A stretch of 42,289 nucleotides of DNA, taken from positions 1 to 42,289 of the forward strand of contig NIVC01004549.1 of NCBI GenBank assembly GCA_002269645.1, given 5' to 3'. Under the pieces are notes generated by a model, which did not search any database, was not told the origin of the DNA, and saw only the letters and a list, made by a program, of their open reading frames with translations. This stretch comes from Macrostomum lignano (lineage: Eukaryota). Every line of letters starts with the position of its first letter. Positions within the stretch are counted from its first letter, which is position 1. Positions 1-42,289 of the stretch are shown piece after piece. Both the position numbers and the translations under genes were made by a program.

Positions 1-940
1 ATCTTCAAACTAAACAGGGTATCTAACGTTCAATTTTTGTGTTTGAACACTAATAACTTTTTTATTTCTTTTTTTGTTTTTTTCTAAAATATATATCATT
101 GTAAAGAATAATTCATACTCTTTCTAAAAGGTATAACTTTTGCACAGATAGATATAGAAAAATATTTTTTATCTACATTTGAATATAGGCCTAGTATCCC
201 CATTGAACAGAAAAAATGTGATTTTTTACTTTTCTGCCATTTCTTTAAACTCTTTCATGCTAAATTGATAAAAAGCTTTATATTTTTCTACTTATACAAG
301 GAAAAGCATTAAAGAATTTAAAAAAACTACAAGTTCTTTAAAGCCGAGCTGATACTTTGCCTATTTTGAAGTTCTTCTAAAGGACCTACTAATGTTTCAG
401 CTTTCAACATTGGCATTTATTTTGCTATTATTACTGTGACAATGTCATTATGCTATAATATTCTTAGTTTCTATCCATTTTTAGTGTACTTAAATTGATT
501 TTTTGTTATTAATATGGGGTAAGAAAGAGTTCTAAGAGTTAGACACTGCTATTGCTAAAAAGGTAGCCTGATCAATACACTAACATTGCTCTGGCCTAGT
601 TTGTCTACTGCTATATATAGGAAGTTCTAGCCAGGTTTTGAGGTCCTCAAAGTAGAGCCCCAGCTTAGCCACTAAAGAAACATGCAGCTTTAATATATTG
701 TTTATTGAAGCAGACTATTTCTCTAATAATTCTTTTGATTATTACAAAGATTCAACTTTGTTTCTTAATTAAAATGAATTGTTTATACTTTTAAGTAAGT
801 TTAAAATAAATTAATTGCTATGTATTTGATAAAAGTTTAAATTATTTGCTATTATTATAGGTAGAAATTTAGTATGTATAGCCATTTTAATTTTGTAGTA
901 CTATTTTATTCATATTATTAAAATGCTTAATTGGTTAGGG

Positions 941-1269
941 CAGGTTTTTTTGTGCGCAGAGTGTGCATATGCACCCTAAATTTTAAAATCGCACCCTGAA
1001 ATTAAAAAGTAGGTGCGGTTTAGGTGCAGTCTGTTATAGTATTTTTCATCATGTTACTATTTATCAAAGCAGCAATCTGAAGACAAGATAACAGACAATA
1101 GGTCAAGGCATTCTTTGTACAAAGATGTATAGACATAAGACATGTCTATACATTCCCAGTTGTCTGGAACAAGACTCAAGAGAAATTGCACTCTGTGCCT
1201 TAAAATCGTACCTTGAAATTTGGCACAAGTTGCGATTTCGCACCTTGTCTCTGGCGAAAAAAAACCCAG
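941..1269. mobile_element. hAT-type MITE, 329 bp
   Basis: 8-bp direct repeat GGTTAGGG at 933-940 and 1270-1277; imperfect TIRs (CAGGTTTTTTTG...CAGA vs TCTGGCGAAAAAAAACCCAG); no coding capacity. Confidence 0.7.
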
Positions 1270-1440
1270 GGTTAGGGTAAATCCAAGTTATATTTATAGA
1301 AATGCATTTAATAGTCTTTCTTCTAACAAAACAAAGAAAGAATATGTTTTAAATCAACTACATATCTAGCCTCAAAAAGGCTATATCTTTTAATCTTATT
1401 TCTTCTATTACTATTTTAAAAGAGCAATTTTCTATATAGA

Positions 1441-1720
1441 CATACATGCGCAACAGTCGGCCGACCGATTTGGCGGCCAACCAAGGAAGTCGCAAAAATG
1501 CCCACCCAAAAAAACATCCAAGTAGTAGTACTAAGTAGCTGACGAGGCATTTTGACTTAATAAGACAGTCATAGTTACTCCTGTCGTTTACCCAAAGTTG
1601 CGTTAATTTTGCTTTAGGGTTATTTTACATGTAAGTCGCATTTTTGGCCAAAAACTACATCGCATTTTTGTTAAAACTTAGTCGCACGGCCGACCGAATT
1701 TTAGAGGTTGCACATGTATG
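1441..1720. mobile_element. hAT-type MITE, 280 bp
   Basis: TIRs CATACATGCGCAAC / GTTGCACATGTATG (13/14 match); 8-bp TSD TATATAGA at 1433-1440 and 1721-1728. Confidence 0.8.
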
Positions 1721-2094
1721 TATATAGAAAACGATCAGCCCTAAAAGCTAGCTATCTTGCCTGAATCTACCTAGCCCTTTTGAGCTTTTGCACCAAAGCT
1801 TCTTTAGCCATGTTTTACCAAAGCCCTGACCCTTGGCATCTTACCAACCACCTATAAGCCTTGGTATCTCTGCAATCCCCCATGAGCCACAGGATTTTAG
1901 CAAGCTCCCCATGAGTCTTGACATCTCAGCAATTCTCTCCTTTAGCCACAGCATTTTAGCCAACTCCCTATGAGTTTTGATATCTTAACAATTCTCCCCA
2001 GATTCTCCCCATAGGCCACATTATTTCTGCAATTAAATGCTATAAGAAAAGTTGTTCATCTCTCATTCTCACCTCCCCTCACATTTACATCTAG

Positions 2095-5664
<3,570 letters not shown>

Positions 5665-6159
5665 GCGATCAGGACGAGCCCAAGACTCGCACGCTGCAGG
5701 CCAAGTCCCACACTGAGCCTGCTTTCACCGCTTGAACCTAAACTCATCTGCCGATTTGCCCTATGAGCTACGATTTTTATGGATGGGCAATTTTTCGTCA
5801 CGGATAGAAATAAGTGAAAACACTAGCCCTGTGCTTTGTATTAGTGATTGCATCACATAAATATTGTCGTTTCCGATCATTGCCTTTCCGCTCGCACCAA
5901 TTTTCTGGCTGAATTTTCATATTCCCCATTTGAATTGTTTTCAATTCGTGTAGCAGCCAGATCTGAATCGTGTCATTATCATACCTTAATTCCACTATAA
6001 CTCTAATCTTATCAGACATTTGCACCGCTTACACATCCAACTACTTGGTAATTTTTATTTTCAGTTATATAAAATTTACCGGTTATTTTCTAACTGTTTG
6101 CCAGCAAATATAGAAACGCTTTTTCTTTGATTGGTCCTGTTTTACAACTCTTTGAGTAT

Positions 6160-6445
6160 CAAAATAGCAGTTGTTTGCTTAAGCAGCCTGTATCACATTG
6201 TTCCGAATTCTTTTTGGTATGTTTTCTCACGAATAATAGCTGCCAGGTTTTTATTCTAATTCTTAACGAGAAAACCATGCACAGCAAGCAGTGGTCACGT
6301 TGAAACTTCAAAGACACCTGACTTGGCCCGCTAGGAGCATCCTGACGTTCCTGTGGGAGGCTGTCCTGCGGGATTCGGCTAAGCGAGAGGCTGTGGTCGG
6401 GGCCGAGGAGCGCGATGTTGTCAGCATAGATCATTTTTACCCGTA
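6160..6445 (-). mobile_element. Degenerate non-LTR reverse transcriptase remnant
   Basis: IYADNIALL resembles the RT YADD motif, followed by QVSLKFQRDHC (GLxFNxxKC-like). Confidence 0.4.
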
Positions 6446-7433
6446 GGTATGACTTCGGGAATATTACTGATGAAGATTAAAATGCCCTCAGCATAGGGAG
6501 TGAGTAGTTTTTATGAAGGGGCCTTTAGGACAGAATTCTTCACTGCCTGCATAGCGCCATTTATTGTATCTGTATTATTCGCAAAGAATCGACAACAAGA
6601 GGTGACTTGTTAGAGAATTCCAGCATAATACTTTTACCTGCTACCTTCTAAATCACCGATCAACCACTTTCAGGACATTTTTTCACAGCCACCAAAACAC
6701 TATTAGTTCCATATTGTTACCAGAGCAGGGTCCTCACTCCTTACCCTCTAAAATTACAATAAAAAGTTCCCAGTTCTCTCACCAGGTTTCTATTATAAAC
6801 AGCACGACCCTAATTACAAATCCAAATGCATCCAGTTCATGCAAAAATTCTGGCTCCAAGTAGAAAATAACGTTTCAAATATTAATCAGGCTCTCGCTCA
6901 AATCCCACAGTTTTCAACAGCATGAATTAATAAATAATGACAATGACAGCTACTATAACTGATAAAATTATAAGGCAGCTTCTGTCTTTACCAAGTGTAA
7001 GAACACTTGGTCCTATTACTTAAAAATATCCCTCTACTCGGAAATTCCGGGTCTGGCGTCCATGGCTGCCAGCTTGATTGAAGCTGATGCATTGATGAGG
7101 CGAGTCGATTGAAGACGATTCGACAACAGTGAATTTAAAAACAAACTAGCCTATTGTCTTGAACTGTTCTGATTAGTGATTATCCACTTCGTTAGATATT
7201 TAGGTTCTTGTTTATTTTTTAGAAAGCCAATCAATGACCGGTCATTAATTTGAAGTGACATTTCAAACAATGGTTCCCGAAATACTGGCTACAGAAAACC
7301 TGGCTTACAATGAAAGTGTTTTCGCACTTGCAGTGTTGATTGAGGCGGGCTGCACGCTATTAATCTGTAGAGTTAATCAATTTTTACGCTTCTGTTTGTG
7401 CTATGGAACCTGCGACCTATCCAGTTTTCACAG

Positions 7434-9150
7434 TCATAGCGCGCGGCTGTGCACAACTAGCCTGTGATCTGCCGGTGCTCTCACGATGCCGTCGTGTCCC
7501 AGAAGGATATCCTCTCGCTTCAGTTTGCAGTCCTCATTCGGTTCGAAACGAAACTTTTGCAGCAGAGGGACAAAGAAGAGGAACAGCTCCATCCGAGCCA
7601 GTGTCTCTCCCAAGCAGGAGCGTTTGCCGACGCTGAAAGGAATGAGGTACTCAGAGGGCTTGTACGTTCCGGTCTCTAGGTCCAGAAATCGATTGATGTT
7701 GAACTCGTGCGGCTCCGGGAATAGCTCCGGGTCCATATGAACTGAGTACAGATTGGGCAGTACTATGCTGTCGGGCGAAACGGGCAGTCCGTCAAAGTCA
7801 ACTTCCTTAACGGGTAAACATAAGAGAAGATGGTCAGTTTCGCAAAATAAAAACTTGACGCATTCGCTTTGAAAGTGCTAAAGCTTTCTCACCTTTGCAG
7901 CTCGGTGCTCAACGCTCATAGGCACCAGGTTCGCCATCCGCTGAGTTTCATCCAGAAACGCCTGTACCTTGTGCAAACTCCGCTTATCTTTCATGCTGAC
8001 CTCGCGGTCACCAATGACTGTGCTGATCTCGATGTGGCAGGCCTCCTGAAGCTCTGGGTGAAAGCAGCAGTATAGCAGCGCCCAGCGCAATGTAGTGGCG
8101 GTCGTGTCGCTACCGGCAACGTACAAGTCAGATACAGTCCGTATCAGCTGTCGGTTGTCAAAGCTACCGACATCGCCCTCCCCGGAAGCCTGCCGCATCC
8201 GCTGCTCTCGAAGATAAGCCTCAACAAAGCAAATAGGCTCGCTTGACTTATCGTAGTTGCGGCTAATATCCTGAATCTTATCCCAGCAGTAGTCCATAAC
8301 CCATCGCTCGCTCTGCAAGATGCGATTGCTGCTTGGTGAAAGCGATGTAAGCGAAATCGGCAGCTGGGGAAAGAAGACCATGAGTACAGTATCCAGTCCA
8401 GCTTGCGTCAAGGCCTTCGTGTGCTCCAGAAATTCCTCTAGCTTGGGGTCCTCGTAACCGCTTCGTTCAGCGAACACAAGACCTGCTATTACATTGACTA
8501 CGGCCTTAGTGATGTGAGCTGAAAGAATTTTTTGTCATCAGATTTATATACTCGGCACTAGTATTGTTGGTACGAAATATTACAAGGCCATGCAGATAAC
8601 CGGCAACATGTACAATATACGAGTATATAGTATTCTCACACTTTACATCCGTCTCCTGTCCATTATAGTCGCTGAGGTGTCTGGCGAGTTCCTGTGCCTC
8701 AGTCTGGATCTGTTGCTCCGAGAGGCTCCTGCCTAGACCGAAGTCACGCAAAACCCGAAGAGCAAAACGGCGCTGATCCTGCCAAAGTGGGCCCTCTGAG
8801 AAGAGAAGGCCGCGGCCCTCGGCTACGATCTGGTAGAAGGGATGATTCGGTCGCTGTGAGAACATGTCGGCTCGATCTACAAATGAGGCTTTGATCTTGT
8901 TGTAGCCGGAGATCACAACAAACTCCTGCGTGCCGATCACAAGCGAGATGACCTCGCCGTAGGCCTTGCGCATTTCATCGACAAAGAGGTACCAACGAAA
9001 TTGTCGATCAGTGACAGCTCTGTACATCATATAGGGCAGGCTGCCCAGTATCGGCAGACCGATCGGACCCCGACGTTTCAGCCGCCGAATCAGATGGCGG
9101 CTCAGCAGAGCGGCCAGCAGCCCAACTATCACTGTAATGACGAGAGTCAT
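7434..9150 (-). CDS. Cytochrome P450, clan 2 (CYP2-like), about 502 aa; exons 9150-8640, 8518-7893, 7805-7434
   Basis: N-terminal TM anchor, GPIGLPILG, WxxxR (WQDQRR), I-helix AGSDTT, ExxR (ETQR), heme motif FSVGKRSCLG. GT-AG introns are in frame; total 1509 nt with no disruption. Confidence 0.92.
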
Positions 9151-9185
9151 GGCCAATTAATGCTACTCGGTTAGTTACTCGGTTA

Positions 9186-9941
9186 ACTAACTAACTAAAA
9201 TAAGTAAAATCGGCGCCTCAGCCAAATGAATAGGCTCTTACGCCTCTAAGATAAATTAGTTTCCATATTAAGAGTGTACTCAGGTACACTAGTCTTCTAA
9301 ATTAGGCTATAGGAGACTGTGACCAATCAAGCCGAGCAGGCGACACCAGTCGGGCTGAGGGGGGGGGGCTACCCCCAGCTGTCGGGGCGTCACACCTACT
9401 CCAGACACAATACTAAACCCCCCCCCCGGGGCCAGCGAGGGTTCAGCGAACCAGTGAGGGAAGCCCGTGCCTTCTCCGGGTCAGTAGTGCCAAAAAATTG
9501 GTCATTTGACCAATGCCCCCACGGCCGTGGCTACCAGCCTGGGACTGCCCCCCCCACTAACCCCGGGTACTCTTTGCCAAGACAGTCTCTTATCTTTGAA
9601 GCGGCAGGAGGGCTAATCGCCGGGACTATTTCACCCTTTGCTTCGCCAACCCGCCATTTTTATGGTTGCCGTGCCAACGGCCTCGTCCTGCTCAGACTCA
9701 GTCCTGGTTTTGGCACACTCCAGCTTAAAGCTAGCCGTTCACCAGAGGACACTCCGAGGGAGACCGTCAGAGCATCAACTGGAACCGAGTATAGGCCTGC
9801 CTTCCTATACAGCTACCCACAGCCCTTCCTGATCGACTATTACCCTCTAACCCAGCCTACTAACTCATTACAAGCTTTCAGCCAGGCAGAGACAAGTGTC
9901 ACATGGGTACTGCGGTTCGGCGTCTCTATGCGAGACAAAAC
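9186..9941 (-). mobile_element. 756-bp retroposed-type non-coding insertion with 18-bp TSD and (TTAG)n tail
   Basis: CGGTTAGTTACTCGGTTA is directly repeated at 9168-9185 and 9942-9959. On the minus strand the insert ends ...GCCTATTC...GGCGCC...TTAGTTAGTTAGT. Confidence 0.6.
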
Positions 9942-10378
9942 CGGTTAGTTACTCGGTTAGAAATTTACTCGGAAATCAGAAAACTTGGATCCAGCACTCG
10001 CAAATGCGTCATTTGCATGATAGTGGACTCAACTTCGAACTCTAGCCTTCTCTAAGCCTGCTTTCCCTCCCTCGATTGTGTTGCTTTATCTGTGAGCACA
10101 TGCATGCACAGTACTGTGCCGTATCTTGCGAATAGCTGGTTCTATTATCGCAATCTACAGTACTGTTGTACACTGTATGTACATGCTGCAGTGTATGCAA
10201 ATAGCTATATTGATCAGTTCTTTGGACACAATTGTTTGCGCCTGTCGGTTCTGTGAATTTTACTGTTACACGTATTGATTCAGCTGACCTACATTTAAAA
10301 TTAACTGTTGCGGAAAAACTGCGCTGCACTTGACCTCATAGTGCTATCTTAAATTTATGGCAGTTATCGCATTAAAAA

Positions 10379-10749
10379 GTCGCCACCTTTGAGAGTGCGC
10401 ACTAAATTCCAGCTCAGTATTGACTTTTGAGTGACGCAATTTGCGCCACGCGACGCAGAGTTGAGCTGAGTGAGGAGGGATTGGGAAGAGCGGAGGACTC
10501 GAAGATTGGATGGATGGATTAAAGCTTTCGCCAAGGTTTTCATTGTTTTTCAAGCATGTTTTAATATCAAAATGTTTATCCAAAGGTAATAATATGTACT
10601 CAGCAACACTGAAGAGTCGCCACTCTATGCGCCAGTGAACGATTTCTCTTAGACTGTTCTGAACTAAAAGATGCGAGAAAATTGATCGGGGTAGTAGCGT
10701 CACTCGCAAAGATTGAGAGTCTTATAACCTGCACTCTCAAAAGTGGCGA
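10379..10749. repeat. Inverted repeat pair, possible MITE remnant
   Basis: GTCGCCACCTTTGAGAGTGC (10379-10398) vs GCACTCTCAAAAGTGGCGAC (10730-10749), 19/20 complementary; extra GTCGCCA motifs nearby; no TSD found. Confidence 0.4.
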
Positions 10750-11949
10750 CCACAGACGGAATCTTCTCTGATGGCGACTTTTCGATGTTGTTGAGTACCA
10801 GTATATGTACCTGAGCTAGGTGATTAGACGCTGGACGAAAGACACTGCTCACTGGGCCAAAGGGTGGCTATACTTTTCAATGTTGCTGAGTATATGAGTA
10901 TGTATATTACATTACATGTACGCTTGTATCCTGACGTTATGTAATGACGCTAAACATATGTAAAGGTCAATTTTGTCGACATGTCACTTTCAATGATCGG
11001 TGGTCAATAAAGCATCAATCAACTGAACCTAATTAAAACACATTCACACTTTGTAAAAATCACTCTGATCTATGGTATTTACATGGCGTCTACAGCGTTA
11101 GCTATTGAGAAACAATAAAATGGTCTCCGAGAGAAGGGAATTGCAATTTCGTCTCGGGCGGTCCAAGCTAGCATCGTGTTAGTAAAAAGCGATCAGCTGC
11201 ATATAGTAAAGTTCAAAACAAGGACTACTTAAGTAGACGTTACTTTTGTCGTCCTTGATTTAAAACTGTACGTATTTGCAGAGCTGCAGGACAGTCGGTT
11301 GTTAGAGAGCGAGTTTAAGATCACGTGTTCTGAATTTCATACAATGAAAAGTATAGGTGCATGTACTGTAGTCTTATACATGTATATACAATACATAACG
11401 TGTACATGCATGTCAGAGCGCCCCTGCCGAAATGTATAGACCTTGAACTAACAAGTCAACAACCAGTTTTATTGTATTGTTCTGCACCGCGGCTGAATTT
11501 GATGTTGAATTGACGTCTCTAAGTTATCATTTACATGCATTCAGCCTAACATTAAACTACATATTCATTGCAATCTGGTTCTATAAGGCCGAGCAGTTCG
11601 TGTGGAATTCTCTCTACCATCACGGCAGCCAGCAGCAGTTCGATCAAAGCCTAATTTCAACTGTTCTTCCGTAGCTCTGAGAAATTAATTATCGGTTAAA
11701 TACGGTGGTAGCCGCTTCCCGCTACTTATAGTAGCATGATAGCTAACTTAACGTTTAATTAGTCTAACCAACCCGCGGAGTCTATGAAGGCCACGCTAGA
11801 CAAGTACAAGTACTCGTTTACTCAGCAACCAGCTAAAGCCCCCCCCCTCTCTCACTCACGCTGCCACACGGCCCAAAATGTTGCATCCCATTACGTGATT
11901 CAGAAATGTGCGAAGACATAAACTGCGAGGGGTTGTGCAACCCCACATT

Positions 11950-12175
11950 AAACAGGCCGTCGAAGTCTCCGGACATGAACCCCATCGAGCATGTTTTCGT
12001 AAAGCGAAGAGTTCGGCAGGGTGCCTCGCAGAATGCTGAACAGTTGTGACTGGCGGTTCTGAATGCCTAGCAGCAGCTACCTAAAGTTCATTACCCGGCT
12101 GGTGATCAGTGATCAGGATGCCACGATGAGTTATGGCATTTTTGCATGCTCGTGGTTCCTACACACGACAATGAA
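11950..12175 (+). mobile_element. Tc1/mariner transposase C-terminal remnant
   Basis: SPDMNPIEHVF at 11966 onward (SPDLNPIE motif), then a broken MPR...ARGSYTR C-terminus with stops. Confidence 0.7.
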
Positions 12176-12589
12176 GCGAGCAACCTCAGAGTCAACAGTC
12201 AGAGCTCTTAGTCGTTAAAAAGACGCCTGCTATGTAAAATAGGAAAGTTCTTGGTAATAATTTGCCGTTATAAGATTTTTTCTTCTATTAATTAATGCTT
12301 TTTCCATCCATTAATGCTTTACAACAAGCCAAGATTACTTGCACCGTCTCCTACCACTGAAATCCGGTGTAATTTTTATTAGTTTCTTTCTACGTGATGT
12401 TATGAAAATACCAGTGACTTTAAATCTATACAAATTACTAACTTTGTTTATCTTTCGAACGTACGAGCAGTTTACTCGGAGTAACCTGTACCTGATATCC
12501 TGGAGCAGCACAGGCGCTGAATGTCAGCTGCTGTATTTTCGGCTGGTGCCAGCAGAGCGGATTTTAGACAGAGTTGCATCGCCATAGAA

Positions 12590-15565
<2,976 letters not shown>

Positions 15566-16114
15566 ATTAAGGGTCTGCAGATGCATTTAATCTATAATCC
15601 TGACGGGTTATGATTTTAAAAAACCACGGCTTCTAAATCCTGTCCTGACCTGCCGCTGCAGACACTGAAGCAAAAGAATTAAGTGCAGCGCCTAAGGCAA
15701 ATTTATTAAAGCAGAGCACTCGCGATGCACAATGCGCTCGCAACCTTCCTCTGGAACGGCCTATTCAGCTCAGCACTCGCAGCACGATAGTCTGGCATGA
15801 TATAAGCTGGCAAAGAGAAAACTGCTTTGAGTTCGTAATCACCCCATTCTACTGATCTCTCGAACCACCCAACTAACTACCCGTATTTCTGCCTCACAGA
15901 CAATAAACAATCCTAGCTAGAATGCAACTCCATCTAGCATATTACTCAAAACAGACCGAGCACAGTACTGCTGGTTGCCCCCGGAAACCGTAGAGACTGG
16001 ACAGCGCTCGCCTCTGCAGGAAGGCTGGCAAAGCAATGTGCTGGCTTGAGAATAGCGAGCGAGCAGAGATAATTACTGCTTGAGGTTGAGCTGAGCTCTC
16101 ATAACCACCGCTCA

Positions 16115-19623
<3,509 letters not shown>

Positions 19624-21131
19624 TTACCAAGAGTCGGTCGGTACTATCAATAGTGACAACTTCAGTTAATGAATTATTTGGATAGAAGCTTTCATCATTA
19701 ATATCATCTAAAATAAATCAGCGAGACAAATCGGGTATTAATTGGTTAGACAGAAACAGCTAGCAAGTTGATTCGGTGCATTTAATTGGGCAACCGTACT
19801 CGTATGTTTTTCTTACAGAAAGCGTAATCGTTTTTCTGCGAAAGCAGACAGCAGCAGAAGATCATTTAAGAACGAAGCTAGAATACGGAACGTAACATGC
19901 AGTAAATAGTGGACCAGCAGCCAATATAGAAAATTTATGCAATAAATTTGTAAATACCAGCAAGTATTTATGTATTCAACTACAGTCAATAACTGTTAGC
20001 ACACACTAAGTATTCTGCTAGGTACTGACGAATGTGGATTCAATTTAAAACTTACAGGCAGATACCTCGCTATTAAAATTATGCAAAACTGTCAATACAG
20101 TTAGGAAAAATCAACTTATTCACCGAATTCATAACAGTCAGCTTTGCTAAGACGGCTGAGATCGCACAGAGAAACACGCGCAGTGATTAAAACATTTGAT
20201 CCGAAACGAAAAATCGATAAGAGCACAAAGATACAATCAAGGACTACGAGTACGTACTCAAGTAGAATGACGTGGAAGGATGTTTCTTCAAAAAAATTAA
20301 GAAGGCAGATTTTATGAAAAAAATACGTAAGAATGGAGGCTTTTGTCTTTTTCAACACAAAACATTTTACTGCTTTTGATAGGCAGCAGACGCGATGAGC
20401 AAAGTACATGTCCTGTGCCTAGAATCATAGAAATGGCACAGCTTGACCCAGCCGGTTGTGTAAAAGAATGTGCCGCAGAACGGCACAGGACAGGTACGAA
20501 TAGACAATAAACTAACATAGAATCATAACTTTCAAAAACGAAAAGCTCCATGAATGACAACAGAGCTATAAGAAATATCGAAAAATAAACATTAGGTCTG
20601 CCCTCCTATCAAAGCAATAACAAATTTTGTGTAGAAGAAATGAAAATCTTTATTGTCCGTAATTTTTTTTCGTAATACCTAGTTTCTAAAATTCTCCAAG
20701 AAACACTTTCCCGTCCTTTAAGAATTCAGCTGAGAATGCTCAAGACGACAGGAATCAGTCACCTTGAACAAATCGAGAGGTTTGCTTTTCAACATTAATC
20801 TTATGTTGGAACGGGTGTTCTTGGATGGCTGCAATCTTTTAGTACAATCCTTTTTGGCTTTCGAGTATCGAGGTTTTTTTACTGAAGCTTTTTACTCCGA
20901 ATCATAATCTAATCGCCACAAAAGAGTTTAAAACAATAAAAACTGGACATTCGAGTGCAAGCAGTTGCAGTTGCAAGTTGGCGGTTTTCGATTACCTGAG
21001 GGAAAAGTTTCTAACGCGCCGTGTGAGCTCGCGCTATTTCGACTCTACTAGAACTAAATTTTTGTAGCTAAATTAGACCGAAATTTAAATTCGTGTGAGA
21101 TATGTTAAACAGTCCGTCAATAAACAGTTAA

Positions 21132-23408
21132 TTAACAGGTTAGCCAGAGCATAAAGTTTTTAAGCACTACAAAAAACTTTCCCGCAGTTTTTCCCTTTCC
21201 AGTAGCCCTTTGAAACTGCCATTTTTCCTGAAGACTCGATTTCAGCCAACTGGGAAGATCTGCTTCCTTCAGTCTCTTGAATATTTCCAGAGTCTGCTCT
21301 AGATTCGAAGAATAAAATGCGGCGACCAGCAGCTCCTTCTCATCCGAGTCCTCTCTCTCAGCCACATCCCGGATCCAGTCCTGGGCGCGCGCTTCTGGAT
21401 CAGTCCGCAGCTCGAGCCGCAAAGCCCATAGCAGAGCGTCAAAGTTCATATAGAAAATAGTTACTGCCTGACAACTGAAGGGGAAAGCACTCCCTCAGAG
21501 CTCCTGTCAGGAATTCGAGTTTCGGTCGCTGGTCGAACTTAAAGCAGAACTTCCACGCCGAGTCGCAGCTCCTCAGATGCCGCATCACGAACTCCACTGT
21601 CGCTTCAGTCGCCGACTTCCCACGAGACCAAGCAATGCCTCTGCTCACCGAGTGACCTGAGTACAAGCTCACGACTCTCTCTGCAGTTCCTCGGTAGCCG
21701 AACTTCAGGCAAGCTAGCGCTCTGAGAGCCTCCCGAGCTGAGAGGGCACAGTCTGGCAGTCTGGCTATCAGCTCTGTAAGCGATTCCTGAGATCGCGGGC
21801 TGCAGTCACTGTGTGAGAGACGAACAAGACACTCTCTCACCACGTCGTAGATCTGATAGTACTCGAGAGCACTGGACTTCGTGATGGGCATCGACCTCAG
21901 ATCCGGCAGAATTTGGAACGGGTGGAAGTAGAATGTGCCTGAGTCGCTCACAGGTCTGAGACTACCGATGAACTGCTGAAGAAGTTGTGGCAGCCGATCT
22001 ACTACTGTTCTCAGTGTGCTCATGATGCCATCCAAATACTGGTCCACTCTCTCCTTGTCTGCACCCTTGAGGTAGATGGCCGCATCGCTGAGAAAGAAAT
22101 GATTCATGATAACCCGAGATTGGTCAGGTGTGTCAGGTGTTTGTCTGTCATGCTCTCGGCTCTTCTCCACACAGTCGAGCAGCATCTGCAGCGACTGTCT
22201 CGTGAGGCTCACGAGGTTCTCCTTCTTCCATTGCTCGACCGGCGTCTCGTCCACCATTCGGAAAGTGACGGTCTTCACGTGGTAGGACTTCAAGCCTTGC
22301 TGATTGAAACCATCCTTGTGACAGATTAACTTCTTGACCAGGTATTTGAGTGTGACAAAAAGTTGACCTTGCAGGGTAGTAAGACTTCGCAGCATCCGGT
22401 TCTCCAGGAAGGTGGTGCTCACGCGGAGCTCTTCGCCCCCTCGGTCAGGAGAGGCTGCGTGCACCACGTGGCAGGGCAATGAAGCCGAGGTGAGAACCTT
22501 CCGAAGGGCCTCCAGCACCGGATGGGGGATGTTCGAGACGCGGTTTGGCAGCAGCGGCGCGATGGGTGGGTAGCGACAGAGACGGCCTGCTGAGACATTG
22601 TCCAGCGCTGGTCTCAGCGTGAATCCGGGTACCGCATCGGCAGGATTGGAGGCTGTAAAAGCGATTCGGTTCCCGGTTGGGCAATAAACAACTTTAAGTC
22701 TGTGGAGTGATATTTTGGACTGATTTGGAAGATTAAAATTCAAATATAATTGTTGCTCATATTTATTACCTACTCAAAAAGACACATATAAATGCATGTT
22801 GCCAATTTCTTTTCTGTGGGTGTTAGCCATTTAATACTCAGCAGGTTCGATACATCCCTAAATGCTGTGCGTTGCAATTACTTCAGACTGAAGGATAGTA
22901 GTCAGGTTCTTGTTTAGATCTACTTACTGAGTTCAGAAATCGTGCATACAGCGATATTTTCTACACCAGTGCTTTACACACGAAAAGCAAACATCTGCAC
23001 TGCCAGAATCTCCAGCAATCGGGTAAAAGAACTAACAGACCATCTCACTTCCGAGAGAACTCACCGAATCCTGAGCACTGAATGTGCCCATTCACCAACT
23101 CGTGCTGCGCCGGAGCTCCATCGCACTCGCACAGGCCTCTCTGGTGGTATTCTCGGCCGGGAATCAAATACATCACATCAATGTCGGAATTGACGTCAGT
23201 TCTGCCGTCCAGTGTCGTCAGACTGTTGCCCCAGCCTTCTGAGTAGCTGCCGACGACAAAAAAGTCATCGTCGTTCATTCGACTTCTTAGAATCTGCTGC
23301 AGGGCATCGGCAGCCGCGCTCTGCAATGCGGCTCGGGATTCGGTGAAGCCTGACTGCTCCCGTGCTGAGTGCAGCTGCTCGCTCAGCTCTGAGTCACTGG
23401 GACTGAAT
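21132..23408 (-). pseudogene. Mab21/cGAS-like receptor (cGLR) nucleotidyltransferase part of an ANK-cGLR gene; exons 23408-23065 and 22652-~21132, frameshift near 21455
   Basis: VVGSYSEG...SDIDVM NTase motif, EELRVSTTFLE, LKYLVK, LKSYHVKT and MNHFF Mab21 motifs. Splice sites join in frame. A 1-bp shift breaks ...NYFYMNFDALLW. Confidence 0.8.
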
Positions 23409-24339
23409 CTAAAATGTAAGTTGTTGGTAAAAAACGGCACTTCTAGAAGGGTTAATTGACTAATTTGTGTAGCATGGGGCAGAACTCCTGAACAGATAAA
23501 AATGTTAATGCAGAAACTTTTTGAATTGCATGGGGAGTCGGAAAAGGTTGACTTAGCGAGGATTTTAGATTTCAGATTCAGCCCTGGAGGTGGGGTGGGG
23601 CAGGCCAGAGATATGGTGGCGGCGGGTCAGAGGTGGGTGGGGCAGGCCGGAGATAGTCCATAGGGTTAAGCGTATAAGACTTGGGGCTGAGTGTCCATGA
23701 CCCAAGGGCAAATGTCTATAGGTTGAGTGTCCAGAGCGAATGTCTACAGGATTTGTTACTGAAAAATGGTCCAATTCCATGACTGCCCATGTATCGAGTG
23801 TCTTTTTATATGGTTGGGAGAGAACTTTTTTGGTCCAACCGTCTTGGTCTGAGTGGTCTAAGTAAAGTAATGTAATGAAAGCAACCTGATTGGCTGACAA
23901 TGCCCAATTATTGGGAATGGCGGCAGATGGGGTCCTGAATTCCAAATTTACATTGCATTCACTCCCGCAAACTCTGTGAACAGTTGCACAGCCTCCGAGC
24001 CATCTCCAGTGTGCCCACCCCACCTCCAGGTCCTCCTCCTCGCTGGTTGGCAAAACAGCGAAGTAGGGCAGTTAGAACTTTTCCTACTAGTGCGCTGAAA
24101 TCAGCAATGTCAAACCCATCTTGACACAGCGTTCTGCAAGCTCTCGTTTTCGACACTGTTTGTATGCTGTTCCTACTTTCAAAACTGCCTCTTAAGGCGG
24201 CTTGCTGGTAAAATTGCACAACTTTTTCAAACGCGTAAAAATCTAACCGAAAAATTATTTTAAACAACATTTTACTAGCGATGCAAATAAAAATCGCCTA
24301 TACAGCACTCTAAACGAGAAGAACGCCACATACTCGCAC

Positions 24340-24787
24340 CTCTCAAGTTCCGACTGATCGATTGGTTCTTCCAAAGCGGATGATTTAGCCACTTCTTGAC
24401 TATCAATATATTCTATTTTGGCGTCAGATACTGCTTTGATAAGTGACTTCACAATTTGATGGTGATCATTCATTAATGCAGCGTCCAGAGGTGACTCGCC
24501 AGTGTTTCGTTGGAGATTGACGTCAGCTAGTGCTTTGATGAGTAAGTTCACAACTTGTTGTTGGTGACCAAAATGTGACGCAATGTAGAGAGGTGACGAA
24601 CCATGAACATTTTCTTGAAGATTAAGGTCAGCTTCTGCTTTGATGAGCGAGTTCACAACTTTGTGGTAGCCATTCTGTGATGCAATGTACAGAGGTGAAC
24701 TACCTTGAATTTGCTGAAGATTGAGGTCAGCCTTTGCTTTTATGAGTGAGCTCACAACTTGGTGGTGACATTCTGTGATGCAATGTA
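24340..24787 (-). pseudogene. 3' part of the ankyrin-repeat exon (repeats ~8-11), interrupted by the Polinton
   Basis: SPLYIASQNG...VVNSLIKA repeats. Donor AG|GTGCGA at 24340/24339 is phase-compatible with the acceptor at 23408. A 1-bp deletion lies near 24770. Confidence 0.8.
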
Positions 24788-25720
24788 ACTACGTAATGTG
24801 CAGTTAGAGCAGGGTTTTGGAGGTGAGGTGGGTGTCAGAGCCAATGCAAATTCAGCGCCTATCTAAATGCACTAGACCTCTTCTAATTGGTCCAGAGTCA
24901 TTATGTGAGATATGCATGTAACTCTCATGTAAATCTAATTGTACATGTAATCAGTGTACACTGTGTCGTACAGAAGCGAGGACCAGTAGTACGCATAATT
25001 AGCGCTCCGCCGTTGTTGTACGCACAAGCGCGCCCAACCCCGCAGCATTGGTGTACGCAGAATTAACTGTCCATATTAACTGTCCATATACCAAAATTGG
25101 CAGAATGGTAGCGCCCACCCACCCCATAACTGTCCATATTACTTGTCCATATATACACCCAAAATTGGCAGAATTGTAGCACCCACCCACCCCATAACTA
25201 TGCATATTTACTGTCCATATATGCACCCAAAATTGGCAGAATTGTAGCACCCACCCACCCCATAACTATCCATATTTACTGTCCATATATGCACCCAAAA
25301 TTGGCAGAATTGTAGCACCCACCCATCCCATAACTATCCATATTTACTGTCCATATATACATCCAAAATTGGCAGAATTGTAGCGCGCCCACCCACCCCA
25401 TAACTGTCCATATTTACTGTCTATATATACATCCAAAATTGGCAGAATTGTAGCGCGCCCACCCACCCCATAACTGTCCATATTTACTGTCCATATATAC
25501 ATCCAAAATTGGCAGAATTGTAGCGCGCCCACCCACCCCATAACTGTCCATATTTACTGTCCATATATACATCCAAAATTGGCAGAATTGTAGCGCCCAC
25601 CCACCCCATAACTGTACGCGCAGAATTAGCATCCAAGAAGATATTCTGTTGCCCCTACAAAATTGGCGGCCCCCGCGCGCGCGCATGATGAGTCAGCCGC
25701 TGTAAATCGCTGCTGTCCAC
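24788..25720 (+). repeat. Left TIR (933 bp) with 8 units of a 68-70-bp tandem repeat (~25066-25615)
   Basis: Reverse complement of 35520-36788 apart from array copy number; unit AAATTGGCAGAATTGTAGC..CCCACCCACCCCATAACT..CCATATTTACTGTCCATATAT. Confidence 0.95.
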
Positions 25721-25889
25721 ACTGTTATATCCACTCCTTCCATATTTCAACCCCTCTAGAATTCAGCCCTCGTCGACTGCACTCCGAGACAATTACGTCA
25801 TCCTCAACCCCTCTCACCCAGAGTCAAATAAGTTTTCAAAAGGCGTATATTTACACAAAAAGCCGGCCGAGCTTTGATACGTATACGAT

Positions 25890-26519
25890 TTATTTAGCAT
25901 ACACAATTGGGTGACGACCCAAAACGTTTGAATAATAGCGAGCAGGAGCATTTTGCAAACAGTTTACAATCAAGTATGAGTAGGGGTCGCGAGTAGCATC
26001 CTCATACGTTTTGACAAAACTTTTTGGATTAGTGGGGACAAGCTGCCTTGCAATATGAGACACTGTGCTGGCATCCCGTACATTGCGGAATAAAACGAGG
26101 TAGTTCGAATTGAGCGACTGAGTTCGGTGCTCCTTACCCTTTGCAAACAGGTTTTGCACAAGATACCAAAGTCGGTACCCGACGTGGGAGACTTTGCGCG
26201 TGAAAAAAGTTGTAAAAGCGCCACTCTTTTCCATGGCATGCATTTGGTCGTCGACGACAAGCAGAATATTTGGTTCAGGGACATATTGTTCAGGGTCAAA
26301 TGTACACGAACGAAAATTTACAGGGTACGGCAATTCAAACAGTTCAGGATCCGGATAGTGGCCAAACCAGTCTACGCGAATCGGCTTCGGATCTTGAAAA
26401 AATTCTTGCCTCAATAGGTTTTTCACAAGTGTGGTCTTGCCGCTTTGAGCCACCCCAGCAAAAATTGCCGACGTTTTGGGGGCAAATTTTAAAGAGCCGG
26501 GGTCTATTGTTTGATACAT
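25890..26519 (-). CDS. DNA packaging ATPase (FtsK/A32-like), 209 aa from MYQT
   Basis: Walker A GVAQSGKT, Walker B LLVVDD, FTRKVSH / QN / RNVRD motifs typical of Polinton ATPases. Confidence 0.9.
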   Translation of the reverse strand: MYQTIDPGSLKFAPKTSAIFAGVAQSGKTTLVKNLLRQEFFQDPKPIRVDWFGHYPDPELFELPYPVNFRSCTFDPEQYVPEPNILLVVDDQMHAMEKSGAFTTFFTRKVSHVGYRLWYLVQNLFAKGKEHRTQSLNSNYLVLFRNVRDASTVSHIARQLVPTNPKSFVKTYEDATRDPYSYLIVNCLQNAPARYYSNVLGRHPIVYAK

Positions 26520-26542
26520 TTTGATAGGCCGCCCAATCATAT

Positions 26543-26992
26543 TTATGGATGATGCTGCTTTATTTGTAGACAGTGATTCTGCACCATCAAGTCGTTCTCA
26601 TAAAGATTTTTGCTATAACAGTCGCGCAATATTTTTTCAATCGGCAGACACTCCAGAAAGTGTTTTTCAGCCACAAATATTACATGAGCCCCGCAGGTCA
26701 CACTTAGCTGATGCTGTACAGGATGCCGGTTCATGGCCACCTCCACAGGGACATACTTTGCGATCCACAACTTTAATAAATCTGGCACAGGATCAATACA
26801 CAAGGGGTCAAAAAATGTCACGCTCTCATCGGCATGAAGACAAATCAAAGCCCAGTGAGTGCCTGGTAGATTGCCAGTGTCAAAGTTAATCACGTATGCA
26901 GCAGGATAAACAGGCTGCGGAATCCTGTCAACTGGTGTTACTCGAACAGGGACAGGCAGTATTAGACGTTCTAATATATCTAGACTATTCAT
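26543..26992 (-). CDS. Adenovirus-like cysteine maturation protease, 149 aa
   Basis: YVINFD...GTHW (His), FFDP (Asp), QHQLSVTCG (Gln/Cys). Confidence 0.92.
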   Translation of the reverse strand: MNSLDILERLILPVPVRVTPVDRIPQPVYPAAYVINFDTGNLPGTHWALICLHADESVTFFDPLCIDPVPDLLKLWIAKYVPVEVAMNRHPVQHQLSVTCGAHVIFVAEKHFLECLPIEKILRDCYSKNLYENDLMVQNHCLQIKQHHP

Positions 26993-27042
26993 ATCGGCAT
27001 GAATATGGCCGTTATTCGGGAATAAAAAAGAGTTGTTTGTTT

Positions 27043-28326
27043 CTACACGTAGTCTAGAATAACCTGACGACCGCGAGTGATTTGCACAGTATTGTCAAAG
27101 TAGCCAAACACCAACACGTTGATTCCTGCGGCCAAGGCAGCAGAAAACTTTATTTGTAGCGTCAGATTCCCTCGCTCGCGAGGCATGCTATGCCCACCCA
27201 GCTCCATGTCGGGCATGAGATTCCAGGCGAAGAAGCAGTAGCCAGCTCCATAGTCGGAATATGATACGTCAATATCCAGGTCCCGATTCATCTTTCCTAG
27301 GCTTTTTAGTAGCATAGCATACTCGCGAGCATAGTTATGAACACCAAATCGAGGAGTAAACGGTTGTCCACACAGACTGACTCCGTCCTTATACAGAGCC
27401 ACACTGTCGGCTCCAAATGGCTCAAAATTAAACGGGTTATGTGTAGCCACACCGTTGTAAGCGCCGCTGTTTACCATGCCAACAACCACAAGTTTAGGCT
27501 TTTGTTCAGGAAATATATTGTTGATTGACATGTCCCGAACACCACCAGCCACTGAAGTATTGTGCACAACAAGTCGCTCAATCGGATAGATTGCATTCTG
27601 TTTGCCTAGTTGTTCTTCAATCTCCAATGCCAGTTGAGGGTTTGCCTTGACGCGGCGCACATGTAGTTTGGCACTCTCGAGTACCAGCCGCGCCTCAACC
27701 CCGTCCGCGTGGTTTTTCAAAACGAAGCCGGAATTGTGCATAGTTAGCGTAATTACCATATCAGTGTATGGCAACAGCATTCGGTCGTTGGTAACAAAAA
27801 ATTCTAAACTAAGAGGTCCATAAAGGTGAAAGGTGCGTGAGTTTGCCGCCATCGCCTTGCGGGCTACAAAACCAGGATTTCCAACCACAGCCATTTGACC
27901 TCCAGCGTCCTTTGCGTAGCCCATCATCCTCAGTTGGTTGGTTTTTGAATCGTGTCCGTAATTCAAACACGTGCGAATATAGGCCTTGTAAGCGTGGTTG
28001 TTATTGCTCGACTCTACGTGGGTCCCGTTGATTGTCAACGTGACGTTTTTAAACATGCTTTCAAGGACGTAATTGACCGGCGCAACATTCGAATCAGCAG
28101 CAAGATTTGTGCCATTAGATTGCCTAACGCGGGCCTTAATCTCGAGGTCAATGTCGTTAAGATCGATAAACGTCTCACCACCAACAATCCTAAATTCGAC
28201 CACGCTGGCATTTTCAACACTGGCAACAGGGTGAACTTCTTCAGTGGTGGCGTTAATTGCAGCAATTTGGTGTGCGCGAGGAGCAAATAGCTCGAATTCC
28301 GACTTTGTACACAGGCACTCAGTCAT
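27043..28326 (-). CDS. Major capsid protein (double jelly-roll, hexon-like), 427 aa
   Basis: KSEFELF start, EFRI...FIDL, VNYVLESMFK, YKAYI, NPFNFEPF, YCFFAWNL and GNLTLQIKF are characteristic Polinton MCP motifs. Confidence 0.9.
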   Translation of the reverse strand: MTECLCTKSEFELFAPRAHQIAAINATTEEVHPVASVENASVVEFRIVGGETFIDLNDIDLEIKARVRQSNGTNLAADSNVAPVNYVLESMFKNVTLTINGTHVESSNNNHAYKAYIRTCLNYGHDSKTNQLRMMGYAKDAGGQMAVVGNPGFVARKAMAANSRTFHLYGPLSLEFFVTNDRMLLPYTDMVITLTMHNSGFVLKNHADGVEARLVLESAKLHVRRVKANPQLALEIEEQLGKQNAIYPIERLVVHNTSVAGGVRDMSINNIFPEQKPKLVVVGMVNSGAYNGVATHNPFNFEPFGADSVALYKDGVSLCGQPFTPRFGVHNYAREYAMLLKSLGKMNRDLDIDVSYSDYGAGYCFFAWNLMPDMELGGHSMPRERGNLTLQIKFSAALAAGINVLVFGYFDNTVQITRGRQVILDYV

Positions 28327-28357
28327 TTTTCTTTCAACAGCGGCTAAGAGTGGTGCT

Positions 28358-28747
28358 CTAATAGACAGATCGATTATTGACGCGGGTTTTTTTATCTATA
28401 TTTATAGAGTCAAAAATATCAGAATGTTGGAGTCTTTTTCTCGTTTTTTTGTTAGTCTTCTTTCTACGCCTTTGACCACCGCCGCTACCTCGTTGTGTGA
28501 CTGTGTCTTTGAAAGCATCTTTAGCTGCCCGGACAGAGTTGCGCAATGCCGCTTCTTTCAAGTTCCCGCCTTGATCGAGTGTGTCGCTAACTGTTGTAGC
28601 TAGGGCTCGTGTTCCGTGGCGAAGAATATTTTTGCCAAAACTCTTTAAAATTGGCAGGGCAAATCGGGCAATGCTGCCAAACAGTCCGTTGCCTCGCTGT
28701 GCACCGGAAAATACCGGTAAAGCTCCTCCGATCAAGATTGAAGGCAT
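28358..28747 (-). CDS. Basic virion core-like protein, 129 aa
   Basis: QRGNG and QRGSG motifs, LIGG protease-type site, amphipathic segment, R/K-rich C-terminus; lies between minor and major capsid genes. Confidence 0.7.
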   Translation of the reverse strand: MPSILIGGALPVFSGAQRGNGLFGSIARFALPILKSFGKNILRHGTRALATTVSDTLDQGGNLKEAALRNSVRAAKDAFKDTVTQRGSGGGQRRRKKTNKKTRKRLQHSDIFDSINIDKKTRVNNRSVY

Positions 28748-28791
28748 ATTGCTGATGAATTGTGGTCTTTTATTTGTGAAAACTTCTTTAT

Positions 28792-29946
28792 TTATAGCTT
28801 AATTTCACGAATGTTGATCGATAAAACAGTTTTACCTCGAAGAATCCGATCCATTAGCTTGCCCATATCGTCACAGATTTGCACCTCAATGGTTTTAAAT
28901 GGGTGCTTCACCAACGGTAAGTATGATGGATTGACAAACTCGTAGTACTCTCGTTCACCGTATACCTTTTCATTCAAAGGAATTGCACCAAGCAGGGGGA
29001 CTTTGACGTCTCCAACAATGGCAGAGTCGACAATGTTTGAATAGATGTACATAGTTTGTACACCATTTGTTAAATCGATTGGTCGTTTAGCGGTCTTTGG
29101 AGTTTCATTAAAAGAATCATCTTCACGAAAGCCGAGAATGGCAGCAAGCTCACCAATTTCAAATAAAATGTTTTCAATGGGTTTGTACTCACACCGGTTC
29201 AGAAAAGGGTTGTAGCTGAATGCATCCACTCTCGTTGCTGGACTTATTGGGAGCTTTGAAACGACGCTCCAAAGCGCTCCATTAACATAATTTAAGAGCT
29301 CATTGGGCGTGCGGTAGAATCCTTTAGCAATCCGCAGTGACGTTCTACTAGGCCAGACACTTTTTTCAAACGTTAGAGTCATGGGACTCTCTATGGAGGA
29401 GGATTCCAATTCTATAGCGAATACTAACGAATTTCTTGGGTTTAGTAAAAAACTCGTTCCTTCGATATTTGATTTATTTCCAGCGTCATCGACCTTTTTA
29501 AACATGCTGCGCACATTACTGGACAGCCTAATGTTCGTACCATACCATGATTTGTTCACAATCGAAATTTGGCCTTCCTGTGAACGCTCAATGCAAATCA
29601 TTGCATTATCGTCTTGCTCATATTTTAGAGCTGCAATGATTGCATCAACCACTTCGTTGGCTGTTGATAGCCCCGCGGGGAGAGAAGCCGACGCAAACTG
29701 CCTATACGTGGAGGCGGGTTTTTCTCTAACTTTAATGTCAATCACTTCATCCTCGGGAGCGTTGGTCAGGACATCAACCATTCGATTATCAGGGACGGTT
29801 TTGAATTCTTTACAAAAGTAGATCCGTTCGATGCAGACTTCATGATTCGGAAAGTGGAGGGTGTCGGGCAAATTAATGTTATAATGCGCTGAATTATTCT
29901 CAGGATAGTGCTTAACGCACGCATTGCTAGGTAGGAAAAGATGCAT
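28792..29946 (-). CDS. Minor capsid protein (penton-like), 384 aa from MHLFLPSN
   Basis: LFLPSN...YPENNS...INLP..L..EVCI N-terminus and MYIYSNIV...VGDVKVPLL...YLPL...IEVQICD C-terminus. Confidence 0.85.
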   Translation of the reverse strand: MHLFLPSNACVKHYPENNSAHYNINLPDTLHFPNHEVCIERIYFCKEFKTVPDNRMVDVLTNAPEDEVIDIKVREKPASTYRQFASASLPAGLSTANEVVDAIIAALKYEQDDNAMICIERSQEGQISIVNKSWYGTNIRLSSNVRSMFKKVDDAGNKSNIEGTSFLLNPRNSLVFAIELESSSIESPMTLTFEKSVWPSRTSLRIAKGFYRTPNELLNYVNGALWSVVSKLPISPATRVDAFSYNPFLNRCEYKPIENILFEIGELAAILGFREDDSFNETPKTAKRPIDLTNGVQTMYIYSNIVDSAIVGDVKVPLLGAIPLNEKVYGEREYYEFVNPSYLPLVKHPFKTIEVQICDDMGKLMDRILRGKTVLSINIREIKL

Positions 29947-29986
29947 TGTAATATACCACACGTTTCGACTGTGCGTGTGTGTGTGT

Positions 29987-31054
29987 TCATCCTTGTCTTA
30001 TATTTATAACTTCCTCAACTGGTACAAATGCATTGAACGACTCGGGATAGCCGCGCCAACTAACGAAATGATGAGCAACACCATTGATGACGACATTGCG
30101 ACGCAGAATTTTGTCTATAACAAAGCGGTCCGGTCGAACCGTCTTTGAAAGTTCATTATAGTAGAATCGACCCTCGATTTGTTCTCCAGATAGGTCGGAA
30201 ATGCGATAAAAATGAGGTGGTCCCGGGCATACTTGAGACACAACGTAAACTTCTTCGCTGTACATATCGTATGCTTCCTTGTCAAAGGCTCGACGAGATT
30301 TTGAAATTCTGACAAAGTCCCCTTTTTTGTAAACTGGTTCATCATATTCAGGATCCTGGTAGAGCTTTTCCCACAATTCTTTTTGGTTGTGCAGACCGAC
30401 ACTCGAAGGTTTCATATCAATAGTAGAGTGTACTGTGTTGTTGTAACTTTTAACCAATATTGGCAAATAGTCAATCCAGCGCCACGTGTTTTTGTGCTCA
30501 AAGTAGCGAGCTAAACGTTTTCGGAGAGTCCTAATCAACCTTTCAGCCATATTTGCCTTGTATACAGAGTTTGTGCTGTACATTTTGATACTGTTGGCTT
30601 TCAGTAAGTTCTGCATGCGATTGTTATAAAACTCGGTACCTCGATCAACGTGTAGATATAAAGGCTTAATAGGGAAGTCTTTGATCATGCTTTCAAAAGC
30701 CTTTGGAGTGTCGCTTTTCAATTTTATTGGCTGACAAAAAGCCAATTTACTAAGCACGTCAATTGCAACTAGAATATATCGATGACCATCATTCCATTGT
30801 TCGTATCGTGACATGTCCATCAAATCCGCTTGCACAGTTTCCATGAAGCCTCCTGACATTACTTTTCCGGTTCGGAATTTTCTTTTAACCCTCTTGTGCC
30901 GGGTGTAGCTCGATTGGGTCTTCAGCCATTCGTCGGTTTGGCGTCTCGTCAGGGAGGGGGCCAGCCGTTTGGCCTCCTGATATACACGGGCAGCATTTGT
31001 AAAAGCGGCGTCTCCCTGTTCGTACACTCTCCGAAGAGCGGTTTTCACCCTCAT
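29987..31054 (-). CDS. Retroviral-like DDE integrase with C-terminal chromodomain, 355 aa
   Basis: QADLMDM (D), HVDRGTEF (D), MAERLIRTL (E); chromodomain IDKILR...VSWRGYPESFNAFV. Confidence 0.95.
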   Translation of the reverse strand: MRVKTALRRVYEQGDAAFTNAARVYQEAKRLAPSLTRRQTDEWLKTQSSYTRHKRVKRKFRTGKVMSGGFMETVQADLMDMSRYEQWNDGHRYILVAIDVLSKLAFCQPIKLKSDTPKAFESMIKDFPIKPLYLHVDRGTEFYNNRMQNLLKANSIKMYSTNSVYKANMAERLIRTLRKRLARYFEHKNTWRWIDYLPILVKSYNNTVHSTIDMKPSSVGLHNQKELWEKLYQDPEYDEPVYKKGDFVRISKSRRAFDKEAYDMYSEEVYVVSQVCPGPPHFYRISDLSGEQIEGRFYYNELSKTVRPDRFVIDKILRRNVVINGVAHHFVSWRGYPESFNAFVPVEEVINIRQG

Positions 31055-31187
31055 TCGCAACTAGAGTCGATGCACAGCATGAGTAATTACACTTGAACTC
31101 CACAGACGGTTTGTCTGAGCAAAGCTTTGAAGTTACAGCTGCGGCACCCATGATCCAAAAACAGATTATAAATCATGAAAATGATTT

Positions 31188-31841
31188 CTATTTATAGTTT
31201 TTTAACGTCTCGTATTTTACTGCTGGTTTCTGCCGCCTCTTTGGTTCGCGAAGTTGGTATGAAGCATGCCTGTAGGCATCGCTGCCACGATCTTCAAATT
31301 TTTTAACTTCATTCAGGCCACTGGCTCGGTCTTTGTGGAAGTCGTTGTGGAAATCACTAGTTCCAATTGCTTGCTCGACTAAAAAATCGTCTCGATCAGG
31401 ATCCGTGCCGACTTCTTTTTTCACACTGACTTCTTCTTGTTGGCGTCGCCCTAGTAGAGCTTTTGCAATATCTGCCTCTTCAGCCAGGGCCCAAAAAGCG
31501 GTACTATATTTTGGGCTTGGGCGGTCGCGCCTTTCATTCGATGTAATCTTTTTCAGTAGATCGAAAATATTGCTTCCTGGCCAGGTTTTTCCATCAAATA
31601 CAATTTCCCACGACTTGTTGAACTCCAAATTCGGGTATCTTTCTGTCAACATGTCCCAAACTCGTTGTTGTCGTTCAGGAAAACGATTACTCTTCTTTTG
31701 CTTGATCTGACTTAGTTTATTTTGGAGTTGAGTGTTGTATTCAATGAGTTTTTCATATTCTGTTTTAGATGCAATTTCTCGGGGTGCGCCTTGACTCAGT
31801 CTATTAAATTCTTCTTCTGGCACAACAACGTATTTATTCAT
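31188..31841 (-). CDS. Conserved-type Polinton hypothetical protein, 217 aa from MNKYVVVPEEEF
   Basis: M.K.V.VP.E.F start seen in Maverick accessory proteins; ATG lies 1 nt after the corrected stop of the upstream gene. Confidence 0.6.
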   Translation of the reverse strand: MNKYVVVPEEEFNRLSQGAPREIASKTEYEKLIEYNTQLQNKLSQIKQKKSNRFPERQQRVWDMLTERYPNLEFNKSWEIVFDGKTWPGSNIFDLLKKITSNERRDRPSPKYSTAFWALAEEADIAKALLGRRQQEEVSVKKEVGTDPDRDDFLVEQAIGTSDFHNDFHKDRASGLNEVKKFEDRGSDAYRHASYQLREPKRRQKPAVKYETLKNYK

Positions 31842-31842
31842 T

Positions 31843-32198
31843 TTAGCGACCGAGTAGTCCACCAAACAGGCTTGATATTAGCGGTGCAGCAACAGATGCA
31901 AGGATGGGTAAAAACCACCGACTTGAGGGTTCGAGAGAAGCATATTCTTCTTCCTATTTATAGACAATTTTGTGTCTGCCAATTCACGCAACGATCTTCT
32001 GTATCGCTTTAATCGCAGATACTGTTTCGGAGAAAGATCAATATTTCCCCGGAGTACGTTGTGACTCAATTCACAGAGACAATGAATCAGTTCCTTGCCT
32101 GCACCTCGAATAATTGCCCGCCGAAGAGTGGGACGGGCTTTGGCGAGCTCTGCGAGCTCGCCGCGACAAGAACATAGTCTGGAGATTCCGTTTGTCAT
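31843..32198 (-). CDS. Polinton protein with predicted protease-released amphipathic C-terminal peptide; 1-bp frameshift at 31910-31914
   Basis: ELIHCLCELSHNVLRGNI...LKRYRRSLRELA core. Restoring one base in the A5 run gives QVGG-FLPILASVAAPLISSLFGGLLGR*. Confidence 0.7.
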
Positions 32199-32699
32199 TT
32201 TGTTTAGCACAAAGATGTTGGTTGCAGTGCATCGCAATTTATGCACAATATATTTATAGACAAGTTTCATAGCAGCATTACGATTGTACACCAATTTCAG
32301 TGCAGTGGTAATTGACAATAAAATTACACAACATTTGTGACAGCACTAAAAATCCAAAAGCGACTGTGAGGAGATGTTGCTAGGTGTCGAGACGGGTACA
32401 AAACAAACAATGGAGACACGTACCGATTGTGGAACTTCTTAAATTTTACAATGTCTGCTACGGCAGGATCTGTGTTATCAGAGGGTCATCAATCAAATAT
32501 TTTGACAGTTAAAAATCGAAGCGGGGTCAATCAACCCCGCATTACTTTTGTTGCTGCGTGGTGGAACGTGCCGAGTTGGGATTTTGTTGCTTAGGGGTGT
32601 GGCGATAAAATTGCTGCTGCCGCAGGGCAATAAATCAAAAGTTTTTGACAGTGGTCAGAAGCGGTCATTTTCATTGCAGATTTGGCTCAATTTCATTCA

Positions 32700-32971
32700 G
32701 CCAGCGGGGTGCAGCACGAGTGCATTCCGCAGGCCATCCCGAGCGTGGTTGAGCAAGTCAGGCATGGGTAAAACTACCGTGTTTGGGCGGTCCACGCCGC
32801 AGCAGCCGGAGACCACTGATGAGGTTGACACACCTGGTGTGTACTTGGAGATCTCGAACGCTGGACCCTCCTGGTGCGACTACCTCATCAGTGCTCTCCA
32901 GCTGGTGCAGCGGGGCCCGCACAAACACGGTAGTTGGTCTGTGGGATGCATTCGTGCTGCACCCCGCTGGC
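32700..32971 (-). ncRNA. Candidate long hairpin RNA locus (imperfect palindrome)
   Basis: Arms are reverse-complementary about GAGATCTC (32848-32855); a CTATAAATA box lies 60 bp upstream on the minus strand. Confidence 0.45.
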
Positions 32972-33111
32972 ATGGGTGAGCTTGAAAGATGTTTGTTGCA
33001 GTGTACTGCAATTTGTGCATGATATATTTTATTTATAGACAAGTTTCATAGCAGCTTGTACGTACATACAAATTTTGTTAAAACAGTAAAGTTACGCAAT
33101 AGCTATATGGA

Positions 33112-33591
33112 TTAGACATACAAAACGCTAGTCACATGATCGTACATTTGACAGAGCTCTTTAAAGTTTCGTATACCAAGGAAAACAAGGCGACCATTCT
33201 TTCCGCATAATAAACATTTAGCATTGCGAAATGGAGACTTTATTACTATTCCATTGAAAACTTCGCACTCCCACTTCACCCATTGGGACCCTGAGTATGC
33301 AATTTGGAAAAAATTTGGCCATCTGTCTACTTCAGCGCGGTAAGTACTAGTGGTAACAACAACAGAAATTGGTTTACATTGAGGAAAAAGACGCAAAACT
33401 TGGTTGACTGAGCGACAACCGAATACAATTGCAGACAAAGAACGCTGAAAAAAGTTTATTGTACACTTTCCTATCCTCAAATTGATAAGAGCTCTTGGCC
33501 GGCGAAATGTCCGTGCGCTCGCCCAGTCCAAGTCAGGCATGCAGCTCCATTTCGCGCAAAACACTCGGTTCACGCACTCGACGTTCTGCAA
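33112..33591 (-). CDS. Divergent TATA-binding protein (TBP)-like protein
   Basis: LQNV; [15 protein letters not shown]...[19 protein letters not shown]...[15 protein letters not shown] resemble both TBP repeats. The frame starts at TTG; the first ATG is at 33540. Confidence 0.7.
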   Translation of the reverse strand: [159 protein letters not shown]

Positions 33592-34346
33592 GTAGATTTT
33601 TCGGCAGTTTTCTTTACTTTCGTATCCTTCTTGGGGGCTTTCGGTCGCTTCTTTGATTCGTTGGCTGCTACTACTTTCGATTGATGCTGTCGCTTTCTGG
33701 CCTGATTTTTAGGCACCTTTGGCTGCTTCTCCTTGACAAGCTTTGATGGTTTTTTTGCTTTCTTGCTTACTTTCTTGGAGCCTACCTTGATTTTTGGAGG
33801 TGGCGTCCAATAGCAACGGTCGAATGCCTGTTTGGCTTCTTCGACAAACTGTAGCTGTTGAATTTTTGGCATTGCGGTCAAAACAGCGCCTCGAATCACG
33901 GCCGTGTCGAGAGTAAACAGAATCCTGTAATAGCCGCTCTTGTTTTTGTAATCCTCTACAGGCAGTCCGTTTTGGTCGTACATTTTAAAGTCGTGAGCCA
34001 GCCCAAACGCTGCACTGTCGCCTCCAAACGCTGCACTGTCGCCTCCAAACGCTGGGTTGTAGCCCAGAAGAGCTAGACTTTCACTGGAAAGGTGCTCCGC
34101 CACAGTGTTGAAAGTGTAGGGTATGCAGCTCTCAATGTGTTTTTGTGCAATGATGATGAATTCGCGACCTTCGTTGTCAGTACGCACACCTTTGACAATC
34201 AAAACAGGGACCGCATTGGCCAAGTAGAGAGGCCCCTGTTCGTCATATTCAATGTCAAACGTTTCAACCCCGTTGAAGCTCGGACCTCGCGGTTTGAGTG
34301 CCAGCAGCTCTCGCTTGACGCAGTTGAAGTCTTGCACTGTCTCCAT
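33570..34346 (-). CDS. Hypothetical protein, 258 aa: possible OB-fold SSB plus Lys-rich tail
   Basis: Intact ORF with a TATA box 62 bp upstream; beta-rich YRILFTLD...PKIQQLQF end; tandem AAFGGDS duplication; K/P-rich C-terminal ~75 aa. Confidence 0.55.
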   Translation of the reverse strand: METVQDFNCVKRELLALKPRGPSFNGVETFDIEYDEQGPLYLANAVPVLIVKGVRTDNEGREFIIIAQKHIESCIPYTFNTVAEHLSSESLALLGYNPAFGGDSAAFGGDSAAFGLAHDFKMYDQNGLPVEDYKNKSGYYRILFTLDTAVIRGAVLTAMPKIQQLQFVEEAKQAFDRCYWTPPPKIKVGSKKVSKKAKKPSKLVKEKQPKVPKNQARKRQHQSKVVAANESKKRPKAPKKDTKVKKTAEKSTCRTSSA

Positions 34347-34407
34347 GTCTCTTGTCTGTTTAGAAAAATTTGCAGGTACGGGAGCTTGCAGATGCTCCGG
34401 GCTGGTG

Positions 34408-34415
34408 CTTATATA
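34408..34415 (-). promoter_or_regulatory. TATA box TATATAAG (class 1) upstream of ORF258
   Basis: GGGTATATAAGCACCAGCCC, duplicated at 35067-35074. Confidence 0.6.
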
Positions 34416-34440
34416 CCCGAGAGTCTCAATAAGTTTTGTT

Positions 34441-34968
34441 TTAATTACACGATAACGAGCTTTTTACGGTGTTGTCGTTGTCGAGGATTCCAGAAAAAAT
34501 GAACCTTTTGTTCCTATTTTCGGGTGCTGGCGTTGGAGGCGTGCTGAAATCCTTGCTCCAAGTTGATGGTAGTTCAAGCTTTGGCGGCCTGTTTCTCTTG
34601 TGCTTTGGCAGCCAAATCTTTTGTTGCTCCTCCCACGACGGATTATACAGATCTTGATGGTTCCGAAAACGTATTTTTTGGCGATGCTCCTCACTTAGTA
34701 TCGGAGCCAGTAATCTCTCCATTCGTGCTAAATCAGCTTTGAACCTCATTTTGTCCCGTAGTTGCTCATTTATCCTGGCTGCTGCGTAGTCTTGGCTGTC
34801 GTAGGGACCTTGATCAATTTCCTCGACCTTGGCATTGAAGGTGACTAATCGCTCAGAAATCGGTTTGCTGTGGCAAATGCACAACCAGTCCGCAGATTTT
34901 TTCAACGTCTTATATTCGTCTTTTTCCTCGTTCGATAATAGAGGGTAGTCTCTGGAAATCCAGCTCAT
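34441..34968 (-). CDS. Hypothetical protein, 175 aa
   Basis: Intact ATG-TAA ORF with a TATA box upstream; a decayed paralogous copy lies at 35100-35270. Confidence 0.55.
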   Translation of the reverse strand: MSWISRDYPLLSNEEKDEYKTLKKSADWLCICHSKPISERLVTFNAKVEEIDQGPYDSQDYAAARINEQLRDKMRFKADLARMERLLAPILSEEHRQKIRFRNHQDLYNPSWEEQQKIWLPKHKRNRPPKLELPSTWSKDFSTPPTPAPENRNKRFIFSGILDNDNTVKSSLSCN

Positions 34969-35023
34969 TTCTTGTCAAACACTGCGGGATGTTATTTGAG
35001 CTTAGAAAACTGCTGAGAAGCCG

Positions 35024-35270
35024 AGAAAAGTTTGCAGGTACGGGGGCTTGGTGCTCTGGGCTGGTGCTTATATACCCGAGAGTCTCAATAAGTTTTGTTT
35101 TAATTACACGATAACAAGCTTTTTACGGAGTTGTCGTTATCGAGGATTCCAGTAAAATGAACATTTTGTACCTATTTTTGGTACTGGCGTTGGAAGCGTG
35201 TTGAAATCCTTGCTCCAAGTTGTTGGCAGTTCATGCTTTGGTAACCAAAATTGCTTGTCAAACACTGCGT
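35024..35270 (-). pseudogene. Internally deleted duplicate of the ORF175 cassette
   Basis: 35024-35241 matches 34362-34584; encodes WLPKH...ELPTTWSKDF; CGCAGTGTTTGACAAG is shared with the ORF175 leader. Confidence 0.7.
35067..35074 (-). promoter_or_regulatory. TATA box TATATAAG (class 1) upstream of ORF175
   Basis: Second copy within a ~220-bp direct repeat. Confidence 0.6.
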
Positions 35271-35519
35271 TTTCCACATGATTTTTAATTGAACTTGGTG
35301 AATTTAGAAAACGGCTGAGAATCCGAATTTTCTTTATTTATGGTTTGCTGTCTGACAAAATTGACCTGGCATCTTATTAAACGAGAATATTTCATGCATA
35401 GAATTTAGTGTTTTTAGACCTTGATGACGTGTCTGGCTATAAATTTAGCCTTGTGTCTCGACCGGGTTGTTGCGTAACCCTGCTGCAGGTAGCTATAGCG
35501 AGCCGCGCAGGGCAGAGGG

Positions 35520-36788
35520 GTGGACAGCAGCGATTTACAGCGGCTGACTCATCATGCGCGCGCGCGGGGGCCGCCAATTTTGTAGGGGCAACAGAATATC
35601 TTCTTGGATGCTAATTCTGCGCGTACAGTTATGGGGTGGGTGGGCGCTACAATTCTGCCAATTTTGGATGTATATATGGACAGTAAATATGGACAGTTAT
35701 GGGGTGGGTGGGCGCGCTACAATTCTGCCAATTTTGGATGTATATATGGACAGTAAATATGGACAGTTATGGGGTGGGTGGGCGCGCTACAATTCTGCCA
35801 ATTTTGGATGTATATATGGACAGTAAATATGGATAGTTATGGGATGGGTGGGTGCTACAATTCTGCCAATTTTGGGTGCATATATGGACAGTAAATATGG
35901 ATAGTTATGGGGTGGGTGGGTGCTACAATTCTGCCAATTTTGGGTGCATATATGGACAGTAAATATGCATAGTTATGGGGTGGGTGGGTGCTACAATTCT
36001 GCCAATTTTGGGTGTATATATGGACAAGTAATATGGACAGTTATGGGGTGGGTGGGCGCTACCATTCTGCCAATTTTGGTATATGGACAGTTAATATGGA
36101 CAGTTATGGGTGGGTGGGCGCGCTACAATTCTGCCAATTTTGGATGTATATATGGACAGTAAATATGGACAGTTATGGGGTGGGTGGGCGCGCTACAATT
36201 CTGCCAATTTTGGATGTATATATAGACAGTAAATATGGACAGTTATGGGGTGGGTGGGCGCTACAATTCTGCCAATTTTGGATGTATATATGGACAGTAA
36301 ATATGGACAGTTATGGGGTGGGTGGGTGCTACAATTCTGCCAATTTTGGGTGCATATATGGACAGTAAATATGGATAGTTATGGGGTGGGTGGGTGCTAC
36401 AATTCTGCCAATTTTGGGTGCATATATGGACAAGTAATATAGACAGTTATGGGGTGGGTGGGCGCTACCATTCTGCCAATTTTGGTATATGGACAGTTAA
36501 TATGGACAGTTAATTCTGCGTACACCAATGCTGCGGGGTTGGGCGCGCTTCTGCGTACAACAACGGCGGAGCGCTAATTATGCGTACTACTGGTCCTCGC
36601 TTCTGTACGACACAGTGTACACTGATTACATGTACAATTAGATTTACATGAGAGTTACATGCATATCTCACATAATGACTCTGGACCAATTAGAAGAGGT
36701 CTAGTGCATTTAGATAGGCGCTGAATTTGCATTGGCTCTGACACCCACCTCACCTCCAAAACCCTGCTCTAACTGCACATTACGTAGT
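35520..36788 (-). repeat. Right TIR (1269 bp) with 13 units of the 68-70-bp repeat
   Basis: Reverse complement of the left TIR plus five extra units. Confidence 0.95.
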
Positions 36789-37696
36789 AATGTAGAGAGG
36801 TGACTCGCCAGTGTTTCGTTGATGATTGACGTCAGCTTGTGCTTTGATGAGAGAGGTCACAACTCGGAGGTGACCATTCTCTGAGGCAATGTTGAGAGGT
36901 GAGTAGCCATTGACTTCTTGAAGATTGACGTCAGCTTGTGCTTTGATGAGTGAGTTTACAACTTGGTGGTGACCATTCTGTGATGCAATGTAGAGAGGTA
37001 TCTCACCAGTGTTTCGTTGAAGATTAACATCAGCTTGTGCTTTGATGAGTGAGTTCACAACTTGGTGGTGACCATTCTGTGATGCAATTAATGTACAGAG
37101 GTGAGCAGCCATCGTCTTCTTGAAGGCTGACGTCAGCTTGTACTTTGATGAGTGAGTTCACAACTTGATGGAGACCATTCTCAGATGCAATGTAGAGAGG
37201 TGACTCGCCAGTGTTTATTTGTTGATTGATGTCAGCTTGTGCTTTAATGAGTAAGTTCACAACTTGGTGGTGACCATTCTGTGTTGCAATGTAGAGAGGT
37301 GAACCGCCTTGGATTTGTTGAAGATTGACGTCAGCTTGTGCTTTGATGAGTGAGGTCACAACTTGATGATGACCAAAAAGTGATGCAATGTAGAGAGGTG
37401 TCTCGCCAGTATTTCGTTGAAGATTGACGTCAGCTTGGGCTTGAATGAAGATCCCAACAATTTTTACTTTTCCCAATTCACATGCAAAATGAAGCGGTGA
37501 CATTGATGCTGATGAGCCTATCAACGTTAGAAGCTTTCTGCAGGTATCGTGAAATTTTTGTTGCATTTTCGAACATAATGGCTTCCAGGATCTCTTGTTC
37601 AGTCACATCGAGGCTCTCGCTTTGGCTTTCGGACCTGCCGATGGTCTGCATTAGAACTGCTGCAATCGCTGTCAGGGTTCTTAAAAGAGCTTCCAT
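36789..37696 (-). pseudogene. 5' part of the ANK-cGLR gene (start and ankyrin repeats 1-8), frameshifts near 37515 and 37088
   Basis: MEALL... start, then MSPLHFACELG and 33-aa SPLYIASxNGHHQVVxSLIKAQADVN repeats. The sequence continues seamlessly at 24787 once the element is removed. Confidence 0.8.
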
Positions 37697-38582
37697 TTTG
37701 ACGCGGTATCGGTGCTGCGAAATGCACAGAGCGCCGCTTTTTGCTGGTATTTATCTATTTTTGCTCATTTGCGTCACAATTGTCTACCATTGGCAGCGCT
37801 GCCACGGGCCAATTGAAATGAATGAGGCTTGTGTCGGTTTATCTGTTTATTTATCTGTCTATAGTGTCACAGACATACAGTCAGCCTGACGCTAGTTACC
37901 GCCTTATTTAGGAGGGCTGTTCGCAAAGAAGCTGTTGTATGCAGCTTACACGCACGAGCAAAAATATTTTGGATCACAAGAGTAAGAATATTTTTTTTTA
38001 TTATAGGCAGGGGGGTTGTGTGCACCCTGGCGCACTTTAAGCGACATAGGCACACAACCGGCGAGAGGCATTACTGCCCGACTGCCCGACTCCCCTGAGC
38101 AGGCATACAAGCGCGCACGAGTAAGAATATAAGAATATATAAAATAATATTTGCAATTGCATGCGTACCGACAAATGTATGCTGCTCGTACACACACTAT
38201 CTATTTAATATACACGCAGCTGTACGTACGAGTCATTTATCAGTTAGTTTGTACTCGTATACGATCACGGCTTGTATCTAAATTGTGCATTTCAATATTT
38301 CGTAAATGCACTTTCTTGAAAATGCACTGTCCATAAAGCTCTCTATACATTCTCGAAATTCTATCTTCTCGAAATTCCACTTTCTTGAAACGTCAATTTC
38401 TTGAAAACCAAAATCATCAGTCCATTTTGCTTTCTCGAACATATTCGAAGTCAAACTCTAATACGCAACAAGTGCCTTTAGTTGATTTTGAAATTGCGAG
38501 CACATGTCATACATTACAGCGTATGAATTTATGAGATACATATGGCATGAATACATTTACATGTAGTTACGACTGTATGGCC

Positions 38583-38908
<326 letters not shown>

Positions 38909-38909
38909 A

Positions 38910-39700
38910 TACACCTCTCAGCCTCGACAGCTCAGCATAATTCACTCCGTAAGCCTTGACATCTAAAAGCAATTCCCCCGTAAGCCTTTGCGACATCTAA
39001 GCAATCCCCCGTAAGTCTTAACTTGACATCCAAGCAACCCATGAAGCGAAAGTCCTCAAGGCCCATGGTCAGAAGAGCGAAAGTGTCTTGATACCTGAAT
39101 GTCTTTAGCCGACAGCTGATGTCACTAAGGTGGGGTACGTCTGGAGCCTGCTGGACCTTAGGGAGGGCACCACTTGTCTCTGCTCCGGCAAAATACAGCG
39201 GCCGGGTGGTTGTATGCGCCTTGCATACTTGCAACATAGACAACATTTTAGCCTTAGGGGTCGCGTCTGACTTTCTGGTAGATTCTGTAGACAATTTTGG
39301 TGGCACTGGAGCCGGGACAAACCTGACCAAACTGGCCGTGCTGCCTGCATATCAGCAGTCAATTGTCGATGATTATACTTTTGCATCGCGTCCTTGGTGC
39401 TCAGCTCCCAGGTGTCCGTGCTCAATTGGATGTTCTCCTCAGTCCTCTTGGTTAGCATGGCCGGTCGAATAAAAGTTTTGAGTACGTTGTTCTTCTTTGC
39501 GTTGCAATTCTTTTTGGGGTGGTCTGCCTGCAATTTTCAACGTGAAAGAAGCAGTGCAGAAATGCAAAATGCTTACTGCATACGGTCGGAAAATGATCCG
39601 AGGTCAATACGGTCCGAGGTCACTGCAATGATTCTGTAATGACTTGAGAACAAAGTCTTGATTAGCTATAGCGCTGGGAAGTGGCTCCCGAGTGGCAGAC
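38910..39700 (-). mobile_element. Possible highly degraded LINE 3' remnant ending in the (TCTA)n array
   Basis: LGSHF and KTFIRPAML resemble RT C-terminal motifs; weak. Confidence 0.25.
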
Positions 39701-42289
39701 AGAAACAGAGATGTAAACCAGACCGTATCGTCTAGCTTAATTGCTATATACTTCGATCTAGAAAGCCTGAAACCAGAACGCTTTTACAAAATTGGCTATG
39801 AAAACAACGAAAACAAAATCAGAAAAGACCTCAATGCAATCCAAAAAAATTATAGTTTTCTCTCTGATATAGATTGACTTGAAGATCTTTTTGCAGATTT
39901 CATACCATAAAGTTCTATCACTGCTTCGTACGAAAGGACCTGTTTTTTTAAATACCCGAAACTACGATAAGAGGGAATCTTTGTTCTCTACTCTCCTCTT
40001 TTTGTTGATATCATGATTGCTTTCTCTTCCTGGGTGCTATCTGTTTGCATTTCTTCGTTCTTTGAGGCGCTATTTTGTCTTTTTTTCCGCTTTTCTGTGC
40101 GTCAAATGTTAGCCTTTCAAAACTTCTCTATGCATTTTTACGCACTACGCATACTCTTTCGCATACCCTTTCGCATACTCTTAATTACATACAAATGTTG
40201 AAACAAATTATTTACCAGTTAAAACAAATATTTAAAATGCTATTGTAGTACGGTTATATATGCTTTGATATAGTGACATAAAATACGGTTACTTATCGTT
40301 TTTCTTATTCGCGATCAATTTAAAACTAGTCAACATCTTTTCTTTTTCTTTTCGATTTTTCGTTCGAACTTCATTCGTACCTTATCTCGTAATCTCGTAA
40401 TCAAAGCAATACATCGTAATTCGTACTCATTTTTGTGCTCATATTTATACACATCCGTACTCATATTCAATTTATATTCATATTATAATTCCCTTATTTA
40501 AATTTTTTAAATTTGTCGTTTCGTTGTTAGTCGTCACTTTTCTTACAAAAATACCGTAAAAAAGTCTGGCGCGCTTTCAAATACTTTATCTTTTACAATA
40601 ACGTCGAATCGTCTTAAGTTGACTCTTTATAAACTTCAATTTCGAAACTTTTTCCAGATACATTGCCCTATAATATATTGGCCAAACAGGCTAATTGCCT
40701 GAGCCAAATTCTTACTACTACTACTACTAATACAAATTAAATTCAAATTCTAGAAAACTGAGAATGACATATTTAGATTCCTTTCTATTTTTAAAGTCCA
40801 AAAATATCTGTGCAATTTTTACTCCAAGCAACTTAGTAGGCTATGAGTATTGAATTATAAGGCCACAATTCATAATAAATTTCATGAGAGCTAGCCTGGA
40901 TGTAATAAACTGAATTGCTAATGTAGCAACCTAGGTTCAATTCTTAGTTAACTTAGTAGTATCAATTTTTTCTTAACATTTTCTAATTAAAGATTTATTA
41001 TAAAGAAAGATTATTGTACAAGCTTAAAAATTATTCCATTAGCTTAGAAAGAGAATAACGAATAAGTTGAGACATTAATTATAATGCTTAATAATAATAA
41101 ATTAAAATAAAGTAGTTAGTTTGGGCTGAAACCAAAAGTTGGAGTTTGGGTCATAGACAACCTAGCTTGTGTGTGGGCACTCAAAAAAGTACTTTTATTA
41201 TGCAAGAACAATGGGAAACAAGGCACTACAATTGCACTAGCTAAGATATTGATTATTGCATTAGCTAAAAAAGAACTTTTTTGACTACAAAGTTTATTAT
41301 TTTATATTATATAACATAAGATAAGAAATATTGCACTAGCTTAAATAGATTATTGCACTAGCCTTAGAAAGATTATTGTTCTAGCTAAGACAGATTATTG
41401 TGCTGGCTAAAAAAGAATTATTGCAATCAATTGGTCATTTTGTCTGCCGCTAGTTTGTCTGCCACCCTTTCGTCTGCAAGAATACAATATAGTTGTTTCA
41501 GTGTAGGACCAAGACCGCCACACACCAAGACCGCCACACTTGGGGGAGCTAGGGGGAGGAATTTGGCTCGCCATGTTATTGATGGTGCTGGGGAGGGGTG
41601 AGATGGGGACGACAAGGCCGCGAGAGAGGAACCGGTGAGCGGGCCGGATGGGTGAGTGATGAGCCCTCCTCGTTTTTTTTCATTCAATTTGAATTGTAAA
41701 AGAACTATCAATCCTAAATAAACAGCTACTTTTAGTAGAAAGCTGTGAAAAAAGCTCTTGACTTAACTGCATTCTTAATTCGCAGTTTCGAATGTGGTCC
41801 TTGAGTTGGTTGTCATTGTTATAATTTGTTATAATGTGAGTTTTCATGTGTGATTCGAGCATGTCCGATTGCCAATGCAAATTTGCCAATTCGATCGCAG
41901 GCAGGCAGGCCAACATGCACTTGTATTTAGAGGTTACGGGATGGTGAGTCGTGCAGCCATACCATTTTTATTACGTGTACATGTACAGGCTTCCTATAAA
42001 AACGACACTCAAGTAGTCCGTGATATGTACAGGTTGTACGAGGCCTGTTAAGCAGCTTTCATGCTCACTTTAAATCACTCAATCACTAACTAACTCACTC
42101 ACTCTCTCACCCTCTACATGTATCTTCACTCGCTCACTCACTCACTAGCACACTGATCACTCACTCAAAAGTTACTGTGATCGCTCTTAATACAATCAAA
42201 ATGTATGGCCACGAAAATGCATGCACATCACATGTACATGTAATCATTTACTTTGATTTCGGATGTTCTCCCTGTTCATAAAAAAATAC

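What the first reader, a model, noticed from the sequence alone, without database searches (positions are those of the whole stretch)
24788..36788. Virion-competent-looking Polinton with no DNA polymerase: candidate satellite or helper-dependent lineage
Both TIRs and the TSD are intact, and integrase, MCP, mCP, protease, ATPase and core ORFs are uninterrupted. No ORF between the TIRs is large enough for, or resembles, pPolB (usually around 1000 aa). All genes are on one strand. The outer TIRs differ at only one position I noticed (25025 vs 36551), so the insertion looks recent. The element may have transposed in this 12-kb form using pPolB in trans or another replication route.
Basis: partly seen in the sequence, partly recalled or inferred. 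Interest (0 to 1): 0.8.

Follow-up and report, generated by a model that had tools for sequence, protein, structure and literature searches.

The report
Polinton virus lacking its DNA polymerase
A 12-kb virus-like Polinton element, recently inserted into an animal genome (probably a flatworm's), keeps its capsid, packaging and integrase genes plus an unusual single-stranded-DNA-binding gene and a TATA-binding-protein-like gene, but has no DNA polymerase, so it most likely copies itself with a relative's polymerase, as has been suggested for some butterfly Polintons.

Summary
The core observation holds. A 12,001-bp Polinton (24788-36788) has a genuine 6-bp TSD, long TIRs, and full-length integrase, MCP, mCP, protease and ATPase frames. 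It has no polymerase and no room for one: the largest unassigned gaps are 841 and 551 bp. Two corrections: the TIRs are unequal (933 vs 1,269 bp; the right end carries an extra, 3%-divergent repeat block), and one small core gene (PM position) has a frame break, so 'virion-competent' is not shown. New here: the accessory arm encodes a T7-gp2.5/giant-virus-type ssDNA-binding protein and a divergent TATA-binding-protein homologue, apparently paired in relatives too; one relative is a Macrostomum lignano gene model. Best reading (0.45): a defective derivative that lost its replicase before this insertion and is copied in trans by a pPolB-bearing sibling. Post-insertion deletion (0.25), a wholly replicase-free lineage (0.15) and misassembly (0.1) remain open, because neither the host genome nor sibling copies could be examined. 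polB-less amplified polintons are already reported in butterflies, so this is a new variant of a known kind.

The parts
24782..24787 (.). Left target-site duplication AATGTA
   Evidence: matches the single 6-mer of each ankyrin repeat unit
24788..25720 (+). Left TIR, 933 bp: 305-bp unique outer part, 8-unit 68-70-bp array (about 25064-25615), 146-bp inner part
25890..26540 (-). A32/FtsK-like packaging ATPase, 216 aa, intact
   Evidence: 32% identical to the L001 ATPase, E 3e-20; P-loop and Walker B-like motifs read from the sequence (motif patterns recalled)
26543..26992 (-). Adenain-like maturation protease, 149 aa, intact
   Evidence: E 1e-10 to the L001 protease, which weakly matches Peptidase_C5 (E 0.015); His, Asp, Gln and Cys present in the expected order (pattern recalled)
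27043..28326 (-). Major capsid protein (PY), 427 aa, intact
   Evidence: 15 homologues, best 78-80% identical, named ones 'F54H12.2-like' in animal genomes; E 3e-61 to the L001 MCP, which weakly matches Pfam DJR-like (E 0.006); fold not modelled
28358..28747 (-). PW-position basic core-like protein, 129 aa
   Evidence: E 1e-7 to the L001 ORF in the same position; name by position after PMC8097293 section 7
28792..29946 (-). Minor capsid protein (penton), 384 aa
   Evidence: E 1e-11 and 9e-6 to the L001 ORF 7289-8119; name by position next to the integrase; fold not tested
29987..31054 (-). RVE integrase with C-terminal chromodomain, 355 aa, D-D-E residues present
   Evidence: Pfam rve E 1.7e-7, Chromo E 0.015; 39% identical to the L001 integrase over 319 aa
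31188..31841 (-). PZ-position conserved ORF, 217 aa
   Evidence: weak match to the syntenic L001 151-aa ORF (E 0.003 pairwise); name by position
31843..32198 (-). PM-position gene with a frame break near 31,914 in a short run of T; the hydrophobic C-terminal stretch seen in the L001 homologue lies in another frame
   Evidence: body E 1e-16 to L001 5408-5740; tail score 37, reached by 2 of 5,000 shuffles and 1 of 266 windows of the element; frames
32271..33111 (.). 841-bp non-coding spacer, most likely slot of the lost replicase; holds an imperfect inverted repeat (about 32687-32985) between two copies of a TATA-bearing motif (32211-32276, 32985-33055)
   Evidence: no Rfam match; slot inferred from gene order in L001
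33112..33594 (-). Divergent TATA-binding-protein homologue, about 160 aa (first ATG at 33540; homology extends upstream of it)
   Evidence: 4 homologues at 61-68%; 4 of 5 alignment members match Pfam TBP, best E 2.3e-5, the window's own does not; NCBIfam TBP E 0.026; TBP chains lead the fold searches of a low-confidence model
33570..34346 (-). T7 gp2.5/giant-virus-type OB-fold ssDNA-binding protein, 258 aa; folded domain intact, tail in another frame than in relatives
   Evidence: model pLDDT 79.7; ASFV CP312R Z 10.7 (161 aligned, rmsd 4.0) and T7 gp2.5 Z 8.0; Enc34 SSB E 9e-4; 113 BFVD matches at E<=0.001, the listed ones from giant viruses
34441..34968 (-). 175-aa ORF of unknown function
   Evidence: no significant match in Pfam, PHROGs, NCBIfam or PDB sequences; homologue search and fold not run
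35024..35241 (-). Decayed second copy of the 3' end of ORF175 plus the downstream TATA motif (201/218 identical to 34362-34584)
35520..36788 (-). Right TIR, 1,269 bp, 13-unit array: inner 7 units like the left array, outer 6 units a divergent variant
36789..36794 (.). Right target-site duplication AATGTA
36789..37602 (-). Host ankyrin-repeat exon, upstream half (downstream half at 24255-24787), split by the insertion
   Evidence: Pfam Ank E 1e-18

Best explanation
A defective, non-autonomous derivative of an animal Polinton (Polintoviricetes-type morphogenetic module plus RVE integrase). It lost its replicase gene, most likely a pPolB upstream of the PM-PZ genes, before it integrated here. It keeps the cis-acting ends (TIRs) and is copied in trans when a replicase-bearing relative is active in the same nucleus; its own integrase then inserts the linear copy with a 6-bp TSD. 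Its SSB would coat displaced strands and its TBP-like protein may act on its TATA promoters. SHOWN: anatomy, absence of a replicase, integrase-type TSD, young age of the ends, SSB fold, TBP homology. INFERRED: loss before insertion, existence of a helper, any activity of the proteins, packaging.
For: No replicase and no room for one. The size, 12.0 kb, is below the 12.7-24.6 kb range (mean 16.9) of intact vertebrate Mavericks, a deficit of about one polymerase gene. An SSB, a replication accessory, is retained. The ends are young (1 mismatch in 451 unique bp; upper 95% bound 1.2%), whereas the rearrangements of the accessory arm are older (201/218, 59/66, and 99/120 between the hairpin arms), so that arm was remodelled before this insertion. 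The right TIR is a mosaic of two array variants (272/272 inner, 394/406 outer) while TSD and host flank stay continuous, which fits recombination with a sibling genome before integration. Precedent: polB-less polintons that amplified beside polB-bearing siblings in Pieris mannii (10.1101/2025.02.07.637071 section 13).
Against: Only one copy was seen; no helper was found, and no neighbourhood could be read for the close relatives. The old duplications date the remodelling of the arm, not the loss of the polymerase. The frame break in the PM-position gene and the altered SSB tail fit decay or assembly error as well. The mosaic TIR can equally be an assembly chimera; such artefacts are documented for multi-copy viral insertions (PMC10120064 passages). 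No polymerase remnant marks the deletion point, and the control polymerase is distant and lacks its N-terminus.
Confidence: 0.45

Rival explanations
1. One-off decay: a complete Polinton inserted here and later lost its polymerase by a local deletion; the 12-kb form never moved.
For: Most endogenous Mavericks are degraded (96% of vertebrate loci; PMC8097293 passage). The PM frame break and changed SSB tail. Direct repeats flank the spacer and could promote deletion. Partial Polintons occur in C. elegans (10.1101/2024.01.15.575659 passages).
Against: The insertion is very young by its ends. The loss leaves no detectable remnant and spares the neighbouring genes and their TATA/polyA-like motifs. 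The flanking direct repeats are both still present, whereas a deletion between them would leave one.
Confidence: 0.25
2. A whole lineage without a replicase: this clade (marked by the SSB-TBP pair and 78-80% identical MCPs) uses the replisome of a co-infecting large DNA virus or of the host, like a virophage or satellite.
For: The SSB is of the giant-virus/T7 family (PMC11253617 passage). The MCP shows no accelerated change (78-80% to relatives that are 80-83% alike). PLV groups with no detectable replication gene exist (VC40; 10.64898/2026.06.19.733378 passage).
Against: Long TIRs with a short terminal repeat suit protein priming (recalled), which needs a pPolB. The spacer looks like a scar. 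No contig of a relative could be read. Animal Group 1 Mavericks mostly carry pPolB, and Group 2 swap it for another replicase rather than drop it.
Confidence: 0.15
3. Assembly artefact: near-identical copies were collapsed or mis-joined and the polymerase segment dropped.
For: Mosaic right TIR; frame break in a homopolymer; two further frame shifts in the host ankyrin exon; documented artefacts in multi-copy viral insertions.
Against: TSD and ankyrin array are continuous across the site. The five main genes show no break. A 3.5-kb microsatellite and a 20-unit minisatellite in the window show 0% indels, which suggests accurate long reads.
Confidence: 0.1
4. Cut-and-paste movement by the integrase alone, without self-synthesis, like Ginger-type elements.
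For: Intact DDE integrase and TSD. Unequal TIRs suggest the ends were not recently homogenised.
Against: It does not explain retention of capsid, protease, ATPase and SSB frames; no excision footprint could be tested.
Confidence: 0.05

Closest known systems
   Same: TIRs, 6-bp TSD, RVE integrase, MCP, mCP, protease, ATPase, PW-, PM- and PZ-position genes; PW-MCP-protease order as in L001 and L002
   Different: No pPolB; 12.0 kb; ATPase at the far end; termini ACTACG rather than (AGT)2, (AG)3 or (AC)3A; SSB and TBP-like genes
polB-lacking polintons of Pieris mannii and the LTR-replaced group (bioRxiv 10.1101/2025.02.07.637071, section 13)
   Same: TIR-flanked, polB missing, core genes kept, thought to have stayed mobile, mechanism open
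   Different: There the loss goes with LINE or Gypsy cargo, and several copies and polB-bearing siblings are seen; here no cargo, one copy, another host phylum
Replicase-less or helper-dependent PLVs and virophages (VC40 in 10.64898/2026.06.19.733378; polymerase-less protist EVEs in PMC10120064)
   Same: Morphogenetic module without a detectable polymerase
   Different: Protist hosts and other capsid lineages; VC40 is not described with RVE integrase or protease
T7 gp2.5-like SSBs of Nucleocytoviricota and gamadviruses (ASFV CP312R, Mimivirus R506, ranavirus P31K; PMC11253617)
   Same: Same OB fold as ORF258
   Different: Here in an animal Polinton; 7-15% identity only

Membership tests
Polinton/Maverick (autonomous) | [quoted passage not shown] | tested here: not met
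   No space and no hit. The Pfam scan is not relied on because it also missed the control polymerase.
Polinton/Maverick (autonomous) | RVE integrase | tested here: met
Polinton/Maverick (autonomous) | Long TIRs and 5-8-bp TSD | tested here: met
   size ranges
Polinton/Maverick (autonomous) | MCP, mCP, ATPase, cysteine protease | tested here: met
   Sequence homology to named animal proteins and to L001/L002; capsid folds not modelled
Polinton/Maverick (autonomous) | Terminal motif (AGT)2, (AG)3 or (AC)3A | tested here: not met
   ACTACG against the vertebrate motifs; invertebrate motifs not surveyed
Group 2 Maverick-Polintons with a substituted replicase | SF1/SF3 helicase, alone or fused to a polymerase or AEP | tested here: not met
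   No unassigned ORF above 217 aa; 0 of 86 frames gave a credible helicase or primase match
Group 1 versus Group 2 Maverick-Polintons | MCP/ATPase clade | not tested
Non-autonomous Polinton family (trans-mobilised) | Several copies with the same deletion and different TSDs | not testable with these tools
   Only window.fa was laid; no second copy in the window
Non-autonomous Polinton family (trans-mobilised) | Autonomous partner with the same termini | not testable with these tools
   The mosaic right TIR hints at siblings; their gene content is unknown
Virophage-like satellite of a large DNA virus | Replication depends on a co-infecting large virus | not testable with these tools
   Only indirect: giant-virus-type SSB
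T7 gp2.5-like SSB (ORF258) | OB fold of the gp2.5/CP312R/Enc34 type | tested here: met
   DNA binding itself not tested
TBP family (ORF160) | Homology to both TBP repeats | tested here: inconclusive
   Relatives match PF00352; the window's copy is sub-threshold; model pLDDT 52, best Z 5.8

The most novel reading that the evidence does not exclude
An animal (flatworm) Polinton lineage that has given up its replicase altogether and lives as an integrating, capsid-forming satellite of a large DNA virus or of the host replisome, equipped with a giant-virus-type SSB and its own TATA-binding protein: a virophage-like lifestyle in a metazoan Polinton.
Probability: 0.15. Interest if true: 0.82.

Novelty: new variant of a known kind. 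Interest (0 to 1): 0.5.

Why it matters
How Polintons replicate and move has been inferred mostly from gene content. A young, cleanly bounded, polymerase-less copy with capsid and integrase genes makes trans-complementation testable by a simple copy census, probably in a laboratory-tractable flatworm genus. The SSB-TBP pair points to gene flow between giant viruses and animal Polintons, and to a Polinton that may carry its own basal transcription factor. If siblings simply carry pPolB and this copy is unique, the locus is an ordinary deletion derivative, and only the accessory genes stay of interest.

Tried and rejected
Pfam scan of 86 stop-to-stop frames found no polymerase, but Pfam, PHROGs, NCBIfam and PDB sequence searches also failed to name the control polymerase of L001, so that scan is weak evidence; the L001 frame is called pPolB from recalled motifs and a Vsr-like insertion (compare). 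ESM Atlas gave no usable hit for ORF258 or ORF142. A GTDB scan with the SSB alignment found no relative among 71 candidate stretches; the MCP scan gave 2 of 96, both about 30% identical and so not siblings. Two of the six representative-library hits for the SSB profile (P0057, P0058) were repeat proteins and were dropped. Rfam: no match in the element. Hairpin as a selected RNA structure: it folds strongly (z -12.7), but its 21 mismatches show no clear G-U bias (7 plus, 3 minus, 11 other), and no TSD or second copy supports a MITE; read as a decaying inverted duplication. The out-of-frame PM tail is hydrophobic, but its helical moment is low (0.11 against 0.28 in L001), so 'amphipathic' is not claimed. 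MCP profile and ORF175 against PDB sequences: nothing significant. Literature: Macrostomum with polinton or maverick gave 1 and 2 papers, unrelated by title and start of abstract; Macrostomum, flatworm and TBP were absent from the one held supplement of PMC8502044; the 2006 Polinton paper is not held.
Full report
Boundaries. The element runs from 24788 to 36788 (12,001 bp), begins ACTACG and ends CGTAGT, and is flanked by AATGTA on both sides. It sits in a 99-bp tandem array that encodes ankyrin repeats. Each array unit carries one such 6-mer at this register, so the second copy is a true target-site duplication. The flanks are eukaryotic host DNA; by eye they include alcohol dehydrogenase-like and P450-like frames, and a Mab-21 domain matches Pfam at E 1.3e-5.

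Terminal repeats. The left TIR is 933 bp and the right 1,269 bp. One mismatch in 451 bp gives an upper 95% bound of 1.2%, so the insertion is young. The arrays differ: 8 units on the left and 13 on the right. The inner right block repeats the left array (272/272 over its first four units, one 70-bp unit fewer). The outer right block of 406 bp is a different shuffle of the same variants (394/406) and ends in a copy of the pre-array junction. I infer an out-of-register exchange with a sibling array. Because the TSD and host flank are continuous, it happened before integration, by gene conversion, or in the assembler.

Gene content. Eleven ORFs, all on the minus strand, cover 7,779 of the 9,799 bp between the TIRs. 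A GTDB scan recovered two Polintons lying in bacterial-symbiont assemblies (L001, L002), which served as comparators. Seven L001 ORFs match the element at E<=1.1e-7 (ATPase, PM-position gene, mCP, integrase, PW-position gene, MCP, protease), and an eighth matches weakly. The MCP has 15 homologues, three of them 78-80% identical and of the same length. The integrase matches Pfam rve and Chromo. The names PM, PZ and PW are assigned by position after PMC8097293 section 7.

No polymerase. The 1,008-aa L001 polymerase frame gave no tblastn hit better than E 1.0 in the window and no phmmer hit better than E 9.5 among 483 six-frame segments. That frame is cut at its N-terminus and is distant, so small remnants or a lone terminal-protein domain are not excluded. 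Its identity as pPolB rests on recalled motifs; the libraries did not name it, which also makes the negative Pfam scan of 86 frames weak. The strong argument is space: the largest gaps are 841 and 551 bp and the largest unassigned ORF is 217 aa, too small for pPolB or for the helicase fusions that replace it in Group 2 elements. In L001 the polymerase lies upstream of ATPase-PM-PZ on the same strand, so the 841-bp spacer upstream of PM is the likeliest slot. At 12.0 kb the element is just under the 12.7-24.6 kb range of intact vertebrate Mavericks.

Accessory arm. ORF258 has six homologues at 55-64%, the best a Macrostomum lignano gene model, which suggests a flatworm host; this is not established. 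Its N-terminal 188 residues fold with pLDDT 79.7 (two of five models confident) and match ssDNA-binding proteins: ASFV CP312R Z 10.7, T7 gp2.5 Z 8.0, Enc34 SSB Z 6.6. In Foldseek the first eleven rows are these chains and two related phage proteins, and 113 viral models match at E<=0.001, the listed ones from giant viruses. The next ORF has four homologues at 61-68%; all four match Pfam TBP (best E 2.3e-5), while the window's copy does not and reaches only E 0.026 on an NCBIfam TBP model. TBP chains lead the fold searches of a poor model (pLDDT 52). A 'TBP' label appears in figure legends for MELD viruses (figures not seen), so TBP-like genes are not unheard of in this virus group. I found no paper on an SSB in an animal Polinton in one search (15 of 421 papers listed). 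ORF175 remains unexplained.

Signs of remodelling and damage. The arm holds a decayed duplicate of the end of ORF175 (201/218), a duplicated TATA-bearing motif (59/66) and an imperfect 300-bp inverted repeat (99/120 matched, plus a 36-base insertion). All are far more diverged than the TIRs, so they predate the insertion; they do not date the loss of the polymerase. The PM-position gene has a frame break near 31,914 in a short run of T: the hydrophobic tail present in the L001 homologue lies in another frame (2 of 5,000 shuffles and 1 of 266 windows reach the score). PMC8502044 section 8 describes membrane-active proteins in these modules; that this gene is one of them is my inference. The SSB tail also leaves the frame used by relatives, after the folded domain. 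These may be real or assembly errors: long repeats in the window show no indels, but multi-copy viral insertions are error-prone. The host ankyrin exon has two further frame shifts and was probably already a pseudogene.

Mechanism. The best-supported model is a defective genome copied in trans: intact ends serve as origins for a sibling's pPolB, and the element's integrase inserts the product (0.45). Post-insertion deletion (0.25), a replicase-free lineage dependent on a large virus or the host (0.15), misassembly (0.1) and cut-and-paste (0.05) follow. None can be closed without the genome and reads.

Comparison with what is known. bioRxiv 10.1101/2025.02.07.637071 (passages and sections 12-13 read) reports polB-lacking polintons that amplified in Pieris mannii beside polB-bearing siblings, and a second group with polB replaced by an LTR element; its extended data were not seen. 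Replication modules are mosaic and separable in this virus group (10.64898/2026.10.13.758929: abstract, section 13, first part of section 10; 10.64898/2026.06.19.733378: passages, sections 5 and 9), and polymerase-less elements are noted in protists (PMC10120064 passages). Also seen as passages only: PMC11161782, 10.1101/2023.08.22.554363, 10.1101/697771, PMC3014272, 10.1101/2024.01.15.575659, PMC11131425, PMC4028283, PMC11253617; PMC8097293 and PMC8502044 as passages plus one section each, and a term search of the one held supplement of the latter. Two of these searches selected Polintons by requiring pPolB, so they would not count elements like this one. bioRxiv supplements could not be seen and may list replicase-less animal elements. 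The element works like a non-autonomous Polinton, fails the pPolB test for an autonomous one, and cannot yet be filed as a member of a mobile non-autonomous family.

Verdict. A real, young, polymerase-less Polinton with an unusual SSB-TBP pair: a new variant of a known kind, interest 0.5.

Noticed in passing
window 21439-24787 and 36789-37602 (-): The interrupted host locus joins ankyrin repeats to a downstream Mab-21/cGAS-like nucleotidyltransferase region (Mab-21_C E 1.3e-5), a possible innate-immune receptor gene; the ankyrin exon has two frame shifts besides the insertion.
   Followed up: partly
window 32687-32985: Imperfect 300-bp inverted repeat directly downstream of a TATA-bearing motif; if transcribed it would form a long hairpin RNA (z -12.7), a possible siRNA source. 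No Rfam match.
   Followed up: partly
window 33540-33594 (-): Homology of the TBP-like gene extends upstream of its first ATG and overlaps the SSB tail; a TTG codon or a splice acceptor could supply the start.
   Followed up: partly
window 34003-34054: 21-bp tandem duplication adds seven residues inside the SSB domain, absent from the aligned relatives.
   Followed up: no
window 16115-19623 and 3978-5396: 3.5-kb (TAAC)n microsatellite and a 72-bp minisatellite of about 20 units with long open frames.
   Followed up: no
window 2736-3896 (+), 7434-9156 (-), 12799-15482: Alcohol dehydrogenase-like and cytochrome P450-like host frames, and fragments that look like non-LTR retrotransposon remains (identified by eye).
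   Followed up: no
L001 1-13262; L002 100-3989: Two GTDB bacterial assemblies (a Hormoscilla MAG and the Solemya velum gill symbiont) contain animal-type Polinton DNA, probably host contamination; L001 also has an IAP-like ORF (by eye) and a Vsr-like insertion in its polymerase.
   Followed up: partly

What the first reader, a model, noticed from the sequence alone, without database searches (positions are those of the whole stretch)
26558..33038. One conserved CTAYAAATA box upstream of every downstream unit: a putative late regulon
Nine boxes lie on the coding strand 39-156 bp upstream of the nine units (hairpin, lytic-peptide protein, 217-aa protein, INT, mCP, core, MCP, PRO, ATPase). Several are embedded in, or overlap the stop codon of, the preceding gene (31189, 28789, 30001). 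The cassettes nearest the right TIR use a different box (TATATAAG). This suggests an early/late split, with the element's TBP-like protein as candidate reader (inference).
Basis: partly seen in the sequence, partly recalled or inferred. Interest (0 to 1): 0.75.

Follow-up and report, generated by a model that had tools for sequence, protein, structure and literature searches.

The report
Maverick late promoters with own TBP
A virus-like mobile element in an animal genome has the same short TATA-like box in front of each of its capsid, packaging and integrase genes and also encodes its own divergent TATA-binding protein, which suggests a herpesvirus-style late-gene switch in a group of elements where we found none described.

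Summary
A 12.0-kb Maverick/Polinton-like element (24788-36788, 6-bp target duplication, no DNA polymerase gene) carries 8 exact CTAYAAATA boxes plus one TTATAAATA. All lie on the coding strand, one within 170 nt of each of 9 starts. Shuffles, codon resampling and random placement do not reproduce this. Caveats: the hairpin-unit box duplicates the PW box, and the two TATATAAG boxes are one duplicated promoter. ORF 33112-33540 is a divergent TBP homologue. In 80 metagenomic Maverick loci, TATA boxes embedded upstream of genes are general, so per-gene promoters do not need a viral TBP. However, those boxes vary, whereas this element's are uniform (7 of 7 TATAAATA, against 11 of 127). A second TBP-encoding clade shows no canonical TATA enrichment and has its own box, YAYGCAAA, before the same genes. 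Best reading: late-gene core promoters read by the element's TBP-like protein, as herpesvirus vTBP reads TATT (about 0.55). Main rival: host TBP (0.3). No start site, timing or binding was measured.

The parts
24788..36788 (.). Maverick/Polinton-like element, 12.0 kb, no pPolB gene, inserted in an ankyrin-repeat gene; 6-bp target-site duplication at 24782-24787 and 36789-36794
   Evidence: no PolB match in the window with five Maverick PolB queries
24788..25720 (.). left terminal inverted repeat with a 68-bp tandem array (8.1 copies)
35520..36788 (.). right terminal inverted repeat with a 68-bp tandem array (13.1 copies)
26561..26569 (-). box CTACAAATA inside the 3' end of PRO (codons L-Q-I-K; T at the Y position would be a stop), 20 nt before the ATPase ATG
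27151..27159 (-). box CTACAAATA inside MCP (codons L-Q-I-K), 158 nt before the PRO ATG
   Evidence: LQIK kept in the three closest MCP relatives
28399..28407 (-). box CTATAAATA inside the core-protein ORF, 72 nt before the MCP ATG
28789..28797 (-). box CTATAAATA over the mCP stop codon, 41 nt before the core ATG
30001..30009 (-). variant box TTATAAATA inside the 3' end of INT, 54 nt before the mCP ATG
31189..31197 (-). box CTATAAATA over the ORF217 stop, 134 nt before the INT ATG (two upstream ATGs remain in the predicted leader)
31955..31963 (-). box CTATAAATA inside PW, 113 nt before the ORF217 ATG
32251..32259 (-). non-coding box CTATAAATA, 52 nt before the PW ATG
33030..33038 (-). box CTATAAATA heading the hairpin unit; part of a duplicate of the PW promoter
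34408..34415 (-). TATATAAG, 61 nt before the ORF258 ATG (putative early promoter, canonical TATA)
35067..35074 (-). TATATAAG, 98 nt before the ORF175 ATG; duplicate of the 34408 promoter
33112..33540 (-). divergent TBP-like ORF (142 aa from the first ATG; frame open to 33708, with the first TBP strand upstream of that ATG); no box in front
33586..33591 (-). acceptor-like TTGCAG ending at a codon boundary of the TBP frame, inside the ORF258 tail; candidate splice or spliced-leader acceptor (inference)
33570..34346 (-). ORF258, conserved in relatives (one named from Macrostomum lignano); possibly a single-strand DNA-binding protein (weak hint only)
   Evidence: one member, E 0.55; no hit
34441..34968 (-). 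ORF175, no family found; a remnant of its 3' end is duplicated at 35103-35256
32700..32971 (.). long inverted-repeat hairpin in a 780-nt unit that some copies lack
   Evidence: z -13 and -12; no Rfam match
31843..32198 (-). PW-family gene; in this copy its reading frame is broken near 31915, ahead of an amphipathic C-terminal tail
   Evidence: (19 relatives in loci); the label PW is recalled
31188..31841 (-). ORF217, PZ-like conserved Maverick protein
   Evidence: weak hits in L052, L054 at E 0.0095; same slot as the PZ-like ORFs; label recalled
29987..31054 (-). retroviral-type integrase with chromodomain
   Evidence: rve E 1.7e-7; Chromo E 0.015
28792..29946 (-). minor capsid protein (penton-like)
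28358..28747 (-). core protein with basic tail
27043..28326 (-). major capsid protein
26543..26992 (-). maturation cysteine protease
25890..26540 (-). packaging ATPase (Walker A)
   Evidence: weak P-loop hits; 23 related frames

Best explanation
Each box is the TATA-position element of a separate RNA polymerase II promoter, written into the tail of the upstream gene because the genome has almost no intergenic space. Every virion, packaging and integrase gene therefore gets its own mRNA. The element's divergent TBP is made first, from the ORF258 unit whose promoter has an ordinary TATATAAG that host TBP can read. It probably gains its N-terminal strand by splicing at the acceptor at 33586. It then binds the uniform (C)TAYAAATA box, including the TAC variants, and recruits host TFIIB and Pol II through its conserved acidic stirrup. 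That switches on the morphogenesis genes as a late class. Shown here: the motif, its placement, its selection at the DNA level, the gene partition, TBP homology, and the pattern in relatives. Inferred: promoter activity (about 0.85), late timing, and reading by the element's TBP rather than the host's (about 0.55 overall).
For: Enrichment, strand and position tests. Upstream ATGs at 29990, 31176, 31943 and 33020 fall 5' of a start predicted 25-32 nt after the box, and 32232 is at the edge. TBP homology: profile A3 hits archaeal TBP at E 4.6e-6 and 35 of 38 hits are TBP chains; relative P0018 passes the Pfam TBP cut-off; the top 30 VIA rows are TBP-containing entries, best Z 6.8, rmsd 2.1 over 60 residues, one lobe only. 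Both glutamates of the YEPELF loop are invariant in 10 of 10 Maverick-type TBP-likes. Uniformity: 7 of 7 TATAWA sites in the late region are TATAAATA, against 11 of 127 sites in 20 Maverick loci with no TBP seen, whose commonest 8-mer is at most 4 of 8 among loci with five or more sites. Natural experiment: TBP genes in 7 of 80 loci and PC4 genes in 18 of 80, never both, mostly in the same slot and in opposite halves of the MCP tree. The PC4-side clade has STATAWAA 86 vs 16.5 expected on the coding strand. TBP clade A has no TATA excess (TATAWAWR 9 vs 14.2) but YAYGCAAA 22 vs 7.4, and 1 vs 5.2 on the other strand. That box lies before 13 of 32 starts against 8 of 331 control windows, mostly in spacers 19-47 nt before INT, core, mCP, PW and ATPase. 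The L025 TBP gene instead has a canonical TATAAAAG 43 nt upstream. Both private boxes accept C or T at their third base.
Against: TATAAATA fits the canonical TATAWAWR consensus, so host TBP should bind 7 of 9 boxes; I recall that TBP also tolerates TACAAA weakly. Both C variants are forced by coding, since T would make a stop. By alignment the window-type TBP keeps only 2 of the 4 intercalating phenylalanines and has Asn for the Pro after the third (residue roles recalled), while KSHV ORF24 needs all four and that Pro (PMC12529657, passages). The window protein alone has no Pfam TBP hit and Foldseek gave no hit at E 0.001. TBP versus PC4 is one phylogenetic contrast. YAYGCAAA was first seen by eye in L054, L025, L005 and L035, so includes the discovery set. 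Its MCP-upstream sites overlap Arg/Lys codons and are not significant alone (P 0.15-0.19). It is absent from four short clade-A loci (L070, L012, L008, L004) and from the MCP strand of TBP-positive L006. The INT leader keeps two upstream ATGs, and CCATAAATA also occurs at 35335 in the 'early' region and at 26540.
Confidence: 0.55

Rival explanations
1. The boxes are ordinary TATA boxes read by host TBP/TFIID, as in other Mavericks. The element's TBP-like protein does something else (decoy for TFIIB or host TBP regulators, repressor, or activator acting without DNA sequence preference), and the early/late split is not set by the box.
For: Canonical TATA boxes sit ahead of genes in Mavericks with no TBP seen: STATAWAA before 24 of 32 MCP starts in the PC4-side clade, about one per gene in L050 and L019. 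TATAAATA and TATATAAG both fit TATAWAWR. Only 2 of 4 phenylalanines are kept.
Against: Does not explain the uniformity (7 of 7 vs 11 of 127), the use of TAC variants at two promoters (TACAWAWR is not enriched in the PC4-side clade, 46 vs 43.5), or the replacement of TATA by YAYGCAAA in TBP clade A.
Confidence: 0.3
2. The motif is a 3'-end signal (polyadenylation or termination) for the upstream gene, not a promoter for the downstream one.
For: Seven boxes lie near gene ends. Four run into AATAAA (26561, 27151, 28789, 33030), and three of those are placed where a poly(A) signal for PRO, mCP or the TBP gene could be. Dual use at these three is plausible.
Against: Five boxes have no AATAAA. Boxes 27151 and 31955 lie about 110 nt inside coding sequence, where cleavage would cut the ORF, and 32251 follows no coding gene. 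The last gene (ATPase) ends with AATAAA but no box.
Confidence: 0.07
3. The late block is one polycistronic transcript resolved by spliced-leader trans-splicing, and the box is an RNA processing signal.
For: The likely host group trans-splices about 30% of genes and has operons (PMC8629364, passages). Contigs of possibly-RNA runs span gene boundaries, which by the tool's own note does not show one transcript.
Against: The top trans-splice acceptor motif YTNCAG is absent between box and ATG for all 8 protein-coding genes; of 13 sites on the strand only one, in the hairpin unit, lies in such a leader. Mavericks from many habitats show the same embedded-TATA layout.
Confidence: 0.05
4. Chance, AT-richness or amino-acid constraint (L-Q-I-K, S-I-N) produce the matches.
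For: At one mismatch the window-wide count is not enriched (34 vs 28.6). LQIK is conserved in close MCPs.
Against: Shuffle, best-of-all-motifs, codon-resampling and placement controls all reject it. The boxes occur in all three reading frames.
Confidence: 0.02

Closest known systems
Beta/gammaherpesvirus late transcription (vTBP: KSHV ORF24, EBV BcRF1, HCMV UL87, reading TATT/TATTWAA)
   Same: A viral TBP mimic and a short variant TATA box mark structural genes; early genes have host-type promoters (PMC12529657 passages; listings).
   Different: Here the TBP-like protein is a stand-alone domain of about 150 aa in a 12-kb element, keeps the acidic residues that ORF24 lacks, retains 2 of 4 phenylalanines, and no other viral transcription activators were identified. 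The box is TAYAAATA, not TATT. No common origin was tested.
Animal Mavericks/Polintons (adintoviruses, Polintoviricetes)
   Same: TIRs, 6-bp target duplication, rve integrase, ATPase, protease, major and minor capsid, core, PW and PZ-like genes; MCP 29-39% identical to 80 metagenomic loci; TATA-type boxes embedded before genes.
   Different: No pPolB; ATPase at the end of the block; a TBP-like gene. The adintovirus papers mention TBP only in figure legends for MELD viruses and the preprint has no occurrence of 'promoter'.
Virophage and PLV promoter motifs (mavirus, Sputnik, PgVV)
   Same: One shared motif before many genes of a Polinton-related genome.
   Different: Those copy the helper giant virus's early or late promoter and use its machinery (10.1101/2022.07.28.501842, passages). 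Here the box is TATA-type and a candidate reader is encoded by the element.
TBP-encoding Maverick clade A
   Same: TBP-like gene with the same F-to-P change and YEPELF loop; a private box before the same gene classes.
   Different: Box is YAYGCAAA; TBP keeps 3 of 4 phenylalanines, lies after PRO on the opposite strand; L054 carries a 1290-aa ORF in the PolB slot.

Membership tests
Maverick/Polinton | Long TIRs and 6-bp target-site duplication | tested here: met
Maverick/Polinton | Retroviral-type integrase | tested here: met
   (rve 31.8 bits, just under the 32.6 cut-off, E 1.7e-7); 39 related frames
Maverick/Polinton | Morphogenesis module (MCP, mCP, ATPase, protease) | tested here: met
   homology and synteny with 80 loci; capsid folds not predicted
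Maverick/Polinton | Protein-primed DNA polymerase B | tested here: not met
   five PolB queries gave no hit under E 0.26 in the window; so this copy is a polymerase-less derivative or relative, not a canonical member
TBP fold family (PF00352) | Sequence/profile homology to TBP | tested here: met
   the window protein alone is below detection
TBP fold family (PF00352) | Two-lobed saddle structure | tested here: inconclusive
   model pLDDT 69.5, pTM 0.45; C-terminal lobe matches TBP at Z 6.8; first strand was outside the folded sequence
Canonical TATA-binding TBP | Four intercalating phenylalanines | tested here: not met
   2 of 4 by alignment; positions assigned from the printed TBP alignments and recall
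Canonical TATA-binding TBP | Acidic TFIIB-binding stirrup (YEPELF) | tested here: met
   E-x-E-x-F invariant in 10 of 10 rows of A5
vTBP-type late promoter system (as in herpesviruses) | Shared variant TATA box on structural genes and not on early genes | tested here: met
   caveats at 35335 and the duplicated early promoter
vTBP-type late promoter system (as in herpesviruses) | Start sites about 25-30 nt downstream of the box | not testable with these tools
   only contigs were available
vTBP-type late promoter system (as in herpesviruses) | Viral TBP binds the box and is required for transcription | not testable with these tools
   no protein-DNA prediction or assay available
vTBP-type late promoter system (as in herpesviruses) | Late kinetics, dependent on DNA replication | not testable with these tools
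   no time course; the copy has no polymerase gene
vTBP-type late promoter system (as in herpesviruses) | Six-member viral activator complex | not tested
   no homologue search for the other activators; ORF175 and ORF258 have no family

The most novel reading that the evidence does not exclude
A branch of animal Mavericks carries a one-protein late transcription switch. A captured TBP has diverged together with a lineage-specific box (TAYAAATA here, YAYGCAAA in clade A), while the sister branch uses host TATA boxes plus a PC4 coactivator in the same slot. In this flatworm-type element the viral TBP may also take its start codon from the host's spliced leader, which would tie the late switch to trans-splicing.
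Probability: 0.35. Interest if true: 0.88.

Novelty: new variant of a known kind. Interest (0 to 1): 0.7.

Why it matters
Whether animal Mavericks are real viruses with a programmed cycle is an open question, and my searches found no promoter grammar described for them. If the viral TBP reads the box, this is a minimal counterpart of the herpesvirus vTBP system in a different virus group, and a set of natural TBP variants with altered specificity. If the host TBP reads it, the result still gives the general promoter layout of Mavericks.

Tried and rejected
No whole genome is held, so copies could not be compared box by box. No RNA holder was listed on record. Single-sequence folding failed (pLDDT 37). 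Single-sequence PDB search and Atlas searches were blank. Foldseek gave no hit at E 0.001; TBP rows had the highest probabilities among the top rows but poor rmsd. Six scans of viral contigs found no relatives, so there is no large independent test set for YAYGCAAA. Rfam had no match for the hairpin; G-U counts (11 on plus, 5 on minus) do not favour the coding strand. Baculovirus-type TAAG and poxvirus-type TAAATG late motifs (recalled) are not enriched (19 vs 36.1; 2 vs 4.4) and were rejected. No consistent initiator was seen at the predicted starts. ORF258 got no family and has no relative in the 80 loci. Literature: ten searches listed no paper on Maverick promoters or Maverick TBP; 10.1101/2024.03.18.585575 has no occurrence of TBP, TATA, PC4 or promoter. 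Subscription journals, Repbase reports, figures and bioRxiv supplements were not seen and could hold such an annotation. Two scripts gave no output and were rerun in lighter form.

Full report
Setting. The finding lies in a 12.0-kb element at 24788-36788, bounded by terminal inverted repeats with 68-bp arrays and a 6-bp target duplication, inserted in an ankyrin-repeat gene. All its genes are on the minus strand: ORF175, ORF258, a TBP-like ORF, a hairpin unit, PW, ORF217 (PZ-like), integrase, minor capsid, core, major capsid, protease and ATPase. Five Maverick polymerase queries found no pPolB in the window, so this copy cannot replicate itself. A homologue of ORF258 is named from Macrostomum lignano (59% identity), which suggests a macrostomid flatworm host; this is inference.

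The observation. CTAYAAATA occurs 8 times in the element, always on the coding strand; the ninth box (30001) is TTATAAATA. Controls: shuffle mean 0.07 and maximum 2 of 2000; the best non-overlapping count for any comparable 9-mer was at most 7 in 300 shuffles (the overlapping version reached 8 or more in 5 of 300); codon resampling gave mean 0.44 and maximum 4 against 6 coding boxes; 9 of 9 starts have a box within 170 nt, against at most 7 in 200,000 random placements. The embedded boxes use all three reading frames, and both C variants lie where T would make a stop. Three corrections apply. Box 33030 is a duplicate of the PW promoter, and contigs of 3 of 4 laid runs skip the 780-nt hairpin unit, with low depth over it in all four. 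The two TATATAAG boxes are one duplicated promoter. Near-boxes CCATAAATA at 35335 and 26540 blur the split slightly.

What the box is. A 3'-end signal fits at most three sites and fails for boxes about 110 nt inside ORFs. A polycistronic, trans-spliced block is unlikely because the host-type acceptor YTNCAG (PMC8629364, passages) is absent from all 8 protein-gene leaders. A TATA-position promoter fits: the variable gaps (20-158 nt) read as 5' leaders, and a start 25-32 nt downstream excludes most upstream ATGs, though not two in the INT leader. No start site could be observed, since only contigs were available.

The candidate reader. ORF 33112-33540 has five relatives. Four of the five show Pfam TBP hits and one passes the cut-off. 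The profile hits TBP in 35 of 38 PDB rows, best E 4.6e-6, and the model's C-terminal lobe matches TBP (Z 6.8, rmsd 2.1, 60 residues). The window protein alone is below detection. It keeps the acidic loop but only 2 of 4 intercalating phenylalanines (roles recalled); KSHV ORF24 needs all four and lacks the acidic residues (PMC12529657, passages). The gene has no box. Its first strand lies upstream of the first ATG, in an open frame overlapping the ORF258 tail. Relatives P0030 and P0002 are overlap-compatible over 44 codons against at most 6 in 60 controls, so the overlap is conserved. An acceptor-like TTGCAG ends at 33586 at a codon boundary, and the M. lignano spliced leader ends in ATG. Splicing from the ORF258 unit is therefore a plausible source of the full protein; cis-splicing or a TTG start are alternatives.

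Comparison with relatives. A metagenome scan kept the best 80 of 523 confirmed MCP matches. TBP genes were found in 7 of 80 loci and PC4 genes in 18 of 80, never together; many loci are too short to reach that slot. In a midpoint-rooted FastTree MCP tree of 94 sequences, the window and all 7 TBP loci fall in one half (support 0.998) and all 18 PC4 loci in the other. For motif counts I used 74 of 80 loci, dropping six near-duplicates (L027, L052, L023, L058, L079, L071). The 38-locus PC4-side clade has canonical STATAWAA 86 vs 16.5 expected on the MCP strand and 9 vs 14.9 on the other, before 24 of 32 MCP starts. So embedded per-gene TATA boxes are general in Mavericks and need no viral TBP; this is the main support for the host-TBP rival. 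Those boxes are mixed, however: TATAAATA is 11 of 127 sites in 20 loci, against 7 of 7 here. The 9-locus clade A (TBP seen in 5) has no TATA excess but YAYGCAAA 22 vs 7.4. It precedes 13 of 32 starts against 8 of 331 control windows. In L025 all 6 sites lie 30-70 nt before a start (one measured to the ORF at 7194-7844), in L054 5 of 8 do, and the aligned stretches of these loci are mostly 64-79% identical. The L025 TBP gene has a canonical TATA instead. Limits: the motif was first seen by eye in four of these loci; L016 was a hold-out with 3 sites; four short loci and the MCP strand of TBP-positive L006 have none; the MCP-upstream sites alone are not significant against codon resampling; and TBP versus PC4 is one contrast.

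Mechanism. Most likely (0.55): host TBP starts ORF175 and ORF258/TBP from TATATAAG, and the element's TBP then reads TAYAAATA and recruits host TFIIB and Pol II to the morphogenesis genes. Rivals: host TBP reads all boxes (0.3), 3'-end signal (0.07), polycistronic processing signal (0.05), chance (0.02).

Relation to known systems. It works like the herpesvirus vTBP/TATT late system (listings; passages) but is not a member: the box, the protein's residues and the virus group differ, and binding and timing are untested. Virophage motifs mimic a helper virus (10.1101/2022.07.28.501842, passages). The adintovirus preprint and paper mention TBP only in figure legends (10.1101/697771 and PMC8502044, passages). 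Ten library searches (listings only unless noted) and a term search of 10.1101/2024.03.18.585575 showed no description of Maverick promoters or Maverick TBP; subscription papers, figures and supplements were not seen.

Verdict. Real feature; per-gene promoter reading strong; viral-TBP late regulon plausible and supported by comparison but unproven. New variant of a known kind; interest 0.70.

Noticed in passing
L025:1703-8236, L054:1979-7769, L035:134-3297, L016:959-1390: A TBP-encoding Maverick clade has its own box YAYGCAAA 19-70 nt before structural genes and no canonical TATA excess. Worth its own study.
   Followed up: partly
L045:11404-11925, L072:7701-8219, L038:4516-4989 versus L006:1711-2178, L025:6977-7522, L054:5325-5942: PC4-like and TBP-like genes occupy the same slot (after PRO, opposite strand) in different Maverick clades and were never seen together.
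   Followed up: partly
window 32264-33043: Optional 780-nt unit: duplicated promoter plus a 270-nt hairpin (z about -13), no Rfam match, absent from some copies in 3 of 4 runs. Could be a hairpin-RNA source or a small palindromic insertion.
   Followed up: partly
window 33586-33591: Acceptor-like TTGCAG at a codon boundary just ahead of the TBP first strand; the likely host's spliced leader ends in ATG.
   Followed up: partly
window 24788 and 36788: Both ends begin 5'-ACTACG, whereas I recall Polinton ends as 5'-AG; the two TIRs differ in array copy number (8.1 vs 13.1).
   Followed up: no
window 24788-36788: A TIR- and TSD-bounded copy with a full capsid module but no polymerase; relatives in four runs cover nearly all of it at mostly 90-99% identity, so the family is multi-copy. 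Whether a helper element supplies the polymerase is open.
   Followed up: partly
window 31843-32198: PW gene with an amphipathic C-terminal tail; its frame is broken near 31915 in this copy or assembly.
   Followed up: no
window 35024-35326: Deleted tandem copy of the ORF175 unit (leader, 3' end and promoter) next to the right TIR.
   Followed up: partly
window 25688-25700 and 35540-35552: AP-1-like TGAGTCA followed by a GC run at the inner end of both TIRs (motif name recalled); TGACTCAC is also among the over-represented words of L054.
   Followed up: no
window 34003-34054: A 21-nt in-frame duplication in ORF258 that the four laid runs lack.
   Followed up: no
window 1-24700: Host DNA: alcohol dehydrogenase exons (2751-3896), cytochrome P450 (7434-9150), retroelement remnants (12612-15482), a 3.5-kb simple repeat (about 16100-19700) and a Mab-21/cGAS-like ORF (21439-22395).
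   Followed up: no
L019:11412-11993, L005:253-759, L005:1424-1825: Accessory genes in other Mavericks: BIR-RING apoptosis inhibitor, RING protein, adenovirus pX-like protein.
   Followed up: no

Follow-up and report, generated by a model that had tools for sequence, protein, structure and literature searches.

A fold-back copy of host UAP56/DDX39B coding sequence in a Maverick-type element of Macrostomum lignano as a candidate hairpin-RNA gene

According to our sequence comparisons, both arms of a fold-back hairpin carried by a Maverick/Polinton-type element in the flatworm Macrostomum lignano consist of one coding-sequence fragment of host UAP56/DDX39B, an RNA-export helicase, that was doubled as an inverted repeat. 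The reading we consider best, at about an even chance, is a virus-borne hairpin RNA (hpRNA) that would damp host ddx39b through the host's own RNAi. The window analysed is the whole stretch of 42,289 nucleotides of contig NIVC01004549.1 (assembly GCA_002269645.1). A first-pass annotation, made from its letters, had offered a long hairpin RNA or small-RNA precursor, a decoy resembling adenovirus VA RNA and a DNA cruciform as options, of which the first now appears the likeliest. Its argument from gene slot and promoter is supported, while it overlooked the UAP56/DDX39B origin of the arms, to which a host contig, PDB matches and tblastn all point; with this origin the hairpin has a definite candidate target, which lowers the odds of a DNA cruciform and of a generic decoy.

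Results

The coordinates of the element and of the hairpin slot are collected in Table 1.

Table 1. Features of the element and of its hairpin slot (positions in the window)
Feature	Position	Strand	Basis or remark
Maverick/Polinton-type endogenous element, 12,001 bp, polymerase-less	24788..36788	-	terminal inverted repeats, target-site duplication, gene set
Left terminal inverted repeat, internal 68-70-bp tandem array	24788..25720	.	98-99% identity
Putative packaging ATPase	25890-26540	-	ORF; name by recall
Putative adenain-like protease	26543-26992	-	ORF; name by recall
Double jelly-roll major capsid protein, 427 aa	27043..28326	-	structure model, Foldseek
Putative small basic protein	28358-28747	-	ORF; name by recall
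Putative minor capsid	28792-29946	-	ORF; name by recall
rve integrase (retroviral-type), 355 aa	29987..31054	-	Pfam PF00665, PHROG
Small conserved viral gene	31878..32200	-	C-terminus frame-broken here relative to homologues
Promoter/leader cassette copy 2, upstream of small conserved viral gene	32205..32278	-	83% to copy 1
Non-coding spacer, 420 bp	32280..32699	.	unstructured (z 0.29)
Left arm	32700..32844	-	predicted 3' arm, antisense to UAP56/DDX39B; human residues ~69-110; PDB matches, tblastn, host contig
Bulge, 36 nt	32736..32771	-	antisense donor sequence, partnerless in other arm
Left-arm 11-nt gap relative to host	near 32748-32753	-	host contig comparison
Terminal loop, ~18 nt	32845..32862	-	folding, pair map
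Right arm	32863..32971	-	5' arm of predicted RNA, sense to UAP56/DDX39B; lacks 47 donor nt; tblastn, pair map
Promoter/leader cassette copy 1	32985..33056	-	TATA-like motif starts 33037; putative promoter
Two unnamed ORFs, 258 and 175 aa	33570..34968	-	each behind duplicated TATA-containing segment
Right terminal inverted repeat, longer tandem array	35520..36788	.	repeat comparison

The imperfect inverted repeat reported earlier for 32700-32971 was borne out by RNA folding of both strands and by a pair map. The minimum free energy is -179.7 kcal/mol on the minus strand (z -13.3) and -196.5 kcal/mol on the plus strand (z -14.7), with 0 of 200 shuffles equally stable in either case, and in a 300-nt sliding scan the hairpin is the minimum-energy stretch of the element core. 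Positions 32700-32735 pair with 32971-32936 and 32772-32844 with 32935-32863, which gives an outer stem of 36 bp, a left-arm bulge, an inner stem of 73 columns and the loop. The perfect 20-bp outer stem is present as described, the bulge of one arm, previously put at about 35 nt, measures 36 nt, and the arms extend as proposed except that 32845-32847 are unpaired, hence a loop of some 18 nt. The 109 paired columns hold 18 single mismatches, none of them adjacent (16.5% divergence); they do leave short runs, as the claimed spacing of 3-6 nt implies, along with two longer perfect runs (14 and 12 bp). As to the supposed lack of codon periodicity, 3 of 4 mismatches of the outer stem are synonymous third positions in the donor-gene frame, while in the next segment 6 of 7 fall at first or second positions. 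The hairpin has no family match in Rfam (best E 2.8).

Our sequencing evidence consists of assembled contigs of four (X3, X6, X11, X17) among the 24 listed runs; it takes in neither the small-share runs X20-X24 nor the uncovered bins that adjoin the hairpin in X17 and X11. Contigs crossing the loop occur in all four (0, 1, 1 and 3 differences), which rules out an assembly artefact.

The stretch also folds as DNA (z -13.9), which favours an element acting at the DNA level (cruciform or origin), and the spacing between the upstream TATA-like motif and an ATG at 32973 is normal, which favours a short peptide gene. We nevertheless hold this pair of readings to be scarcely probable, since most copies of the element replicate without the module and the 71-aa ORF, in which the frame shifts with respect to UAP56, matches nothing in Pfam. 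This ORF, for which the first-pass annotation had considered a conserved protein, is a frame-broken read of the UAP56 fragment, and we rejected the conserved-peptide reading on Pfam and frame grounds.

The origin of the arms is indicated most directly by a contig of 1104 nt, distinct from the hairpin contigs, which matches 32703-32824 (122 nt) with 14 differences and an 11-nt gap, and whose loose ends, read by eye, continue in frame as UAP56/DDX39B. Its depth is 883 in X17, and the same letters reach 2397 in X11, 37 in X3 and 96 in X6; this abundant contig is probably the published Mlig-ddx39b transcript. The supplement of the Mlig-ddx39b paper gives three DDX39B transcripts, and three motifs of the arm region were absent from the supplements (primers) of PMC11075559 and PMC5173321. 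At the protein level, the 11 best PDB matches of the first left-arm frame are all DDX39A/B chains (SGVQHECIPQAIP against SEVQHECIPQAIL, E 0.23), and the second frame matches the same chain (1t6n) 8 residues downstream (E 1.8). The two frames, each searched alone, thus follow human UAP56 in order, at residues 38-50 and 59-78 of 1t6n, and the 24 nt of protein set against 13 nt of window between them amount to the same 11-nt gap as in the host contig. The right-arm frame alone has no PDB match.

All 60 UAP56-type metagenome proteins match the hairpin by tblastn (E 2e-6 to 4e-3, median 1.6e-4), which is the best match in the window for 59 of them and for 2 of 60 reversed proteins; the 60 loci were retrieved with an arm-derived motif and so are not an unbiased set, and for one the identity as DDX39B was confirmed (E 9e-185). 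Of these 60 loci, 0 showed a fold-back across the motif and 3 had inverted repeats elsewhere; those of L024 (1-237) and L049 (137-232) lie at or near contig ends, off the UAP56 motif, and are possibly assembly artefacts. The host-specific motif had no match among metagenome contigs.

The captured stretch of the donor comprises about 140 nt, presumably the Q-motif/motif I region of UAP56, less 47 nt in the right arm and 11 nt in the left. After 32824 a DNA-run contig continues exactly as the presumed RNA runs do, hence there is no intron at this place and captures from mRNA and from DNA look alike. Abundant host-type contigs of X11 align to each arm separately (32701-32754 and 32935-32971), which suggests several host versions of ddx39b. 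The arms might mirror two host ddx39b copies; 3 of the 4 outer-stem differences between them are synonymous.

As had been proposed, the hairpin occupies a gene slot behind a putative promoter/leader cassette. A TATA-like motif lies 66 nt upstream of it, and such a motif also precedes most viral genes. The two cassettes, which had been called nearly identical, turn out to be similar (83% over 71 nt); they flank an optional module of 780 bp. The motif, TATAAATA/TATATAAG, was chosen post hoc from inspected upstream regions and occurs 9 times on the minus and 0 times on the plus strand of the element core, one each standing 49-142 nt upstream of 8 of 10 viral genes and the ninth before the hairpin. 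From these counts and spacings we conclude that the hairpin is placed like a gene. Transcription would proceed on the minus strand and yield the sense arm, the loop and the antisense arm, in which the bulge would be exposed as unpaired antisense sequence. Against this strand, no AATAAA lies downstream of the hairpin on it within the slot, and all 4 outer-stem mismatches become G.U pairs on the plus strand, which on the predicted minus strand they do not. A plus-strand transcript, with its better fold and an outer helix of 36 bp unbroken by virtue of these pairs, was ranked lower because none of the 9 TATA-like motifs lies on that strand.

Parts of the spacer recur in element copies without the arms. 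Its segments (~32459-32503 and others) reach 2-10 times the depth of the arms and have loose ends leading into other sequence, from which it follows that the spacer is common to related copies whose cargo is different or absent. The spacer also contains a repeated motif of its own, at about 32488 and 32629, and a short stem, seemingly perfect, near 32521-32540. A second internal duplication with a TATA-like motif (34362-34584 and 35024-35241, 90%) indicates that promoter duplication recurs in the element.

The element has terminal inverted repeats whose outer 304 nt differ at no more than 2 positions, a 6-bp target-site duplication (24782-24787 and 36789-36794) and all of its genes on the minus strand. 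The capsid model (pLDDT 75) matches in Foldseek the PBCV-1 capsid at E 6.5e-16 and the mavirus and Sputnik capsids at E ~1e-11, and the integrase matches PF00665 at E 1.7e-7 with 31.8 bits, just below the cut-off of 32.6, together with PHROG transposases. Long terminal inverted repeats, target-site duplication, double jelly-roll capsid and, just below cut-off, rve integrase are those of Mavericks/Polintons, whereas the protein-primed family B polymerase is missing: neither Pfam nor PHROG gave a match and no ORF of the element exceeds 427 aa. With no polymerase gene and no room for one, we regard it as Maverick-like and not as a canonical autonomous member; it may rely on a helper or on host replication. 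It combines a full capsid module and an integrase without DNA polymerase in multiple copies (4-9x host-gene contig depth).

ATPase, protease, small basic protein and minor capsid carry the names that we assume from motifs and gene order; in Pfam and PHROG their ORFs gave no match above cut-off, with a weak P-loop at E 0.01. The 258-aa protein has 4 homologues and no Atlas match. Scans of viral contigs yielded 0 related loci in 5 of 5 cases.

The insertion lies in a host ankyrin-repeat gene (ANK + Mab-21 family), next to which lies a Mab-21 ORF; among the 24 homologues of this ORF, 21 bear the name Macrostomum lignano (best 88%). The interrupted gene (21439-24787 and 36789-39533) belongs to an expanded Macrostomum ANK + Mab-21 family, possibly innate-immune; Mab-21 has, we assume, a cGAS-like fold. 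Near 31197 and 31909 the reading frames of this copy are broken relative to its siblings, which marks it as an ageing insertion. Elsewhere in the window there are a multi-kilobase 4/8-bp microsatellite with extreme GC skew (~16000-19700) and, within 3426-9156, a coding-looking minisatellite (3886-5400), a cytochrome P450 across two ORFs (Pfam p450) and a host exon that we take to be alcohol dehydrogenase-like.

The hairpin module is missing from most copies of the element. In the DNA runs X3 and X6 the element has a depth of ~162 and ~830 and the hairpin contig 21.4 and 68.8, and a joint 32263>33044, which skips 780 nt from cassette to cassette, reaches 99.8 and 648. The module has 0.6-0.7 of the depth of the host-gene contig and perhaps represents one locus. 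A family at greater distance (~77% identical, depth 144.5 in X3) likewise lacks a match to the arms. In the same runs, contigs over 33285-33705 show that such families, ~77-87% identical, number at least two. The arms have diverged (18/109) far beyond the outer terminal repeats (at most 2/304, under 1%; p 1.5e-9), and so have the cassettes (7/67 columns, p 1.3e-4); this copy differs by ~2.5-3% from the main family. The fold-back is consequently much older than this insertion and has long survived in a mobile lineage between direct repeats able to delete it. Either the main family lost it or this lineage acquired the module by a swap.

It would be logical to ask whether such a module is only neutral cargo: a template switch during replication or repair would have captured part of ddx39b, which was then doubled by a snap-back and has decayed ever since, while recombination between the two cassettes removed it from most lineages. 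The minority status of the module agrees with this, as do the scattered transversion-rich mismatches, the deletions of 11 and 47 nt, the drift from the host sequence, the broken genes of this copy and the finding of near-identical hairpin-bearing copies only, which offer no covariation, may all stem from one laboratory line and would then not be independent. Plant transposons often take up fragments without clear gain in copy number (10.1101/777037). This explanation leaves unaccounted for the exact position in a compact genome, 66 nt downstream of a TATA-like motif, the survival over the time in which the arms diverged by 16.5% and the terminal repeats by under 1%, the absence of adjacent mismatches and a donor that is an RNA-export and stem-cell factor; we consider it rather unlikely.

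Signs of selection on the hairpin are mixed. Placement, age and the absence of adjacent mismatches (p 0.035, post hoc) speak for it, against which stand the divergence from the host and the excess of transversions (11 of 18 arm mismatches, whereas differences between copies of the element give 54 of 157; p 0.02-0.04, post hoc). The antisense arm is ~88.5% identical to the host contig, apart from the 11-nt gap. At 32786 and 32791, both middle-stem cases among the differences listed, the host agrees with the sense arm and the antisense arm deviates. At 32700 and 32789 neither arm agrees with the host, and at 32707 and 32776 neither encodes the near-invariant residue of UAP56; the changes at these four sites could predate the duplication.

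As for expression, there is a weak hint. Loop-crossing contigs were present in both presumed RNA runs (depth 5.45 and 4.33), although contigs give no strand, start or level, and X11 and X17 are RNA by guess, a guess supported by the depth of the element relative to the host gene, 0.004-0.007 in these two runs and 4-9 in X3 and X6. Relative to neighbouring element contigs the hairpin stands at 0.57 and 0.66 in the presumed RNA runs and at 0.13 and 0.08 in DNA, a poor measure from hand-picked contigs. The X11 contig extends beyond the predicted start site. In the presumed RNA runs the hairpin contig has 0.2-0.5% of the depth of the host contig; such scarcity is to be expected of diced, highly paired precursors (PMC10317233).

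Abundance matters also for the decoy, in which an imperfect duplex would bind or saturate Dicer, ADAR or cGAS-like sensors of dsRNA and the donor would be incidental. VA RNA is a Pol III transcript, very abundant, that inhibits dsRNA sensors. Single spaced mismatches and the short helices of the minus strand (longest 20 bp) would suit a binder that is a poor substrate, and the host has a large ANK + Mab-21 family. The depth of the hairpin contig, a weak measure, is low where a decoy should be abundant, the TATA motif upstream is of Pol II type, whereas VA RNAs are products of Pol III, and the choice of donor gene is left unexplained, which together make a decoy improbable.

Discussion

We propose for the hpRNA reading the following course of events. 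A flatworm Maverick-type virus would have taken ~140 nt of host UAP56/DDX39B coding sequence and doubled it as a fold-back, a step documented by anatomy and origin, and set it behind a duplicate of one viral TATA promoter, thus gaining an accessory non-coding gene. The promoter motif, with the weak RNA hint, points to a minus-strand transcript of sense arm, loop and antisense arm. Its Dicer products, or direct pairing by the unpaired antisense bulge, might partly knock down ddx39b mRNA in the cells in which the element has to be active, those of the germ line and the stem cells. Reduced UAP56 would weaken the export of host mRNA and possibly of piRNA precursors, which would serve as counter-defence or host shut-off. 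Intronless viral mRNAs may themselves need UAP56. We may even suggest, more tentatively and at clearly less than an even chance, that the stolen UAP56/DDX39B piece is a hairpin-RNA gene through which host RNAi lowers the export of mRNA and piRNA precursors in stem and germ cells, and that the 780-bp slot may be an exchangeable cassette, filled in other families with other host-derived hairpins.

Several published findings form the setting of this proposal. Macrostomum lignano has Dicer, Argonaute and piRNA pathways, the piRNAs silencing transposons (PMC4604429), and a single soak in dsRNA gives >85% knockdown (PMC11075559). Expression of ddx39 is enriched in gonads and neoblasts, and after its knockdown no worm survived beyond 3 weeks (PMC5173321). 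The export of mRNA requires UAP56, and so does the production of piRNAs from clusters in Drosophila (10.1101/596171); in flatworms this piRNA role is a candidate by analogy. For DDX39A, restriction of alphaviruses and promotion of VSV have been described (PMC11494928).

Lethality cuts both ways. That carriers of the hairpin exist in spite of it counts against a strong constitutive silencing, and it could explain, by an admittedly ad hoc argument, attenuation and loss: the imperfect match and the loss from most integrated copies would fit a function costly to the integrated copy, because full knockdown of ddx39b kills the worm. The same essentiality of ddx39b (PMC5173321) could be exploited in another way, if the carried piece of an essential gene acted as a hostage that makes piRNA or siRNA silencing costly, so that the host moderates its attack; such a model is described for maize transposons (10.1101/777037), and piRNAs do silence transposons in this worm (PMC4604429). 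For such a shield a single-copy fragment would suffice, a fold-back invites dicing and the copies bearing the module are the rare ones, hence we consider it very improbable.

If the hpRNA reading is true, an essential-gene hpRNA in a virus-like element would reverse the logic of Drosophila hpRNAs and represent RNA-based counter-defence, since the hpRNAs known so far are host loci, many directed against selfish genes, and the cargo known from Mavericks codes for proteins. It would also make UAP56/TREX a restriction point for Mavericks and offer a probe of the piRNA role of UAP56 beyond flies. RNAi works very efficiently in the host, a laboratory model for which small-RNA libraries have been published and the lethal ddx39b phenotype is standard, and the coexistence of element copies with and without the module would aid a direct test.

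Among known systems, viral miRNAs and adenovirus VA RNA are structured non-coding RNAs of DNA viruses that act on host expression or dsRNA sensing. They are short hairpins or Pol III RNAs, whereas here we have a 272-nt copy of host coding sequence without a match in Rfam. In the open-access literature, work on captured fragments in transposons and on Macrostomum Polintons included, we found no report of a host-derived hairpin gene in a virus or Maverick, which is not proof of absence.

Cargo of nematode Mavericks (wasp, krma; 10.1101/2022.07.12.499685) is likewise host-derived, GC-rich, variable and near the integrase end; in our element the hairpin has 62% GC and the core 44%. That cargo is protein-coding, whereas ours is a frame-broken, non-coding fold-back in an element without a polymerase gene. 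Maize Pack-MULEs, Helitrons and Sireviruses similarly capture exon fragments, with possible siRNA cross-talk with the donor (10.1101/777037); in maize, host silencing yields the siRNAs as a by-product, while here the hairpin is built behind a promoter motif. In Arabidopsis siRNA854 from Athila represses UBP1b, that is, a small RNA of a mobile element acts on a host gene in trans (PMC3276544), for which our hairpin is a candidate; siRNA854 arises from the retrotransposon's own sequence once activated, as against a captured host fragment in a dedicated inverted repeat of an animal DNA virus-like element.

In its build our hairpin resembles the hpRNAs of Drosophila (Nmy, Tmy, hp58, hpRNA1; PMC10317233 and PMC12941216), which are likewise long fold-backs formed by inverted duplication of a presumed target piece and have their own transcription unit, which in our case is predicted, in a setting of genetic conflict. 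Judged by its letters, it shares two features with hpRNAs: it is a long inverted repeat, and it is apparently derived from and complementary to a host mRNA. Drosophila hpRNAs are Dicer-dependent and repress their targets, which for ours is a prediction; they are also host loci, many of them acting against selfish genes, whereas here the carrier is mobile and virus-like and the gene matched is an essential one of the host.

Follow-up and report, generated by a model that had tools for sequence, protein, structure and literature searches.

A 159-aa open reading frame on the minus strand of a 42,289-nt contig from the flatworm Macrostomum lignano (hereafter, the window) almost certainly encodes a homologue of the TATA-binding protein (TBP), as supported by both its predicted fold and profile searches. 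The frame lies within a 12-kb Polinton-like element that has no polymerase gene. On balance, although with some reserve, we read it as a virus-owned TBP for the late genes on the capsid half of a bipartite Polinton. Table 1 lists the features on which this reading draws.

Table 1. Features of the element in the window and of the polymerase elements elsewhere in the genome (positions are those of the window unless a contig is named)
Feature	Position	Strand	Basis or remark
Left target-site duplication AATGTA, 6 bp	24782..24787	.	
Left terminal inverted repeat, 5′-ACTACG start, ~70-bp tandem units inside	24788..25720	.	arms 98-99% complementary
Packaging-type ATPase, 216 aa	25890..26540	minus	weak P-loop Pfam matches only
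Probable maturation cysteine protease, 149 aa	26543..26992	minus	no Pfam match; label from gene order and motif
Probable major capsid protein (MCP), 427 aa	27043..28326	minus	27-35% identical to matching ORF of polymerase-bearing Polintons
Small basic protein, 129 aa, probable virion core protein	28358..28747	minus	inferred label
Probable minor capsid protein (mCP), 384 aa	28792..29946	minus	no library match
Retroviral-type integrase with chromodomain, 355 aa	29987..31054	minus	PF00665 E 1.7e-7, PF00385 E 0.015
ORF217, weakly common to polymerase-bearing Polintons	31188..31841	minus	ORF list and comparison
ORF130; Met common to sister subfamily at 32198; 3′ end differs from sister subfamily	31878..32270	minus	
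Seven TATAAATA words	28399, 28789, 30001, 31189, 31955, 32251, 33030 (span 28399..33037)	minus	word count
~780-bp extra piece	32264..33043	.	in 4/15 measurable copies
TBP-like frame, two-lobed saddle, 159 aa	33591->33112	minus	ORF translation, profile and fold
TTGCAG: TTG start or phase-0 splice acceptor	33586..33591	minus	matches host trans-splice motif
ORF258: conserved 187-aa domain and variable lysine-rich tail	33570..34346	minus	no family matched
Candidate phase-0 splice donor AAG/GTAGG	33780..33788	minus	25/25 copies, at end of ORF258 conserved domain
GGG-TATATAAG early-type TATA box	34408..34415; second copy 35067-35074	minus	69 nt before ORF258
ORF175, in both subfamilies	34441..34968	minus	dN/dS 0.07
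Right terminal inverted repeat, extra tandem units, CGTAGT-3′ end	35520..36788	.	
Right target-site duplication AATGTA	36789..36794	.	
Polymerase element copies	G000:C1263:48014-58456 (L101/L102); C173:199634-208632 (L099/L100); 7 more		

The initial annotation of this DNA had proposed, from alignment by eye, that both halves of TBP are present, and had overlooked the strand: the plus strand at 33112..33591 is closed, with no open frame. Taken alone, the frame (P0001) had no match in any of four collections (Pfam, the ESM Atlas, PHROGs and PDB sequences), and no relative turned up in three scans of viral contigs. PF00352 was matched by three of the four members of the alignment of the frame with its relatives (alignment A1; best E 8.5e-5), with relative P0004 above the family cut-off (24.6 vs 22.9 bits) and a sister-subfamily copy at 22.8 bits. 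Thirteen of 14 weak matches in a PDB sequence search with the aligned frame were TBP or TBP-like chains, and the A1 profile returned four of 1.84 billion proteins, including an archaeal-type TBP at E 4.2e-4.

Structure comparison gave a stronger signal. An AlphaFold model built from seven sequences (pLDDT 82, pTM 0.63) matched 44 PDB chains at E<=1e-3 by Foldseek, and all those listed were TBP (best E 7.1e-10; TM 0.68-0.79). VIA-align superposed 156 of the 159 residues with a Z of 14.2; its five top rows were TBP, and the best non-TBP row reached Z 6.9. In the viral library, viral TBPs ranked first. The model thus has the two-repeat TBP saddle, which bears out the proposed homology and the presence of both halves. 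None of eight frames queried was present in the exact-match collection.

Compared to cellular and archaeal TBPs (PF00352; 7o4i_O, 4rod_B, 2z8u_B, 1mp9_B), the predicted protein has the same full-length two-lobed saddle, the first Asn, the C-lobe Phe and the TFIIB Glu-x-Glu. It differs in its low identity (16-20%, under the Pfam cut-off when alone), in Thr for the second Asn, in the loss of at least two Phe, in a short N-lobe helix 2, and in having neither an N-terminal extension nor an ATG. For the intercalating Phe and Asn sites we used the names that we take to be standard, mapped onto host TBP. Asn8, Phe112 and Lys118 are retained on the DNA face, as is, probably, Phe48 by two of the alignments. 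Of the four intercalating Phe, two or more have been replaced, with first-lobe assignments differing between two alignments, and the second Asn is Thr; the full set of four Phe and both Asn is therefore not present. Because of these changes, DNA binding by the protein may be weak or altered. The earlier claim that the first-repeat Asn and some Phe are kept, and others replaced, stands for Asn8, Phe112 and probably Phe48; its reading of Asn3 does not, as LQNV had been matched to the TBP strand LQNIV in a register wrong by five residues. It is VNRV, containing Asn8, that aligns with QNIV, and Asn3 is not conserved, being absent from relative P0002.

The C-lobe Glu-x-Glu of the TBP family is retained as Glu108 and Glu110, and all but one of the 27 rows in the alignment have both glutamates. 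Most of the basic helix of the N-lobe is lost, helix 2 being short after Gly58. In the part of PMC7221094 available to us, these C-lobe glutamates contact TFIIB, and an N-lobe basic patch contacts TFIIA, TAF1 and Mot1.

The gene is multicopy. The search for the frame in related elements, suggested by the initial annotation, found 90 rows in the genome, which fall into two subfamilies at ~97% (A1) and ~78% (A2) identity. Between the subfamilies (78% identical), dN/dS of the frame is 0.07 at a dS of ~2, near saturation, alongside 0.075 for the integrase and 0.033 for the MCP. Judged from these substitution ratios, the frame is under purifying selection, like the integrase.

The surrounding element spans 24788 to 36788, with the long inverted repeats and 6-bp duplication of a Polinton, and is inserted in an ankyrin-repeat gene (ankyrin Pfam matches on the right flank). 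Its genes lie on one strand in the order ORF175, ORF258, TBP-like, ORF130, ORF217, integrase, probable mCP, core and MCP, protease and ATPase. The integrase is of the retroviral type found in Polintons (PF00665), and the capsid-module ORFs are homologous to those of polymerase-bearing Polintons; the capsid and protease ORFs themselves have no library match. We presume that the ATPase is A32-like and that the 384-aa ORF is the minor capsid protein, and the protease label rests partly on what we take to be its His/Cys motif. No protein-primed polymerase was found between the element ends, and no RNA polymerase or TFIIB gene was recognized in the 12 kb. Ten copies of this family (family A) were mapped, all with identical gene order and all without a polymerase; the six with both ends have distinct 6-bp duplications. 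The original label of a Polinton-like element therefore holds for the repeats, the duplication and the integrase, but the polymerase is absent, family-wide. Relative to Polintons, Mavericks and adintoviruses, as described in the portion of PMC8502044 available, the element shares repeats, 6-bp duplication, chromodomain integrase, ATPase, and probable protease and capsid genes; it differs in that the polymerase is on a separate element with matching ends. Its ends are 5′-AC, in contrast to the AG ends of other Polinton families in this genome.

Several copies vary around this plan. Subfamily A2 carries a Fic-domain gene (L024:3912-4691; PF02661 E 7e-14) and a 117-aa ORF, both absent from the window copy; an A2 copy on G000:C150 (L025:2432-5131) has its ATPase and right repeat duplicated, and contig C1313 holds a pair of family-A capsid genes that point in opposite directions and are separated by 10 kb. 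Within the ~780-bp extra piece, positions 32339-32695 match, at 72-75% identity, the DNA that precedes the polymerase in the P1 elements described below, and 32661-32962 shows very high contig depth in run X1. The piece may be a small mobile element or may have come from an exchange between the halves. Elsewhere in the window, a host gene with a Mab-21 C-terminal domain (21132-23420; PF20266 E 1.5e-5), possibly a cGAS-like receptor, lies ~1.4 kb from the element's left end. We take 2751-3896 and 7434-9150 to be host exons like class III alcohol dehydrogenase and cytochrome P450. A tandem array lies at 3886-5327 and retroelement-like fragments at 12612-15482, and 16000-20000 is AT-rich with an extreme GC skew, down to -0.99.

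To place the frame among other Polinton TBPs, we considered PF00352 matches across the genome. There are at least 150 rows (150 of 330 candidates scored), 12 of which are host TBP and a TRF2-like gene. Twenty of 21 other sites examined belong to a second family (B), and one to a degraded family C. Intact family-B elements, such as the one on G000:C114 (L050/L051), are complete Polintons in which the TBP is accompanied by a polymerase, a PC4-like gene, an integrase and capsid genes; in this family the TBP gene and the gene upstream of it overlap, in different frames, over ~330 nt. The TBP profiles of A and B/C match at 95.6% (E 1.2e-8). Family D (L103:5243-6549, G000:C2285) has a very divergent TBP-like frame, identical in three copies, which adjoins a deoxynucleoside kinase gene and a polymerase; a search for the ends of this element did not find them. 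Family E (L107/L108/L123, G000:C3469; L097/L098) is a complete Polinton with a different capsid type, and a profile search of L097, L098, L107 and L108 detected no TBP-like frame. Three further capsid families occur in the genome. Outside it, the 4063-bp metagenomic contig L088, for which eight further relatives were found, encodes, in this order, PC4, TBP (E 3e-31), integrase, minor capsid-like and core-like proteins and the start of a capsid gene, and contains TATAAG four times.

TBP is thus a recurrent Polinton gene, present in four families of this genome and in the unrelated metagenomic Polinton L088, which makes its place outside the Polinton core set less exceptional than the initial annotation had thought. 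Most Polinton TBPs have Thr at the second Asn. In the TBP tree, the branch parting families A-D from the rest is supported at 88/92, L088 forms a separate clade, and family D joins A via a flagged long branch; the tree falls short of showing that Polinton TBPs arose only once.

The word TATAAATA, to which the initial annotation had pointed, is strongly enriched in the element, with seven occurrences on the coding strand and none on the opposite one (expected 0.14). Six occurrences lie 49-142 nt upstream of the genes for MCP, core, mCP, integrase, ORF217 and ORF130; the remaining one lies in the duplicated piece. In A2 the word precedes the same set of genes, also where the flanking sequence is different; none was found upstream of the protease or ATPase genes. 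The top word of family B is (C)TTAAGAA, in 5/5 copies, and in two mapped copies 5/8 and 5/9 occurrences of TTAAGAA fall 38-73 nt before a gene start, among them those of several late genes and of the TBP gene. The two words are reciprocal between families A and B (6-7 vs 0, and 7-9 vs 1). Upstream of ORF258 there is a different box, GGGTATATAAG, which also occurs in nine of nine polymerase elements, where a related word precedes genes. Because the second TBP-bearing family uses a different word, we consider the TBP-like protein to be probably the late-promoter factor of its element.

These observations suggest a cascade, in which early genes would be transcribed by host TBP and late genes by viral TBP. 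Host Pol II and host TBP would transcribe the ORF258-TBP unit from the TATATAAG box, and the TBP domain would be expressed as a spliced exon, with fusion to the ORF258 domain as the likeliest route and capping by the host spliced leader as the other. The viral TBP would then bind TATAAATA before the capsid, core and integrase genes and recruit host TFIIB via its Glu-x-Glu stirrup. Because the N-lobe basic helix is cut short, it would probably escape control by TFIIA, TAF1 and Mot1. Against this cascade stand the lack of the TATAAATA word at the protease and ATPase genes and its form, that of an ordinary TATA box.

Two other roles for the protein need to be weighed. It could be a decoy that sequesters TFIIB of the host, or other partners of TBP, and lowers host transcription, with host TBP reading TATAAATA; we take this word to be a canonical TATA box that fits the host consensus, and because of that host TBP could read it. 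The retained TFIIB stirrup and the several altered DNA contacts would suit such a protein. Yet Asn8, Phe112, Lys118 and probably Phe48 are kept on the DNA face, family B has its own TBP together with a non-TATA word at late genes, and the lost part is the TFIIA/TAF1/Mot1 surface (as far as PMC7221094 describes it), which makes for a poor decoy of those factors. We regard this role as improbable, and of the two offered in the initial annotation, the late factor fits better, given the words and the kept TFIIB glutamates, and the dominant-negative mimic worse. The protein might instead have another task on DNA, such as bending the terminal repeats or marking them for integration, packaging or replication, perhaps as a fusion with ORF258, while another factor reads the words. 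The many AT-rich units in the repeats are in keeping with this, as are the natural fusion copy C4486 and the conserved in-frame donor and acceptor, which would fuse the frame to the 187-aa ORF258 domain. However, families B, C and L088 have stand-alone TBPs with their own ATG, beside a PC4-like gene or on an element that carries one, and the correlation of word with family favors promoters, so that we rate this job as no more probable than the decoy.

The late-promoter reading leaves the question of how the frame is translated. It has no ATG ahead of residue 18 in the subfamily of the window copy, nor ahead of residue 149 in the sister subfamily, and gene callers gave five relatives five different starts. 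Because the frame has no initial ATG, the TBP domain is probably a spliced exon, and the conserved splice signals likewise suggest an exon. The candidate donor and acceptor (Table 1) are 196-206 nt apart in A1 and 66-67 nt apart in A2. One of 25 copies (C4486) has the two frames fused in phase and reads as a natural ORF258-TBP fusion. The polymerase elements look intron-split too, with a donor whose codon position P1 and P2 share. The top donor motif of the host is GT[G/A]AG rather than GTAGG, according to the available part of PMC8629364. In four of four runs, which we only guessed to be RNA, contigs crossed the donor-acceptor stretch unspliced, and none of the four joints and none of the 14 loose ends listed, out of 19 from these contigs, fell within it; contigs drop rare forms, so these leave room for rare splicing. 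We hold cis-splicing to the ORF258 domain to be a serious candidate, at a little under an even chance.

Of similar weight, taken together, are two alternative starts, each of them unlikely alone: translation from the TTG and, slightly less unlikely, trans-splicing of the host spliced leader onto the CAG, which would donate an AUG in frame. The terminal AUG of this leader can be used as a translation start. TTGCAG fits the host acceptor motif [T/C]TNCAG, and the host leader ends in ATG (PMC8629364, PMC12582326, as far as their available text goes). No leader-like end at 33585 was present among the loose ends listed, and the conserved upstream donor would compete with the leader. A TTG is found in all 25 copies, which were located by that motif, and the unspliced contigs fit a TTG start; its context, with C or T at -3 and C at +4, is poor for initiation. 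The family D frame, likewise without an early ATG and behind TTTCAG in phase 0, speaks for these alternatives in general. A programmed frameshift from ORF258 was rejected, as the offset is 1 or 2 among copies in which ORF258 reaches the junction and is not fixed. Met18 was also rejected as the start, since it is absent in the sister subfamily and would cut the first saddle strand. ORF258 itself has no match in Pfam, the Atlas, PDB or PHROGs, and its predicted model reaches a pLDDT of only 35; a single-strand-binding protein found no support from these searches or from fold prediction.

The polymerase missing from family A is encoded by a second type of element (PF03175 E 1e-27), of which we examined nine copies, measuring 8.8-10.4 kb between inverted repeats. 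Eight of the nine have 6-bp duplications, and queries for integrase, capsid, ATPase and protease gave no match in any of them; an integrase would therefore have to act in trans. Six carry a PC4-like gene (its match is absent from three of four P1 copies) and one a dUTPase. A genome search for this P-type polymerase, with 142 of 142 candidates scored, gave 108 rows, 35 of them at >=83% identity (P1) and the others mostly P2-like. All of them are more than 40 kb from any family-A row; the nearest is 44 kb away.

The termini of the two types match by lineage. Identity over the first 30 nt is 18-27 for A1-P1 and 17-25 for A2-P2, compared to 9-16 for cross pairs and 6-14 for family B. Elements of A and P start with ACTAC, and nine elements of families B, C and E with AGTAG; two internal stretches are also common to A1 and P1. 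Complementary gene sets are thus carried on molecules with matching termini. Between P1 and P2, pN/pS is 0.32 for the polymerase and 0.49 for PC4, both saturated, a weaker signal than that of the capsid half; this and the missing PC4 match in three P1 copies count against the reading that follows. The family-B polymerase has no match to the P-type at 1e-5. In family B and L088 a single molecule encodes PC4, TBP and integrase, so that A and P taken together resemble this gene set divided in two, an arrangement retained by two lineages. We consider it quite likely that family A and the P elements form a bipartite Polinton. The element in the window would be the capsid/integrase half, a separate family with matching ends would supply the polymerase and PC4-like protein, and the polymerase half would be integrated by the integrase of the capsid half.

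The main alternative is that A and P are independent, non-autonomous deletion derivatives, spread by family B or by a complete Polinton absent from the assembly. Non-autonomous Polintons exist, repeats collapse in assemblies such that a complete parent could be missing, and the PF03175 genome search scored 91 of 974 candidates. Against it stand the same split in two lineages with saturated synonymous sites, the purifying selection on the capsid-half genes, and ends that pair by lineage and differ from those of family B. The absence of P-type rows within 40 kb of family A, in a search that scored every candidate, and the lack of a match at 1e-5 between family-B and P-type polymerases also weigh against it, and we judge this explanation unlikely. 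The fuller statement, of an integrating bipartite dsDNA animal virus with two cognate segment pairs that diverged within a single host, in which each TBP-bearing family has a private promoter word and so an insulated switch on host Pol II, we regard as evenly balanced.

Other viruses encode the TBP fold, among them nucleocytoviruses (ASFV B263R, the vaccinia intermediate factor 8p0j_H, HaV) and herpesviruses, whose vTBP (KSHV ORF24, BcRF1) reads viral late promoters with host Pol II (PMC12529657, in the part available). In contrast to these, the TBP described here is in a 12-kb integrating element in which no RNA polymerase or TFIIB gene was recognized, and it keeps the TFIIB glutamates that have diverged in the viral TBPs covered by the available part of PMC7221094. 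As for Polintons, the accessible text of Starrett et al. has TBP only as a gene label in legends to figures, for elements out of datasets of non-animal eukaryotes (PMC8502044, 10.1101/697771), and the one supplement file searched gave no match to TBP. A term search did not find TBP in PMC11071308, PMC10748475, PMC11131425 or 10.64898/2026.06.19.733378, and PMC10675990, in the sections available, places TBP in mirusvirus-like repeats and not in its Polinton-like viruses. In the literature covered, which included few subscription papers, we found no report of animal Polinton TBPs or of bipartite Polintons.

Bidnaviruses and the Drosophila Vesanto virus have a parvovirus-like capsid, unlike the element studied here, which keeps the Polinton capsid module. 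They are the nearest cases to a bipartite Polinton, with a Polinton-type polymerase and segments with common terminal repeats (available parts of PMC4061559 and PMC8363768). Both are described as ssDNA viruses, and the Vesanto segments are 3-6 kb long (PMC8363768, in part), whereas the halves here are 9-12 kb and integrate with 6-bp duplications.

Polintons lack an RNA polymerase with which to time the expression of their capsid genes. A TBP encoded by the element itself, together with a family-specific word, offers a direct and testable answer to how this timing could work, one that parallels the herpesvirus late switch in a 12-kb element, and families A and B, each with a TBP and a word of its own, lend themselves to a natural swap test. 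The definition of a Polinton includes a polymerase and an integrase on one molecule. A stable division into complementary halves, if true, would give this group a genome plan new to it and would serve as a genomic model of the origin of segmented relatives such as bidnaviruses, and surveys demanding both genes on one element would overlook such families.
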